Positions 1-64,000 of a DNA stretch of 64,000 bases are shown piece after piece. The position numbers and the translations under genes are program-made. Under the pieces are notes generated by a model. It saw only the letters and a program-made list of their open reading frames with translations, did no database searches and had not been told where the DNA came from. Positions within the stretch are counted from its first letter, which is position 1; every line of letters starts with the position of its first letter. The stretch is taken from contig JAERTG010000100.1 of the NCBI GenBank assembly GCA_016845065.1, forward strand, positions 107,360 through 171,359, written 5' to 3'. This stretch comes from Fidelibacterota bacterium (lineage in GTDB: Bacteria; Fidelibacterota; UBA8477; JABMPR01).

Positions 1-271
1 CTTCTGCAAAGTGACCAATGCGACACTTGGCCATCACAGGTATTGACACAGACTCTTGGATTTCTTTAATCATTTTTGGATCTGAAGCTCTTGCGATTCC
101 CCCATCTCTGCGGATATCGGCAGGAATTCTTTCAAGTGCCATTACAGCTACTGCACCAGCTTGCTCGGCGATCTTAGCCTGCTCAGGTGTGGTGACATCC
201 ATAATAACACCACCCTTAAGCATTTCAGCTAATCCTGTTTTTACTTCAAACAGCTCTTTTGTCATTTTCAT
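1..271 (-). CDS. pdxS: Pyridoxal 5'-phosphate synthase subunit PdxS (partial; 3' end cut by window start)
   Basis: Minus-strand translation from ATG at 269-271 gives [65 protein letters not shown]..., the conserved PdxS/Pdx1 N-terminus. The listed plus-strand ORF 18..287 is antisense to it. Confidence 0.85.
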
Positions 272-299
272 AATCTCCAAAAACTAATATTATCAATAC

Positions 300-1157
300 T
301 CAGACACGTGATTCCACGTGCAAGTTATTCAAATGTTCAACCACTTCTTCAATAAGATCATCTGGCGAGGAAGCTCCTGCAGAAACACCTACCGATTCAG
401 CCGTATCAAACCAACTTTCCTGGATGTCATTTGCATTTTCAACCATATAGGATCGGGGATTTAATGAGAGCGAAACCTCATGCAGACGTTTTGTATTGGC
501 ACTGGTAAAGGATCCTACAATAATCATCACATCGGAAATCGGTGCAATCTCTTTTATCTGCCCCTGATTTCTTCTGGTCGGGAAGCAAACTGTATTTACA
601 AACCTTAGATCGAATATTTTCATAGAAAGGATACCGATAATTTCCTGAACATTCTCTATCATCTGTGTGGATTGCGAGACGACTCCCGCTTTTTTCATCC
701 TGGGTAGTGCATCCGCTTCCGCAATGGATGCAATAATGACTGCATCTGGGACTTGAGCTCTGATTGCAACAACTTCATCATGACCATGATCGCCAATGAT
801 GATCAGCTTTCTACCCTCAGCATTCAGCTTTTTAATCTCGTTATGAATCTCGTGGACCAGAGGGCAAGTAGCATCAACAATTGTGAGGTTCTTTCTCCCT
901 GCTTCAGCCCATAAATCGGGGACAGTTCCATGAGCTCTGAAAAGTACTGGTGCATCCACCACATCGTCGAGAGAATCAACGACTTTAACGTTTTCTTGGG
1001 CGAGGTCATTTACTACGCGCTCATTATGCACGATATCACCCAACAGATATACTTTTCCATGCTCCTCGGCAACATCCCTTGCTTTCTGGATGGCATCTCT
1101 GACACCAAAACAGAAACCAGCATCCTTGGCAACTCTAACTTTTAATTGCTCAGGCAT
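300..1157 (-). CDS. ispH: 4-hydroxy-3-methylbut-2-enyl diphosphate reductase IspH/LytB
   Basis: GFCFGVRDAI motif about 13 aa after MPEQLKV, plus conserved Cys and His positions. Start chosen at the internal Met (1157) to avoid a 35-nt overlap with the upstream gene. The ORF-track start is 1184. Confidence 0.85.
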   Translation of the reverse strand: MPEQLKVRVAKDAGFCFGVRDAIQKARDVAEEHGKVYLLGDIVHNERVVNDLAQENVKVVDSLDDVVDAPVLFRAHGTVPDLWAEAGRKNLTIVDATCPLVHEIHNEIKKLNAEGRKLIIIGDHGHDEVVAIRAQVPDAVIIASIAEADALPRMKKAGVVSQSTQMIENVQEIIGILSMKIFDLRFVNTVCFPTRRNQGQIKEIAPISDVMIIVGSFTSANTKRLHEVSLSLNPRSYMVENANDIQESWFDTAESVGVSAGASSPDDLIEEVVEHLNNLHVESRV

Positions 1158-2181
1158 TGCTGTCCCACTTGTGGATCGCTTCAATGGTCATATTTACGAT
1201 TGACGTTGCAGCCTCATTGAGGTTTCCATCTACGTGACAGCCTGCTGCAAAAGCATGTCCACCACCACCAAAGGATTGGGCAACAGTATTTACAGGGATT
1301 TTTCCTTTTGATCTAAAACTTACATCAACCTTTTTGCCAGACATTTTAGTTATAGATATACCTATTTCGACTCCCTTGATGGATCGAATGAAATCCGAGA
1401 GAGAGTTCATATCATCTGGGACGGCTCCTAATGAGCTGATATCATCAAAATCAATGATGGACCAGGCTAATCTACCATCACACTCGTATTTCAACTCACT
1501 GAGCAACTTTTGAATAACCTGAAGTCTACCAGGCGTGTTTAAGTCTTCGTAGAGGTAAACATATAATTCGTATGGTTTTACTCCTGCAGAAACCAAATTG
1601 GCCGCTGCCAGGAGTGTTTCAGGGTCTGTATTATTGAACCTGAAATTACCCGTATCACTCATCATGGCTGAATAGATTGGGATAGCAATATCGCTTCGGG
1701 AATTCACCTGACCATCTATGGAATTGATTAGATCATAGATGAGGACACCTGTTGAACTGGCCGAAGGAAAATCATAAGTAATGTCGAACTGAGATTTGTC
1801 ACCGGGATGATGATCAATACTCACTTTCGTGATATCGTTGGATTGAAGATCTTTCCCCAACTCCATGAGTCTGTCATAGTGACCGATATCAAAAGCAATA
1901 AACACATCAGATTCAGCAACAAGATTTGCGTGTTCGGTGGGGTCGTAAACCTGAATTTCATTATCGCTTGGTAGAAATTCAAGGTTGACGCGTAAAGGTG
2001 ATGGATTCAGTATATGAACTGTCTTGCCTATGGATGTTAAATACCTGGCTAGCGCCAACTCTGAACCTACACCGTCTGCATCCGGTTGGAGATGTGTTGA
2101 GAAGATAAATTTGTCCTTATCCGACAACAGAGTCCTTAAGACTTCCCAGTTTCTCAGCTCCCCAGTTTGATCAACACTCAT
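1150..2181 (-). CDS. nrnA: DHH/DHHA1 family phosphoesterase (NrnA-like oligoribonuclease / pAp phosphatase)
   Basis: DHH-type motifs (THLQPDADGVGS, IDHH) and a C-terminal DHHA1 GGGH motif. Confidence 0.7.
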   Translation of the reverse strand: MSVDQTGELRNWEVLRTLLSDKDKFIFSTHLQPDADGVGSELALARYLTSIGKTVHILNPSPLRVNLEFLPSDNEIQVYDPTEHANLVAESDVFIAFDIGHYDRLMELGKDLQSNDITKVSIDHHPGDKSQFDITYDFPSASSTGVLIYDLINSIDGQVNSRSDIAIPIYSAMMSDTGNFRFNNTDPETLLAAANLVSAGVKPYELYVYLYEDLNTPGRLQVIQKLLSELKYECDGRLAWSIIDFDDISSLGAVPDDMNSLSDFIRSIKGVEIGISITKMSGKKVDVSFRSKGKIPVNTVAQSFGGGGHAFAAGCHVDGNLNEAATSIVNMTIEAIHKWDSNA

Positions 2182-2454
2182 TTATGTAAAAGTACCTCAA
2201 AAAATAGCATCATTTTTACTTCATCGAATTACCCTCGAATCCGAAACATTGAATATATTCGTTAACCTACCAGATACAAACGATTCAGGAACCAGATCAA
2301 TAAAAACCAAGCTTTTGCATTCATGATATAAATAGGGATGTATAAGGAATTTTAGTATGTAGTTAAAACAGAAAAATAGAGAAAGAAATGTGCAGTAATG
2401 TTTCGATAATCTTTTGTCAATGTTGCAGAGAATATCTTTCGGTACCTGCTCTAG

Positions 2455-3465
2455 TCAGTTTAGTGAATGACGCTCCTTTCTCGGAGCTCTACCCATTAAT
2501 TCTTCTACAGCAACAAGTGGATCCTTTTCTTCAAATAGAACTTGAAATATCTGCTCTGAGATTGGCATTTCAACACCGGTTTTAGAAATGAGTTGATGTA
2601 CTGATCTTGAAGTATTAACACCCTCCGCCACCATTTTCATTTCCTCGAGGATTTCTTTTAGCTTTCGACCCTTTCCAAGTTCATATCCAACATGTCGGTT
2701 TCTGCTATGCGTACTGAGACAGGTTACAATAAGATCACCCATGCCACTCAGTCCAGCAAAAGTCTGTTCTTGAGCTCCAAGATATACACCAAGGCGGGTC
2801 ATTTCAAAAAGACCCCGTGTTAATAGCGCGGCCAAAGTATTATCTCCATACCCCATACCAGCAAGAATTCCTGCTGCAATAGCAATGACATTTTTTAGGG
2901 ATCCTCCGTACTCAACCCCTAAAATATCAACATTCGTGTAAACGCGTAGACTATCTGACATGAAGGCCTTCTGCACGATTTTTCCTGACGTTTCATCAGG
3001 ACATGCTGCAACTATTGTTGAGGGCATTTCTTGGACAACTTCCTCGGCATGAGTTGGACCATATAAGCTGGAAATATTACCTACAGGATGATTTGGGAGG
3101 GCGTGGGATATGACCTGGCTCATGGTTCTTAGTGTATTGTTTTCTATACCCTTGGCAACATTCACTAATATGCATTCTTTAGATATGGAGTGAGACAGGT
3201 TTGAGATCGTCATACCTACAGTATGAGATGGAATGGCAACCAAAATTATATCTTTATTGCTGACACAGGTCTTCATGTCCATTGTGAACTGCAATTCAAG
3301 AGGCAATTTTACGTTTGGCAGATAATCAGGGAGTTCTCTGGTTTCTTGAGCTTGATTAAAATCCTTTTCAAGATAAAACCAAACCTCCACTTCATGCCCA
3401 TTTTTGAGCAAATGCATGGCCAATGTCATGCCCCAACTTCCAGATCCTAATACTGCAATCTTCAT
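2455..3465 (-). CDS. gpsA: NAD(P)H-dependent glycerol-3-phosphate dehydrogenase
   Basis: N-terminal MKIAVLGSGSWG Rossmann motif and GpsA-like length and conserved blocks. Confidence 0.9.
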   Translation of the reverse strand: MKIAVLGSGSWGMTLAMHLLKNGHEVEVWFYLEKDFNQAQETRELPDYLPNVKLPLELQFTMDMKTCVSNKDIILVAIPSHTVGMTISNLSHSISKECILVNVAKGIENNTLRTMSQVISHALPNHPVGNISSLYGPTHAEEVVQEMPSTIVAACPDETSGKIVQKAFMSDSLRVYTNVDILGVEYGGSLKNVIAIAAGILAGMGYGDNTLAALLTRGLFEMTRLGVYLGAQEQTFAGLSGMGDLIVTCLSTHSRNRHVGYELGKGRKLKEILEEMKMVAEGVNTSRSVHQLISKTGVEMPISEQIFQVLFEEKDPLVAVEELMGRAPRKERHSLN

Positions 3466-3541
3466 GTTTGAATCCCGCTCTAATATAAAGAGCTCCTGAC
3501 ATTGACCAGGAGCTCCTATCGTTTTTACATAAGTTTAAGAT

Positions 3542-5329
3542 TTAATCGTAGAGGGCATCCAACTTTGCCTTATAACGTTCTTCTACGACTCGTTTTTTGA
3601 TTTTCAGCGTTGGAGTAAGGGTTCCATCTTCCACACTGAATTCTTTGGGAAGCAGAATAGCTTCTTTGACTGCTTCATATCCACTAAAGTCTTCCATTAT
3701 GCCTGCTACTTCACCCATCAACATCTCATAGACTTTAGGATTTTCGCATAATGCTTCGGGAGTCACATCTGTAATCTCATTCTCTGCAGCCCATTCACCT
3801 ACTTCGGTAAAATTCGGTACGAGAATTGCCGAAACAAACTTCCTACGATCACCATGGACAAGGGCTTGCTCAAAGTACTTAGACATGCAAATAGCACCCT
3901 CGATCGGTGCTGGAGCAATATTCTTTCCACCAGCAGTCACAATGATGTTCTTTTTACGGTCTGTTATTCTGAGATACCCATCCTCGATGATACCAATATC
4001 ACCAGTGTGGAACCATCCTTCTTCGTTGATGGCTTCTCTGGTGCCAGCTTCATCTTTGTAGTAACCTTTCATTATATGAGGACCACGAGACAGAATCTCT
4101 CCATCATCAGCGATTTTGACCTCTACACCGTCGATAGTTGGACCTACAGTACCAAACCGAAAATCATGAGGTGGATTCAATGTGATTACAGGCGATGTCT
4201 CTGAAAGGCCATATCCTTCAAGGATGGTAATACCCGCAGCATCGAAAAATCGTCCAATGTCAGCACCAAGTGGAGCTCCACCACTTGCAAACAGTTTAAA
4301 CTGTGTGCCCAGAAGAGCCTGAACCTTGCTAAATACAAGCTTATCAGCGCGTTTCTTCTTCTTGGCCAATTTGGGGGAAATGGTTCCAGCATTACGAGCA
4401 TCAACATACTCAAAACCTGTTTTCACGGCCCAGCCAGCAATTTTACGTTTAATGAAAGATCCACCAGCGAACTTCGCCTGAACGCCAGCATACATTTTCT
4501 CGTATAGCCTTGGTACTGACATTGCCACCGTAGGATTGACTTCAGATAGGTTAGAAATCACCTGTTCCATGGATTCAGCGTAAGTGATATTTGCGCCGAC
4601 ATGCGTGCCTACATAGTCTCCCAATCTCTCAAAACTGTGACTCAAGGGCAAGAAGGATAAGAATTTATCCTTGTCGCTGATGCCAAGACGTGCATTAGCA
4701 GATAATATGTTGCTTACAAGATTGCTGTGCTTCAGCATGACACCCTTGGGATTTCCAGTCGTTCCACTAGTATAAATAAGTGTCAACACATCCTCTGGCT
4801 GGACACTAAGTGCCTGAGCTTCAAAGTCATAGACATTATCAGATGAAGCAAATGTCTTGCCCTTTTCCATTAGCTCATTAAATGACATCACATCTGGATC
4901 ATCATAAGACAATGATTCATCAAAGTAGACAACTGTCTTCAATTCAGGACAATCAGCTTTTATTTGTAGAACCTTCTCCATCTGGCTTTCATCCTGAGCA
5001 AAAATGAGTTTCGAGTCAGAATGAGCAACGATGTATTGAACCTGGCTTGCTATCAGTGTGGGATATACTGTAACAGAAGTGGCACCTCTTGTGGCGATAG
5101 CATAGTCTGAATATGCCCAACGACGACAGTTGGTTGAAAGAATCGCAACATTATCCTTAGCCTGGATCCCTATAGATGCCATCCCATACGATGCGTTCTT
5201 TACCATTTCATATATATCTTTACCTTTATCTCCCACCCATTCACCATCGACTTTTTCAGTAAATAATTCTGCTTCAGCATGGCTTTTTGTGACATTAAGA
5301 AACATTTCTGCAATCGTCTTAAATTCCAC
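3542..5329 (-). CDS. Long-chain fatty acid--CoA ligase (AMP-binding enzyme family)
   Basis: AMP-binding signature TSGTTGNPKGVML and a 595 aa length typical of long-chain acyl-CoA synthetases. Confidence 0.85.
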   Translation of the reverse strand: MEFKTIAEMFLNVTKSHAEAELFTEKVDGEWVGDKGKDIYEMVKNASYGMASIGIQAKDNVAILSTNCRRWAYSDYAIATRGATSVTVYPTLIASQVQYIVAHSDSKLIFAQDESQMEKVLQIKADCPELKTVVYFDESLSYDDPDVMSFNELMEKGKTFASSDNVYDFEAQALSVQPEDVLTLIYTSGTTGNPKGVMLKHSNLVSNILSANARLGISDKDKFLSFLPLSHSFERLGDYVGTHVGANITYAESMEQVISNLSEVNPTVAMSVPRLYEKMYAGVQAKFAGGSFIKRKIAGWAVKTGFEYVDARNAGTISPKLAKKKKRADKLVFSKVQALLGTQFKLFASGGAPLGADIGRFFDAAGITILEGYGLSETSPVITLNPPHDFRFGTVGPTIDGVEVKIADDGEILSRGPHIMKGYYKDEAGTREAINEEGWFHTGDIGIIEDGYLRITDRKKNIIVTAGGKNIAPAPIEGAICMSKYFEQALVHGDRRKFVSAILVPNFTEVGEWAAENEITDVTPEALCENPKVYEMLMGEVAGIMEDFSGYEAVKEAILLPKEFSVEDGTLTPTLKIKKRVVEERYKAKLDALYD

Positions 5330-5404
5330 GACAGCTCCTCCTTCTTGGGGTTTTTATCAGTTTCGTCAATGATAAACATTTTCTTTTAAAAGCACAGCAT
5401 TTTA

Positions 5405-5433
5405 TTGACACACAGGCTGACAGAATGTATCAT
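5405..5433 (+). promoter_or_regulatory. Sigma70-type promoter for tRNA-Leu(CAA): TTGACA - 17 nt - TATCAT
   Basis: Exact TTGACA at 5405-5410 and TATCAT at 5428-5433 with a 17-nt spacer. The -10 element ends 18 nt upstream of the mature tRNA 5' end. Confidence 0.45.
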
Positions 5434-5451
5434 GCCGCGCTTTTAGAAACA

Positions 5452-5535
5452 GCCAGGGTGGCGGAATTGGTAGACGCAGTGGACTCAAAATCCACCGGTG
5501 GCAACACTGTGGGGGTTCGACTCCCCCCCCTGGTA
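5452..5535 (+). tRNA. tRNA-Leu (anticodon CAA), class II with long variable arm
   Basis: Acceptor stem GCCAGGG/CCCTGGT, D-arm GGCGGAATTGGTAGACGC, anticodon loop CT-CAA-AA, long variable arm, T-arm GGTTCGACTCC, discriminator A. The listed ORFs 5402..5674 and 5430..5615 are spurious translations of this gene. Confidence 0.9.
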
Positions 5536-5713
5536 CAATCCTTTGGACTTCGAAACACGGAAGCACATGCTCTATTTTTTGCTTCTGCCTGAAGTAATGC
5601 GGAGAATCCAAACATTCACACATCTCAAATATTTCATTTAACCTCCCAATTTGTTCATGGTTACAACACGACATATAATTACTTTATTTGAACAATTTTA
5701 ATATCACAATAGG

Positions 5714-6385
5714 GTGTTTATGACGAAAAAGTTCATACCATTTAGTAAACCCATTGATCTTACCCACGCAGAAATGGTTCGGAGATCCGAAGCGTTTTAT
5801 GATTTTATGAAAACCAGAAGAACTATTCGCGAGTTTTCAGATGAAGACGTTTCACAGGATGTGATAAATAATTGCCTTGAGACTGCTGGCACAGCACCAA
5901 GTGGTGCCAATCAGCAACCCTGGCATTTTGTCATCATTCGAGACGCTTCAATAAAAGCACAAATTCGGGAAGCAGCCGAGGAAGAGGAAAGAAACTTTTA
6001 TGCTGGTCGCGCTGGTGATACTTGGCTGGAAGTTCTAGAACCACTTGGTACGGACGCCCACAAACCCTTTTTGGAGAAGGCACCTGTTCTTATCGCAATT
6101 TTTGAACAAAAGTATACTACCAATGATCAGGGTGATAAGATCAAACACTATTATGCGAAGGAATCCGTCGGGATTGCTACAGGTATGCTCATATCTGCGC
6201 TACACAATGTAGGACTTGTCACACTTACCCATACACCAAGTCCTATGAATTTCCTCGCTAAGATATTGAACAGACCTGCAGGTGAGAAACCCTTCCTCCT
6301 CCTTGTCGTCGGCCACCCTGCTGATGGAGTTCAGGTACCGGATATTGATAAAAAAAGTCTTCGGGATATCTCAAGCCTGTTTTAG
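5714..6385 (+). CDS. Nitroreductase-family flavoprotein (iodotyrosine-deiodinase-like subgroup possible)
   Basis: RRTIREF...GTAPSGANQQPWHFVIIRD matches the nitroreductase fold FMN-binding N-terminus. One of only two protein genes on the plus strand. Confidence 0.7.
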   Translation: MFMTKKFIPFSKPIDLTHAEMVRRSEAFYDFMKTRRTIREFSDEDVSQDVINNCLETAGTAPSGANQQPWHFVIIRDASIKAQIREAAEEEERNFYAGRAGDTWLEVLEPLGTDAHKPFLEKAPVLIAIFEQKYTTNDQGDKIKHYYAKESVGIATGMLISALHNVGLVTLTHTPSPMNFLAKILNRPAGEKPFLLLVVGHPADGVQVPDIDKKSLRDISSLF

Positions 6386-6393
6386 GTGCACAT

Positions 6394-7011
6394 ATGATAT
6401 CTAATCTTGTCTTTTTTGGCGATAGCATTACTGCTGCAGGCAGAAACCATTACAAGCCTGTTGGTGATGGCTATGTATCGATACTAAACGATATGTTTAT
6501 TGCTGACGCTGATTTTAATCAGATAAAAATTATCAACTCCGGTGTAAATGGTAATAAGGTTGGAGATTTACTCAATCGCTACCAACGAGATGTATTAGAC
6601 CACAAACCTGAAGGAATAGTCATCAAAATTGGCATTAATGATGCTTATCAAGATTTCATATCTGGAGGTGATAATTCCTATATAGAGATGTATGCAATGA
6701 GTCTCGATAAACTTCTACAGGCCCTGCAAGTGGATCAACCAGTCACAAAATTCTTTCTTTTTACTCCTTATCTCATTTCTGACTCGAAATCTGATACATT
6801 TTATTTGACGATGTATAAGTATTGTGAGGTAGTTAAGTCCCTGGGATTCAAGTACAATATTCCTGTGCTTGATGTTCAATCTGTGTTTGATTGGGCTGTT
6901 GAACAAAAACCAGCTCGGGAGTGGGCTGAGGATCAGATACATCCTCAGAAAGCGGGTCATGCACTCATTGCCAGTGCTGCATACAAATTTCTAAAGGATC
7001 ACCTTGACTAA
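6394..7011 (+). CDS. SGNH/GDSL hydrolase family protein
   Basis: FFGDSITAAG block-I motif at the N-terminus and a DxxH-like C-terminal block (DQIHPQKAGH). Confidence 0.75.
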   Translation: MISNLVFFGDSITAAGRNHYKPVGDGYVSILNDMFIADADFNQIKIINSGVNGNKVGDLLNRYQRDVLDHKPEGIVIKIGINDAYQDFISGGDNSYIEMYAMSLDKLLQALQVDQPVTKFFLFTPYLISDSKSDTFYLTMYKYCEVVKSLGFKYNIPVLDVQSVFDWAVEQKPAREWAEDQIHPQKAGHALIASAAYKFLKDHLD

Positions 7012-7012
7012 T

Positions 7013-8329
7013 CTAAGCATCGATTAGGACTTCTTTACCCTTAACGCTCTCATCAATTTCTCCATCCTCATAAACCACATGTCCATTGACAATGGTCATA
7101 ACTGGCCAACCTTGGGTAGTCCACCCATCATAAGGACTCCAATTTACCTTGGTCCATAGCTTCCCATTCTCAATAGCTCGTTTTTTACCCATATCAACCA
7201 GCACAAGGTCAGCATCATAACCCTCGATGATGTGACCCTTATTTTTGACCTTGTATAGTTCAACTGGCTTCTCGCACATCCATTTTACTACGTCCTCAAT
7301 TCTACACATACCACGGTTCGCACGGTCCAGGAGCATTGGAAGGGAAGTTTCTACCCCAGGCATACCTGAGGGTGCTTGTCCAAATGGTTTGGCCTTCTCT
7401 TCGTGGGTGTGCGGTGCATGGTCGGTAGCTATACAATCGATGACTCCATTTACCAGTCCCTCCCAAAGGGCTTCACCGTGCTGTTTATCACGGAGAGGTG
7501 GATTCATCTGGGCGTAAGCACCAAGCTTCTGATATACATGGGGAGCGCTTAAAAGAAAATGCTGTGGACACACTTCTGCAGAAATGAGACTTTTGGATTT
7601 CTGGATTTCCAGGTACCGCACTTCATCCAATGTCGTCAAATGCAAAATATGTAAACGACGCTGATATTTGATAGAGAGTTCCACAGCAAGTGTTGTAGCT
7701 TTTAATGCAGCATCGGCAGGTCTTACGAATTGATGATGATTAAAATCGGTTGAATTTCTATAAACTTCCTGTGCAGCATTAATAATTCCATCATCCTCTG
7801 CATGTACAGCTATGAGGCGAGAACCATTGCCAAATATGTTATCCAGGTCCCTTGTATCACTCACCAGTAAATCACCAGTTGAGGAACCCATAAATATTTT
7901 TATTCCAGGTACATTTTCGACACCATTTAGAACATCAAGATTGGTATTCGTAGCCCCAATGAAAAAATTGTAATTCACGACACATTTTTTAGCAGCAACA
8001 CGCTTGCGTTCCTCCATGCCCTCAATCGTAATAGTAGATGGTTTGGTGTTTGGCATATCAAAGAAGCTGGTAACTCCCCCTGAAGCCGCCGCCATGGAAC
8101 CTGTTCTTAAATCCTCTTTATGTGTCAGGCCGGGATCACGAAAATGAACCTGAGGATCCAGAACACCAGGCAATAAATAGAGGTGAGTACCGTCTATAAT
8201 CTGTTCAGCATTTGATTCAGAAATTGTTCCCAATTGAGCAATTTTACTCCCTTTAAGAAGAACGTCCTGGTGAACAATACCTTTTGAAGAGACACATCTG
8301 GCATTTTTAATGAGAATTGAGGTAGACAT
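7013..8329 (-). CDS. pyrC: Cyclic amidohydrolase, dihydroorotase-like (PyrC class I / allantoinase-dihydropyrimidinase superfamily)
   Basis: DPQVHFRDPGLTHKED...AAASGGVTSFFDMPNTKP metal-binding blocks, 438 aa. Confidence 0.6.
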   Translation of the reverse strand: MSTSILIKNARCVSSKGIVHQDVLLKGSKIAQLGTISESNAEQIIDGTHLYLLPGVLDPQVHFRDPGLTHKEDLRTGSMAAASGGVTSFFDMPNTKPSTITIEGMEERKRVAAKKCVVNYNFFIGATNTNLDVLNGVENVPGIKIFMGSSTGDLLVSDTRDLDNIFGNGSRLIAVHAEDDGIINAAQEVYRNSTDFNHHQFVRPADAALKATTLAVELSIKYQRRLHILHLTTLDEVRYLEIQKSKSLISAEVCPQHFLLSAPHVYQKLGAYAQMNPPLRDKQHGEALWEGLVNGVIDCIATDHAPHTHEEKAKPFGQAPSGMPGVETSLPMLLDRANRGMCRIEDVVKWMCEKPVELYKVKNKGHIIEGYDADLVLVDMGKKRAIENGKLWTKVNWSPYDGWTTQGWPVMTIVNGHVVYEDGEIDESVKGKEVLIDA

Positions 8330-8402
8330 ATATAGCTCCGTGTAGTGAGTTAGTTGGCCTTTAATATCGTTTATGCTAGTTCATATCGAAACCGTTTATC
8401 AA

Positions 8403-10805
8403 CTAATAATTGTCCTTCCATTCATGTCTAAACCAACTCTTTCCATCACTTCGGAAAACCAGAGCCCCCTCCAGGTCAGTTCTGAGTATTTCAGTCCCAA
8501 TCCCTTCATATTTTTCGAGTGTTACTTTTGATGGGTGTCTAAATTTGTTCTTCCTCCCAAGACTCATCAGACAAATCTGAGGTCGCACAAGATTGATATA
8601 GTCCTCACTTGAACTTGTTTTCGACCCATGATGCGGTGCTTTGATTATATCACTATTTAGCAAGGTTCCCAGGTGAAGTTGATCCTCCTCAATGATTTCC
8701 TCTCCGTCACCTGTCAATAGCACACTCGATTCTCCATAAAAGAGCTGGATAACTATTGATGTATTATTGATGTTAGACGGACGGGACTCATTGTCATACT
8801 GCTTTGGTCCGGTAACTCGGAAGTAAATTGGTTTTAATGTCGAATCAATGTGCCCCGCAAAAACTGATGAAGTGGGAATATCCATGGCGTCAATAACATC
8901 ACATAACGCATTGTAGCCATAGGAATCATATTCAATTGCAGGCATCATAATCTTTCCCACATCGATATTCTCCATCAAATACTGGGCACCTCCAATGTGA
9001 TCATTATGGGGATGCGTCAGAACAAGAAGATCTATCTTTGACCAATCACGGTGTTTCAAATATGGCAATATCACATCCTTCCCCATATCTTTCCCACCAA
9101 ATCTCAATCCTGCGTCAATAAGCATCGTTTTACCATTTGGAGAATGAATAAGCGTTGCGTCACCTTGTCCCACATCCAGAACCACTAATTCTAGGTTCTG
9201 GGGTGCCAGAAAGGAACGCCAGGTGTGGATGCTAGCCCAAAGAACTATAAGAATTATCCAAAGTTTGATTACCTTTCGGAATTCAAATACTGTGATTGCA
9301 AAAATACTGGCTAAGAGAAAAATCAATTCGAAATGTTGGATAGATCTCACGGTGATATAGGCCCAATCTACCTGCGCACATTTCTGAACAAACCAGAGCA
9401 TGAAATCAACAGCACCTTCAATGGTGGCCGCCCACAATCTTGCCAGCGTCGGAAAAAGAGATCCGATGATAAGAAAGCTCATACCTGTAGCCACTATCAC
9501 CCCGATTAGCGGTACAACCACTATATTTGCCAACAGGCTAACGATAGGAATCTTGTTGAAGTAAAAGATGGTTATGGCCAGTGTTCCCAACTGAGCTGCC
9601 AGAGAAACCAGAAAGAGATCAAAAATGGGAAGTAATAATTTTCCAAACACAGTCGTTTGAGATATTGAAAGATTACTGACCTTATTTTTAAAGATAGGAA
9701 ACAGTACCACAATGCTAACTACTGCCAAAAAGGAAAGCTGAAATCCAATATTGAATAATTGTGCTGGTGAGATAATCAATATGATGAAGGCAGCTGAAGC
9801 AAGAATGTTTAAAATATCTGACTTCCTTTCAAGTAGCGTACCAACAATCATTAAGGAAGCCATTATAGAGGCGCGCATAACCGATGGAGCTGCACCCGTG
9901 AGACCTACATAAAATAGCAATCCCGCGATCACACTACCCATTTGAAAATGATGAGGTAAACGGAGCAGACCGAAAATGGTGATCAGAATTAGAGAAACAT
10001 AGCCTACATGAAGACCACTTACAGCTAGTACATGGATGACTCCTGTATTAGCAAAATTTGATCTTGTGCTCTCTTCAATCTCACTTTTCTCTCCTAGAAT
10101 TAATGCTGATAATATTCCTGCTGAACGTGGAGATAAATACTTGTGGAATTGTCTGGAAATCAATGCCTGTACATCAAGAAACATGAGGGATACCGAGTTG
10201 GAATTCCTGGGATGAAGGATGACCTCTCCAGGGTTTTCGAGAAAAGCCTCGAAATAGATACCTTTGTTCCTCAAATAGCGACCATAATCAAAGTCATGGG
10301 GGTTGCGTTTTCCACGTGGTCTATTAAACAGCATGATCCCAGTGAGAGTATCTCCTGGATGCATGTTCTGTTTTAATTCCTTAGAGTAAAGAATAATTGA
10401 TCCACCTGAAATGGTCTTCCCTTTAATTGTCTCAGGTTTTAACTGAAATCTTGGTGTGCCCCTTCGTGTTTCACCTACAATTTCCACAACTGCCTTGACT
10501 TCATAAACAGAATCTACTATTGCGTTAAACTGTGAAATATGACTATCCGGGATCATCTCATCAACCGCTACTCTGAGACATGCGGAAACTATGATTATCA
10601 ATAATAATATGCGAGGGTGTTTGCTTAACACCGCTACCACTAATAAGACACATGCGATTAAGCCAAGAAGTCCGATGTGGACATTGAGTTTAGTTTGAAT
10701 CGAAATTCCTAAAATAAAAAGAAGTGATACCAATATCATTGGTCTAGGCATCACAAAATTCATGATACTTTTATACATCTTTCCTACATGATTGGGGTTA
10801 TCCAA
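8403..10805 (-). CDS. comEC: DNA internalization competence protein ComEC/Rec2 with C-terminal metallo-beta-lactamase domain
   Basis: Polytopic membrane core (competence domain) plus a C-terminal MBL motif VLTHPHNDHIGG, 800 aa. Confidence 0.85.
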   Translation of the reverse strand: MDNPNHVGKMYKSIMNFVMPRPMILVSLLFILGISIQTKLNVHIGLLGLIACVLLVVAVLSKHPRILLLIIIVSACLRVAVDEMIPDSHISQFNAIVDSVYEVKAVVEIVGETRRGTPRFQLKPETIKGKTISGGSIILYSKELKQNMHPGDTLTGIMLFNRPRGKRNPHDFDYGRYLRNKGIYFEAFLENPGEVILHPRNSNSVSLMFLDVQALISRQFHKYLSPRSAGILSALILGEKSEIEESTRSNFANTGVIHVLAVSGLHVGYVSLILITIFGLLRLPHHFQMGSVIAGLLFYVGLTGAAPSVMRASIMASLMIVGTLLERKSDILNILASAAFIILIISPAQLFNIGFQLSFLAVVSIVVLFPIFKNKVSNLSISQTTVFGKLLLPIFDLFLVSLAAQLGTLAITIFYFNKIPIVSLLANIVVVPLIGVIVATGMSFLIIGSLFPTLARLWAATIEGAVDFMLWFVQKCAQVDWAYITVRSIQHFELIFLLASIFAITVFEFRKVIKLWIILIVLWASIHTWRSFLAPQNLELVVLDVGQGDATLIHSPNGKTMLIDAGLRFGGKDMGKDVILPYLKHRDWSKIDLLVLTHPHNDHIGGAQYLMENIDVGKIMMPAIEYDSYGYNALCDVIDAMDIPTSSVFAGHIDSTLKPIYFRVTGPKQYDNESRPSNINNTSIVIQLFYGESSVLLTGDGEEIIEEDQLHLGTLLNSDIIKAPHHGSKTSSSEDYINLVRPQICLMSLGRKNKFRHPSKVTLEKYEGIGTEILRTDLEGALVFRSDGKSWFRHEWKDNY

Positions 10806-10861
10806 ACATAGGAGACAAAAGTCAATTCACCAAATATTTTATGAGGTAAATGATCAGCAGA

Positions 10862-11503
10862 TCATGAGGGATTGTCATCTCTGACAAAAGTGTAGCCCTG
10901 AAGGGCAAAAGTGATGCTTGGTCCTTCAAAGCCGCGACTTTGAAGAAAGCTCCAAAGTCGCTTTTTATCTTTATACGTAGGTTTATCGGTGTTTCTTAAT
11001 TTCCGTTCAACTAGATCGAGAGCCATTTGGTTGAAGTCATAGTCATCCCTGATAGCTTCAATTTCTGTTTCAGTAATTTTCTTAGAAATTCGTTTCGAAT
11101 TTAACTCATGTCTTAGTCTTATTGGACCATAACCCTTTATCTTCACACGATCACGAATAAAAAGACGAGCAAACCTTTCATCATTCAAGTAGTTTTTTTC
11201 TTTCAGCCTCGGAATCAATTCATCTGACAGATCTTGATACTTTTTTTTGAAAAGCCATTCCTTTACTTCATGCTCACATCTTTCACGAAAGGCGATAAAA
11301 TTGAGCAATCCTGTATATGCCATCTCGATTCTATCATCGTTTTCAAGATTTAGCCGAAGTTCATCAGTATACTCATCACCAACTTTGATGTCATACTTGA
11401 GAAGAAGTGACCCATCTACACCTAACTCAAACTTACCATCAATAAACAAATTAAACCTTTCTCGGAGTTTTTTCTGTTGAGTGATTTTTGTAATTTTGGG
11501 CAT
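10862..11503 (-). CDS. recX: Recombination regulator RecX
   Basis: Sits immediately downstream of recA. Repeated three-helix RecX-like segments (YLNDERFARLFIRDRVKIKGYGPIRLRHEL). Confidence 0.7.
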   Translation of the reverse strand: MPKITKITQQKKLRERFNLFIDGKFELGVDGSLLLKYDIKVGDEYTDELRLNLENDDRIEMAYTGLLNFIAFRERCEHEVKEWLFKKKYQDLSDELIPRLKEKNYLNDERFARLFIRDRVKIKGYGPIRLRHELNSKRISKKITETEIEAIRDDYDFNQMALDLVERKLRNTDKPTYKDKKRLWSFLQSRGFEGPSITFALQGYTFVRDDNPS

Positions 11504-11564
11504 GATATAAAAAATGGGCTCCCATAGATTTTATGGAAGCCCATCATTTTTGTGTTTACATTTA

Positions 11565-12599
11565 TTATTCAGGTTTTTCGTCAGGGGTATCCATTCCTAA
11601 AAATAGGCGTACCTCGCCGACCAGTTTGGCTAGAAGATCAGGATTTTCAATAAAGAAGTTTTTGACATTTTCCTTACCTTGACCCAGGCGATCATCCCCA
11701 TAGCTAAACCATGATCCACTTTTCTGTACCAGATTGGCCTGCAATGCAAGGTCAAGAATATCACCCTCGAATGAGAAACCCTGACCGAACATAATGTCCA
11801 ACTCAGTCTCGCGAAAAGGTGGAGCCATTTTGTTTTTCACGATTTTTACTCGGACACGATTACCAATATTATCCTGACCATCCTTGAGTGCACCAATTCT
11901 TCTGATATCCAATCGGACTGAGGAATAAAATTTAAGGGCGCGTCCACCTGTAGTTGTCTCTGGGCTGCCAAACATGACACCAATTTTTTCACGAATCTGA
12001 TTGATAAAAATAACTGATGTGTTTGACTTGGAAACAGCCCCAGTCAATTTCCGAAGTGCCTGCGACATAAGCCGTGCATGTAGACCAACATGACTGTCCC
12101 CCATTTCACCTTCTAATTCTGAGCGTGGAACCAGGGCAGCAACGGAATCAATGACTATGACGTCAAGCGCATTACTTCGCACAAGTGTTTCGGTGATTTC
12201 CAGAGCCTGTTCCCCTGAATCAGGTTGAGAGATCAGCAAATTCTTGACATCAACACCCAGTTGGCCGGCGTATTTGGGATCAAGTGCATGTTCAGCATCA
12301 ACAAATGCTGCATAACCACCATCTTTTTGTGCACTTGCAACAACATGTAGTGCAAGAGTAGTTTTACCCGAAGATTCTGGTCCATATACCTCAATAATCC
12401 GTCCCCTGGGTACACCTCCAACTCCGAGAGCGGCATCCAACGAAAGTGCACCAGTAGAAATAGCCTCTACCTGGATGTTCATCTGCTCTTCGCCTAACCT
12501 CATAACTGCTCCTGCACCAAATTGTCGTTCAATTTGGGAGACGGCTAATTCTATCGCTTTATCTTTATCTTTTGATTTCCCTTGAGCAGCGCTCATCAC
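11565..12599 (-). CDS. recA: Recombinase RecA
   Basis: Walker [17 protein letters not shown] and a highly conserved RecA core throughout. Confidence 0.95.
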
Positions 12600-13171
12600 T
12601 GACCTCCACTATTAAAATTAAATATTTTCAATTCCTCATACTCCGCACCCATCGGCGTCAATGTACTCTTCATGCACACCACAGTATCAACTTCAAAATT
12701 GAATTCACGCACTTCCGTTGTCAGAAAGTCATGGATAAAAGAGCTTTTGCGTGAGATTGTTTTGACGCGAGCAAGCGTAATATGTGGCTGAAATTGACGA
12801 TTATCAAGTCTATATCCTAAATGGGTTAATTCTCTATCCAATTTGCGCTTAAACGAGTCCAAAGTAAGATCGTGCGGTACCGATCCAACCCACAGTACTC
12901 TGGGATCATTTGCATGAGGATATATTCCTGTATCAGTCGTTCCCAGGCTAAAAGGTGGAAACTCATTTACAACAGATTCAATTTGACTGGCATGATCTTC
13001 AATTGTATTTGAATCTGTTTCACCTAAATAATTCAAGGTGATATGAATATTTTCACTTTTTACCCAATTTACCTTATCTCGCCGATCAATGATCGGTTCC
13101 AGCATGTTCCTGAAATAGTCTTTTATTTCCTTGGGAACTGGGAACGCCAGGAAGGTCCTTATTTCGTTCAC
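12596..13171 (-). CDS. thpR: RNA 2',3'-cyclic phosphodiesterase (2H phosphoesterase, ThpR/LigT)
   Basis: Two H-x-T/S-x motifs ([11 protein letters not shown] and QPHITLAR). 4-nt overlaps with cinA upstream and recA downstream. Confidence 0.8.
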
Positions 13172-14418
13172 TGAGTAGTTTCCCCAATTAAAAGCCTGAG
13201 CATGTTGAGCGATGAATAAGCACTCATTTCCTTATTCAGGATACGATTTCCCCCAAATTGGAATCGCCTGATATTTTGATGTTCCTTATGAGCCACACCT
13301 ATAAACACAGTCCCAACTGGTTTCTCTTCCGAACCCCCAGTAGGACCAGCTACACCTGAAATTGCCACAGCATAATCAGCACCGCTGTTTTTCAAGGTTC
13401 CTGATAGCATTTCTGAAACTGTGTTCTCACTGACTGCCCCATGTTCAATCAACGTTTGCTCCTGAACATCCAACATAGACATTTTTGTCTCATTGGCGTA
13501 GGTAACATAACCGGTTTGGAAGTATTCACTGCTTCCACTGATATCGGTAATAAGGCTAGCGACCAGCCCACCAGTACACGACTCTGCAGTGGCAACAGTG
13601 GCATTATTTTTTTGGAGGAGTTCACCGATGAGAACAGGTAGCAGTTCATCATCACGACCATAAATATTCTTGGGTTTTATATCTCGTATTCTAGTAAAAA
13701 TCTCGTTTTTCAGTTTTTGATCTTCATCTGGAGAGATTGAAGGGAATGAAACCCGAATTGTTACCATGCCTTGCTTGGGTAAGTAGGCAATTTTTAGATC
13801 AGAGTAATCATTAAAAACCGGCTTAGTTAATTCATATAGAGCAGATTCTGGTACACCTATTGAGTGTATGTCAATTATGGCAATGGAAGACTGCGTTAAT
13901 TCTGTAAGAAAGGGTATTATTTGACCAGTGGTTACGATCTCCATTTCACGGGGTACACCAGCCATCACGAATAGGTGTTTTCCCTGATAATTGATTTGCA
14001 TCCCCTGTGCAGTACCAAAAGGATTCTCTAACAGACTAGCATTTTCTGGGTATTCAGCTTGAGACCTATTGGATTCAGAAAACTTGAACCCCCTGCGCAC
14101 AAAGCGATGCTTGAGAGTTTCCAGTATCTCAGGATACAGCTTTAACCCAACATCAAAATACTCACAGAGTACCGATTTTGTGATGTCATCATGAGTAGGT
14201 CCCAGCCCACCAGTCAGTGTAACCACATCTGCCTGGCTGAATGCCAAGTCCAATGCATCCTTGATGTCTTGTGCAATATCCCCAATAATCAATTTTTTTC
14301 TGACTGGAATTCCAATCATTTCCAATTGCTGCGAAATGAAGGCATTGTTTGAATCAAGGGTCTTACCGGATAATAATTCATCCCCAATGGATATCGTTAT
14401 AGCCTTTAAGCGTTTCAT
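13168..14418 (-). CDS. cinA: Competence/damage-inducible protein CinA (MoCF-binding N-domain plus CinA C-domain)
   Basis: N-terminal MoaB/MogA-like fold (ITISIGDELLSGKTLDSN) and a C-terminal CinA domain. 416 aa. Confidence 0.85.
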   Translation of the reverse strand: MKRLKAITISIGDELLSGKTLDSNNAFISQQLEMIGIPVRKKLIIGDIAQDIKDALDLAFSQADVVTLTGGLGPTHDDITKSVLCEYFDVGLKLYPEILETLKHRFVRRGFKFSESNRSQAEYPENASLLENPFGTAQGMQINYQGKHLFVMAGVPREMEIVTTGQIIPFLTELTQSSIAIIDIHSIGVPESALYELTKPVFNDYSDLKIAYLPKQGMVTIRVSFPSISPDEDQKLKNEIFTRIRDIKPKNIYGRDDELLPVLIGELLQKNNATVATAESCTGGLVASLITDISGSSEYFQTGYVTYANETKMSMLDVQEQTLIEHGAVSENTVSEMLSGTLKNSGADYAVAISGVAGPTGGSEEKPVGTVFIGVAHKEHQNIRRFQFGGNRILNKEMSAYSSLNMLRLLIGETTQ

Positions 14419-14870
14419 ATAAATGCAGCAACCCCTTGAATAATTATCAGGACCAGGATACCGGCTAAAATATCATCCATCATTACACCAAGTCCACCGG
14501 GTAAGTGTTGAGATTTATCTATAGGTCCAGGTTTCCATATATCGAATATTCTAAAAAGAATAAATGCTCCGAACCAGAAACCCCAATGTGAAGGAATGGC
14601 GAGCACAGCGATCCATTGCCCTACAAGTTCATCAATCACAATTTCCCCTGGATCTTCAATCCCCAAGGATTCCCCAACCTTATTTGAGGCATATACACCC
14701 ATGAGCGTCAAGACAGCAATGAAACCCATAGTGATAATGGGATTATCGGTCACCATGGTACTCCAAAAATATGCGATGGGAAGTGTCACCAGCGATCCGT
14801 AGGTACCTGGCGCGCCGGGTATAAGACCTATATATCCTACTGAGGTGAATCCACGTAAAACTTGAATCAT
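14415..14870 (-). CDS. pgpA: Phosphatidylglycerophosphatase A
   Basis: PgpA-like membrane protein (GLIPGAPGTYGSL, GVMMDDILAG). Start ATG at 14868-14870 forms an ATGA overlap with the pgsA stop. The upstream part of the track ORF (to 14984) is an out-of-frame extension. Confidence 0.75.
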   Translation of the reverse strand: MIQVLRGFTSVGYIGLIPGAPGTYGSLVTLPIAYFWSTMVTDNPIITMGFIAVLTLMGVYASNKVGESLGIEDPGEIVIDELVGQWIAVLAIPSHWGFWFGAFILFRIFDIWKPGPIDKSQHLPGGLGVMMDDILAGILVLIIIQGVAAFI

Positions 14871-15460
14871 TCGCTTTCCGAAAAGAGGGATTTCAGAAAT
14901 GCGCGATTTATCCATAAGTAATTTAAACCAGTATATGCTGTAACCAGGCCGGTTAAAGTAAAAATGGTTTCGGTGACGAACCACTCTTCCATCACAGCTA
15001 CCATTGAATCGAGCGATTCAAAGTGCCCGAGAAGAATGAAGATCAACCCCACATACATTGAGATATACTGAAAAACGGTTTTTAACTTGGCCAATCGACT
15101 GGTATTCATTGAAGCACCGTTAGCCAGCATCCCCCAGCGTAATAGCGTAACAAGACCATCTCTAAGAATAATGACAGCTGTAATCCAGATGGGTATGACA
15201 TCTAAAATATTCAGCGTAATAAAAGTGCTGTTCACCAGAATCTTATCTGCAAGTGGATCCATAAATTTACCAAACTCACTAACTACCTGGAGTTTCCGCG
15301 CAATTATTCCATCAAACAAGTCTGTGAGTGATGCGATGATAAACAACACCAGAGCCAGGGCATGGAGCGCTAAACCATCAAAACCGATCAGTAGCCATAC
15401 GATTAATGGTGTGATTACAATTCGAAAAATAGTCAGGATGTTCGGTAAATTATGTATCAT
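14867..15460 (-). CDS. pgsA: CDP-diacylglycerol--glycerol-3-phosphate 3-phosphatidyltransferase
   Basis: CDP-alcohol phosphatidyltransferase motif DGIIARK..G...D....D and an N-terminal NLPNILTIFRI. Confidence 0.85.
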   Translation of the reverse strand: MIHNLPNILTIFRIVITPLIVWLLIGFDGLALHALALVLFIIASLTDLFDGIIARKLQVVSEFGKFMDPLADKILVNSTFITLNILDVIPIWITAVIILRDGLVTLLRWGMLANGASMNTSRLAKLKTVFQYISMYVGLIFILLGHFESLDSMVAVMEEWFVTETIFTLTGLVTAYTGLNYLWINRAFLKSLFSESE

Positions 15461-16053
15461 GTCAATTCATGCCTGTCGTCCAGGGCTCTCCCTAAAGTTA
15501 CTCCGTCAATATACTCAAGATCCCCTCCACTGGGAATTCCTCTTGCAAGTCGGGTTACTTTAATATCTTTTTCCTCTAATAGTCGTGCCAGATACAACGA
15601 AGTTGTTTCACCTTCCACACTAGGATTCATGGCTATCACAATTTCTGTAATATCTTCCAAACGTGTCATAAGATTCCGAATATTCAATTCGTCAGGTCCC
15701 ACACCCTCCAGAGGTGAGAGAACACCACCGAGGATGTGATACTTGCCGCTAAAGCGACTCGTCTCTTCTATGGCTACTACGTCCTTGGAATCTTCTACTA
15801 CACAGAGTATTGATTCATCCCTCCGCGTATCAAGACATACAGGACATGGATCTGTTTCTGTGATCAGATTACAAATGGAACATTGTCGCAATTTCTCGCT
15901 GCTCTGAATGATGACATCACCAAGCCTTTGAACATCCTCGGTATTCCATTCAATCAGCTGAAAAGCCATTCGTTGTGCAGTTTTTTTTCCAATCCCTGGA
16001 AACCTGGAGAACTGCTCAGTGATGCGTTCCAAACTTTCAGGCAGAATTTTCAT
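15457..16053 (-). CDS. recR: Recombination protein RecR
   Basis: HhH N-terminus, C4 zinc finger ([16 protein letters not shown]) and Toprim domain. Confidence 0.9.
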
Positions 16054-16388
16054 CCAAGTCCGGGAATATTAAGTCCGCCCATTCCACCCATCATACCACC
16101 AGTAACCTGTGACATTCTTGAATTGGCCGCATCCTGGGCATTTGTTAGGGCTTGATTTACTGCTGCCAGTACCAGGTCTTCTACCATATCAACATCATCT
16201 TCCAGCACATCTGGCTCGATTTTGATAGATAATACCTGCATTTTGGCATTGGCTTTGACATTTACCATACCACCACCAGCAGATCCTTCTACTTCGATAG
16301 CAGCCAGCTCATTCTGAGCAATTTCCATTTCTTTTTGCATCTTTTGGGCTTGTTTTAAAAGGTTGCCCATTCCGCCTTTTGGCATCAT
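16050..16388 (-). CDS. ybaB: Nucleoid-associated protein YbaB/EbfC
   Basis: Typical YbaB sequence ([14 protein letters not shown]..., 112 aa) located between dnaX and recR as in many bacteria. Confidence 0.85.
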
Positions 16389-16417
16389 TGGAGGTCTCTC
16401 CTATTGGTGTTCATATT

Positions 16418-18211
16418 CTACTCATCAATGATCTCTCCATCAAAAATATCCAGGAGATGTTGTGATGTTGGATGAGCTAATATTTCATCTTCTTTACGTT
16501 GTTTGGGTTTACGACCATTTTCCTCTAATAGCAAAATAGTCATTTTTGTTCCAAAAACATCTGTAGCAATTTTATGAATATCTTCTGTATTCTTATTGAG
16601 GGTTTGAATGTGATATTTTTGTTCTGGAGCGAATGAGACCGTCAAACAACCTTTCTCAAAGCTGGCGGGAGTCCCTTCACTCATAAAAGCGCTGGTAGAA
16701 CGGCTAATTTTTCCGAGACTTTCGATAAATTTCTCCCATTGTGGCAGGAGTGTCTCAATTTTTAATTCATCAGATGAGTCAGCATCAACAGTGTTGCTTT
16801 CTGCCGCTGGGGAACTATCATTTTCAATAATTGGTTCAGGCGCAGGGTCGGATACAACTTCCTCAGCACGTTCCGGTTCAGGGGCTGGTATTGGCTCAAT
16901 TACTTCTTCTTCAACTGGTTCAGATATGACGGCTTTGGCTGTAACAGCAGGTTCTGGTGTAGGTTTTGGAGTTGGTTTCGGTTTAGATTCTGATTTACTT
17001 GGAGCTGAATCGGCCATAACAGGTGGTGGAGTTGGTTTTGCATGTGCAGCCTTTGGAGGAGTCACTGCTGGTACACTTCTCCCTGTCAGAATCGCATCCA
17101 AGTCTAGGGCACGCGTGCTTCGAGACAGCTTTAACAACATGAGTTCAACTGAAACCAATTGATTGCTCACAAAGCGTTGTTCTCTGACAGTTTCCTGCAC
17201 AATATTTTGCATGCGTAACAGATCCCGCTCCTCAAAAGATGTTGCTTGTTCCTCAAGAGCTTTCGCATCTGTATCGGAAACATCAAGGTAATCGGTTATT
17301 CCAGCTACCTTCACAATGAGGAGATTTCTAATGTGCTCACTGAGACCATGCAGAAATTCAGAAATGCTGATTCCTCTGGAGAAAAGTAAATTGGCCTGGT
17401 TCATGAGATTTTCAGCGGACTGACCTGCTACATTGTGCATCAGTTCGAAATAGATTGTGGCGTCAAGGACACCCAAAACCCGTCTCACAAGATCAATTGA
17501 AGCTTCATCCTCAGCAAAGGCGGAAACCTGATCCAACAAGCTCAAAGAATCTCTTAAACTCCCTGCCGCCTTCCGGGCAATCAGGGCTAATCCTTCTTCC
17601 GAGATTGAAATCCCTTCTTTTTCACTAATCATTGCTAGCCGTGCTACCATGGTTTCCGTTGAAATCATACGAAAATCGTAGCGTTGGCAGCGTGATAGTA
17701 TGGTGAGGGGGACTTTTTGTGGTTCAGTTGTGGCAAAAATAAAAAGCACCTGAGGTGGTGGTTCTTCCAGAGTTTTCAGAAGCGCATTAAAGGCTTCTTT
17801 TGTAAGCATATGTACTTCATCAATGATATAGACACGATAATTTGAATTTGCTGGCGGATATTTTACAACTTCGCGTAGCTCCCTGATTGCATCGATACCA
17901 CGGGTAGAGGCTCCATCCACTTCCAGGACATCAAGGCTACGCCCAGCCGTAATCTCAATACAATGGTTGCAGGTGTTGCAGGGATTCCCATCGTTGGGAT
18001 TTTCACAATTGATAGCCTTAGCCAGAATTCGAGCTGAAGTGGTTTTACCAACACCTCTTGGTCCAGTAAATATGTACCCATTCGCCAGTCGTTGTCTTAG
18101 AAGAGCATTTCGAAGCGTTCTGGAAACATGATCCTGACCCACCACATCCTCAAATGTCTGTGGTCGGTACTTTAGCGAGGAGACTATGTATACAGATTCT
18201 TGATCAGCCAC
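16418..18211 (-). CDS. dnaX: DNA polymerase III subunit gamma/tau
   Basis: KYRPQTFEDVVGQ, Walker A GPRGVGKTT, zinc module CNTCNHC, and a Pro/Thr-rich linker. The track ORF extends to 18361, but that N-terminal 50 aa translates the SRP RNA gene. The likely true start is GTG at 18209-18211 or nearby. Confidence 0.85.
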   Translation of the reverse strand: MADQESVYIVSSLKYRPQTFEDVVGQDHVSRTLRNALLRQRLANGYIFTGPRGVGKTTSARILAKAINCENPNDGNPCNTCNHCIEITAGRSLDVLEVDGASTRGIDAIRELREVVKYPPANSNYRVYIIDEVHMLTKEAFNALLKTLEEPPPQVLFIFATTEPQKVPLTILSRCQRYDFRMISTETMVARLAMISEKEGISISEEGLALIARKAAGSLRDSLSLLDQVSAFAEDEASIDLVRRVLGVLDATIYFELMHNVAGQSAENLMNQANLLFSRGISISEFLHGLSEHIRNLLIVKVAGITDYLDVSDTDAKALEEQATSFEERDLLRMQNIVQETVREQRFVSNQLVSVELMLLKLSRSTRALDLDAILTGRSVPAVTPPKAAHAKPTPPPVMADSAPSKSESKPKPTPKPTPEPAVTAKAVISEPVEEEVIEPIPAPEPERAEEVVSDPAPEPIIENDSSPAAESNTVDADSSDELKIETLLPQWEKFIESLGKISRSTSAFMSEGTPASFEKGCLTVSFAPEQKYHIQTLNKNTEDIHKIATDVFGTKMTILLLEENGRKPKQRKEDEILAHPTSQHLLDIFDGEIIDE

Positions 18212-18255
18212 GATATGGAACTTTCCAGTTGGTTGAATAATAGCTGATCTCAAAG

Positions 18256-18368
18256 ATGCGCGTGCCCCAGGCAATTCCGACACACGATTACAATGCTTAC
18301 CGCTGCTTCCTTCCGGATCTGACGGGGTTCGGCTCGCTCTCATTGCAGGACCTGAAAGCACAACGCAT
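18256..18368 (-). ncRNA. ffs: Signal recognition particle RNA (small/4.5S-type ffs)
   Basis: The minus strand carries the helix-8 motif GUCAGAUCCGGAAGGAAGCAGCG (plus-strand 18301-18323 reverse complement). Its flanking arms AUGCGUUGUGC (5') and GCACGCGCAU (3') can pair. The position upstream of dnaX is the conserved bacterial ffs-dnaX synteny. Ends are approximate. Confidence 0.65.
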
Positions 18369-18502
18369 CTTCAAGATCAGTCGATGTTAAATACTCATTA
18401 AAAAAGCAGAATAATGTATCAATTATCAGAGGTGAAGGAAGTCTGATTTGATCTTATTATTCTATGTCATAGTCGCTGTGAACAGCAAATATATGTGCTA
18501 CT

Positions 18503-19801
18503 CTAATCTACTGACACCAAATCTGCTTTGGTAAAGAACCGTTCCAGGACCTTGATCATCATTTCATGATCTTTCGCACCAGCAGTTTCTCGGATTGAGT
18601 GCATTGATAGCATAGCATTCCCAACGTCTACTACTGGTATACCCAATCCAGTCGCTGTTATGGGGCCAATGGTCGATCCACAAGGTAAGTCTGTCTTATG
18701 AACATAATGTTGGACCGGGACATCCACCTCTTTGCACAACTGTTCAAAAATAGCTGAGGTAAAAGCACTGGTCGCATAACGATGATTTGCATTCACCTTG
18801 ATGACGGGCCCTCTATTCATCTTGACAGCATGTTGAGGATCATGATAACCTTCATAATTGGGATGAATAGCATGGGCTCCATCTGCAGAAATACATGCAC
18901 TATTTGCTAGTGCACGTTGGGTGGGATAATCTGAGTTATCCGATCCCACTACCCTTGTGATAATATCACGGACAAAGGCCGAGGCAGCACCATTCTCTGT
19001 TGAGCTCCCAATCTCTTCATTGTCAAACAGGGCGATCATAGCAGTTTGGGAAGCTGTGAATGGTTTTGATATCAGTGCCTGAAAAGATGCGTGACACATG
19101 GTGAGATTGTCAATCCTGCCACTCACTATGAACTCATCATTCAGTCCACTAAAAGTAGCCTCATGCGTATCATAACACTCTAATTGCCAGCTGGCGATTT
19201 CATTGCGATCCACCTTCAGTGCATCAGCGATAAGACCCTCAATCAAGTTTGCATCTACCACCTCGCCATTTGACCTTTCGAGTGCAAGGATGGGAGGCAG
19301 ATGAGTTTGCTTATTCAGCTTCAAACCTTTTTCATTCACTTCCCTATTCAAGTGAATCGCAAGTTGTGGAACTCTAAGCAGAACACGATCAGATTTGAAA
19401 GGAACAACTCGCAACTTCCCATTTTGCCTTAGAATAACCCGACCAGCCAATGATAAGTCGCGATCTGTCCAACTTGCTAAGAGGGGGCCACCATAAACCT
19501 CTACGCCAAGCTGGATATAGCCACTCTTAGAGTATTGTGCCTTCGGTTTTAAATGAAGTCCGGGAGAATCTGTGTGAGCTCCAACGAGGCGTATTCCAGA
19601 TGATTTACCATTGCCCATCTGCCAGGCAGCCAATGCTGATTGACTGCGGATAACATAGTACTTTGAATTTGGTCGCAGGTCCCAGGCGTCTTTCTCATCT
19701 AATTCAGTAAATCCTGCTGATTTAAGTGCTTTCTCTGCGGTCAGAACAGCATGATAGGCTGTGACGCTCTGGTTTAAATAGTCAATAAGACTTTTTAACA
19801 T
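18503..19801 (-). CDS. M18 family aminopeptidase (aspartyl aminopeptidase-like)
   Basis: M18 family blocks (LVGAHTDSPGLHLKP, metal-ligand regions). 432 aa. Confidence 0.8.
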   Translation of the reverse strand: MLKSLIDYLNQSVTAYHAVLTAEKALKSAGFTELDEKDAWDLRPNSKYYVIRSQSALAAWQMGNGKSSGIRLVGAHTDSPGLHLKPKAQYSKSGYIQLGVEVYGGPLLASWTDRDLSLAGRVILRQNGKLRVVPFKSDRVLLRVPQLAIHLNREVNEKGLKLNKQTHLPPILALERSNGEVVDANLIEGLIADALKVDRNEIASWQLECYDTHEATFSGLNDEFIVSGRIDNLTMCHASFQALISKPFTASQTAMIALFDNEEIGSSTENGAASAFVRDIITRVVGSDNSDYPTQRALANSACISADGAHAIHPNYEGYHDPQHAVKMNRGPVIKVNANHRYATSAFTSAIFEQLCKEVDVPVQHYVHKTDLPCGSTIGPITATGLGIPVVDVGNAMLSMHSIRETAGAKDHEMMIKVLERFFTKADLVSVD

Positions 19802-19818
19802 GTTGGATTTCCTTTATC

Positions 19819-20916
19819 TCAATATTTTCGTTTAAAGTACTTACCTGGCAGTTGTTGAATGAGACCCTTCATTTCGAGTTGGAGCAATATCCCCAAAAGT
19901 GCGAAGGTGGTTTGCCCTGCTACAATGGACAAATCATCTATATGGATTTCTTCAGTATCGGAGAGATGTTCAAGCACTTTTGCTTCAGCGGGTTCAGCGG
20001 CAATTAAAAGTTCTTGCTGACCCTGTGAATGTCCCATTTTATACTTACCACCCATATCTTCCAACACATCCTCGACACTTTCAACTAGTTTTGCTCCCTG
20101 TTTGATCAAAAGATTGGTTCCACGACTCTGTCTACTATTTACTGGTCCTGGAACAGAAAAGACCTCTCTGTTTTGATCGAGCGCAAAATATGCCGTAATC
20201 AGTGAGCCGCTTCTCTCAGCAGCCTCAACTACGATGGTACCCATAGTGAGTCCTGAAATAATTCGGTTTCGGCGCGGGAAATTCTGAGCATCAGGTTTGC
20301 TCCCCATGAGAAATTCTGAGATTAACAGACCCTTCTTAGATATCTCATCATAAATATCACGGTTTTCAGCAGGATAAACTCTATCAACTCCATTACCAAG
20401 GACAGCGATTGTTTGACCTCCTGCGGCTAAACAAGCATCATGGGCGTAAGTGTCAACTCCTCTGGCAGCACCTGAGACTATCGTCAGTCCTTTATTTACC
20501 AGCTCTCTGCTAAATTGTTTTGATATTTCCTTGCCATAACCACTGGGAGTACGAGTTCCAACCATAGCGATACTATCAGATTTCAATAATTTAATATCGC
20601 CCCTGCAAAACAGAGCGAAGGGTGGATCATAGATTTCCTTTAACGGGTCAGGATAAGAATCATCCCAAAGTGTGACAATTTCAACCTGAAATTTATCAAT
20701 GAGTTTGGCTTGTCCAGAAATAAGATCTTCATCGGGATCAGACAGAATTGATTTGGCAATTTTATCCTTTATACCTGGAATTCTTGTCAGCTCTTTGTAT
20801 CCAGCTGTGAAAATATTCTCCAGTAATCCAAATTCTGTGATGAGGTCTAATGTTTTCCTAGGACCCACTCCAGGGATGCTAAGCATCCGAATGATATTAA
20901 ATATTTTTTTATTCAC
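19819..20916 (-). CDS. dprA: DNA processing protein DprA/Smf
   Basis: Rossmann-like DprA core (IAMVGTRTPSGYGKE...SGAARGVDTYAH...GGQTIAVLGNGVD) plus a C-terminal winged-helix-like domain. Confidence 0.85.
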   Translation of the reverse strand: MNKKIFNIIRMLSIPGVGPRKTLDLITEFGLLENIFTAGYKELTRIPGIKDKIAKSILSDPDEDLISGQAKLIDKFQVEIVTLWDDSYPDPLKEIYDPPFALFCRGDIKLLKSDSIAMVGTRTPSGYGKEISKQFSRELVNKGLTIVSGAARGVDTYAHDACLAAGGQTIAVLGNGVDRVYPAENRDIYDEISKKGLLISEFLMGSKPDAQNFPRRNRIISGLTMGTIVVEAAERSGSLITAYFALDQNREVFSVPGPVNSRQSRGTNLLIKQGAKLVESVEDVLEDMGGKYKMGHSQGQQELLIAAEPAEAKVLEHLSDTEEIHIDDLSIVAGQTTFALLGILLQLEMKGLIQQLPGKYFKRKY

Positions 20917-21880
20917 TAATACTGGTGGAGAGGGCTTTGATCAAATCCTCTAGTCCTTCTCCAGAAACCGATGAAATGGGAAAAAGGTCAACCGGTTCGA
21001 AGGTCGCCATCTTTGGTACGCCAACAAATGAGTCCATTTTAGTAACAGCAAGTATACGTTTTCGTTGAATAAGACCTGGGCTGTATTTCTTCACTTCCTC
21101 GAAGAGAAGTCGATATGATTCCGCTGGATCTTCATCGTTTGCATCCACGAGAAACAACAACACACTACATCGTTCAACATGTTTGAGGAACTGGATTCCT
21201 AAACCCTTGCCTTCGTGTGCACCTTCTATGAGACCTGGAATATCAGCCATAACAAAGCTGGAATAGGCACCAGACTTCACGATGCCAAGATTTGGGGTTA
21301 GTGTGGTAAATGGGTAATCTGCAATCTTGGGCTTGGCTCTTGATACTCGTGACAAAAGTGTAGATTTGCCTGCGTTGGGAAAACCAACAAGTCCCACATC
21401 TGCCAGGACCTTCAACTCTAATTCCAGCTCTCGTTCTCGCCCTTCCCTACCATATTCGAATTCTCGGGGAGCTTGATGGGTTGGTGTGACAAATTCGGCA
21501 TTGCCCCTGCCTCCCCGACCTCCCTGAGCCACGACAATGGATTCTCCATCTATTTGCAAGTCTGCAACGATCTCACCATTTTGGAGATCCCTGACAATCG
21601 TACCAGCAGGAACTTTAACAGTTATATCATCCCCATTTTTACCGTGGCGAAGACTACCCTCTCCATGCTTTCCTCGATTCGCTTTATAAATGCGATGATA
21701 GCGTATATCTTGAAGCGTATGGAGTTGCGTGTCTACCTTGAGAATTATGCTGCCACCTCTACCTCCATTCCCACCGGCAGGACCTCCCTTGGGAACAAAT
21801 TTTTCCCGGCGAAAGGCGATAATACCATCCCCTCCCTTACCTGGTATGACCTTTATCTTAACGTAATCAACGAATCTCAT
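20909..21880 (-). CDS. obg: GTPase Obg/CgtA
   Basis: Glycine-rich Obg fold N-terminus (GGDGIIAFRREKFVPKGGPAGGNGGRGGS) and GTPase G-motifs (GFPNAGKST). Confidence 0.9.
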   Translation of the reverse strand: MRFVDYVKIKVIPGKGGDGIIAFRREKFVPKGGPAGGNGGRGGSIILKVDTQLHTLQDIRYHRIYKANRGKHGEGSLRHGKNGDDITVKVPAGTIVRDLQNGEIVADLQIDGESIVVAQGGRGGRGNAEFVTPTHQAPREFEYGREGRERELELELKVLADVGLVGFPNAGKSTLLSRVSRAKPKIADYPFTTLTPNLGIVKSGAYSSFVMADIPGLIEGAHEGKGLGIQFLKHVERCSVLLFLVDANDEDPAESYRLLFEEVKKYSPGLIQRKRILAVTKMDSFVGVPKMATFEPVDLFPISSVSGEGLEDLIKALSTSISE

Positions 21881-21888
21881 TTATTATC

Positions 21889-22419
21889 CTAGCGGTAACG
21901 TTGCGCTAGCTCATCCATTCTTCTTTTCAAATAGGAGAGAAAGGCTCGATCTTCGATTTCCATATCGTAGATGAGCACCTCCGCTACCTCTTCATAATCA
22001 AGTGCACATAGGATTGTTACCTCTCCATTTTTTTCCCACCCGTCTGTAACATCTACATGATTCATGATTTGCTCTAGTGTTAAAGGAAGACCAGACAATA
22101 GTTGGAATTCATCTGCCTCGGAGTAATTAATTTGCTTCTCATCCCAATAGTCGCGCAAAATGATTTCAATTTCACTCATCAAAAGTGTGTTCAGCTCAGA
22201 CTGAGCCTTCTGAACGGATACTTCCAAATCAAATGAGTGTTCCTCAGGTAAATGAATGACTATGAAAATAGTGTCACGAACAGCCCGGTGCGTATCTACC
22301 CATTTCGGTGCTTTGCTGGTACCTGCACTAGGGAGGTCATATTTTACAGACTTTGATGCACATCCCATAATGAGAATCATTAGAATGATAAGCAGGGAAA
22401 CCTTATGCTGTATTTTCAT
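21889..22419 (-). CDS. Hypothetical lipoprotein
   Basis: Signal peptide with lipobox LIMGCAS. No recognisable domain. Tightly packed between hutH and obg. Confidence 0.5.
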   Translation of the reverse strand: MKIQHKVSLLIILMILIMGCASKSVKYDLPSAGTSKAPKWVDTHRAVRDTIFIVIHLPEEHSFDLEVSVQKAQSELNTLLMSEIEIILRDYWDEKQINYSEADEFQLLSGLPLTLEQIMNHVDVTDGWEKNGEVTILCALDYEEVAEVLIYDMEIEDRAFLSYLKRRMDELAQRYR

Positions 22420-23939
22420 GCATCTGACTCCAATTGATTTTGCACTATTTTTGAAATTCCACCCGAAGATACCATTTTGTGGATTGCTTCGATATGTGCG
22501 CTTAATGGACCATCAGCTTCCAGATATGGCACTTCTCTACGAATCAACTGATAAATGGCCTCACTACATGGTGCTAATTGGTACTGCGGATTCAAATCCC
22601 TGGCTTGAGCACCACACATAAGCTCTATGGCAATTATTCTAGAAGTATTTGAGATAATCTGTTTTAGTTGATGACCTGCGTTTGGAGCCATACTCACATG
22701 ATCTTCCTGGTTAGCAGATGTTGGAATTGAATCTACAGAAGCTGGATGACTGAGGGTTTTATTCTCACTAGCAAGAGCCGCAGCTGTAACATGCGCTATC
22801 ATGAATCCCGAATTCAACCCGGCTTCCTTCATAAGGAACATAGGCAGGTTACTCTGACTAGTCTCCTGAAAGGCGGCTATTCGTCGCTCACTCATGGCAG
22901 CGACATCTGAAAGAGATATTGCGAGGTAGTCCAAAGTATGAGCAATGGGGGCTGCATGGAAATTACCACCGGAGACGATGATGTTCTCCTCTATCAAAGT
23001 AACCGGGTTATCAGTCGTGCTATTAGCTTCTTGAGTGAGTATTCGTTCAGCGTGAACAATAAGATCATACCAGGCCCCATGAACCTGAGGCATGCATCTG
23101 AGACTGTAGAAGTCCTGTACTCTGTCGCAGTCAACATGAGCATCTCGATACCCACTCCCAGCCATCAGTGTATACAATAATTTACCAGCATAGACCTGTC
23201 CGGGTTGATTGCGAGCCTCCTGGATTTCTGACCTGAAGGCTGTATCAGTCCCGAGCATCACCTCAGTACTGAAAGCACCAGTGGCTGAGATAGTAAAGAA
23301 TAAATCCCTGATCTTTTTCAATGATTCGATGGCAAAAGCTGTACTTACCTGTGTACCATTTATCAAAGAGAGACCTTCTTTTTCTTTTAATTTCATTTTA
23401 GGAAGTTTGTATTGATCCAATACATCCGAAGCTGGGACCACGGATCCATCCGGATTGAGAAATTCGCCTTCTCCGATGAGGGGCAATGCCAAATCGGCCA
23501 GGGGTGCCAGGTCGCCACTAGCTCCCACGCTGCCTCTCTCGCGTATGGCTGGCGTAAGATTATGATTGTACAAAGCCATCAATGCCTCGATGACTTCAAG
23601 ACGAATTCCAGAATACCCTCTGAGTAAACTGTTGATCTTAAGCAGCAGAATCAATTGAACTGTTTTTTGAGGTAGGTAAGCCCCCGTTCCGGCAGCATGA
23701 CTTCGCAGAAGATTCACCTGCAGTTGACGTAAATTTTCACTTGATATTTTCTGATTGGCTAATTTGCCAAAGCCAGTATTTACACCATAGACTTTTCTAC
23801 CGGTCTCTAGAACATTTTCAACGACCTGTCTGGATTTGCGTACTAGCTGCATAGATTCTGGGGAAAGAGAAAGTTTAGTTGGCACTTCAAGCTCTTCAAA
23901 TATCCCTTTCAGGGTCAACGAATTACCATCTAGAATCAT
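22416..23939 (-). CDS. hutH: Histidine ammonia-lyase (aromatic amino acid ammonia-lyase family, MIO cofactor)
   Basis: Ala-Ser-Gly MIO-forming triad in SVGASGDLAPLA, 507 aa. No hutU or hutI adjacent, so substrate (His, Tyr or Phe) is uncertain. Confidence 0.8.
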   Translation of the reverse strand: MILDGNSLTLKGIFEELEVPTKLSLSPESMQLVRKSRQVVENVLETGRKVYGVNTGFGKLANQKISSENLRQLQVNLLRSHAAGTGAYLPQKTVQLILLLKINSLLRGYSGIRLEVIEALMALYNHNLTPAIRERGSVGASGDLAPLADLALPLIGEGEFLNPDGSVVPASDVLDQYKLPKMKLKEKEGLSLINGTQVSTAFAIESLKKIRDLFFTISATGAFSTEVMLGTDTAFRSEIQEARNQPGQVYAGKLLYTLMAGSGYRDAHVDCDRVQDFYSLRCMPQVHGAWYDLIVHAERILTQEANSTTDNPVTLIEENIIVSGGNFHAAPIAHTLDYLAISLSDVAAMSERRIAAFQETSQSNLPMFLMKEAGLNSGFMIAHVTAAALASENKTLSHPASVDSIPTSANQEDHVSMAPNAGHQLKQIISNTSRIIAIELMCGAQARDLNPQYQLAPCSEAIYQLIRREVPYLEADGPLSAHIEAIHKMVSSGGISKIVQNQLESDA

Positions 23940-23951
23940 ATTCTACTCACT

Positions 23952-26819
23952 TTAATTTGTGTTGGCGTCTGCTATTCCGTGAGACCTATACCATCCCCGG
24001 ATTGAATCAACGAGTTCTCTCTCTGAATTTGCTGGTACATGTGGTATAGGAGTGGAATTCCGAAAATAATCACCATATCGTTTTGTAAAGATCCTCTCAT
24101 CCAGTGAAAGAATGGCACCAAAATCTGAAGTACTACGAATAAGTCTGCCAACTCCCTGTTTGTACTTGATTGCCGCCTCAGGCACGCTATAGCCCATGAA
24201 ATCATTCTCTCCCGCTGCTTTTAATGCATCACTGTTTGCTCGGACAATGGGGTCCGAGGGTACCAAAAATGGTAATTTAGCGATTACCAGTAATTGCAGG
24301 GCATCCCCGCGGATATCCACACCCTGCCAAAAGCTATCTGTCGCCAACAGAATGCTATCTGGGTATTTCCGGAACTGGTTGATCAAATCCATTCTTGAGA
24401 CCCGACTCGATTGAACCAATAACCGTCGACCAGAACCTTTAATGCGATCCTCGAGTTCTTCCTGCCAGTTGAGTAGCATGGTATAGCTGGTAAATAAGAT
24501 CATCGTACCCACAGGATGGGTTTTCCAAATTTTTTCAAGCAGAAATAAGACTTCTATTGTATAATTCTCGGCATTTTGCGGCCCCATAAAAGTGGGTACG
24601 AAGATTCTCGCCTGATCTTCATAGTAGAAAGGTGATGGATAGGTCATTTCTTTGAGCCTATCGTGTCCTTTCAATCCCAAACGTTGTTTGAGATAGCTAA
24701 AACTGCCATCGATATTCAGAGTACCTGAAGTGAAAATAGCACATTCAAGATTTTCATATACTCGATCCTGCATTTGCTTGCCTATCTCGAGCGGAACCTG
24801 AACAAATTTTACTGCCACAACTTCACTTTTCGGCAAAATTTCAAACCAATAAATCAGTTCGGGATTATCTGCTGCAGCCTGTTTGTCCATAACTGAAAGA
24901 GTTTGAACCATCATTTCTCGCCAGGACTGAAACCTTGACCTAATTTCCGATAGACCTGGTAGGGAATCATCATCAAGCTCATCCAGAGATTTTTCCACAT
25001 CCCTAACCAGGTTATTAAGGGAGGTTAAACTGGTGACCACCGAGTACCATATTCCTCGGACCGGTGCGAAGGGATCCTTTTCTGCAGTATATAACTCTTT
25101 GTAGGTAAAAGTGGCACGTTCAATATCACGCTGTCTGGTTGCTTTGAACTCAGTAAAAAAGGCCAAGAGGGTCTTATCAAATTCCTGAATATCTGTCTCT
25201 AATTGATCAAGCTGCGAAAGAAGACCTGTTTTTTGTTTTTCATCGACTGGAACAAGCAGGTGACGCAACTCTATGGACATTCCACTCTTATTTCTGCCTT
25301 TATAAAACAACTGATCCATTTGAATCCGTAGACTCTTATACGAAAACTCTGCCGCAAAAAATTGATAGGCGGTTTTCTCGAGCAGATGGGCCTCATCAAC
25401 AATAAGCCTCTGATAACTAGGCAGGATAGCATGATCAGCCGCAGCATCTGCCAGAAGGAGCGAATGATTGACTACCACAATATCGGCCTTTGCAGATTCC
25501 TGGCGTAATTTCCCGAGATAACAGAAATCATTATGTGCACATACGTTTGTTGTGCAGAAGCCCGGCTCACTATTGAGCTTGGACCAAACCAAGGCATTTC
25601 CCACAGTATGAAAACCGTTATGCTCGTCAATGTCGCCAGTAGGTGTTTCATGAGCCCAGACCACTAAAGTCTGCAAGGCTTCCTTTTCGCGACGGCTAAA
25701 ACGCCAACTCACATCCCGCAAGGCACGTTGCCATTTGGTTTTACAGATGTAATTATTGCGGCCTTTCAAGAGGAGTGCTCGTACCGGCAATCCAAGCTTT
25801 TCCTGGATAAAGGGAATTTCTTTGTGGAAAAGCTGATCCTGTAGATTCTTCGTGTTACAACTGATAAAAATGGGCTCGTCCTCTTTGAGCTCATGTCTTG
25901 TCAAAACGGCCGGGATAGTATAAGCCAGACTCTTCCCCACACCTGTACCCGCTTCACCCATAAGAAACTCATCATTCCTCATCGCGGATTGAATATCCTG
26001 AGCAAGTGTAACTTGTGTTTCCCGAGGTTCATATCCCTCGAGATGTTTTGAAAGTAAACCTTCATCGGAAAATATTTGATCGAGATCAGGGAAGCCACCT
26101 TCTGTGGTAGAATGGCGAATATTCGGTTTTTGGGGTAAAAGAATTCGTGGATACTCATCCAACTCTTCCAACGATCGTCCAGAGGCTGTCCATTCCAATA
26201 TCGATTTATACAATTCCTCGTTTGGCAAATCAGTGCCATGGAGAACATCTACTAAAGCCTTAATCACGTCAGGTGACAATCGCTTCATCTCCGAAATCAG
26301 GATAAGCAGGATGTCCGCAACCATGTCAGCGTCATAGTCTGCTCGGTGTGCACCTTCTTTGGATAAACCATAGAATTCAGCTGCCGTCCCCAGTTTATGA
26401 TTGATCATATCATATCGAAGGGTGCGCACCAAACTTAGTGTATCGATGCGCTGATTCTTAAGGGGAATTCCATCAATGGCTTCACGCTTAACATTTAGAA
26501 AATTATGATCGAAGTAAATATTATGTGCTACGAGCGGATGGTTCCCCAGAAAATCGTATAAATCATCTACTACTTCTTCGAATGTTGGAGCATCCGCAAC
26601 CATTTCATTGGTGATACCCGTTAGTTTGGTGATGAATTTCGGGATTCTAACGGGAGGCTTTATAAACTGTTGATAGCGTTCCGTGGCAATGCCATTTACA
26701 ACCTTGACAGCTCCGAACTCAATAACAAAATCTACTTTAGGATCTAAACCAGTGGTCTCGAGGTCAAATGAGACAAATGACCCTAAGCCTATTCCCTGCA
26801 AGTATTCGGAAAAACTCAT
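23952..26819 (-). CDS. dinG: ATP-dependent helicase DinG with N-terminal DnaQ-like 3'-5' exonuclease domain
   Basis: N-terminal exonuclease motif FVSFDLETTGLDP. DEAH box LIVDEAHLLE and a Rad3/XPD-like helicase core with Cys-rich FeS region. 955 aa. Confidence 0.85.
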   Translation of the reverse strand: MSFSEYLQGIGLGSFVSFDLETTGLDPKVDFVIEFGAVKVVNGIATERYQQFIKPPVRIPKFITKLTGITNEMVADAPTFEEVVDDLYDFLGNHPLVAHNIYFDHNFLNVKREAIDGIPLKNQRIDTLSLVRTLRYDMINHKLGTAAEFYGLSKEGAHRADYDADMVADILLILISEMKRLSPDVIKALVDVLHGTDLPNEELYKSILEWTASGRSLEELDEYPRILLPQKPNIRHSTTEGGFPDLDQIFSDEGLLSKHLEGYEPRETQVTLAQDIQSAMRNDEFLMGEAGTGVGKSLAYTIPAVLTRHELKEDEPIFISCNTKNLQDQLFHKEIPFIQEKLGLPVRALLLKGRNNYICKTKWQRALRDVSWRFSRREKEALQTLVVWAHETPTGDIDEHNGFHTVGNALVWSKLNSEPGFCTTNVCAHNDFCYLGKLRQESAKADIVVVNHSLLLADAAADHAILPSYQRLIVDEAHLLEKTAYQFFAAEFSYKSLRIQMDQLFYKGRNKSGMSIELRHLLVPVDEKQKTGLLSQLDQLETDIQEFDKTLLAFFTEFKATRQRDIERATFTYKELYTAEKDPFAPVRGIWYSVVTSLTSLNNLVRDVEKSLDELDDDSLPGLSEIRSRFQSWREMMVQTLSVMDKQAAADNPELIYWFEILPKSEVVAVKFVQVPLEIGKQMQDRVYENLECAIFTSGTLNIDGSFSYLKQRLGLKGHDRLKEMTYPSPFYYEDQARIFVPTFMGPQNAENYTIEVLFLLEKIWKTHPVGTMILFTSYTMLLNWQEELEDRIKGSGRRLLVQSSRVSRMDLINQFRKYPDSILLATDSFWQGVDIRGDALQLLVIAKLPFLVPSDPIVRANSDALKAAGENDFMGYSVPEAAIKYKQGVGRLIRSTSDFGAILSLDERIFTKRYGDYFRNSTPIPHVPANSERELVDSIRGWYRSHGIADANTN

Positions 26820-26888
26820 CTGGTATGTCCCGAGATGGTGATGGAGTGAGTAGTATTCAATTCGCCCTATTCTTTCTAATATGATGGA

Positions 26889-28061
26889 TCAAACGCCAGC
26901 AAAGGCGCGCGTCACATCAATCAATATGGATGGTTTTTGTCTGGCGACAGCTGTAAATATCTTCATTAGCGAGAGTTCATCAGCAGGTACTTTTGACAAG
27001 CGATGAGCCATCTTATTCAATTTTTCATCGGTGATATCAAAAATAGCATCTGCTACGCGATGTAGTCCATCATGGGTTTTGCCCTCAGCTTTTTGCCATC
27101 TTTCAGGATAAGCCTTAAAGCCATTGGGAGTAAAATCTCCAGTCTGCAGAGCAGCCGCGGCAACCTCTCCAGCGATTCGACCACCTACCATTCCGGTGAT
27201 AATGCCACCACCAGTTACAGGATTCACCATTCTTGCAGCATCTCCAGTGAGCATGATTCCTGCCTTCGTGATAGTTTTTAGAGTTTTGGCAATGGGAATA
27301 CCGCCACATACACTGGTTAAAACTGTGGCTTTGGGGAAATGGTCTTTTAAAAACTGATGTGTAATATCGTGGGCACTAAAATCCTTTGCATAAGCACCAT
27401 TTATTCCCAACCCAATGTTTGCCATGCCATTGCCCTTGGGAAATATCCAGAGATATCCACCTGGTGCCCAGTTAGTTCCCACAAAAAAATCAATAAGTTC
27501 CTGATCAACATCAACGTTGCCCACGGTTGCCTGGTAGCCAGAATCCATATCTCTCAGTTTTGTAGCCGTGCGCAATCCAGCCAAGCGTCCGACTCTGGAT
27601 TCGACTCCATCAGCCGCGATGACAACTTTAGCTCTCAGCTGTCTATTTTCACCCATATATTGATATTTGACACCCCGAACCACATCATCTTCAACGACCA
27701 ATCCATCTACATATGCTCTGGTCTGAATTTCTGCCCCAGCATTTCCAGCACGATTTGCTAGTGCATAATCAAATAGTCTTCTGTGTAGTATGTAGCCAGC
27801 ATCTTTTATCCCAAATTCCACTTTGGTGTTATCGGGGGAACGCATTCGAACCTTAGAAATGGTTGCAGCTATCCATTGTGGATCTGGATCGATGAATTGT
27901 TTTAGCCCAGAAGCTCCCACACCTTCTCCACATCTCACGGGATAGCCAATATCTCTGTCCTTCTCCAGAAGAAGTGTTTTCGCACCTCCCTTGGCTGCAG
28001 CCTCAGCGGCCATGGATCCCGCAGGTCCCCCGCCAACTACGATTACATCAAAGTCAGTCAT
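26889..28061 (-). CDS. FAD-dependent oxidoreductase, geranylgeranyl reductase family
   Basis: FAD-binding DVIVVGGGPAGSMAAEAAAKGG. Start assigned to ATG 28059-28061 (MTDFDVIVVGGG). The ORF-track start 28100 is a spurious upstream extension. Confidence 0.75.
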   Translation of the reverse strand: MTDFDVIVVGGGPAGSMAAEAAAKGGAKTLLLEKDRDIGYPVRCGEGVGASGLKQFIDPDPQWIAATISKVRMRSPDNTKVEFGIKDAGYILHRRLFDYALANRAGNAGAEIQTRAYVDGLVVEDDVVRGVKYQYMGENRQLRAKVVIAADGVESRVGRLAGLRTATKLRDMDSGYQATVGNVDVDQELIDFFVGTNWAPGGYLWIFPKGNGMANIGLGINGAYAKDFSAHDITHQFLKDHFPKATVLTSVCGGIPIAKTLKTITKAGIMLTGDAARMVNPVTGGGIITGMVGGRIAGEVAAAALQTGDFTPNGFKAYPERWQKAEGKTHDGLHRVADAIFDITDEKLNKMAHRLSKVPADELSLMKIFTAVARQKPSILIDVTRAFAGV

Positions 28062-28251
28062 GCTTTGCCTCCTCTTTTTCTTGATCAGAAGAGAGCACAT
28101 CTATTGGACACACCCAGATACAAATATCACAATCTATACAGGTGTCGTGAATGATTGATATATCAGCCTCGCGCAACTCGATAGCATCCACGGGACATAC
28201 AGCCACGCAAGTACCACAAAAGTCACACCGATTGTCTTTTACAAGGATCAT
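28054..28251 (-). CDS. 2[4Fe-4S] ferredoxin
   Basis: Two CxxCxxCxxxCP motifs (CDFCGTCVAVCP and CIDCDICIWVCP), 65 aa. Stop overlaps the downstream flavoprotein start by 8 nt. Confidence 0.75.
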   Translation of the reverse strand: MILVKDNRCDFCGTCVAVCPVDAIELREADISIIHDTCIDCDICIWVCPIDVLSSDQEKEEAKHD

Positions 28252-28385
28252 GATAAACCCCTTTTATAGATACACGATCAACGTCGAGGAGAAACCTTAC
28301 CTCCATTGTTGATCTGTTCAGTATTAACCTGTTAAAATAGGAATCAAAGATGCATTCTAAATGATTAAATGCACTGGTTCACCGG

Positions 28386-28419
28386 AAGATGGACGTATCA
28401 GTTAATTCACGTCCATCTT
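28386..28419. repeat. Perfect inverted repeat (11-bp arms AAGATGGACGT / ACGTCCATCTT, 12-nt loop)
   Basis: Read directly from sequence. Lies 22-55 nt past the stop of the NSS transporter gene and upstream of the ferredoxin gene. No U-tract follows on the minus strand. Confidence 0.4.
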
Positions 28420-28440
28420 TGATATTTGGATCGGTATTTT

Positions 28441-29802
28441 TTAGACTATCCCCAAACTGCTTAGCAGCACCAAAGTGATGAGAACTGGTGCTACATATCG
28501 CAGAAATACAAACCATACACCTTCGAACCATGGATATGATTCAAACAATTGCTCTGCACCCTCTTTTACTGCTGTCATGACAGAAAGTCGGGTCCACACC
28601 CAACCAACGAAAATCGCAATCATCAATCCACCGAAGGGTAATAAGACATTTGATGCTATGAAATCGACAATATCGAAAAATGTTTTCCCAAACAGGGTAA
28701 CATCTGACATGATGTTAAATGACAGTGCAGAGGGAATTCCCAGTAGATAAATCGATCCACCAAAAGCCAATACCGCCCCCTTGCGATTCCAGCCCTTTTC
28801 ATCAACAAAATAAGCCACAACCACTTCAAGAAGTGAGATAGCCGATGTTAGCGCTGCAATAGCCAGGAGGAGGAAAAATAGAAATGAAAAGTAGACCCCA
28901 CCAGTCATACCGGCAAAAACTGCAGGTAGCGTTTGAAAAATTAGTCCTGGACCAGCTGCAGGATCAAGCCCTGATGCGAATACTGCCGTGAATATGGCTA
29001 CACCAGCCATAATGGCAATGAGGGTGTCTAGAAAAACAATCTGGGCTGAGGCGGTGATGACACTGTCCTTCTTAGACATATAACTACCATATGTCATCAT
29101 TGCACCCATGCCTAGGCTCAGGGTAAAGAAAGCATGGCCCAATGCTATCAAAATGGATTGACCATTTATTTTTGCCCAGTCTGGAACCAGTAAAAAAGCC
29201 AGTCCATCGTCTGCACCCGGTAGTGTCGTCCCACGTATCATAAGGATGACCAGAATCGATAGCAGAATCGGCATCATAATTTTGCTGGATCTCTCGATAC
29301 CACCTTGGACGCCCCTGACTACGATAAACATCGTCATAGCAAAGAATAGAGTATGATATCCTAAAGTCCATGTTGCATTACCGGATAATGTTCCAAACAG
29401 CACACCAGCTTCCTCTGGGGAGTGAAAATTGGTTAATGAACCTCTCAGGGTTTCAATTACATATCCAATTGTCCACCCACCAATGACACTATAGAAGGAA
29501 AGAATCATAAATCCGGCCAGCACACCTAGAAAACCAACTGACAACCACATCCTGGATGGAGTAAGTGCTGAAAAAGCACCAACAGGATTTCTTTGGGTCG
29601 TTCTTCCAATGAGAACTTCAGCGATTAGTACTGGAAAACCGATAATACCTATACAGATCAGGTAGACAAAGATGAAGGCTGCACCACCATTTTCACCTGC
29701 GATATATGGGAATTTCCAGATATTTCCCAGACCAACCGCAGAACCTGCAGCAGCCAGTATGAAACCAAATTTCGATCCCCACGATTCTCTATTCTGTGTC
29801 AT
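28441..29802 (-). CDS. Neurotransmitter:sodium symporter (NSS/SNF) family transporter
   Basis: NSS N-terminal signature WGSKFGFILAAAGSAVGLGNIWKFPY and a polytopic membrane protein of 453 aa. Confidence 0.85.
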   Translation of the reverse strand: MTQNRESWGSKFGFILAAAGSAVGLGNIWKFPYIAGENGGAAFIFVYLICIGIIGFPVLIAEVLIGRTTQRNPVGAFSALTPSRMWLSVGFLGVLAGFMILSFYSVIGGWTIGYVIETLRGSLTNFHSPEEAGVLFGTLSGNATWTLGYHTLFFAMTMFIVVRGVQGGIERSSKIMMPILLSILVILMIRGTTLPGADDGLAFLLVPDWAKINGQSILIALGHAFFTLSLGMGAMMTYGSYMSKKDSVITASAQIVFLDTLIAIMAGVAIFTAVFASGLDPAAGPGLIFQTLPAVFAGMTGGVYFSFLFFLLLAIAALTSAISLLEVVVAYFVDEKGWNRKGAVLAFGGSIYLLGIPSALSFNIMSDVTLFGKTFFDIVDFIASNVLLPFGGLMIAIFVGWVWTRLSVMTAVKEGAEQLFESYPWFEGVWFVFLRYVAPVLITLVLLSSLGIV

Positions 29803-30238
29803 CTATTGGTCCTACCTCTTTCGGTTTTATCATGTTATCGTCTGTAATTACTTCTTCATCTTCAATTTCATACTTACCAAAATCCCAAAGTTGGGCATCG
29901 ACATAGGCATCGAGAATGTTCAGAGTCCATATCAGAGACATCATCCAAACCTTGTCATTCCTGGTCCTATGGAGGGATTCACTGGTAATATCAGCCTGGT
30001 ATTCCTCCTGAGCAACTGAATATCCATAGCCATAGTAGGCAAAAGCGCTTGCAAACAAAATCGCTTTCAATGGACGCCTATTATAAAGTTGTCCCCCTCC
30101 TGGAATAACCGAAAACAGAAGAGCTTTTGAAGGATTCTTGACATTAGATGAGTCCACAGCATTCTCAACCGGAGTTTGACCACTCAAAACGCCGAATGTG
30201 AGTATAATCAGGAAAAGATGTTTCAAGGAACGATTCAT
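29789..30238 (-). CDS. Secreted hypothetical protein, possibly DUF5683-like
   Basis: Signal peptide and a PGGGQLYN motif followed by a hydrophobic segment. Stop overlaps the NSS transporter start by 14 nt. Confidence 0.5.
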   Translation of the reverse strand: MNRSLKHLFLIILTFGVLSGQTPVENAVDSSNVKNPSKALLFSVIPGGGQLYNRRPLKAILFASAFAYYGYGYSVAQEEYQADITSESLHRTRNDKVWMMSLIWTLNILDAYVDAQLWDFGKYEIEDEEVITDDNMIKPKEVGPIDDTE

Positions 30239-30243
30239 TATCT

Positions 30244-30624
30244 CTATTTATGTGCAACCATCTCGATTTCAACATCAGTTCCTAGTGGTAGCCCTGCGAC
30301 CTGAACAGCAGCTCGGGCAGGGGCGTCATCCCCTGGAAAGAATTCACCATAAATGTGGTTCAACTCGGCATATTGACCTAAATCGGTAACATAAATATTA
30401 GTCTTAACAACTCTTGAAAAATCACTATCTGCAGCTTCCAAAATGGCTTTCAAGTTATTCATCACCTGATACACCCTATCAGCAAAGGATGTTTCTACCA
30501 ATTTGCCAGTTGCTGGATCCAAAGGAATCTGACCTGCAGTATAAATCAATCCATTAATCTCCACGGCCTGGTTATAGGGTCCAATTGCCGCAGGTGCAGC
30601 GTCTGTACGAATAATATTCTTCAT
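30244..30624 (-). CDS. ridA: RidA/YjgF family reactive-intermediate deaminase
   Basis: APAAIGPYNQAV...YTAGQIPLDP motif, 126 aa. Confidence 0.85.
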   Translation of the reverse strand: MKNIIRTDAAPAAIGPYNQAVEINGLIYTAGQIPLDPATGKLVETSFADRVYQVMNNLKAILEAADSDFSRVVKTNIYVTDLGQYAELNHIYGEFFPGDDAPARAAVQVAGLPLGTDVEIEMVAHK

Positions 30625-30782
30625 GATAACATCCTATTATATAATTGTTACTCAGTTAGTTACAAGATTACCATCAAGCATTTTTTGTGACACAGAAAGC
30701 CTGTGATATAAGTAAGCATCTGCTTTAGTCAATGTCAACTTTCCCTTTTAGAAAGGAAAAAGGAATTAATAGAGCGAAAATT

Positions 30783-32030
30783 CTACTGATATAGTGAAAT
30801 CATTTCATCAAAGGACTGGCGATCGCGGATCAATTGAGTCTCCCCTGATATTCCTACAAGAATTTCTGGTGAAAGGGGTCGCAAATTATAGGTGGATCCC
30901 ATAGAGCTGGCGTAAGCACCTGCTGATCCGATAATCATTAGTTCATCCTTAGCAAACTCAGGTATTTCTCTGTTTCTGGCTAATGCATCAGAGCTTTCGC
31001 AGACTGGACCAACCACATCTGCCACATGAGTGGGACGGTCATTCTGGTATGAGTATACGGAATGATAGGCATCATACAAGGCAGGTCGAATCAAATCTGT
31101 GGTGGCACCATCAACGATGACAAAATGATGATCACCATTCTCCTTGTTGCCTAAAACACGGGTGAGTAGGATTCCGGCATTCGCAACCAGAACTCGACCA
31201 GGTTGGATGTGAAGCTGGTAATCCCGTAGTTTCTCCTTCGCCCGTTCTGCAATTGATTCGAGAAAGGGTGTCGTCTCAAGAATATCTTCAAATGGATCAT
31301 TGTAATTGACACCAAAACCACCACCAAGATCGATATGCTTGAATTCCACACCTTCTGAGCGCAGAGTGGATGTAAATTCCTCCAAATAGTCAATGAGATC
31401 GTAAAATGGTTGTGGTTGAACAATCTGGGAGCCTATATGACAATGTATACCGTCAAACCGAATATGTGGATACATTTCTGTATGTGTAAGAAAATGCCTA
31501 ACTTTTTCTGGACTCATTCCGAATTTATTCTGTTTTAGACCAGTTGAGATGTGTGGATGTGTCTGAGGATCGATATCCGGATTCAATCTGAGCAGAACCG
31601 ATGCTTTTTTGCCTGCATTTTTAGCTCGTTCTTCCAGCTGCTCTAACTCAAAACGGCTTTCAACATTGAAATGATCAATTTTGAATTCCAAAGCTAGATC
31701 CAATTCCTTTATGCTCTTCCCCACGCCAGCGAAATTGATCTCTGGGCCTTTAAAACCACAGTGCTCGGCCATTCTCAGCTCACCTTCAGAGACAATATCG
31801 ACTCCCAAACCCTTATTTTTAAAAAGATTCAGAATCGTTGGGTTGGCATTGGCCTTCATGGCGTAAGAAACCTTAAATCCGCGTTCAACGAATACATTCT
31901 TTAAAACATCGGCGTTGCGTCTGAGGATTTGTTCTGAGTATATATAGGCAGGTGTCCCATATTTACCTGCAACATCATGCAAATCAACCCCATCACAATG
32001 GAGACGCTTATCTATATAGGTGAAGGCCAT
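30783..32030 (-). CDS. lysA: Diaminopimelate decarboxylase (PLP-dependent, fold III)
   Basis: YAMKANANPTIL PLP-lysine block and a C-terminal CESSD motif. 415 aa. Confidence 0.8.
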   Translation of the reverse strand: MAFTYIDKRLHCDGVDLHDVAGKYGTPAYIYSEQILRRNADVLKNVFVERGFKVSYAMKANANPTILNLFKNKGLGVDIVSEGELRMAEHCGFKGPEINFAGVGKSIKELDLALEFKIDHFNVESRFELEQLEERAKNAGKKASVLLRLNPDIDPQTHPHISTGLKQNKFGMSPEKVRHFLTHTEMYPHIRFDGIHCHIGSQIVQPQPFYDLIDYLEEFTSTLRSEGVEFKHIDLGGGFGVNYNDPFEDILETTPFLESIAERAKEKLRDYQLHIQPGRVLVANAGILLTRVLGNKENGDHHFVIVDGATTDLIRPALYDAYHSVYSYQNDRPTHVADVVGPVCESSDALARNREIPEFAKDELMIIGSAGAYASSMGSTYNLRPLSPEILVGISGETQLIRDRQSFDEMISLYQ

Positions 32031-32031
32031 T

Positions 32032-33468
32032 CTACCAGTGGACGTTCAGATTGCGGTTGGCATAGGTTTCATCAACCTTTCCAACTGGTGTAGAATGTGG
32101 TGCAGAATGTACTAATTCAGGATTTGATTCCACTTCCTCAGCAATTTGCTTCATGACTGAGATAAAGCGATCCATGGTTTCCTTATTCTCACTTTCAGTC
32201 GGCTCAATCATAAGGGCCTCTTTCACAATGAGCGGGAAATACATGGTTGGTGAGTGAAATCCAAAGTCCAATAGACGTTTCGCAATGTGCAGCGCGTTGG
32301 TGCCCTGTTCTTTTTGCTTCTGAGCGGAAAGAACAAATTCATGCATACAGGTTCTATCGTAGGCCAATTCAAATACATCCCTGAGTTTATGCATCATGTA
32401 ATTGGCATTAGAAATGGCTATTTCAGAAATGTTTCGGAGACCATCTGGACCCAGCATCCTGATATAGGTCCAGGCGCGGAGAAGGATCCCAAAGTTTCCA
32501 TAAAATCCATGTACACGCCCAATGCTATGCTCATAGCCATATTCTAGATGATATTTTTCATTCTTCAATTCTACACGTGGCCTGGGAAGAAATTCTGCAA
32601 GCTTGTCGGTCACACCAATGGGACCGGCTCCAGGTCCACCACCACCATGAGGTGTTGAGAACGTTTTGTGCAGATTTAAATGCGTAATGTCAAATCCCAG
32701 ATCCGCAGGTCGAGCGATACCCAGCAGAGCATTCATATTTGCGCCGTCCATGTACATGATTCCATCGACACCATGAATCAAGTCAGAAATTTTACAAATA
32801 TTTTCTTCAAAAAGACCCAAGGTGTTGGGATTAGTCAGCATAAAACCAGCAACACGATCATTGATTTTGGATTCAAAATCGTCTAGGTCAACCAGACCCT
32901 TGGAATTACTCTTTACTTCAATCACCTTGTAGCCTGCCATGGCTACAGAAGCAGGATTGGTCCCGTGAGCTGCGTCTGGAATAAGGATGACATCTTTATC
33001 ATTCTCCTTGAGCTCATGATACTTACGCATGAGCAGGACACCGACTAATTCACCCTGAGAACCTGCAGCAGGTTGAAGCGTAAAAGCCTTCATACCCGTT
33101 ATGGCACACAATTGTTGTTCCAATTCATGGTATACGCCGAGTAAGCCCTGACTCAAAGCCTCAGGTTGATAAGGATGGACCTCAGCCAGAATGGAGGCTG
33201 TCCAATCATTGATCTTGGGATTATACTTCATAGTACACGACCCTAAGGGATAGAGATCTTTGTCAACATGATGATTCTGGGTTGAAATGCCGATATAATG
33301 TCGAACCAGTTCAGGTTCAGATATTTCTGGAAGACGAGGCGATTCAGTTCGAAGATATTTTTCTGGAATCAGCTCTGTCAAAGGTTTTTCTGGTACATCC
33401 AAGGCAGGTATCGAAGTTGCCACATGTCCTGACGTAGATTTCTCGATGATTAATTGAGCTTCTTTCAT
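32032..33468 (-). CDS. gcvPB: Glycine dehydrogenase (aminomethyl-transferring) subunit 2
   Basis: Typical GcvPB N-terminus (LIFEKS...GR, split P-protein C-terminal half) with a PLP-lysine region. 478 aa. No gcvPA, gcvT or gcvH in the window. Confidence 0.85.
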   Translation of the reverse strand: MKEAQLIIEKSTSGHVATSIPALDVPEKPLTELIPEKYLRTESPRLPEISEPELVRHYIGISTQNHHVDKDLYPLGSCTMKYNPKINDWTASILAEVHPYQPEALSQGLLGVYHELEQQLCAITGMKAFTLQPAAGSQGELVGVLLMRKYHELKENDKDVILIPDAAHGTNPASVAMAGYKVIEVKSNSKGLVDLDDFESKINDRVAGFMLTNPNTLGLFEENICKISDLIHGVDGIMYMDGANMNALLGIARPADLGFDITHLNLHKTFSTPHGGGGPGAGPIGVTDKLAEFLPRPRVELKNEKYHLEYGYEHSIGRVHGFYGNFGILLRAWTYIRMLGPDGLRNISEIAISNANYMMHKLRDVFELAYDRTCMHEFVLSAQKQKEQGTNALHIAKRLLDFGFHSPTMYFPLIVKEALMIEPTESENKETMDRFISVMKQIAEEVESNPELVHSAPHSTPVGKVDETYANRNLNVHW

Positions 33469-36080
33469 CCCAGGCGATCTCCTATTAAATCAAAAACTCC
33501 TGCTATCACTTTCTCGAGAGCTGCAGCATCTTTACCGCCTGCTGTAGCCATTTGCGGTTTTCCACCACCGCCACCACCTAATTTCTGGCCAATTTCACGC
33601 ACAATATCACCAGCCTTCAATTTATGTTGAGCAATTACATCGTCTGAAACAACACAAACTATATATGGGGCTCCATCGATGACTGTACCCAAGACTCCCA
33701 GGCCACTTTTCATTTGACGAATGAGCTCTGAGCCAAGATCCTTAAGTGCCTCTGTGTCAGATACTTCCACTAGTTCACTTAACACATTAACACCTTTGAC
33801 AGACTGTGAGTTTGCTAAGATGTCGGTTAGTACTGAGGCAGCTTGATCAAAAGACAGTGCTTTAACCTGTTTTTCCAGGGCTTTTTTCTCATCCATTAAA
33901 TGTTGAGTCTTTTCGCTCAGATCATCAACATCTGAAGTAAGTAAATGACGAAGCTGATTGATAGTAGACCTTTCAACACGGGCATTTTCTTCAGCGATTT
34001 TTCCCGTTACTGCTTCAATTCGGCGAACCCCAGCAGCAATTGCTGCTTCTGATTCAATACGGAAGAACCCAATATCCCCAGTAGCCTGGACATGGACTCC
34101 TCCACACAATTCGTGGCTGTATTCGCCAAACTTTACTGTCCGAACCTCATCACCATATTTCTCTCCAAAGAATGCCAGAGCGCCTTCAGTCCTAGCCTCG
34201 TCAAAGCTCATGTTTCGAATACTAGCAGAGTTATTGCTTCTAATTTCAGCATTCACAAGACGTTCTACTTCGTTAATCTCCTCAACAGTCATTTTATCAA
34301 AGTGGTTAAAATCAAAGCGTAGGTGATTGTCATCAACAAGCGAACCTGCCTGTTTTACATGGTCACCCAGGATTTTTCTCAGGGCAGCATTTAATAAATG
34401 AGTTGCTGAGTGATTTCTAATGATATCTTCACGTCGCGATGTGTCAATCACAGCAATCACGGGATCAGTGTTGAATTCGCCCGAGACCAGTTTTGTCTCA
34501 TGGACGATGAAATCACCCTCATGCTGTGTATCTATTACCTCAAGATCCATGTTGGCATTATAAATCCTACCAGTGTCCCCTACCTGACCTCCACTTTCAG
34601 CATAAAAAGGTGTTTGAGACAAGACGATATACAATCCATTATCTGACTTCATCACCTGAGAAATTGAGGTATCTAATTTTTGATGTGTATATCCCAGGAA
34701 CTCTGAATGCTCACCACGACTTACAATTTCCCATTCACTCCCCTGGGTATGGGTTTGTTTCAGTTGTGAAGCCTCACGTGCCTTTTCCCGTTGAGAGTTC
34801 ATCAAATTCTCGAATCCTTCTATATCAACACTGAAGCCCTTTTCATCAGCCATAAGACTTGTAAGGTCCACAGGGAAACCAAATGTATCGTAGAGTTTAA
34901 AGACGTTTTCACCGGTAAGTAAAGTCTGTCCAGCTGATTTTGCATCCTTGACCATACCGTCGAAAATCTGTAATCCTCGTCCCAATGTCTGGCTGAAAGA
35001 ATCTTCCTCAGATTTTATGACTTTCTGGATATATGCAACCCGTTCATTGAGTTCAGGATACGCTTCACCCATTATTGCCACAACAAAGGGTACTAGTTTA
35101 TAGAGAAAGGCATCATTCATGCCCAAATTACGGCCATAACGGGCTGCTCTGCGCAATATGCGGCGCAAGACATACCCACGACCATCATTGGAGGGTATAG
35201 CACCGTCAGAGATGGAGAAGGTCAACATGCGGGCATGATCGGCAATGACTCTGTGGGCCTTACCCTTATCATCAGATGAGTAAGGTACCCCTGCAAGACT
35301 GGTAATTTCATCAAGAATAGGAGTAAATAGGTCGGTGTCGTAGTTGCTGTCTTTCCCCTGGAGATAGGCAACCACACGCTCAAACCCTGCGCCAGTATCA
35401 ACATGTTTATTCGGCAATTCTGATAATTCACCACTTTGGTTGCGGAAGTATTGAATAAAAACCAGATTCCACAACTCCATGAACCGTGGATTGTCCGTAT
35501 TGACTCCTAACTCAGGATGAGACCCATGAATTGCAGGATCTCCACCGATGTCAACGTGAATCTCCGAACAGGGACCGCATGGACCAGTTTCTCCCATTTC
35601 CCAGAAGTTGTCCTTGTCTCCGAAGCGTAGAATATGATCTCGTGGAATATCTGTCAAGGTTTCCCAGAGTTCGAAAGCTTCATCATCATCTTTATAAACA
35701 GTTGCATAGAGCTTGTCTTTTGGAATTTTCCATACTTCAGTAAACAACTCCCAGGCCCATTGAATTGCTTCTGTCTTGTAATAGTCGCCAAAACTCCAGT
35801 TTCCCAACATTTCAAAAAACGTGTGGTGATAAGTATCGAGACCCACTTCTTCAAGATCATTGTGTTTTCCACTAACACGGATGCATTTTTGTGAGTTTAC
35901 AGCTCGAGAATGATCTGCAGTTTCTGTTTCAAGAAAGATGCCCTTGAATTGATTCATTCCTGCATTGGTGAATAACAAGGTAGGATCATCGAAGGGAACC
36001 ACACCTGCACTACGAACATATTTATGATTTTTATCCTGAAAGAACTGAATAAACTGATTACGAATTTCTTGTGATGTCAT
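33465..36080 (-). CDS. alaS: Alanine--tRNA ligase
   Basis: Class II aaRS motifs (FTNAGMNQFK), editing-domain HxxxH/CxxxH region and a C-terminal DHHA1-like GGGGG motif. 871 aa. Confidence 0.95.
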   Translation of the reverse strand: MTSQEIRNQFIQFFQDKNHKYVRSAGVVPFDDPTLLFTNAGMNQFKGIFLETETADHSRAVNSQKCIRVSGKHNDLEEVGLDTYHHTFFEMLGNWSFGDYYKTEAIQWAWELFTEVWKIPKDKLYATVYKDDDEAFELWETLTDIPRDHILRFGDKDNFWEMGETGPCGPCSEIHVDIGGDPAIHGSHPELGVNTDNPRFMELWNLVFIQYFRNQSGELSELPNKHVDTGAGFERVVAYLQGKDSNYDTDLFTPILDEITSLAGVPYSSDDKGKAHRVIADHARMLTFSISDGAIPSNDGRGYVLRRILRRAARYGRNLGMNDAFLYKLVPFVVAIMGEAYPELNERVAYIQKVIKSEEDSFSQTLGRGLQIFDGMVKDAKSAGQTLLTGENVFKLYDTFGFPVDLTSLMADEKGFSVDIEGFENLMNSQREKAREASQLKQTHTQGSEWEIVSRGEHSEFLGYTHQKLDTSISQVMKSDNGLYIVLSQTPFYAESGGQVGDTGRIYNANMDLEVIDTQHEGDFIVHETKLVSGEFNTDPVIAVIDTSRREDIIRNHSATHLLNAALRKILGDHVKQAGSLVDDNHLRFDFNHFDKMTVEEINEVERLVNAEIRSNNSASIRNMSFDEARTEGALAFFGEKYGDEVRTVKFGEYSHELCGGVHVQATGDIGFFRIESEAAIAAGVRRIEAVTGKIAEENARVERSTINQLRHLLTSDVDDLSEKTQHLMDEKKALEKQVKALSFDQAASVLTDILANSQSVKGVNVLSELVEVSDTEALKDLGSELIRQMKSGLGVLGTVIDGAPYIVCVVSDDVIAQHKLKAGDIVREIGQKLGGGGGGKPQMATAGGKDAAALEKVIAGVFDLIGDRLG

Positions 36081-36242
36081 TGTGCCTCAATGAGTTAGCA
36101 ATACTACTTAAATAGTGAATAGTTACCTAGCAAAGAACGCGTTATTATAGTTAGCAACACCCCAATATGGAAGTATGGAAATTGAATTATTTAGTATGAG
36201 CAAAAAATAATATTTACGTGATTCATTTGAGTTGGGAATGAT

Positions 36243-36273
36243 GAAAAAAAAGCACTGTTATTAACAGTGCTTT
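36243..36273 (-). terminator. Rho-independent terminator of lepB
   Basis: On the minus strand, AAGCACTGTTA-T-TAACAGTGCTT (11-bp palindromic arms) is followed at once by a run of 7-8 T. It starts 27 nt after the lepB stop. Confidence 0.6.
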
Positions 36274-36299
36274 AGTAATATCCGTTTTTGGATAAGGTA

Positions 36300-37196
36300 T
36301 TAGTCTATAAGTCTAAACATTCTGCCTGGACGTACCTTGAATATACGTTTTAAAAGATTTGGTTCGGTTTGCTCCCAGCTAAGGTAGGTTAAAATGGCCT
36401 CACCTATAATGTTGGATTCTGGGACCAGACCCCAATAACGGCTATCATGGGAATTATCGCGATTGTCACCCATCATAAAGTAGTGATTCTGCTCGCAAAT
36501 GTATGATTCCACATTCTTTCCATCAATCTTTAGTTGTCCGGAGATGCCAGGCGTAACCTCATGACCTTCAAGGGAAATCACATTCACAGCGTGATCAAGG
36601 TTCACTTCACTAAAGATCAGTGTATCTCCAGCTGCTGGTATCTTTAGAGGTCCGAAATAGTCGCGATTCCCTATTCCTCGAGGGAAAATCATACGCTCTG
36701 CATACTCATCGTCATATACATTCAATTTGGAAGCACGCCCGTGTTCTGGTAAATCAAACTGGACTCCATCAACATAAACGTCTTTTTCAATAATTTCCAG
36801 AGATTGACCGGGTCCAGCAATGCAACGCTTGATGTAATTCAAACTTGGATCGTGTGGGCCAATTTGTAAACCTGGCCATTTGTCATTTGGATATCTAAAG
36901 ATGACAACATCACCAGTCTCGGGCTGCTCAAATCCAGGAAGACGATAATAGGGTACTGAAAACCCGAAGTTTGTCCAGGGGATTCCAATCCAATCAGGTG
37001 TTCTGATCCCATAGACAAACTTATTGCCAAGGATAAAGTCGCCAATTTTGATCGTAGTCTCCATGGAGCCAGTTGGGACGTTATAGGCTTCGATGACTGT
37101 AGCCCTCAGGATCAGCACAGAAACGATAATATGCATCAGTCCCCTAAAGGCACTGCTATTCCTGGATCGCTTCGCTTGTTTTTCTTTTTCACTCAA
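36300..37196 (-). CDS. lepB: Signal peptidase I
   Basis: Catalytic Ser box (PTGSMETT) and Lys box (YIKRCIAGPGQ), plus a GDNRDNSHDSRYWG box. Confidence 0.85.
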   Translation of the reverse strand: MSEKEKQAKRSRNSSAFRGLMHIIVSVLILRATVIEAYNVPTGSMETTIKIGDFILGNKFVYGIRTPDWIGIPWTNFGFSVPYYRLPGFEQPETGDVVIFRYPNDKWPGLQIGPHDPSLNYIKRCIAGPGQSLEIIEKDVYVDGVQFDLPEHGRASKLNVYDDEYAERMIFPRGIGNRDYFGPLKIPAAGDTLIFSEVNLDHAVNVISLEGHEVTPGISGQLKIDGKNVESYICEQNHYFMMGDNRDNSHDSRYWGLVPESNIIGEAILTYLSWEQTEPNLLKRIFKVRPGRMFRLID

Positions 37197-37300
37197 ATTT
37201 CGATCTCCTGGTCTTCGCTACCTACCATGTTAATGCGGTGACCCTGTTTCAACGGTATAAATATTAAAATGTTCAGAATTTTTCTAATTACTTGAATGAT

Positions 37301-39007
37301 CTAATATGCAGCTCCATGGGAAGCAGTTTTTAGATCAGGAGCCCCAATCCAACCTCCAAATATTTTGTCACGCGAAATGGCATTCACTTCCCCATAACCA
37401 TAACGTGGTTTTAATTCATAGCCCATGGTTTCAAGCAATACCATGGTATCAGGACTTATTGCTCCTGGACCGTAGTGGATAACGTCTGGACGCCATTGAT
37501 GATGAAATCTTGGCACATTTACAGCATCCTGGACTGGCATTCCAAAATCAACCATATTATGAATGACCTGCAGGACTGTAGTGATAATTGTAGATCCCCC
37601 AGGTGCGCCTACAACCAGTACAACCTTGCCATCTCTGGCCAAAATGGTGGGAGTCATGCTAGAGAGCATACGCTTTTTGGGTTCAATTGCATTAGCTTCA
37701 TTTCCAATAAGTCCAAAAGAATTGGGCTCACCAGGTTTGGAGCTGAAGTCATCCATCTCATTGTTCAACAGGAAGCCAAATCCATCTACTGTCACATATG
37801 ATCCAAAGGACCAATTCAGTGTTGTGGTGACACTAACTGCATTTCCCCACTTGTCTACTACTGAAAAATGGGTGGTCTCCTCGCTTTCATGACCAGCGAG
37901 TTCTATACCAGCTAAGTCCTTGTCATTCAATGGATAAATAGAATCACTTGGTGTTATGGACAGGCTGTCGTAATCTACCATTCGTAGTTTGGCATAAGCT
38001 TTAGAAAGCAGCTCTGCTTGTGGAACTTCAAAAAAGTCAGAGTCACCCAGCCAAACACTTCTATCAGCATAGGCTCGCTTCTCTACTTCAGCCAGCATCT
38101 GAATATGTTGTGCAGAATGCCAACCCACTGAATCAAAAATCATTGGTTCCATCATATTGAGCATGGAAATAAGTGCGATACCTCCAGAACTAGGTGGCGG
38201 CATTGATATGACTTCCAGTCCACGGTAGGTACCCACAACTGGTTTCCGGATTTTTGCAGTATAGTTCTTCAGGTCCTGACTTGTGATTTTACCACCGTAT
38301 TTTGAACTACTCCTGACAAGGGCTTCTGCTACCTTTCCAGAATAGAAACCATCATTACCTTTTTTCTGGATCATTTTGAGTGTTTTCGCCAGGTCAGGCT
38401 GTTTGAAAATCTCTCCAGGCGTATATATTTCACCGTCTCTGCAAAAAATTCTTCTGGTTTCATCAAATCCTTCTGCAGCTTTGTTTAACCAACCGAAGGA
38501 GTAGGCCAAATCATATGGTATTGTAAACCCTTTCTTGGCTAGCCTGATGGCAGGTTTCATCACTTTTTTTCGAGTCATAGAACCAAATTCATCCAATGCG
38601 AGCTGCAGGCCAGCTACTGTTCCAGGAACACCAACTGCCAGGCCACCACGAACACTCAATTGGGAAACTACCCTCCCGCTGTCATCCAGAAACATATCTC
38701 TGTGCGCTTCCCCAGGAGCCATTTCGCGATAATCAATGGCAACTTTTTGTCCGTCCGCCATATGAATAAGCATAAATCCCCCACCACCAATATTTCCAGC
38801 TTGAGGATGAGTAACTGCCAGGGCATAACTCACTGCCACAGCTGCATCTACTGCGTTGCCACCCTTTTTTAGAATCTCAATACCAGCTTCACAAGCTTCA
38901 AGATCATGGGCGACGACCACTCCGTTCTCGCCATATATACTTGGTTGGGTGGCCATTGCAGTTGCGCAGAGAATGATTGTGACTAAAAGAGCAGATCTAA
39001 TTTTCAT
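37301..39007 (-). CDS. ggt: Gamma-glutamyltransferase
   Basis: Nucleophile region TTHFSVVDKWGNAVSVTTTLN and the GGT small-subunit motifs. 568 aa with signal peptide. Confidence 0.9.
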   Translation of the reverse strand: MKIRSALLVTIILCATAMATQPSIYGENGVVVAHDLEACEAGIEILKKGGNAVDAAVAVSYALAVTHPQAGNIGGGGFMLIHMADGQKVAIDYREMAPGEAHRDMFLDDSGRVVSQLSVRGGLAVGVPGTVAGLQLALDEFGSMTRKKVMKPAIRLAKKGFTIPYDLAYSFGWLNKAAEGFDETRRIFCRDGEIYTPGEIFKQPDLAKTLKMIQKKGNDGFYSGKVAEALVRSSSKYGGKITSQDLKNYTAKIRKPVVGTYRGLEVISMPPPSSGGIALISMLNMMEPMIFDSVGWHSAQHIQMLAEVEKRAYADRSVWLGDSDFFEVPQAELLSKAYAKLRMVDYDSLSITPSDSIYPLNDKDLAGIELAGHESEETTHFSVVDKWGNAVSVTTTLNWSFGSYVTVDGFGFLLNNEMDDFSSKPGEPNSFGLIGNEANAIEPKKRMLSSMTPTILARDGKVVLVVGAPGGSTIITTVLQVIHNMVDFGMPVQDAVNVPRFHHQWRPDVIHYGPGAISPDTMVLLETMGYELKPRYGYGEVNAISRDKIFGGWIGAPDLKTASHGAAY

Positions 39008-39016
39008 GAGTTTTCC

Positions 39017-39970
39017 TTAAAGCGGTAAAAATGCGTCGCTATAATGATTTATTTGTGGTTTAGGGTCTGAGAAATTGACAGTTATGATGTCAAATCTACA
39101 TTCGGGTTGATCAATCCTATGCTTCTCAAGGTACATTTCAGCAACTCTGGCAATTTGCTTTTGCTTTGCAGGTGTCACGCGTTCAAGTGCCAGACTGTCA
39201 TCTGATTCACCTGCAAAGCTCTTCACTTCGACAAAGATGACTTCTTCAGCTTCGGTAGCAATCAAATCTATCTCACCATCCCGTCCAGCATGATAGCTAT
39301 GTTCGAGAAGCGTAAACCCATTCCGAATCAAAAACATTCCAGCAATTATCTCACCCATCCGTCCATATGATGAATCCAGGCCATAATATTGATATTTCTT
39401 ATTGGGACATGAGTCGACCGGTCGAAAGCTACGCCGATGAACGGGAGTGCGTCCTAACTCTCTCAAAGTTTCCATGTGTGCTTTGGAACCATAACCTTTG
39501 TGAGACTTAAAACTGTACTCTGGAAACAGTTTGTCATAGGAAATCATCATGGCATCCCTGGTTGTCTTCGCAATGATGCTTGCCGCACTTATTCCAGGCA
39601 CCAAATCATCTCCCCCGATTATACACTCCTGAGCTATTTCTAGGTCTGGAATCTTATGGTTGCCATCTACCTGCACTAGGGTGGCTTGAATTTTCAATTT
39701 TGCTATTGATTGACGCATTGCCTCAAAAGTTGCCTGCAGGATATTGTTCCGGTCAATATCCTGTTCGTGTACGATACCAACACCAACAGCGAGTGCCTTG
39801 GAGCGGATTTCCTGCGCGAGGACAATTCGCTTTTTTTCACTAAGTTTTTTAGAATCCTTCAATCCTACAGGAATAGCTTCAGGATTTAGTATCACTGCAG
39901 AAGCGACCACAGGTCCTGCTAAAGGCCCCCGACCCGCTTCATCTACTCCTGCTATTACTTTTGAATTCAA
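39017..39970 (-). CDS. rnhB: Ribonuclease HII fused to a C-terminal YraN/UPF0102 endonuclease-like domain
   Basis: N-terminal AGVDEAGRGPLAGPVVASAVIL RNase HII catalytic block over about 200 aa. The C-terminal region of about 115 aa (EIIAGMFLIRNGFTLLEHSYHAGRDGEIDLIATEAEEVIFVEVKSF) matches the YraN family. Single uninterrupted frame. Confidence 0.8.
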   Translation of the reverse strand: MNSKVIAGVDEAGRGPLAGPVVASAVILNPEAIPVGLKDSKKLSEKKRIVLAQEIRSKALAVGVGIVHEQDIDRNNILQATFEAMRQSIAKLKIQATLVQVDGNHKIPDLEIAQECIIGGDDLVPGISAASIIAKTTRDAMMISYDKLFPEYSFKSHKGYGSKAHMETLRELGRTPVHRRSFRPVDSCPNKKYQYYGLDSSYGRMGEIIAGMFLIRNGFTLLEHSYHAGRDGEIDLIATEAEEVIFVEVKSFAGESDDSLALERVTPAKQKQIARVAEMYLEKHRIDQPECRFDIITVNFSDPKPQINHYSDAFLPL

Positions 39971-40221
39971 CTCGTTTCAGCTTCCATTTGCGGTCAATAT
40001 AGGTAGTGTTGGGATGATTAGAAGCACAACTAACTCATGACGAGTAAGAAGATAGAAATGTAAGAGAAATTGAATACATCAGCTGCCCTCTATGAGTGTA
40101 TGCCGCAGCTGATCCTTGAATTTCTCGAATGACTCGAAACCAGAAATATGCAAATGAAGGAAGACTGACCTGCTAGATGGCATACTTATAAATTGATTGG
40201 GTCTCGAGGGTCTCAACCTCC

Positions 40222-40262
40222 AAAAATAAAAAAAACGCCACGATGAAGTGGCGCTTTTCTTT
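40222..40262 (-). terminator. Rho-independent (bidirectional-looking) terminator after trxA
   Basis: On the minus strand, GC-rich stem CGCCAC-TTCATC-GTGGCG is followed by TTTTTTTTATTTTT, about 20 nt past the trxA stop. The plus strand also has a T-rich tract after the stem. Confidence 0.65.
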
Positions 40263-40281
40263 GTCGGTAAGTGTTTAAAGC

Positions 40282-40650
40282 TTAAGCTGATATTGGAGCT
40301 ACACCCAATACATCCTGAAATGCCTGCACAAACTGCTCTTTTGGTAGTGCGCCGGCGGCCATCTGCGGTTTATCGCCAACGGGTACAAACAGAAGAGATG
40401 GGATACTGCGGATACCGAATACACCAGCAAGTTCCTGTTCAGTTTCTGTATCTACTTTGTAAACCTTAACCTTGCCTTCATACTCAGTTGAGAGCTCTTC
40501 AAGAACGGGGGCAACGGCCTTACATGGTCCACACCATTCAGCCCAGAAATCAATAATACAAGGTGTATCACCTTTATATTTCCATTCCTGTTCATTCTCG
40601 TAATCAAAAATTTTATCAAGGAAATCTTGTTTTGTCAAATTCTCAGTCAT
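40282..40650 (-). CDS. trxA: Thioredoxin
   Basis: WCGPC active site, 122 aa. Confidence 0.9.
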   Translation of the reverse strand: MTENLTKQDFLDKIFDYENEQEWKYKGDTPCIIDFWAEWCGPCKAVAPVLEELSTEYEGKVKVYKVDTETEQELAGVFGIRSIPSLLFVPVGDKPQMAAGALPKEQFVQAFQDVLGVAPISA

Positions 40651-40860
40651 TTTTTCTCCCGTTCATGATACCTGCACAAGTACCGTGTTTAATAAATATT
40701 TCGTTGTCAAAATTCTTTCACTCACAGGTCTTTGAGGCATTGACAGGATATTGGTTACAAAATGTGGTATGACAGTTTCGTTGAAGGCCTGAGTTCAGAA
40801 GAAACTCTATATTTTCTGGTAATCGAGTCGATCTGTCTACATCAAATGGTTTGAGAAGTA

Positions 40861-41298
40861 CTATGATTTGTGAGAGAGGAAATCCTCATCAGAGCTGCAG
40901 TATATTCCGGCAGCTTTAAGGTGTTGGGTGAATACTCCATCACCCTCAACCAGGGTTTTAGAAAAGGAACCATCATAAACCTTACCACATCCGCAGGCGG
41001 GGCTACGACTTTTAAGGATCGCGTGGCTCGCATGGATGGATACAGCTTTTGCAGTACATAATGAGGCTCCCCGCTGAAATGATTCGGTCACATCTTCGCC
41101 ATTTTCTCGGAATACTCCCGCTCCCTTTATTTCTGCAGGCGGTCTCGGAATGGGTAATCCTCCTTCAACCTCAGGACAAACTGGAATAAGGATTTTGTCA
41201 CCGAGGGCATCCAATAGTTCATTGTTCAATTTACCACGACCATCGAAGCGGCAGGGTTCGCCCAAAAGACAAGCTGAGATGAGAATGTTTTTTGTCAA
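40861..41298 (-). CDS. DUF523 family protein (TudS-like putative 2-thiouracil desulfurase, Fe-S)
   Basis: N-terminal ILISACLLGEPCRFDG plus conserved Cys positions typical of DUF523. Confidence 0.65.
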   Translation of the reverse strand: MTKNILISACLLGEPCRFDGRGKLNNELLDALGDKILIPVCPEVEGGLPIPRPPAEIKGAGVFRENGEDVTESFQRGASLCTAKAVSIHASHAILKSRSPACGCGKVYDGSFSKTLVEGDGVFTQHLKAAGIYCSSDEDFLSHKS

Positions 41299-41301
41299 TT
41301 T

Positions 41302-42051
41302 TTACTCCGGAAAACGAAATGTGTAGAGAATAGATTCTGAGTCACAAACAATATAGACGAGCTCATTTATTGGATTGTAGGCGACCCCTTCTGCCTGTTT
41401 AACGTCAAAACGGTAGCTATCCTTGAAACCTCCATCCCAGGACCACGTCCATAAACGCTTTTCACCAGCACTGATTAAGAAATATTCGTCCTCACTGGGA
41501 CCCTGACAAATACCAGTGATATCTACTGTCAGATCCAGTGTTTTCGAGTTTTGAGTGACCAAGTTAGAATCAATATATATAATGGCAGCTGGATTTTTCT
41601 GTTTGATGGTAAAAAAGTCGTTGTCGGCTTGATTGAAAACGATCCCCTCCAGTCCTTCCCCTGGATCTGGTATTGAATGGTTCACTTTTGTTCTAGAAAT
41701 TTCCACTCCGTGTGTGGAAAGATGGATAATGTCGGATTGAAGTTCATCTACCACCCAGAGTGTCTCATCCCGAGGATCAAAACTAATCCCCTCCAGATCA
41801 TCTCCAACAAAGGTGAGGGTGTTTAAGATATGTCCACTTAAATCGAGCTTATGGACTTGATTGGAAGGTGGATCGCTAACGCAGAATAGGAAGCCACCCT
41901 CCGCATCCAGCGTAAGACCGGAGGGCTCAGGAACTAGAATATCTGCTTCAGACACCAGAATGAGTTCTGGAATCTTCTCAACAGTATCAAAGAGACCACA
42001 CCCCATGAGAACCAATGCACAAAAAGGAAGAAAATATCTCAATGTAAGGGT
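41302..42051 (-). CDS. Lipoprotein with SdiA-regulated/YjiK-like beta-propeller domain (putative)
   Basis: Lipobox LVLMGCG. Repeated propeller-like blocks (LEGISFDPRDETLWVVDE, EGIVFNQADNDFFTIKQK, EGVAYNPINELVYIV). Start uncertain (non-ATG likely near 42050). The track ORF extends to 42126, overlapping the upstream gene. Confidence 0.45.
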   Translation of the reverse strand, partial: TLTLRYFLPFCALVLMGCGLFDTVEKIPELILVSEADILVPEPSGLTLDAEGGFLFCVSDPPSNQVHKLDLSGHILNTLTFVGDDLEGISFDPRDETLWVVDELQSDIIHLSTHGVEISRTKVNHSIPDPGEGLEGIVFNQADNDFFTIKQKNPAAIIYIDSNLVTQNSKTLDLTVDITGICQGPSEDEYFLISAGEKRLWTWSWDGGFKDSYRFDVKQAEGVAYNPINELVYIVCDSESILYTFRFPE

Positions 42052-42055
42052 TCGT

Positions 42056-42589
42056 TTAATTAGTGGCTCCAGGAGTGGGAGTAGCAAATAACGTCCAGAG
42101 ATCACCCCCATCTGTCTCACGCCCATATGAAATATCTGTGGTCATAGTCCCAAATTGAATGCTATCAATTATAGTAGCCATGTCCTTCCCCAGCAGGATA
42201 ATATGCTCCCCACGGGCAGAAAGTTTGATATCAACATGTCTGACACCTTGCTCAGGATCTTTGTCGCACCAGAGTAGCAAAAAGCCCTTGGGTGGAATTG
42301 AGGTCTCACTTGGATCTGTTTCTGGAATCATCCAGGGATTCAAATCCAGAGGGTCGTCAGTAATATACATGCCGCCTACATCCATGATATCGCTTGTTCC
42401 ATTATACAACTCGACCCAATCATCGGATTCATCAAATTCGTCAAGATTGGTTGAATCATTGCTAGCCAGAAACTCATTGATGACCAAAGCTCCCAGATCA
42501 CCCCCATCTGGGGTGGTGGGCTCCTTGGTCTCACAGGCAATCAGGTTAAAAAGGAGCAGTACGACAATCCAATTTATTGTGTTTTTCAT
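42056..42589 (-). CDS. Lipoprotein with lamin-tail domain (LTD)
   Basis: Signal peptide with lipobox (NLIACE from MKNTINWIVVLLLF). LTD-like core VINEFLASN...DWVELYN...GGMYITDD. Start taken at internal Met (42589). Confidence 0.5.
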   Translation of the reverse strand: MKNTINWIVVLLLFNLIACETKEPTTPDGGDLGALVINEFLASNDSTNLDEFDESDDWVELYNGTSDIMDVGGMYITDDPLDLNPWMIPETDPSETSIPPKGFLLLWCDKDPEQGVRHVDIKLSARGEHIILLGKDMATIIDSIQFGTMTTDISYGRETDGGDLWTLFATPTPGATN

Positions 42590-42629
42590 TTTATGGTCCT
42601 TATCACAATGCTTGCGCATATGCGTCTGA

Positions 42630-44420
42630 CTAGTTACCAATTTTTTCCATGGATAGCAGTGTTTTAGCAATATCGCCAGTATACACAGTAATTCGTTTGA
42701 GGAGATCTAATAATTCCATGTGAATATCATGGGTCTGAACCGATTCCTCTTTGGCAGCATGAATTCTTTCGAGGTGATATACTCGATATTTTGATTCAAG
42801 ATCCAGATATTTTTCTTCCTTACGCATAATATTCTTGGCTTTTTGAAGATCCATCTCCACAAAAACATCATGGAGGCGGCTGATCTGTTTACAAACCTTA
42901 GTATGATAGTGGATCAACTCTTCCTGGCCCTGTTCTGAAAAGGTAAGCGACAATGCTCTTTTTTTGGCAATCATTGGCATGACACTGCGCTGGATAATAT
43001 CCCCGATATTCTCCATGTAACTCACGATTGACATCATTGCAAAAACTTCAGATACCTGATCATCTGATAACTCTTCCTGACCTATTTTTTGGATATAATC
43101 CGCGATTTTAACACGTAGATAGTTTATCTTTTTTTCTCTTATTTCTATGCCTTCAATCAGTGAAATACTAGGATGAATCTTGTCTTTCGCTGGCGAGTTA
43201 TCAAAAAACGGGGTAATGACCGCCTCGAGCATTCTACCAAGAATTTTAGCCATTCGGGCAATTTCAGCACGCGCCAGATCAAGTGCCATGGAAGGTGTTT
43301 TGATACTTTGGTCATCGAGATGCCAGACAACAGGATTGAGAGCAAGTTGTTCCTTGTTATCGGGCAATATTTTATATATCAAATTTGAAAAATATCCAGT
43401 AAATGGCAAAAATAGAAGGCCAAGCCCGACATTGAAAATCGTATGTGCATTAGCTATCTGGCGCGGTGTATCTGCCGCTTGAACCATGAGATCTGGACTA
43501 CTATTAGCGGGCGAGATCATGCGAACCAAATCTGCAAACCATGGAATAAAAGGAAGGATGATAACCACACCGATTATTTTAAAGCCAACATGCGCAAGAG
43601 CCACTCGCTTCGCATCTTGGCTAGTTCCTATACTCGCCAGGCCAGCTGTGATGCAAGTGCCTATATTCGCGCCCAGGAGGAGTGGAATCCCTGCTTCAAG
43701 TGTGACCAGTCCTTGTTGTGCAAGAACGATAATTATACCGGTAAAAGCGCTGCTACTTTGAATTAGCGCTGTAAATGCCGCTCCAACCAGAATACCTAAA
43801 AAAGGATTTTCCAAATTATGTAGAATCTGTATAAATGGCTCAAAGCTTCTCATAGGTTTCATCGCTTCAGACATCAATTTCATCCCATAGAAAAGGATGC
43901 CAAACCCAAGGAGTGATTCCCCAAAGTATTTCTGTCTGTCAGTTTTGCCAAACATGAGCAAAGCAAAACCAACCGCGATCAGCAATAAAGCGTAATCTGT
44001 CAACTTGAATGCAATGAGTTGAGCTGTAATGGTTGTACCAATATCCGCACCGAGAATAACCCCCAGACTCTGGGAAAATGTCATGAGTTGAGATTGTACA
44101 AAGCTCACCAGCATCACTGTCGTAGCACTACTCGACTGAACGACCATGGTCACGAAAGCACCCACTGACATAGCTACAAATTTATTCTTGGTGAGCGCTG
44201 ATAGAATAGAGCGAAGACTGTCCCCTGCTGCCTTTTTCATCCCCAGGCTCATTTTTTCCATGCCATACAGGAAAAGAGCCAGACCACCTAACAGCGTCAT
44301 CATCAATACGCTCCACTGGATATCTGAGGGAATACGTCCACTAGCAAACGAAAAGGCTGGAGACAATAGGAGTATCATTGTCAGTTTCATGCTCGTGGTA
44401 CTCTTCAAAATTGAGTTCAC
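42630..44420 (-). CDS. Na+/phosphate cotransporter family protein (NptA-like) with C-terminal PhoU-like domain
   Basis: Duplicated Na/Pi-cotransporter membrane repeats (QSSSATT and QSSSAFTG motifs) and a C-terminal helical PhoU-like region. 596 aa. Confidence 0.85.
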   Translation of the reverse strand: MNSILKSTTSMKLTMILLLSPAFSFASGRIPSDIQWSVLMMTLLGGLALFLYGMEKMSLGMKKAAGDSLRSILSALTKNKFVAMSVGAFVTMVVQSSSATTVMLVSFVQSQLMTFSQSLGVILGADIGTTITAQLIAFKLTDYALLLIAVGFALLMFGKTDRQKYFGESLLGFGILFYGMKLMSEAMKPMRSFEPFIQILHNLENPFLGILVGAAFTALIQSSSAFTGIIIVLAQQGLVTLEAGIPLLLGANIGTCITAGLASIGTSQDAKRVALAHVGFKIIGVVIILPFIPWFADLVRMISPANSSPDLMVQAADTPRQIANAHTIFNVGLGLLFLPFTGYFSNLIYKILPDNKEQLALNPVVWHLDDQSIKTPSMALDLARAEIARMAKILGRMLEAVITPFFDNSPAKDKIHPSISLIEGIEIREKKINYLRVKIADYIQKIGQEELSDDQVSEVFAMMSIVSYMENIGDIIQRSVMPMIAKKRALSLTFSEQGQEELIHYHTKVCKQISRLHDVFVEMDLQKAKNIMRKEEKYLDLESKYRVYHLERIHAAKEESVQTHDIHMELLDLLKRITVYTGDIAKTLLSMEKIGN

Positions 44421-44896
44421 TATTTATTTTGGTCCCATTTACGAAAAGGATTAATCAAAAGATTGGAATTGAAGTAGCGCCAGTCATTACTCACTTCTTC
44501 ACCAACCCACTCAGGTTTTTGGAAAGTTTCATCAATACGCTCTAGCTCAATTTCTGCGACAACCAGCCCATCATTTTCACCATGAAATTTATCAACCTCC
44601 CAGATGTGTTTATCAAATTGGAGTTTGTAGCGAGTTTTCACAATAATGGGTTGCTCACAGATATTGTCCAGCAAAAACCTGGCATCATCTTCGGGTATTT
44701 CATACTCATACTCCGGTCTAATCAAGCCTTTGGGCAACCCTTTGATAGTGATAAAGGCCCCTTCAGCACTGAGACGGACTCGAACCACTCTCTTTTTATC
44801 ACTATTCAGATAACCCTGTTCATACAACTCGCCCTCTAAATTTTTTATAAATATATCTGTGAGAACTAAATATTTTCGCTCAATCTCAACACCCAT
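44420..44896 (-). CDS. CYTH-domain protein (triphosphate tunnel metalloenzyme; CyaB/inorganic triphosphatase-like)
   Basis: N-terminal EIERKYLV (ExExK) motif and CYTH-like acidic blocks. 158 aa. Stop overlaps the start of the Na/Pi cotransporter gene by 1 nt. Confidence 0.7.
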   Translation of the reverse strand: MGVEIERKYLVLTDIFIKNLEGELYEQGYLNSDKKRVVRVRLSAEGAFITIKGLPKGLIRPEYEYEIPEDDARFLLDNICEQPIIVKTRYKLQFDKHIWEVDKFHGENDGLVVAEIELERIDETFQKPEWVGEEVSNDWRYFNSNLLINPFRKWDQNK

Positions 44897-44899
44897 AGC

Positions 44900-45373
44900 C
44901 TAAGCCCCTTTGTATCCGCTCATTCGTTTAAGCACATCTGGATAATTTTCGTTCTCCAAATTATCAAAGCCCATCAAATGCTTCACATCAGATATTTTCT
45001 CCGGGTCTTCCGATTCGAGGGCAATCGTAAATATTTTTCTAGTGTTTAGATGAATTTGGGTAAACTCAGCCTTCAAACCCTGGATATCATAAATATTCCT
45101 GATTTTTTTCAAGGATACTGTCGCAATTTCTGGCTGGGACTGTAGAAAAGTAGTGAAGTCTGACTCTTCAATTGGCTTATCAAATTGTGTTATAGATAAT
45201 CCCAGCAGTTCGGATACCTGGGTGAGCGAGACTTCTGCAAGTGGATATTCAAATTTCATCATGGGGAACCATTGCTCCATTCCAGACGAATTGACTGATA
45301 GTCTCTTTTTCACATCAAATATGTGTTGTCTGATTTTTAGATTAAGTTCTGCTTGTGGGACAAGGAAATACAA
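44900..45373 (-). CDS. Hypothetical protein
   Basis: Co-oriented ORF, 3-nt gap to CYTH gene. No recognisable motifs. Confidence 0.45.
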   Translation of the reverse strand: MYFLVPQAELNLKIRQHIFDVKKRLSVNSSGMEQWFPMMKFEYPLAEVSLTQVSELLGLSITQFDKPIEESDFTTFLQSQPEIATVSLKKIRNIYDIQGLKAEFTQIHLNTRKIFTIALESEDPEKISDVKHLMGFDNLENENYPDVLKRMSGYKGA

Positions 45374-45543
45374 CTCTTCGCTCTGTTTTTGATAAGAAGA
45401 CTGAAAATTTGCAAATAACTTCCGATAAGATTGGATGCTTTCATCAAAAGCCCGCCACTCCCACCGAGGGATTATGCCCTTCTTATTTTCGATCAGACAC
45501 CTCCAGTGTACATGATTTTTTCACTTACTCACCCTAACTAAAG

Positions 45544-45735
45544 CTACCACCGATCATCCTTAAAGAAATCTTCCTGATCATAAACTGCTTTCAGCATATT
45601 GGTGGCCAGTTTCCGAACATCTCCATTGACTGAAACTTCCACTTTTCGGACATCTTTCTTTTTCAGCTTTTCAAGAACGATTTTTAGATCCTCAACTTCA
45701 TACTTATCCAGTTCAAATTTGAATGTCCAGGCCAT
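45544..45735 (-). CDS. Small hypothetical protein (63 aa, Lys/Glu/Asp-rich)
   Basis: Co-oriented with neighbours. Sits in an otherwise empty gap of about 385 nt. No homology recognisable. Confidence 0.3.
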   Translation of the reverse strand: MAWTFKFELDKYEVEDLKIVLEKLKKKDVRKVEVSVNGDVRKLATNMLKAVYDQEDFFKDDRW

Positions 45736-45758
45736 TCTATACTCCTTTTCTCGACAAT

Positions 45759-46283
45759 TTATAATTGGTGTGTCTGAACCAGCGACGACAGCTTATCTCC
45801 TGTCTCCAGGTTCATTTGCTTAAATTTCTCAATATCCTGTAGGATGAAAAGTCCCCTTGCACTGGCATATCTATTTTCAGTCTCATCAATCAATTTAGCT
45901 TTAAGACTGATTTTATTACCATCAACCTCCCTAATTTTAGCACAATACAAGACATCCTTTTCCAGCGGCAATGGTTCGAAATATCGTGTTGTATACTGAG
46001 CTGTCATTGCAGGATATCCATTCACCCAGCAGCAGGCTCCCATGAGCTCATCAAAAACTGCTGAGATAGCACCGCCATGTGTATACCCTGGAGGTCCCTG
46101 AGCCAGTTTTCCAAACCTGACCTCAGCATAAAACCACCCGCTGCCTTCATTGAAGTGATATTTTAATGAGATGCGTTCATCATTATGCTCACCAGTAATA
46201 AATGAGATGAATTGTTTTCCGAATTCAATGGGGATGGCATTCTTAAGCTGTTTATAATCGACCATCACTACTGTTCTCCTCAA
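45759..46283 (-). CDS. Hotdog-fold thioesterase (PaaI/YbgC-like)
   Basis: HGGAISAVFDELMG motif typical of PaaI-type hotdog thioesterases. 174 aa. Confidence 0.65.
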   Translation of the reverse strand: MRRTVVMVDYKQLKNAIPIEFGKQFISFITGEHNDERISLKYHFNEGSGWFYAEVRFGKLAQGPPGYTHGGAISAVFDELMGACCWVNGYPAMTAQYTTRYFEPLPLEKDVLYCAKIREVDGNKISLKAKLIDETENRYASARGLFILQDIEKFKQMNLETGDKLSSLVQTHQL

Positions 46284-46483
46284 AAGATTGCATACAAACT
46301 AATGAGAAGCATCATCGATTACATCTGATTGTTTTTAAAATATAATGAAGATTATAATCTGATGGATCTCTGGTGAAAAGTAAGTAGGTATCCTTCAATA
46401 GTCCCAGGAGGACGCGCTTCTTTATTCCTGAACGTTCGAAAATTGTAGTAGGGCCTTGGAACCGTTAATTCAAATTTATACGA

Positions 46484-46515
46484 TTAAAAAAAGCCACCAC
46501 ATAGAGCGATGGCCT
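46484..46515 (-). terminator. Possible weak terminator downstream of tRNA-Leu(CAG)
   Basis: On the minus strand a short stem (GCCA...TGGC) is followed by a run of 7-8 T, about 40-60 nt past the tRNA 3' end. The stem is weak. Confidence 0.25.
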
Positions 46516-46552
46516 ATCTTTAATCTCAAATCTTAAAACTTAAATCAATCCG

Positions 46553-46638
46553 TGCCCGAGACTGGAGTCGAACCAGCACGCACAAAAGAGTGCACTAGGA
46601 CCTGAACCTAGCGCGTCTACCAATTCCGCCACCCGGGC
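46553..46638 (-). tRNA. tRNA-Leu (anticodon CAG), class II
   Basis: Minus-strand sequence GCCCGGGTGGCGGAATTGGTAGACGCGCTAGGTTCAGGTCCTAG...GGTTCGACTCCAGTCTCGGGCA. Acceptor stem pairs (one G-U). Anticodon loop TT-CAG-GT, long variable arm, discriminator A. Confidence 0.85.
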
Positions 46639-46720
46639 ATCTCTGACTTCACTCATCACTCTGGCGTTGTCAGGTCTTGAAAAAGCGGGCTAATGTAATC
46701 CCCCTCCCAACCTCTGTCAA

Positions 46721-47338
46721 TCAGGAAAAAACAAGAATAATAACCAAGTTTGAAAGGAGTAGTAAACCGGCTAGCATTAGAACCACCAGAGGTTGAGCAA
46801 GACTCAACTTAAGCACCAGAACTTGCCAGTTTTGCGGCTGCTCTGTGGATAGAATTTTCAGACCTTTTACAAATAGCACTGAGGTCCAGCCGTATGCAAA
46901 GGGTGCCAGTATTGGTGTATTTCCCCAGAGCTTTGAATTGGAGTCAAGCTTCCAAACAAGTAAACCATATTGTGAGAGTAGGGCTTCAAAGAAGAACGAG
47001 ATCAATACCATGGTTAAAAATATGAGAGGTAGATGATAATCCATGGGTTTGGCCTTTAAGTATTCTCTTTCAAGGAAATTGTTACTCCAGATCAAGCCTA
47101 TATAGGCAATATTGGTCCAGAAAAACGCGTACATGAGTGGTATACCCAAAAGGGTGATATGAAAATCACCATAGGCATAAATATTCATGATATCACTGAG
47201 TGCGTATTCGCGCAGAAATCCTAAAATCATCCCTGCAATCCAAAATACTTTCACAAATGAAATATTGTATACGCTCCTGGCGTGGATCACCAGAAGGACT
47301 GTGACCAGGAGAATGCTGATTTCAATCAACCAGATCAT
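46721..47338 (-). CDS. Integral membrane protein of unknown function
   Basis: About 6 hydrophobic helices. No confident family assignment. Confidence 0.5.
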   Translation of the reverse strand: MIWLIEISILLVTVLLVIHARSVYNISFVKVFWIAGMILGFLREYALSDIMNIYAYGDFHITLLGIPLMYAFFWTNIAYIGLIWSNNFLEREYLKAKPMDYHLPLIFLTMVLISFFFEALLSQYGLLVWKLDSNSKLWGNTPILAPFAYGWTSVLFVKGLKILSTEQPQNWQVLVLKLSLAQPLVVLMLAGLLLLSNLVIILVFS

Positions 47339-47604
47339 CTTGCATCTTTCTTACCTGCTTGTTGAGTGACACTAAACCCCAGATTAGGATTGGCAGGTTT
47401 GCCCAGAGCAGGTCATATCGCTTGTTCAGAATTTCGCTGATAATGGCAATACCCAACAGCAGGTCTATGGCACCATATGGTAAATAAGTGAGGAGTAGTT
47501 TGTTCATAAATTCTAGCTAATTGGTTCAATCCAAAAAATGGTATCTCACACAGCAGATTGAGTGAGACACCATTTCTATGAAAAAGCAGATCTGGTTTGA
47601 CTAA

Positions 47605-48663
47605 TTAATCGTTCCACTCCGCTTTGAAAATATGTGTGGCTCTGGGATTATCTGCGTCACGATTAGAAGCAAATGCCATATATTTTCCATCTGGGCTAAA
47701 CATGGGAAAACTATCAAAATATGTATTGTTGGTGAGTCTTTTTAGACCCGTACCATCAATCGCCACCATGTATAATTCAAAATTATGACCGAAGGCACCT
47801 GCCTCTTCATTCCAGTCATCCATATTGGATGAGAAAACAACATGCTTCCCATCAGGATGCCAGGACGGTGCCCAGTTAGTGGCTCCATTGTCCGTCAATC
47901 GTACTTTGTTCTGACCATCGACATCCATTGTATAAATTGATAAAGGTACAGCCTCAACCTGGTTCAGAGCCATATTTTCCTGCCATCGTAAGGTATCTTC
48001 AGCATTTTCAGGATACCAGGCACGCCAGACTATCTTTTTTGCATCAGGGCTAAAATAAGGTCCTCCATCGTAACCAAGGTGATTTGTGACTCGTTGGACA
48101 TCTGATCCATCCATATTCATTGTGAACAATTCGAGGTCATTGTCAATTTCAGAGGTGAAGATTACCCTGCCTGTTAGAAAGGAAACGGTTGGCTCAGCGT
48201 CATAGCCAGCATTCTCCCTGATTCGTACCAGATCAGTTCCATCTGGATTGGCTGAATAGATATCATAGGGAAATAGTGGCCAGAGGTATTTATTGCCCTG
48301 GGGCCTGGGTCTGGGTGGGCAACTGTCCACGATACCAAAGGTAGACGCAAAAATTATTCTGTCCTTCTCCATGCTATAGTAGGAACAAGTATTTGCACCA
48401 AGCTCGGGACTCACCATATGCTGATCACTGCCGTCTGCATTCATGACATAGATTTTATCACAACCATTCCCATCGCGCTTGCTCTGAAAGATAATCTGCT
48501 GACCGTAAGGTCCCCAATATGCTTCTCCATTGTCACCCTTGAAGGTCAATTGCTCTACGTTGGAAAGCCCAAATGGCTTTTCCTCAACAACGAGTTCCTG
48601 CTGTGTGGTACAGCTAATCATTGCCACACTCAGCACCAATAATACGCTAAACTTTATTTTCAA
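47605..48663 (-). CDS. TolB-like periplasmic/lipoprotein with PD40 (WD40-like) beta-propeller repeats
   Basis: Lipobox-like signal (AMISCTT). Repeated PD40-type blocks (YWGPYGQQIIFQSKRDGN, YSANPDGTDLVRI, FSPDAKKIVW, WHPDGKHVVFSSN, FSPDGKYMAFASNRD). Confidence 0.7.
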   Translation of the reverse strand: MKIKFSVLLVLSVAMISCTTQQELVVEEKPFGLSNVEQLTFKGDNGEAYWGPYGQQIIFQSKRDGNGCDKIYVMNADGSDQHMVSPELGANTCSYYSMEKDRIIFASTFGIVDSCPPRPRPQGNKYLWPLFPYDIYSANPDGTDLVRIRENAGYDAEPTVSFLTGRVIFTSEIDNDLELFTMNMDGSDVQRVTNHLGYDGGPYFSPDAKKIVWRAWYPENAEDTLRWQENMALNQVEAVPLSIYTMDVDGQNKVRLTDNGATNWAPSWHPDGKHVVFSSNMDDWNEEAGAFGHNFELYMVAIDGTGLKRLTNNTYFDSFPMFSPDGKYMAFASNRDADNPRATHIFKAEWND

Positions 48664-48704
48664 TTTACACTCCTGATTTTGTTTTTTTGTGAATCTGAAA
48701 AAAC

Positions 48705-49892
48705 CTATTTCTCTTCCAATTCAACACGATACAAAAGAACAGCATTGTGAATATGAATTGCAAATAGATCTTTTCCAATTTGAGATAATTTTGGTAATGT
48801 AGTTGTCCAGCTCCCAAATGAGCTGCGATGGGCGATCTGTCCCGTTTTACTCACACCTTCCAGCTCGAAATTTCGGTAGGCCTGTACCCCACTCTCAGTA
48901 AAAAAAGGTTCATAACGTATATAGAGGAACAAACCCCAGTTGGCGAGATAGTCAGCATCACTGATGGTAGATAAATCAATGGGGTGGTAACTTGAAATAA
49001 GCGAACCGTCTCCAAGATTAACAACATTCAAGTCTTTTTCGGAGACAACAAATGCCATCTCTCGTCCAAGTGAACTAATCTCCCAGGTCTTCCAGGGGAA
49101 CTGGGCCATGATTCGTTCTCTATTAAATAGAGTCAGGTTCGACTCAAAACCGTCATGAATCTCCAGAAAGTAATAATCTGTGCCTGGCACAGGTTCAAGA
49201 CCAACAAGTCGTCCCGGGACACTTACAGGGTTCGTCAGCAATTTGTCATGATTCCAGAGGTGAATATCGACAATTGACATGGAGTCGGGCTCGTCGGGCA
49301 TTAGGCAAGAGGAAGCCGTAATGAATTCATTCCGGTTAATCAACTTTGCCATCCTGAGATTTATTCCACATTTATCTTGATCACCGGGCACTACATTCTC
49401 CAAATAGAGTAGCGTGTCCTCATTGCCCAGCTCGAGAATCCAGGGTTGATCTTCCTGTGTGAGTAGAATCGTACCGTGAGTCGTGAGCTTTGAATTGAGT
49501 TTTCCCTCGCCCAAAGGGACACCATGAACCAGTGTGTAGTCTGGATTACCCTGATAATCATAGACCTGAAATGAGTAGAGTCTCTGGGGATTAAATGCAT
49601 CGATTGACTCGTTCTCCTGAATCAACACAAAGCTGGAAAGATCCTGATTTACTTTGAACTTATCATTTGGTGTGCGGTGGATTTGGATGACATGGTTGCC
49701 AAGACTGTCATAATAGGAAATCTGATTCTCGGTGATGGTATACATGATGGGAAAACCATTGGTGTTTGACCTGAATATGACCTCTTCAAGAGGGGTGTCA
49801 AATGTCCATTGGGCATATGGCTCAATATGCAAGACATCAGCTCTAGCAAGTTGTAGCAAAGTTAAAAAAAATACGAGATACCTAATTATCAC
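48705..49892 (-). CDS. Secreted hypothetical protein (395 aa)
   Basis: N-terminal signal peptide. No recognisable domain. Lies in the T9SS-linked operon. Confidence 0.5.
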   Translation of the reverse strand: MIIRYLVFFLTLLQLARADVLHIEPYAQWTFDTPLEEVIFRSNTNGFPIMYTITENQISYYDSLGNHVIQIHRTPNDKFKVNQDLSSFVLIQENESIDAFNPQRLYSFQVYDYQGNPDYTLVHGVPLGEGKLNSKLTTHGTILLTQEDQPWILELGNEDTLLYLENVVPGDQDKCGINLRMAKLINRNEFITASSCLMPDEPDSMSIVDIHLWNHDKLLTNPVSVPGRLVGLEPVPGTDYYFLEIHDGFESNLTLFNRERIMAQFPWKTWEISSLGREMAFVVSEKDLNVVNLGDGSLISSYHPIDLSTISDADYLANWGLFLYIRYEPFFTESGVQAYRNFELEGVSKTGQIAHRSSFGSWTTTLPKLSQIGKDLFAIHIHNAVLLYRVELEEK

Positions 49893-49899
49893 GGCTCAC

Positions 49900-52041
49900 C
49901 TATTTAAGCAAAACTATTTTTTGTGTCTTACTGTGTGCTTCGCCTTGAAGCAGCTGTACAAAATAAGCGCCGCTAGGGAGACTTATCCCATTATTATTTT
50001 TTGCATTCCAGGTCCAATGATAACTTCCAGGTATATCACTCCCCAATTTTGCATCAACCACCTGACTACCACTGATATCATAAATGAGTATTCTAGCACC
50101 AGAGTGCTGATTCAAATGGTACTCAATATTGACTGAAGCGTTAAATGGGTTCGGATATATTCTAGATATGGACATTTGTTGCGGCACTTGAGTATCTCTC
50201 AGGTCACTGGTTCCATCGAAGTACTGGAGGACACGGCCAACCAGCTCAGCGCGTTGAGTCTCTGTGTCAATGGTTTCGAAGGCCAAACCCATGACAAACG
50301 TTCCTGAGCTATTATCCAGAAAGCTCACTGCTGCATTCAAGCCATTCCCATATTGAAGGGCTATTTCTCCATTTGATGATACACCAAAATGATCAGGCCA
50401 ATCCTCTTCATAGGGACTGGTTCCATAATTAAAACTGATATCAGAAAAGTGAGGACCTACACCATTCACGGAGGGGTGATTACCATCATCACCCAGGTAG
50501 GTTATGTGCAAGGTTTCGTTCAAAAAAGCAATATCACTAGGAGATCCAACACTGAGATCATAGCCAATCTCTGCTCCAGACGCAAACAAGTAGCCACCTC
50601 CACCCAGATATTCAGAAATTACATTTTGCTCAGATGAGCTAAATGTTTCAGATGTTCTGCTATCATCCCCTAGAAACCAGAATACTGATGAGTAATCTTC
50701 GAGACTCTGAGCTTCTGTCACCCATTCATTGCTAGCCGATGCTATTGCGGCATCTGAACCGCTATTCACAATTGCTTCCGAATAGTATGTTGCGAAATCA
50801 TGTTGGATCGAGGTCCATGAACCATTTGTGCGATCAAAACCATCTACTATGAGAATTGTAGGTTGGGCGGCACTAAGACGTGCCCCATATGTGTCTGAAT
50901 ACCCACTACGATTCGGAATGGGTGCAGTATCCACTGCCAATAATCGAAATTGGATATATGAGTTTTCCGGAAATTCTTCTACCGTAAAACTAGTCAAATT
51001 CGAAGTGAGAATATCCGGCCCGTGATTCGAACTCCAGGTTGTTCCATTAAAAGAGAATTCCAGAATGTATCCACCAAGATCAGGATCATTCGGGCCTTCC
51101 CATTCCAGATATAACTGACCATCTGCGTTGGGTCCTACATAGGTGAAGTTGGGTTGACCGGGTGGAAGTAAGTCAACATCACTGAGTTGAACACGGACAT
51201 AGGTCGTATCCCAATTGTCGCGAGTATCTGAGCTCATGACAGATATGACATAGGGACCTGGTTCATAAATTGTACAGTCGAGATAGTCATTTGCTGTGAT
51301 TCGATTGGTGACAATATATCTGTATATACTCGTACTGGAGCCAGGCGCATAAACTCGGTTGATGTTTGAATTGGAATACAGCTCATCAGCTTCGAACCAA
51401 AAATGTGGTCCACGTAAAACTTCAGACGTGTCTGATGAGTGTAATGCCCATCCAATAGTGTAGATGCCGTTGTTCATATCAATACTGGACCATAGATCTG
51501 TTGTGTCAGCTGCCTGTGCGATAATATCCACATGTCCGCTGAGTGTTACTCCAGGAAAAGCTGCAGAGCTACCATCTCTAACAAATTGAATGATTGGAGA
51601 CCGGGGATGATAGGGATCCACAAAAGGTGTGAGTTTCCCCGGTAAAAGTGGGTTACCGGTGGGGTGTCCGCTTGCACCACCCCCATAGTTAAGATGAATA
51701 TGAGCATAACTGTCTGTATGACCCACCACTGCTCCCTGAGCGACGGTATTTCCTACTTGAAGTCCTGCCAGAGGAATTACATGGACATAGGCAAAATCTT
51801 CGACACGAATCCAATCCGACCCAATACCAGTCACGGTGCCAGCCATGATGCTCAGGGCATTTTCACCAGGAGCTAAGGGCATATCGGTACCATTGTGAAA
51901 ATGGTCCCTGTCTTCTCGGCATTCATCAAATGTAGCAGATATGCGATGTTGTTGATCCATGGGTGCCATGGGCCATGGGAAGTTGTTTATCTGAGCCATA
52001 AGACTCAGAGGCAGCAGAATAAGAAGAGTTTTAAGTGGCAT
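49900..52041 (-). CDS. Secreted M23/LytM-family metallopeptidase with FN3-like domain and canonical T9SS C-terminal sorting domain
   Basis: M23 motifs (HNGTDMP...AG and AHIHLNYG). FN3-like block (PPGQPNFTYVGPNADGQLYLEWEGPNDPDLGGY). C-terminal domain of about 85 aa (IYPNPFNASVNIEY...GAYFVQLL...KIVLLK) matches the T9SS type-A CTD pattern. Confidence 0.8.
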   Translation of the reverse strand: MPLKTLLILLPLSLMAQINNFPWPMAPMDQQHRISATFDECREDRDHFHNGTDMPLAPGENALSIMAGTVTGIGSDWIRVEDFAYVHVIPLAGLQVGNTVAQGAVVGHTDSYAHIHLNYGGGASGHPTGNPLLPGKLTPFVDPYHPRSPIIQFVRDGSSAAFPGVTLSGHVDIIAQAADTTDLWSSIDMNNGIYTIGWALHSSDTSEVLRGPHFWFEADELYSNSNINRVYAPGSSTSIYRYIVTNRITANDYLDCTIYEPGPYVISVMSSDTRDNWDTTYVRVQLSDVDLLPPGQPNFTYVGPNADGQLYLEWEGPNDPDLGGYILEFSFNGTTWSSNHGPDILTSNLTSFTVEEFPENSYIQFRLLAVDTAPIPNRSGYSDTYGARLSAAQPTILIVDGFDRTNGSWTSIQHDFATYYSEAIVNSGSDAAIASASNEWVTEAQSLEDYSSVFWFLGDDSRTSETFSSSEQNVISEYLGGGGYLFASGAEIGYDLSVGSPSDIAFLNETLHITYLGDDGNHPSVNGVGPHFSDISFNYGTSPYEEDWPDHFGVSSNGEIALQYGNGLNAAVSFLDNSSGTFVMGLAFETIDTETQRAELVGRVLQYFDGTSDLRDTQVPQQMSISRIYPNPFNASVNIEYHLNQHSGARILIYDISGSQVVDAKLGSDIPGSYHWTWNAKNNNGISLPSGAYFVQLLQGEAHSKTQKIVLLK

Positions 52042-53213
52042 TACCGGCTTATCTCAAGCCATTCATAGTTCGTTCCTATGAAGAATCGGTCACCATCATT
52101 TTGAACTTGAAATAGTTTGGGAAAACGGGGATCGATTTGTACATCGGTGTTTTCTAGAGACTGAGGAAAAAAGATTTGTGCGAAGTGTGTATTTCTTTTG
52201 GCAAAGAAATCTGCGGCAACACGAATGATTGCTACCTCACCGCGGTTGTTAACTGACAATCCTAAACAAATGCGATTATTGTTGTCAAATCTAATTTTTT
52301 CAACTCGTTTGAAGTTCAGATCAAACAGCTGAATGTATTCATGACTGCTAAGGACTGCGAGATAGCGGCCATTGGCAGATAATTTAAGCTCATGACCATA
52401 ATTCTCATTATTCCAGAGCATCTTCCCATCACTGGTAAGTTCAACAATCATGGGTTTCATTTCCTGATCAACTGCGGAATAATCGTAGCCACTGACGAAG
52501 AAGCGTTGATTTTGAAAAACCAATTTCTGCAAATAGGTAAATGGTAAATAAGCAGTTTTCTGTTCACGACCGTTGCTGTTTATGCGAATAAACAGAGATT
52601 TTCCAGCTGGACCACCATTAAATCCAGGTCGTTCAAGTAATATGTAGCATTGATCCCCAATCCACTGCAAGAGAACATTGCGCTCCATACTCATCTCCCC
52701 ATCATCTTCATACAACTGTCCTTCTGAGATGAGGTTACCAGATTCATAGAACCAGATCAAAGCCTTTACTGGATCCACGAGGGCGAGGATGCCCTTATCA
52801 GATATTGCAGATACCAGCGGTTTGAGATCTGCATCAGAACCTCGATTTACTGTATAAAGCAATTCGGAGTGATCATCCAACACGAAATAGTCTGAATACC
52901 GTTTGTTGTTTTTTATTTCACCCAAATCCTGGAGGCGTGAAACAAGTCGATACTCCCCATTTGGTGAGAGGGTAATTGTGGATTCTGGATCATAAGCAGA
53001 TATTCTTCTAATCGATTGATTATCAATGGAATACTTAGCACTACTTGAAGTATAATATAGTGGACGTCCATCCACCGATACCCATGAAATAGCGGCATCA
53101 TCGACTTCAATAATTTGATCTATCTGGAATGCAGATACCCCCCCGGATAGCATTATCAACAGAGCTAATAAAGACGCATTGCTAATTTTCATTGGCTTCC
53201 TTCTCTCCTTCAA
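52041..53213 (-). CDS. Secreted hypothetical protein (390 aa)
   Basis: Signal peptide (LLALLIMLSGGVSA). No recognisable domain. Stop overlaps the M23 gene start by 1 nt. Confidence 0.5.
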   Translation of the reverse strand: MKERRKPMKISNASLLALLIMLSGGVSAFQIDQIIEVDDAAISWVSVDGRPLYYTSSSAKYSIDNQSIRRISAYDPESTITLSPNGEYRLVSRLQDLGEIKNNKRYSDYFVLDDHSELLYTVNRGSDADLKPLVSAISDKGILALVDPVKALIWFYESGNLISEGQLYEDDGEMSMERNVLLQWIGDQCYILLERPGFNGGPAGKSLFIRINSNGREQKTAYLPFTYLQKLVFQNQRFFVSGYDYSAVDQEMKPMIVELTSDGKMLWNNENYGHELKLSANGRYLAVLSSHEYIQLFDLNFKRVEKIRFDNNNRICLGLSVNNRGEVAIIRVAADFFAKRNTHFAQIFFPQSLENTDVQIDPRFPKLFQVQNDGDRFFIGTNYEWLEISR

Positions 53214-53243
53214 ATTCGATTATCAGAATATGAGAAACACCGG

Positions 53244-54284
53244 TTAAAATTCCAAACTTATACTAAAGCGACGAGTATCATTCAATATTCCCCAATCACC
53301 ATAGGCAAGATCCAGTTTAAAACGAAGGTTGCGGGCGATAAGAAAATTTACACCTCCCCCAACATTAAACCCTTCTGGAGAAAGGGTGTTACCATCTTCA
53401 TCCACATCATCAAGATAGAATGTCTGACCAGCTCTGAGGAAAGCCAAATCCATTAGATTGAATTCTCCACCAATACTAACACTCTCAGAATAGTTGTTGG
53501 GATGAGCAGCATCTACAGCCAGTGTGAGCTTACCGTGACGTATTTTCACTACATCTGCCGCCAAACCAACCCTGAAAGTTAGAGGAAGTGACCAGTAGTC
53601 TGTGTCGAGGTGGGCATTGATGCGGGAATTGTTACCTTCCTGATCGGGAGCAACATCAACCTCGATCAGTGTGTCATCCCCCTTCAACTGCATTTTACCA
53701 CCGAAGTTTGACACGCTCATGCCAACTCTCAGGTCTCTGAACTGAGTTTTGAAGGTGGTTCCGAGATCCACAGCTACTGAGCTGGCTTTCATATGCCAGA
53801 TACGTTCCTCAATATATTTCACATTAGCGCCGAAAGTAAATCGATCCGTAAACTTTCTGCCCCATCCTAGGGTTGCCGATAGATCAGTAGCTCCGAAGCG
53901 TTCTCCAGTACCATCTGGTTGGTCAATCGTGGTGACATCCATTTCTTCAATGGAGATACTGGTCAGGGCTACACCAACAGTACCCAAATTACCCATGGGG
54001 AAGGCAGCTGATACATTGTTAAAACTAATACCTGCCAGCCAATTGGTCTGGATAAAACTCACTTCGCTCTTATTCATCAGAGCCAAGCCACCTGGATTCC
54101 AGTACAATGAATGGACATCATCAACTACAGCAACATACGCATTACCCATAGAAGTACCCCGAGCTCCGATTCCAATTTCCAGGAATGACGCAGCTGTGGT
54201 ACCCCGTTTTGAGACAGCCTGTGTGGTTGTGACCAATAATAGGAAGATGATTGCGATACGAATGGAGTTTCTTGATAGTTTCAT
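53244..54284 (-). CDS. PorV/PorQ-family (FadL-like) outer-membrane beta-barrel protein, copy B
   Basis: After the signal peptide: GTTAASFLEIGIGARGTSMGNAYVAVVDDVHSLYWNPGGLA, the conserved N-terminal block of T9SS PorV/PorQ-type proteins. Beta-barrel-like alternating pattern and a C-terminal aromatic (F). Paralogous to 62569..63615. Starts 9 nt after the stop of the giant CTD protein. Confidence 0.6.
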   Translation of the reverse strand: MKLSRNSIRIAIIFLLLVTTTQAVSKRGTTAASFLEIGIGARGTSMGNAYVAVVDDVHSLYWNPGGLALMNKSEVSFIQTNWLAGISFNNVSAAFPMGNLGTVGVALTSISIEEMDVTTIDQPDGTGERFGATDLSATLGWGRKFTDRFTFGANVKYIEERIWHMKASSVAVDLGTTFKTQFRDLRVGMSVSNFGGKMQLKGDDTLIEVDVAPDQEGNNSRINAHLDTDYWSLPLTFRVGLAADVVKIRHGKLTLAVDAAHPNNYSESVSIGGEFNLMDLAFLRAGQTFYLDDVDEDGNTLSPEGFNVGGGVNFLIARNLRFKLDLAYGDWGILNDTRRFSISLEF

Positions 54285-54293
54285 GTCAACCTC

Positions 54294-57200
54294 CTACTTA
54301 ATCACTGCAAATTTGCTGACATGATTACCAATTCCAGGTGCTTCTACGTGGTATAGATACACGCCATAGGCAATCTCCAATCCATCTCTAGACAGGAGAT
54401 TCCAGGATTCAGCACCATCCCATATTTCAGCATTATGATTGATGGAATTCACAAACTTTCCACTCAGGGTATAAATACTGATCGTACATTCCGGAGGCAA
54501 ATTGATGAAGTCTATCTTGCGCACTCCCCGTCCAGAATCATAAAGATGCTGTGGTTCCCAGGAGGCTGTTACCACATAAGGATTTGGTACCACTGAGATA
54601 TCCTCCAGAAGGCTTGAGGGAGCGTTCACATCGATATCACCACCTGTGGCAGAGAAGGTCAGCACATCATGAGCAGAGAAGGGTTTTCTCGACTTGACGA
54701 TGAATTGATCACCAGGTTCTGGAGCCCAGTTATCCCATACACCATCCTTCAATCTTGCTACTGAATTTTCAGTACCAATCCAAATCGCTCCATCGTCAGT
54801 TTGATTTATGCACTGAAGAAGGTTAGTGCCAAATGCGGCTACATCATCCTTGGTATAGGCAGAGTAGACGGTATCAACACCATTGAAGTCAATTACGTTG
54901 TAACCTTTTTTGGTAACAAGATGGACTTTTCCATCTGAGGCAACTATGAGATCATTCACTTTTCTATCTAGTATGCTATCTTTATTTGCATAGGTAACAC
55001 TATCCAGGGCAAAGTTGTAGATTACCAACCCTTTGTCCTTAGTACCAATAAATAGTTCGGCCTGGTTGGTAGCGAGGGAAATAATTTTATCAGTTGGTAG
55101 GTTAGAATTAGTCTTGTTTAAATACCAGAAGCTAGTATTGGATGGTTGGTAAAACTCAATTCCTTCTGATTGGGTACCGACAACAATAGTTCCATCATCC
55201 AGAGAAATCAATTCTGTGGATGCATTTTGTAATACACCTGTCATTACTGAGTCTCCACTAATGGTATTGAACTCCCCATTATTGAAATTGACAGAGGTGA
55301 TTGCATTTACACCCCAAATCTCTCCTATTTGAGTCTGGTGCCAATCCCATCGAAAGATCCCTTTTGATGAAATGGACCATAAAATGCCATTTTTGTCCTC
55401 CAAAACTCTATGAAATTGGAGATATTCATTCTTCACACCTTCAGAATTATCAGCATCAACTACAAGATCAATTTGGTAATTCTGCCAACCATATTGATTG
55501 TGAACACTCAATCCTCCCGTGGATCCCACCATTATGTTGCCAGAAATATTATAAGATATATCCAAAACATTGTTGGTAAGTAGACCCGCATCATCTTTTA
55601 TGTTACCCCAGGTTTCTCCATCATATAAACCAAGGCCCTGACTTGCAGTGGCAAAAACAGTAAAGTCATCCCATTGAGCAATACGATTCACATTACCAAC
55701 CTTGGACTGACTCACCATTTTCCAGGTCACACGATCTTCGCCACCAGCTAAAATGGTGGGATAAATCACAGAACCAGGTCTGAGGGTCGTATCCGACAGA
55801 GTCTGAGCTATTAATCGCACTGGAAGATCATTGGTGAGATCTCTCATGCTGAATGCCATCCGTTTGTTCAGATAGATAGATGTATCAGTAACTGTCGGAT
55901 TGATGGTCAATTGATAATCAAAGGGAACTAATTTGAGGTCAACGTTATTATGTCGTTCCGGATAGAGATTGATTTCATAGTTCAAACCGGTTCTCATCCA
56001 CCCAGTTTCCTGTTCATTCAATGCAATCACATCATTGGTAACATTTATCTTGAATCCCTCTGTGACCATACCTCGTCCCTCTCCTGAAAAGTTGGTCTGG
56101 TCTGAAAGTAATACATTACCAGTGGTCAAGTTTGTAAGCTGATAAGAGCTTGTGTGGCGCGGAACCTCATCAACATCATTGGCATCAAAATGAGGCTCAC
56201 CTGCATCTGGCATGGCGTTGGCCTGTGTTCCGTTTGGATTTGTCAACTCGTTCCAATTGTCCTGGTTGGGATCACCACCCAGATTTAGCTCCGTTTCAGA
56301 GCAGGGATTCAATGGATCCCCTGTTTCAAATGCATCATTACAGCCATCAGATCCAAGATCATCATAGATTTCTTCCCACCCATCCCATAAACCCAATGTT
56401 GGATACAGTGTGAAGGTCGTATCTGGAATCTCCACAAAATATTGGAGGTAAGTCGAATCGTCCACAGTCACGGTCTGCGTGTCAACGAATGAGGTGATAA
56501 AATTGAACCCGTTAAAAATAAAATTAGTCGTACTCTCGGTAATCCCCTGAAAGAGATGAGCCCCGGGAAGTGTAAATATCAGGGTATCAGAATTTGGGGG
56601 GATCATCATCTCCAGCGTACTATTCAGAGTAATAGTAGTTGAGTCATCAGTCCAGGTGCGCCAATCACCATCATTGTCGATACCATCTTCAGACCAATCC
56701 CTGAATGTGATCTGGTATTGATCCATATTTCTGATTTTGGATGGATCAACCACTTCAATTTCCAGTGATCCTGTTCCCAGCGTTGTGGCTGCATCAGCTA
56801 CAATTTCAGGTGGTAAATATGCCATTGCAGGTGCGTTTGGCACTGCAACACCAGTATTGATACCGAATTTTACGGGAATTCCAGAAGCATTGATCTCTAT
56901 CTTCTTGGTACACTCAGAAGGTGTAATGGGTGGTCTCAGTTCAATTTCAGAAATCCCGCGATCATAAAAATCATAGTCGAACCCATAATCATAGGCTACA
57001 ACTGCGTAATAATATGTTTGCCCGTTGTTAACCGTCGTATCTGTCCAGGAGTGCCTTATACCAGTATCAGTACCCATATCCAGGTGAATACCGTTCAGAC
57101 CATATGGATGTGGACCTACCAGGCCATCTGCCTTGTCAAATTGAGCAATGGGCTTGTTAAAGGTCTGATTGCCATAAGTATCCGTAATATTCCAGACCTC

Positions 57201-59096
57201 ATTGAAGGCTGGGTCAGTAGCACGATATATGCGATAGCCCTCAAAATCATTTCCATAGATGGGATCCAGACTGTATTCGGCCTTATCATCCCAATATAGG
57301 GTGACCTGCCCATCTCCAGGAACCACGGTGAGTTTTGGGAGGTTTGGTGGTTTAGCAAAATTATAGTCACTATTGTAAATCTGCTGCATGGTCTCAGAAT
57401 TACGCAAGATATCCTCATAATCATTTCCGAATATGAGTGCTACAGCAAATTTTCGTTCCTCTTGCTGGGGAAGCTCAAAGTAGGCTGATCCATACATGAA
57501 GGTTAGATCAACAGTTTGGGAAATATCTGTAAAAGACCCTGGTGATAGTTGTTCCCAGGCATTTGCATCACGGGTAAGATCAATACCCGGGTATGGACCG
57601 GCTGTAAAACTTGTGAGACCAATCTGGTCAGATTCATCATTATCTGTGTATTCAAAATTTGGCTCACCTGGATCGGGTACGCCATTTCCTTCGGTTCCAT
57701 CTGCATCAGGACCTAGATATTCACCGAAATTCGGTCCAACACCATCAGAACCTGTATCATCCACATAGGGGTCCCAATCACCATCATTGTCAATCCCATC
57801 ATCTTGACTTTCGTCAATCATTCCGTCTTCATCATTATCACGACTATCCAGGGGGTTTCCTGGTGATTCGAGATATTTCCAACCAAAATATGCTGGAACA
57901 TATCCACCATCATTTACGGTCCAAAGGTCATGATCCCACTGATAAACAATGTCATTTACGGTATCAAACCAGGCATCATCATCCCGTTGATCTCCATCAT
58001 CACCAACATCAGCATCCCCATACATGCCAAAGATGAATTTTTGATAATCCCAGGAACTGATATTCTGGATCCAGTAGGTAAAAATCAAAATATCTTCTGC
58101 AGCTGGATGTGCCCATTGATAACCTCTTGCAGAGACATCTACACCGAGACCTCTTTTAAGACCATCATAGATGTAATAGTCCATATCCTGATCTGAAGTG
58201 TTGGCACGACCAGCAAACGTTTTGATCAGGATTTGGTTATCGTTTATAATTTCTTCGATTTCATACCACTTATCATCAAGAACCCGAACTACATCCGGGC
58301 GTCGTCCATCTCTTGGATCAATTGCGTCTGATCGAGCAACATCCCGTACCAGACCATCAAATGTGGTATTCATATCCGTAAGGATAGCATAATCATTGGA
58401 GTCAGAATTGGCCAATTGAACAATACTTCCAGAATGAAGCACAGTATCTACCAGGATGGGATAGTGTTTAAATTCATCATTGTTAAAGTCATCCATGTGG
58501 AAGTAGCTTTCCTGATCTGCGCGACTGTACTGACCGTACTGACCGGCCCATCTGTTATCCCATTCAGAGGAAAGGTTTGCCCAACTATCGGGCCATGAAA
58601 GACTATCGTCACTCATTGCTATGAGTGAATCATTTGTATTCGCATATCCCAGTCTCGGTTCAAACTGCCAGAGATAGTCATCTGATGTTGGCTTGTCGAT
58701 GGAGCTTGAGGGCATTCCCTCACTGACAATATGCAGTGGAGCACCGTTGGCATTTGGGGTTTCTGCAGCCACGAGTGGTGAGAATTCTGCAAGGTATGAA
58801 CGTCCGCTACCAATAGGATAGATACCACAATCATATCTTCCTGGTGAGTTTCTCCAATCCGCGATGGATCCATAATTTGTGAATCTCGTGAGAATTTTAT
58901 TGCCATTGTGTACACCAAGCCTGCGATTACCATGTCCATTGGCGTCAGTACCCAGGGTACCCACTTTTCTCAATATATTTGGTTTGGGATGAATGTTTTT
59001 ATCTGAGCTCGCTGCTTCCAGGACAAAGGGAACTGCCAGGAAGACCACCATCAGTATTATAGTCTTATTGATTTTCATTGCTAGCCCTTGACTCAT
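54294..59096 (-). CDS. Giant secreted T9SS cargo protein (1600 aa): Asp-rich Ca-binding repeats, FN3-like domain, Cys-bracketed D-rich module, Reg_prop-type beta-propeller repeats, variant C-terminal sorting domain
   Basis: Signal peptide. TSP3-like DxDxDG repeats (DNDEDGMIDESQDDGIDNDGDWDP...) at about aa 360-495. FN3-like block at about aa 585-705. A GSDGCND...PCSETELNLGGDPNQDNWNELTNPNG module at about aa 905-980. Two-component-regulator-propeller-like repeats at about aa 1140-1490. C-terminal domain VVPNPYVVTASWEP...ISIYTLSGKFV...AYGVYLYHVE...KFAVIK. Confidence 0.8.
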   Translation of the reverse strand: MSQGLAMKINKTIILMVVFLAVPFVLEAASSDKNIHPKPNILRKVGTLGTDANGHGNRRLGVHNGNKILTRFTNYGSIADWRNSPGRYDCGIYPIGSGRSYLAEFSPLVAAETPNANGAPLHIVSEGMPSSSIDKPTSDDYLWQFEPRLGYANTNDSLIAMSDDSLSWPDSWANLSSEWDNRWAGQYGQYSRADQESYFHMDDFNNDEFKHYPILVDTVLHSGSIVQLANSDSNDYAILTDMNTTFDGLVRDVARSDAIDPRDGRRPDVVRVLDDKWYEIEEIINDNQILIKTFAGRANTSDQDMDYYIYDGLKRGLGVDVSARGYQWAHPAAEDILIFTYWIQNISSWDYQKFIFGMYGDADVGDDGDQRDDDAWFDTVNDIVYQWDHDLWTVNDGGYVPAYFGWKYLESPGNPLDSRDNDEDGMIDESQDDGIDNDGDWDPYVDDTGSDGVGPNFGEYLGPDADGTEGNGVPDPGEPNFEYTDNDESDQIGLTSFTAGPYPGIDLTRDANAWEQLSPGSFTDISQTVDLTFMYGSAYFELPQQEERKFAVALIFGNDYEDILRNSETMQQIYNSDYNFAKPPNLPKLTVVPGDGQVTLYWDDKAEYSLDPIYGNDFEGYRIYRATDPAFNEVWNITDTYGNQTFNKPIAQFDKADGLVGPHPYGLNGIHLDMGTDTGIRHSWTDTTVNNGQTYYYAVVAYDYGFDYDFYDRGISEIELRPPITPSECTKKIEINASGIPVKFGINTGVAVPNAPAMAYLPPEIVADAATTLGTGSLEIEVVDPSKIRNMDQYQITFRDWSEDGIDNDGDWRTWTDDSTTITLNSTLEMMIPPNSDTLIFTLPGAHLFQGITESTTNFIFNGFNFITSFVDTQTVTVDDSTYLQYFVEIPDTTFTLYPTLGLWDGWEEIYDDLGSDGCNDAFETGDPLNPCSETELNLGGDPNQDNWNELTNPNGTQANAMPDAGEPHFDANDVDEVPRHTSSYQLTNLTTGNVLLSDQTNFSGEGRGMVTEGFKINVTNDVIALNEQETGWMRTGLNYEINLYPERHNNVDLKLVPFDYQLTINPTVTDTSIYLNKRMAFSMRDLTNDLPVRLIAQTLSDTTLRPGSVIYPTILAGGEDRVTWKMVSQSKVGNVNRIAQWDDFTVFATASQGLGLYDGETWGNIKDDAGLLTNNVLDISYNISGNIMVGSTGGLSVHNQYGWQNYQIDLVVDADNSEGVKNEYLQFHRVLEDKNGILWSISSKGIFRWDWHQTQIGEIWGVNAITSVNFNNGEFNTISGDSVMTGVLQNASTELISLDDGTIVVGTQSEGIEFYQPSNTSFWYLNKTNSNLPTDKIISLATNQAELFIGTKDKGLVIYNFALDSVTYANKDSILDRKVNDLIVASDGKVHLVTKKGYNVIDFNGVDTVYSAYTKDDVAAFGTNLLQCINQTDDGAIWIGTENSVARLKDGVWDNWAPEPGDQFIVKSRKPFSAHDVLTFSATGGDIDVNAPSSLLEDISVVPNPYVVTASWEPQHLYDSGRGVRKIDFINLPPECTISIYTLSGKFVNSINHNAEIWDGAESWNLLSRDGLEIAYGVYLYHVEAPGIGNHVSKFAVIK

Positions 59097-62000
59097 ATTG
59101 AAGTTGAGAAACCGATTCGAATCTGTCTAGGAGACGAATAGTAGCTCGGTCTGTTTAAATATTCTTCAATCGTATTGTAATTCCAGCCAGGATCCTGGGT
59201 AGTATAGGTTGGAATAAGTGAATACCCAGAGCGACCTGTATCCGAATAAACAGAGACTTCGTTTCTTATATCGAGAAGGTTATAAACATTGGCCGTAAAT
59301 CCTATTTCTCGACCTAGCAGCATAAACTTCTTGGAGATTCTCATATCTACGTTGATTTGGGTTGGTCGACGACCGCTGTTCTCGAAGCTACCTCCCACCA
59401 GATTCAATGAAGTCGGGGTATAAGGTAATCCAGATCCATACTCACCAATGAAACTGAGGTTGACCTTATATGGTAGTTTAAACAAAACAGAGCCATTGAG
59501 TGTGTGCCGTTGATCCCAATCCAGATAGACTAATTGCTTCTCTGTATCACGATTATTCTGAGCATCCCAAAATGCAGATCTTGGGTCAGAGGCATTACCT
59601 TCAGCTACACTGTAGGTATAGTCCAGGTTAGCTGAAAATCCTTGTGAGAGTCTTTTTGTCAAGGAAACGGTAATTCCCTTTACGTTTCCATAATCACGGT
59701 TGACATAAACTCCATATACCTCATTAGTGTAGGTCGTGACAATCTTTGAACCCAATAAATTACTGATATCCTTGTAGAATCCAGTTACATCTACACCTAT
59801 ATCCTCTCCAAACTGCTGCTGAAACCCAACCTCGTACTGGACGGTCTTTTGAGGTTCCAGGTCTGCATTACCCATAGTAGCAGAAGCAATGCTCCCTCCT
59901 GCCGGCACTTCGAAATCAGGATTTATATAGAGATAGGTATAACTCGGTATTTGGAAGAAGTGGCCATAGGAGAAGTGCAAGACACCCTTATCGGTGATTG
60001 GATAGGCCATGGCCAGTCGAGGACTGAATTGTACCTTCTTGGAAGCCTCCTTGAACCAGTACTCCATGCGATCTTCCAGAGTTTTTGCGTTAGTATCAAC
60101 CGCTTCATCCTCTGAAATCTGACCATTCCCGTCTATATCATGAAATCTGTTAACCAATTTAAGGGGTGATTTCGGATTAGGATCTGATGGATCCGAAGGT
60201 GTCACACCATCTGGATCAAATATTTCGTATCTCAACCCTGCATTCACTATCATATCCACAACTTCGATCTTATCCTGGAGATAAACTGCAAACTCAGAAG
60301 GATTCTTGACCATCTCACTATATGTTGGTGTTGTGGGGCTTACATCGGGTGTAAGAATTTGCGGTGTGAAATATCCTTCGGCTGGATCGTAAATGATGGA
60401 AAAGTCCCTTCGAAAGATGCTGGTGTATTTGTATTCAAGACCACCTTGCAGCTGATGCATTTTATTTATCTGGTTGGTCATATCAAATTTGATCAATTGA
60501 CTACGTGTCATCCGATACAGGTGGTATTTAGAGATACCACCCAGGTTGAATTTCTGACCGACTGAGGCATCAAGAATATTGTTGTCATTCTCATAGTCCT
60601 CAAGATTGTTGGAATCATAAGCAGTATCTGCAGGCATATCAAAATCGGAGATATTGAACATGTTCGACATAAATATCTGATTCCAATTGACATCATAAAT
60701 GGGTTCATAATAGGATCGACCCAAATTCCCAAGAATTGACGCCTTGACACTATAGAAGGCCTCGGGGCTGAGTGTATGTTGTAGAACAAGACCTATATTC
60801 ATATTGGTCCCATAAGAAGTCGCTCGTCCCTCGGGCGTATATTTCCAGTTTAGCGAACTACTGTTGTAAGTTTCTGAACTTCCGTAAAGAACATTGAGAG
60901 AGAGTTTTAATTGTTGTGTGAAGCGATGTGTAAGTTTTCCCTGAAGGTTAAGACTCTTTGAGTTATATAGTGGCACTACGGCGTTGTCACCGCGCATATT
61001 CGTCCATTCCCCGTCCTGGTCCCCATCTATGTACCATTCACCACTCAAAGCGCCATTGCCATCCAGATCTTCGTAGGTTACCTCAGGAAAACCAACATCT
61101 GTATCGACGTCTGAATCCCATTCTCCATTGCCATTGTTATCTCGATACCAGGTGCCAGTGGCATTATCGAGGAATACATCTGGGTCGATGGGATAAACAC
61201 GATCACCACCATCCCATAGACCGTTTCCTGATTCACCACCATCTCTGATGTTATTGCCTTCTCCACCATTGGGATTGAGATAGAAGTCCCAATTATCTCC
61301 ATTGGGATCATCACCCAGGTTTAAGGGTACACTGGAGCAGCCTCCTGTTCCATTTTCATATTCATCGGGACAACCATCCTCACCATAATCGATATAATCA
61401 GAGAAATATTCACCATTTTCAATGGGCATGGAATTGGTGTTATCCCAGTAAAAAGAATCAGTATTAAATCGTCGCACACCATATAGACGACCAGCCAGAT
61501 CTTCATACCTGCCTGAAGTAAAAAATGATGTCGTCTTTGCCAGTCCAGGCACCGGTCCACTCATACTCCACTGGAAATCATGTCTACCCTGGGGCGTAAA
61601 GACATCAGGATTGGTTCCAAAAATGTCTACTTTAGAAATGTCGAGATCATCTTTTAAAGCCAGATCTCCAGGAATAATACCAAGATATATTTCAGGATCT
61701 GGAGATATATAGCGACCATAGCGATAGCTCAGTTCACCGGAATAATCACTCAAACTTCCATCCTTGGTGATGATATTGATAATACCTGACATGGCCTGGC
61801 CATATTCAGCGTTGAATGTTCCTGAAATAACCTGTAGTTCCTGGATGGCATTGTTTTCAATACCAACACCCATATTCTGACCGTAGGAGTTTGTGACTGG
61901 GATACCATCAATCAGGTAAGCAACTTCAGAGGATCGTCCACCGCGGATATGAATTGCCCCAGAGCCATCGACAACCACACCAGCTTGCAATGAGACAGCA

Positions 62001-62440
62001 GCCTGGAATGATTCAACGGGTAATGCTTCTAGCTCTGCCGAACTAATGTTGGACTGGGCATGTGTAATATCAGCTTGTATCATGGACCGATCCGCTGTAA
62101 CAGTAACCACATCTCCCTCGATAATACTGAGTGTCATCTGGACATCCTGGGTCGTGGTCAAATCAACCATGATGCGGATACCATCAATCACTTGTTCTGA
62201 ATAGCCAATCATGGAACAGCGAAGTTGATACTCACCAGGGGCGATATTCAGGATATAGAAATTACCGTCCATATCCGTCGCTCCACCCTGACCGGTAGCC
62301 GGCAAGAATACATTTACTCCAATTAGGGCCTCACCTGTACTTAGATCGGTAACCCGACCTGTCAATTTTCCTGCAGTTCCTGAGAACAGAAATTGAGCCC
62401 CAATCAATAGAATTAGAGATATACGACATAGATTTTTCAT
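59093..62440 (-). CDS. TonB-dependent-receptor-like outer-membrane protein (CarboxypepD_reg domain, plug and barrel) with a large Asp-rich insertion
   Basis: N-terminal carboxypeptidase-regulatory-like domain (GKLTGRVTDLSTGEALIGVNVFL...DGNFYILNIAPGEYQL), TonB-box/plug region (VVTVTADR...IDGIPV) and a beta-barrel-like C-terminal body. Insertion at about aa 350-480 (GEDGCPDEYENGTGGCSSVPLNLGDDPNGDNWDFYLNPNG...). ATGA overlap with the downstream giant cargo gene. Confidence 0.75.
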   Translation of the reverse strand: MKNLCRISLILLIGAQFLFSGTAGKLTGRVTDLSTGEALIGVNVFLPATGQGGATDMDGNFYILNIAPGEYQLRCSMIGYSEQVIDGIRIMVDLTTTQDVQMTLSIIEGDVVTVTADRSMIQADITHAQSNISSAELEALPVESFQAAVSLQAGVVVDGSGAIHIRGGRSSEVAYLIDGIPVTNSYGQNMGVGIENNAIQELQVISGTFNAEYGQAMSGIINIITKDGSLSDYSGELSYRYGRYISPDPEIYLGIIPGDLALKDDLDISKVDIFGTNPDVFTPQGRHDFQWSMSGPVPGLAKTTSFFTSGRYEDLAGRLYGVRRFNTDSFYWDNTNSMPIENGEYFSDYIDYGEDGCPDEYENGTGGCSSVPLNLGDDPNGDNWDFYLNPNGGEGNNIRDGGESGNGLWDGGDRVYPIDPDVFLDNATGTWYRDNNGNGEWDSDVDTDVGFPEVTYEDLDGNGALSGEWYIDGDQDGEWTNMRGDNAVVPLYNSKSLNLQGKLTHRFTQQLKLSLNVLYGSSETYNSSSLNWKYTPEGRATSYGTNMNIGLVLQHTLSPEAFYSVKASILGNLGRSYYEPIYDVNWNQIFMSNMFNISDFDMPADTAYDSNNLEDYENDNNILDASVGQKFNLGGISKYHLYRMTRSQLIKFDMTNQINKMHQLQGGLEYKYTSIFRRDFSIIYDPAEGYFTPQILTPDVSPTTPTYSEMVKNPSEFAVYLQDKIEVVDMIVNAGLRYEIFDPDGVTPSDPSDPNPKSPLKLVNRFHDIDGNGQISEDEAVDTNAKTLEDRMEYWFKEASKKVQFSPRLAMAYPITDKGVLHFSYGHFFQIPSYTYLYINPDFEVPAGGSIASATMGNADLEPQKTVQYEVGFQQQFGEDIGVDVTGFYKDISNLLGSKIVTTYTNEVYGVYVNRDYGNVKGITVSLTKRLSQGFSANLDYTYSVAEGNASDPRSAFWDAQNNRDTEKQLVYLDWDQRHTLNGSVLFKLPYKVNLSFIGEYGSGLPYTPTSLNLVGGSFENSGRRPTQINVDMRISKKFMLLGREIGFTANVYNLLDIRNEVSVYSDTGRSGYSLIPTYTTQDPGWNYNTIEEYLNRPSYYSSPRQIRIGFSTSI

Positions 62441-62474
62441 ACTAGTCTCGCCTTAGTTGTTACTGTTAGCAGCG

Positions 62475-62502
62475 TATATAAATAATTAAGGCACCTCTTC
62501 AA
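62475..62502 (-). promoter_or_regulatory. Candidate sigma70-like promoter for the TBDR-cargo operon (TTGAAG - 16 nt - TATATA)
   Basis: On the minus strand the -35-like TTGAAG maps to plus 62497-62502 and the -10-like TATATA to plus 62475-62480, about 35 nt upstream of the ATG at 62440. Weak evidence. Confidence 0.25.
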
Positions 62503-62568
62503 TATCCGCGGATACCTAAAAGATGCCTTGACTACTACTTACCTATAGTGAGGTAATCCCCTTAGGCA

Positions 62569-63615
62569 TTAAAAATACAAGCTTAGATTAAATCTTTGGA
62601 CATTGTTCAGACGCCCAAAATCAGCATAAGCATAGTCAAATCGTAATCCTGAGGCAGATCCAAATATGGGCAGATCAAATCCTGCTCCGAATGTGAAACC
62701 TTCCTCGCGAGCTTCAAGGTCAGAGGCTGCAAGACTGGTGTTGGTCTCAACAAAGGGTGATTTCCAACCCCCTCTTAGAAAGTATTTATCCAATATATTG
62801 AGCTCAGTACCGATATTGATTGATTCATAATTGTCATTTGGATGAATAGCATCTACTGCCAATGTCAATTTGGTAACGCCAACTTCAATCACATCCATGG
62901 CAACACCCACACGAAAGATGAGTGGTAAATCCCAGTCATCCAGTGCATAATCAACTGGAATAGCATCATTATTGCCTTCAAAGCCAGGTGCGGGGTCATA
63001 ACGTTCCAGAATATCCCGGCCGGACATCCTTAAACTCGATCCATAATTGGATATACTCATTCCGAGACGCATATCATTGAACTGGGTCCTGAACAGGGTA
63101 CCTACATCTACAGCCATAGCGCTAGCCCGGCTATGCCAGATGGTCTGCTGTATATATTTACCATTAAATCCAATCGAAAAACGATCTGTGAGTGATCTTG
63201 CCAGAGTTACCTGAAGCGCTAAATCGCTGGCAGTAAATTCCTCACCGGTTCCGTTGGGTTCCAGTTCAGTTGTCACAGGCATATCATCCATTGTTAAGGA
63301 GGTAACACTCAGACCAACAGTACCAATCCCATATAGAGGAAAAATAACACCCATGTAGTTGATGGCCACATCAGCAATCCAATTGTTCCGAAGGAACATG
63401 ATCTCGCCACCACCAGCCTGAGCAATACCAGCTGGGTTCCAATAGAGTCCTGAAGCATCGCGGCTCATGGCGACATATGCCTCACCCATACCAGTAGCTC
63501 GGCTACCAATACCTATTTTGAGAAATTGTGCTGCAGTCGTACCACCCTTGTATTGTCCAAAGCTCATTGAAACAGCGATTACAAGGAGCATGATCATTTT
63601 CTTCTGCATGGTCAA
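62569..63615 (-). CDS. PorV/PorQ-family (FadL-like) outer-membrane beta-barrel protein, copy A
   Basis: After the signal peptide: GGTTAAQFLKIGIGSRATGMGEAYVAMSRDASGLYWNPAGIA, plus a C-terminal FNLSLYF. Paralogous to 53244..54284 at roughly 40-45% identity by eye. Starts 5 nt after the stop of the upstream partial giant-protein gene. Confidence 0.6.
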   Translation of the reverse strand: MTMQKKMIMLLVIAVSMSFGQYKGGTTAAQFLKIGIGSRATGMGEAYVAMSRDASGLYWNPAGIAQAGGGEIMFLRNNWIADVAINYMGVIFPLYGIGTVGLSVTSLTMDDMPVTTELEPNGTGEEFTASDLALQVTLARSLTDRFSIGFNGKYIQQTIWHSRASAMAVDVGTLFRTQFNDMRLGMSISNYGSSLRMSGRDILERYDPAPGFEGNNDAIPVDYALDDWDLPLIFRVGVAMDVIEVGVTKLTLAVDAIHPNDNYESINIGTELNILDKYFLRGGWKSPFVETNTSLAASDLEAREEGFTFGAGFDLPIFGSASGLRFDYAYADFGRLNNVQRFNLSLYF

Positions 63616-63620
63616 TCTCC

Positions 63621-64000
63621 TTATTTAATCACGGCAAATTTGCCGATGGTTTCTGCGTTATCGGTTTCAACGTGATATATGTAAACACCATAGGCAACCT
63701 CCAGGTTATCCAGGTTCAATAGGTCCCAGGATTGAGCACCGTTATAGACAGACTCATGGTGTTCCAATTTTCTAACCAACTCGCCAGCCATGGTATAAAT
63801 CCGGATTGTACAGTCTGTGGGGAGGTTGATAAAATAGATCTTACGTTCTCCTCGTCCTGACTGCAAATATGGCTTTTGTTCCCAGATGGCGGCTGCCACA
63901 TAGGGATTTGGCACGACGGAAACTTTGTGAAGCTCGTTGGCAACTTTTTCAGCATCTTCTTTTGCAGCTGTGGTCTCATATCTGTAGACATCCCGGGAGC
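63621..64000 (-). CDS. C-terminal end of a second giant T9SS cargo protein (partial; continues beyond window)
   Basis: The reading frame is open to the window edge (...EDAEKVANELHKVSVVPNPYVAAAIWEQKPYLQSGRGERKIYFINLPTDCTIRIYTMAGELV...AYGVYIYHVE...KFAVIK). This C-terminal domain is clearly homologous to the CTD of the 1600 aa protein (54294..54600). Confidence 0.7.
   Translation of the reverse strand, partial: SRDVYRYETTAAKEDAEKVANELHKVSVVPNPYVAAAIWEQKPYLQSGRGERKIYFINLPTDCTIRIYTMAGELVRKLEHHESVYNGAQSWDLLNLDNLEVAYGVYIYHVETDNAETIGKFAVIK

Follow-up and report, generated by a model that had tools for sequence, protein, structure and literature searches.

A rare Cys-bracketed, Asp/Asn-rich module in a TonB-dependent transporter and the adjacent giant surface protein of Marinimicrobia

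Next to nothing is known about the cell-surface biology of the Marinimicrobia, a group of abundant but uncultured ocean bacteria. In a 64,000-nucleotide stretch of DNA from this group (the window), a gene for an outer-membrane barrel is followed by a gene for a giant surface protein (the cargo), and a preliminary description of the sequence had reported that both products carry a similar Asp-rich segment bracketed by cysteines. This raises the question of whether the two segments are copies of one module and, if so, whether their occurrence in adjacent genes reflects module exchange or a shared ligand or anchoring interaction of the two proteins.

Two copies of one module in adjacent genes

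The barrel gene (59093..62440, minus strand; 1115 aa) encodes a TonB-dependent transporter (TBDT) with a CarboxypepD_reg domain, a plug domain, and a 22-strand barrel. Its Pfam matches were TonB_dep_Rec_b-barrel (4e-23), CarbopepD_reg_2 (5e-16), and Plug (2e-10), the barrel and plug scores both being over the Pfam cut-off, and its AF2 model (pLDDT 75) matched YddB, FepA, PhuR, and PqqU in a Foldseek search of the PDB, all at an E value of ~1e-26. Upstream of the plug lies DVVTVTA (aa ~109-115), which by eye resembles a TonB box. The SusC/RagA subfamily model TIGR04056 reached 78.9 bits against an NCBIfam cut-off of 368, in a match confined to the N-terminal 230 aa. There was also a weak EF-hand_1 match at aa 767-779 (E=0.26), outside the module.

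The cargo gene (54294..59096, minus strand; 1600 aa) and the barrel gene share 4 nt, ATGA, where the former starts and the latter stops. The cargo comprises a signal peptide, a conserved N-terminal beta-supersandwich with a carbohydrate-enzyme-type fold, an FN3-like region, the module, a Reg_prop-type propeller, and a T9SS-like C-terminal domain (CTD). This CTD is highly conserved in the cargo family and common to the related module carriers P0286, P0322, and P0326; it matched CHU_C under the cut-off of 27 bits (14.6 bits, E=0.035), and NCBIfam TIGR04183 gave no match to it. The P0286 CTD likewise gave sub-threshold matches to FlgD_ig and Por_Secre_tail (25.0 and 17.6 bits, the cut-off being 27).

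The barrel module spans aa 349-404 (61229..61396, minus strand), with Cys357 and Cys368, and the cargo module spans aa 911-968 (56193..56366, minus strand), with Cys919 and Cys932. The strings quoted in the preliminary description are present as given, beginning with GEDGC at barrel aa 353 and GSDGC at cargo aa 915, and its approximate nucleotide ranges were correct.

These two segments are homologous, each being a copy of one ~56-residue Asp/Asn-rich module with two Cys. Composition-adjusted BLASTP of the barrel against the cargo returned a single significant HSP, with 29/57 residues identical (51%; E=4e-12), all remaining HSPs having E>0.5. An hhalign comparison of the two orthologue profiles aligned 56 columns with a probability of 99.4% (E=6e-22), and the homology ended at the module edges. 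Since both proteins contain further acidic stretches (cargo aa 417-491, barrel aa 405-487), a chance likeness between two low-complexity regions rich in Asp, Gly, and Asn had to be considered. However, the Smith-Waterman score was 150, compared with 37 +/- 7 (maximum 70) in 2000 shuffles (z=15.8), and the similarity is therefore not due to composition, nor can the conserved Cys, Trp, and Pro positions be called low-complexity. Together with the BLASTP and hhalign results, this rules out a chance likeness, and the homology claimed from the sequence alone was borne out. A six-frame regex scan of the window found DPNxDNW in these two ORFs only. Across 37 barrel and cargo modules, 17 of 63 columns were invariant. 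The module was kept in 26/26 barrel orthologues (P0001-P0026) and 29/29 cargo orthologues (P0121-P0149, with P0123 reading DKNQDNW), and it stayed conserved even where the overall identity of the orthologues had dropped to 47-52%.

An insert in loop L2 and a three-gene cassette

The barrel module stands at the head of a clade-specific insert of ~140 aa (aa ~345-487 from an alignment with short paralogues; 60980..61408, minus strand). The AF2 model places this insert between beta3 (304-316) and beta4 (493-506), with flanking periplasmic turns of 4-7 residues, i.e., in extracellular loop L2. Its remainder, ~80 aa long, is made up of beta-hairpin motifs of the DxDGxG type, such as DLDGNGALSGEWYIDGDQDGEW, and residues 413-490 were modeled at pLDDT 82-89. 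In an alignment of about 95 paralogous barrels (P0027-P0120), the module was missing and the insert had no counterpart. The module itself was modeled at pLDDT <50 with no regular secondary structure in the barrel; in the cargo, its pLDDT was 36-65 and its two Cys enclosed a small hairpin. No helix was modeled in either copy, both models being of too low confidence there for a fold comparison.

The cargo contains another, degenerate Cys-free motif resembling the module in its conserved N-terminal part (aa 443-482, YVDDTGSDGVGPNFGEYLGPDADGTEGNGVPDPGEPNF; 57651..57770, minus strand). Its matches to the module HMM were weak (iE 0.012-0.9) and fell in the C-terminal half of that model, and its D/G/E/P residues are invariant throughout the whole cargo family.

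Directly after the cargo gene lies a gene for a PorV/PorQ-family, 14-strand-type barrel (53244..54284, minus strand; NCBIfam PorV_fam 1e-59, 202 bits with the cut-off at 90), which is probably the cognate T9SS shuttle or anchor of the cargo. Of the 79 related loci in which the contig extends beyond the cargo gene, nearly all have such a gene next after it. Cognate PorV-like barrels hold specific T9SS substrates (PMC10202324), and the PorV-like partner here would hold the cargo at the cell surface. We found no description of this three-gene cassette, which is often tandem, in the literature searched. Its conservation in 79 species-level genomes merits a study of its own.

A second, paralogous cassette precedes the first in the window, represented by its PorV/PorQ-family barrel (62569..63615, minus strand; PorV_fam 6e-60) and the C-terminal 125 aa, a T9SS-like CTD, of its cargo (63621..63998, minus strand), whose translation matches the C-terminus of the upstream cargo in locus L087. 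The module of this upstream cargo lies beyond the window end. Cassettes are in tandem in L007-L022, L087, L089, and L090, and the upstream cargo has the module in every tandem locus showing the region (12 of L007-L022, plus L087 and L089). In three lineages, the cargo of the upstream cassette carries the module and its barrel lacks it. Both partners carry it in 14 fully visible cassettes, and neither does in ~75 related barrel-cargo pairs.

A mobile repeat among cell-surface proteins

The module consensus is phi-x-D-x-G-x-D-G-C-x-D-x-phi-E-D-G-x-G-G-C-x(6-14)-D-P-N-G-D-N-[WY]-D-x3-N-P-x-G-T-[EQ]-x-N-x3-D-x-G-E-P. The profile used for searching (A2; 63 positions, signature D-G-DGC-D-E-G-C ... 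DPNxDN ... N-G-N ... E) has the barrel and cargo copies of the window as its first two rows, and it scored 89.5 bits on each of the near-identical L087 orthologues of the barrel and the cargo. A search of 1.84 billion representative clusters with it yielded only 130 carriers, which have 1-11 copies apiece and belong to at least eight unrelated surface-protein families, assigned after masking the module. They include SprA (TIGR04189, 435 bits; SprA_N match), a PorV-type barrel, T9SS cargo with Por_Secre_tail/PKD, esterase-like proteins, and the families B and C'. The esterase-like proteins, which include lipoproteins of Myxococcota, and families B and C' have lipobox signal peptides, and their surface location is predicted from these signal sequences.

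Nearly all carriers are surface proteins. Outer-membrane barrels (TonB-dependent receptors, SprA, and PorV-like) have the module in extracellular loops, as one copy or as an array, and T9SS-exported proteins and predicted lipoproteins carry it too. This distribution shows it to be a mobile repeat that recurs in the cell-surface proteome of Marinimicrobia and of a small number of further phyla. The module represents a new extracellular family without a relative in Pfam, NCBIfam, or the PDB, and the suspicion that it might be a ubiquitous generic repeat did not hold; it is found in several unrelated proteins, yet it is rare. The expectation that such an insert would be unusual in a TonB-dependent receptor proved right, as only two receptor clusters among the 1.84 billion carry the module, the second being P0327.

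The two Cys of the module co-vary, with 243 copies having both, 19 neither, and 3 a single one, which makes a stabilizing disulfide plausible. Ca binding is likewise plausible from the invariant spacing of its D/N/E residues.

We consider it fairly probable (roughly 0.6) that the module is a surface element that is mobile, is stapled by a disulfide, and probably binds Ca, and that it was ancestral in the cargo lineage and was later gained by one barrel. The module would be old in the cargo lineage, being present in both tandem cargo paralogues, and distant long cargos, which are partnered with insert-less barrels, have a Cys-free partial module at the same place. A later copy may then have entered loop L2 in a single barrel paralogue. 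In a neighbor-joining (NJ) tree, the barrel modules and the cargo modules were each monophyletic (80% and 77% bootstrap, respectively), and the two were sister groups in the full tree, in agreement with a reciprocal nearest-relative analysis; the bootstrap of this grouping was only 33%, and it is therefore uncertain in which direction and from what source the module was transferred. The locus offers a clean example of a domain shuffled into an extracellular TBDT loop.

Possible functions and comparison with known systems

A fold nearly without secondary structure may underlie the module, with one disulfide stapling a short hairpin and regularly spaced Asp/Asn/Glu side chains holding two or three Ca2+ in the fashion of thrombospondin type-3 repeats. 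Its role would then be generic, that of a Ca-rigidified spacer or stiffener extending and stabilizing surface-exposed regions in Ca-rich seawater, and we do not infer a dedicated barrel-cargo contact. A structural Ca-binding bead is the most likely identity of the module, so that its value lies in annotation and surface-protein modeling, with little surprise. That both partners have kept it so strictly through a long divergence could indicate a more specific function than that of a stiffener.

Several other explanations for the shared module were weighed. The genes are adjacent and the two modules are each other's closest relatives, as would be expected of a recent gene conversion or duplication with no long-term function, but the modules are only 58% identical in nucleotides, use the same codon at 16/29 identical residues, and are kept in orthologues down to ~50% protein identity. 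Moreover, barrel-cargo module identity is not in excess within genomes (0.521, compared with 0.513 between genomes; permutation p~0.1). A recent copy within the locus is thus effectively ruled out, and the same comparison gives no signal of barrel-cargo co-adaptation. The latter bears on the idea that the L2 module touches the cargo module, for example by Ca-bridged homotypic pairing, and tethers the T9SS-exported cargo to the transporter, as SusD or a surface glycan-binding protein sits on SusC. Such docking would agree with the distribution of the module in the cassettes that have it in both partners or in neither, with derived features common to the two copies (LNLG and the Trp in DNW), with their reciprocal nearest relationship and strict conservation, and with the extracellular position of both (loop L2 in one, a protein with a T9SS-like CTD in the other). 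However, the co-occurrence traces to a single clade and so counts as one evolutionary event, the upstream cassettes of the same genomes have the module in the cargo only, and proteins without such a partner carry it as well (SprA, PorV-like barrels, and the Myxococcota lipoproteins). We therefore regard docking as quite unlikely, and its fuller form, in which the module is a Ca2+-dependent element seating a PorV-anchored, T9SS-exported giant binding protein on L2 of its own transporter, as very doubtful. If true, it would mean a SusD-independent nutrient-capture machine of TBDT, T9SS cargo, and PorV-like anchor in Marinimicrobia, with the common module as its specificity determinant.

It is also unlikely, on balance, that all copies bind one external ligand through Ca2+, such as LPS or anionic LPS, a capsule or S-layer glycan, or an anionic polysaccharide, which would make barrel and cargo co-localized or co-specific without contact. 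The surface location of the carriers, arrays of up to 11 copies that would suit avidity binding, and the carbohydrate-enzyme-type fold of the cargo N terminus would fit. Against this, no lectin or CBM similarity was detected in Pfam-A and PDB searches at E<=10, integral barrels have no need of anchoring, and the segment from the second Cys to the DPN motif varies in both sequence and length (6-14 aa), which argues against one conserved binding site. Of the two proposals in the preliminary description, module exchange fits the data and a ligand or anchoring interaction specific to this pair is not supported; a rare repeat family adorning many surface proteins provides no evidence of a private barrel-cargo link.

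In form, the module resembles the thrombospondin type-3 repeats (PF02412), including the bacterial TSP3-like repeats of OmpA-family proteins, which are likewise short, Asp/Asn-rich, Cys-bracketed, nearly devoid of secondary structure, single or tandem in extracellular proteins, and built on an N/D-P-x-x-D-x-D-type core. Both presumably wrap the chain around Ca2+ and lock it with a disulfide. There is, however, no detectable sequence relationship, and the module differs in its ~56-aa unit, in its single Cys pair per unit, and in its signature (DGC-D-x2-EDG-x-GGC ... DPNGDN[WY] ... NPxGTExN ... DxGEP). The thrombospondin type-3, cadherin-like, and dockerin-like families suggested for comparison, and EF-hand, Calx-beta, and RTX Ca-binding repeats, were absent from a Pfam-A hmmscan of both modules, which returned no family at E<=10; TSP_3 did not match the whole barrel or cargo at E<=1. 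A search of all PDB sequences with profile A2 (E<=10) gave only chance matches (ankyrin, YgjK, and a Kelch-like design), with no thrombospondin or COMP chain. The D-x-G-x-D-G-C-x-D-x-x-E stretch has the 1-5-9-12 acidic spacing of the 12-residue EF loop, and the rest of the L2 insert carries canonical DxDGxG...E loops, but the module has no helix-loop-helix and has Gly instead of Asp/Asn/Ser at position 3.

Among TBDTs, Escherichia coli BtuB has extracellular loops ordered by Ca2+ (the "aspartate cage"), and its Ca-bound entry 1NQG was among the fold matches of the barrel model. Both would place an acidic, presumably Ca-binding element in early extracellular loops, although the BtuB sites consist of a few Asp of native loops, unlike the discrete, transferable, presumably disulfide-bonded module here. 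At the level of the cassette, a CarboxypepD_reg-type TBDT beside a large surface protein recalls the SusC/SusD-type and T9SS cargo/PorV-like (PorZ-PorQ, SprB-SprF) pairings of Bacteroidota. It differs from SusC/SusD in lacking SusD and in having a T9SS-type protein, not a lipoprotein, as the partner. The cargo gene is followed by that of a probably cognate PorV/PorQ-family barrel, a kind of partner known for specific T9SS substrates (PMC10202324). The cassette of TBDT, T9SS-exported giant protein, and PorV/PorQ-like barrel is most likely a surface capture-and-uptake unit.

Homology of the shared block

Both sequence strings quoted in the preliminary description were found in the two proteins concerned, a TonB-dependent transporter of 1115 aa with CarboxypepD_reg, Plug, and TonB-dependent barrel domains (the barrel; 59093-62440, minus strand) and the adjacent 1600-aa surface protein (the cargo; 54294-59096, minus strand), at barrel residues 349-404 (Cys357 and Cys368) and cargo residues 911-968 (Cys919 and Cys932). 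A composition-adjusted BLASTP comparison of the two gave a single significant HSP (349-403 against 911-967, 29/57 identical, E=4e-12), with all remaining HSPs at E>0.5. A profile-profile comparison of the barrel and cargo orthologue sets aligned the 56 module columns and no others (probability 99.4%, E=6e-22), and the local alignment score of 150 lay 15.8 SD over 2000 shuffles, the maximum of which was 70. The two regions are thus homologous by formal alignment, and a composition artefact, excluded by each of these three comparisons, is refuted as the source of the similarity. Translated in all six frames, the window has the DPNxDNW core in the barrel and cargo ORFs only. The sharing of the module is therefore confirmed as real and well defined.

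The copying between the two genes was not recent, since the copies are 58% identical as DNA and do not share codons in excess, and their identity within a genome (0.521) did not exceed that between genomes (0.513; permutation p~0.1). Gene conversion is refuted accordingly. The module was present in 26/26 barrel orthologues (52-94% identity) and in none of the following 94 barrel homologues, which are 900-1040 aa long, and in all 29 cargo orthologues (47-100% identity) at residues ~930-950, one of which, P0123, has the variant DKNQDNW. Cargo relatives of ~1000-1150 aa had no module. Across the barrel and cargo copies, 17 of 63 columns were invariant.

A rare module family and its carriers

We failed to find any Pfam model matching the module at E<=10, TSP_3, EF-hand, dockerin, cadherin, and RTX included, so that the thrombospondin type-3, cadherin-like, and dockerin-like models named at the outset gave 0 matches; no PDB sequence matched the module profile. 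When 1.84 billion cluster representatives were searched exhaustively with the profile, no more than 130 proteins reached E<=1e-3, and many of these have 2 to 11 copies in tandem. These carriers were clustered with the module masked; unmasked, the repeats merged all of them into one component. The masked carriers were found to belong to unrelated families: the TonB-dependent receptor (TBDR) of the type in the window; a second TBDR (P0327) from Ca. Eisenbacteria/Fermentibacteria; the cassette cargo family together with further proteins of T9SS type that have matches to PKD and, below threshold, to Por_Secre_tail; the T9SS translocon SprA of Marinimicrobia (SprA_N; TIGR04189, 435 bits); a PorV-type barrel with 8-11 Cys-free module copies; an esterase-like family of ~700-800 aa, from Myxococcota among others; and two unknown families. 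Esterase-like proteins and members of the two unknown families have at their N-terminus a lipoprotein signal peptide followed by acidic residues. Three proteins (P0245, P0292, and P0256) were rejected as TBDRs, having joined the masked TBDR cluster via Asp-rich repeats only.

The window itself comes from a Marinimicrobia (Fidelibacterota/Neomarinimicrobiota) bacterium, as source names indicate. Outside the window, SprA translocons and PorV-type barrels of other Marinimicrobia (P0241, P0257, P0266, P0314, and P0352) carry 1-11 module copies, indicating that the T9SS machinery is decorated as well as its substrates.

The cross-family consensus reads D-x-G-x-DGC-x-D-x2-E-D-G-x-GGC ... DPNGDN[YW]D ... 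NPxGTExN ... DxGEP. Both Cys residues were present in 243 distinct copies, neither in 19, and a single one in 3, which is the distribution expected of a disulfide pair, and we infer a disulfide between them. The module is a genuine, rare, mobile extracellular repeat, and the module exchange proposed in the preliminary description is borne out by the homology of the two blocks and by its mobility among surface-protein families. Its presence in a TBDR-like barrel had been called unusual, and it is: only two TBDR clusters among the 1.84 billion representatives searched have it, and a transporter loop with a discrete transferable module appears rare.

Position in the barrel and neighboring acidic sites

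The barrel orthologues contain an insert of ~140 aa (residues ~345-487) in alignment, compared with ~30 residues in the short paralogues. In the AF2 model of the barrel (pLDDT 75), whose TonB-dependent transporter (TBDT) fold was confirmed by Foldseek (E~1e-26), the insert lies between strand 3 (304-316) and strand 4 (493-506), with adjoining turns of 4-7 residues, and by standard TBDT topology this model places it in extracellular loop L2. Among the fold matches was 1NQG, an entry for BtuB. That the membrane barrel has an insert was thus supported; the module itself was unstructured in this model and of low confidence, at pLDDT <50. In the cargo model, it was also of low confidence, with a small hairpin between both Cys residues.

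Several acidic segments lie nearby. The rest of the barrel insert (nt 60980-61228, residues 405-487) is modeled as short beta-hairpins with DxDGxG...E motifs, residues 413-490 having a pLDDT of 82-89. A long extracellular loop at residues 767-779 (nt 60102-60140) holds an EF-hand-like loop, DIDGNGQISEDE, with a weak Pfam EF-hand_1 match (E=0.26); its consensus DLDGDGxISExE is kept in the whole barrel family, short paralogues included. The cargo has an extremely acidic stretch at residues 417-491 (nt 57624-57848), DNDEDGMIDESQDDGIDNDGDWD...DGTEGNGVPDPGEPNFEYTDNDESDQ, which is of low AF2 confidence. Its D/G/E/N residues are invariant in 58/58 aligned family members. The stretch probably forms a multi-Ca site that belongs to the cargo family itself, and the C-terminal half of the module may have evolved from it.

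Tandem cassettes, history, and probable role of the module

The barrel and cargo genes form a cassette with a PorV/PorQ-family barrel (53244-54284), all on the minus strand. The barrel stop and the cargo start share 4 nt (ATGA, 59093-59096), which suggests translational coupling. Two features belong to an upstream cassette: another PorV/PorQ-family barrel (62569-63615, minus strand), which is the first PorV gene of the window, and the segment 63621-63998. The region 53244-64000 is a tandem duplication of the three-gene cassette, an arrangement also seen in loci L007-L022, L087, L089, and L090. In three lineages, the tandem cassettes are flanked upstream by a divergently transcribed gene for an FG-GAP/VCBS-type protein of ~940 aa that has a T9SS CTD (L087 1-218, L089 1-266, and L090 1-576), and L001 and L005 have similar genes close to the cassette. 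The same minus-strand gene run contains additional T9SS-related genes. Downstream of the cassette, 47605-53213 encodes unknown proteins of 390 and 395 aa, a 713-aa protein that has a T9SS type-A CTD, and a protein with a PD40 beta-propeller. These genes are syntenic in the orthologous loci L003, L087, L089, and L090 and may be part of the same surface system.

A scan of species-representative genomes gave 79 loci, among them ones from Marinimicrobia, Calditrichota, the 'FCB group', and MAGs that bear the labels KSB1 or Cytophagia, each with the complete cassette where the contig was long enough, in a single copy or often in 2-3 tandem copies when contig-end losses are allowed for. We found no description of this cassette, and nothing specific to the module, in the papers searched. 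Specific T9SS substrates are held by cognate PorV-like barrels (PMC10202324). The cassette context further includes a propeller of the Reg_prop type and a CTD that is T9SS-like. The cassette likely pairs a TonB-dependent importer with a capture protein that its PorV-like partner holds next to it at the surface, although this hypothesis concerns the cassette context and is separate from the module itself.

The orthologue clade holds two tandem cassettes. The upstream cargo has its own module subtype in every genome whose contig covers that region, while the upstream barrel lacks the module in three divergent lineages, those of the barrel orthologues P0001, P0020, and P0023, having 0-1 Cys and an L2 insert with DxNGDG-type motifs only. 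One such barrel (L087 494-4057) has a longer L2 insert with DxDGxG-type motifs only (DLNGDGVLSGDPFVDANHNGILDGEPYIDFNGN) and no Cys module. More distant ~1600-aa cargos, paired with insert-less ~940-aa barrels, have a Cys-free partial module at the equivalent position, and every cargo has a degenerate module-like motif (residues 443-482) in its conserved N-terminal part. The upstream cassette, the distant Cys-free copies, and the degenerate motif together indicate that the cargo lineage had the module first and that one barrel paralogue gained it. The nearest relatives of the cargo module were all barrel modules, and those of the barrel module mostly cargo modules. In an NJ tree, the modules of barrels and those of cargos each formed a monophyletic group (bootstrap 80% and 77%, respectively), and the two were exclusive sisters in the full-data tree, at a bootstrap of only 33%. 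From these sequences, a cargo-to-barrel copy would be the most parsimonious, though weakly supported, reading.

The anchoring interaction envisaged for the two copies was not supported. Within the orthologue clade, 14 loci have the module in both partners, and ~75 other barrel-cargo pairs have it in neither; the apparent co-occurrence traces to one clade. It is not obligatory, as the upstream cassette has the module in its cargo and none in its barrel. Other carriers lack such partners altogether, and comparison of within- and between-genome identity gave no signal of co-evolution or co-variation between barrel and cargo modules. Barrel-cargo docking as a dedicated role is thus quite improbable. 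Binding of a common external ligand by the copies is also unlikely, with nothing in its support. The module is most probably a structural bead of a generic kind that binds Ca. Its regular D/N/E spacing and absent secondary structure in the models suggest multi-Ca2+ coordination in a thrombospondin type-3 manner, and its role may be a structural one, as a spacer or a stiffener.

This uncultured phylum has a surface module and a conserved cassette, neither of them described in the papers searched. BtuB is a precedent for Ca-ordered loops in a TBDT. In its manner of working, the module would be most like thrombospondin type-3 repeats and EF-like Ca loops, but it fails every profile-based membership test, and we class it as a new family by sequence, within a general kind already known.
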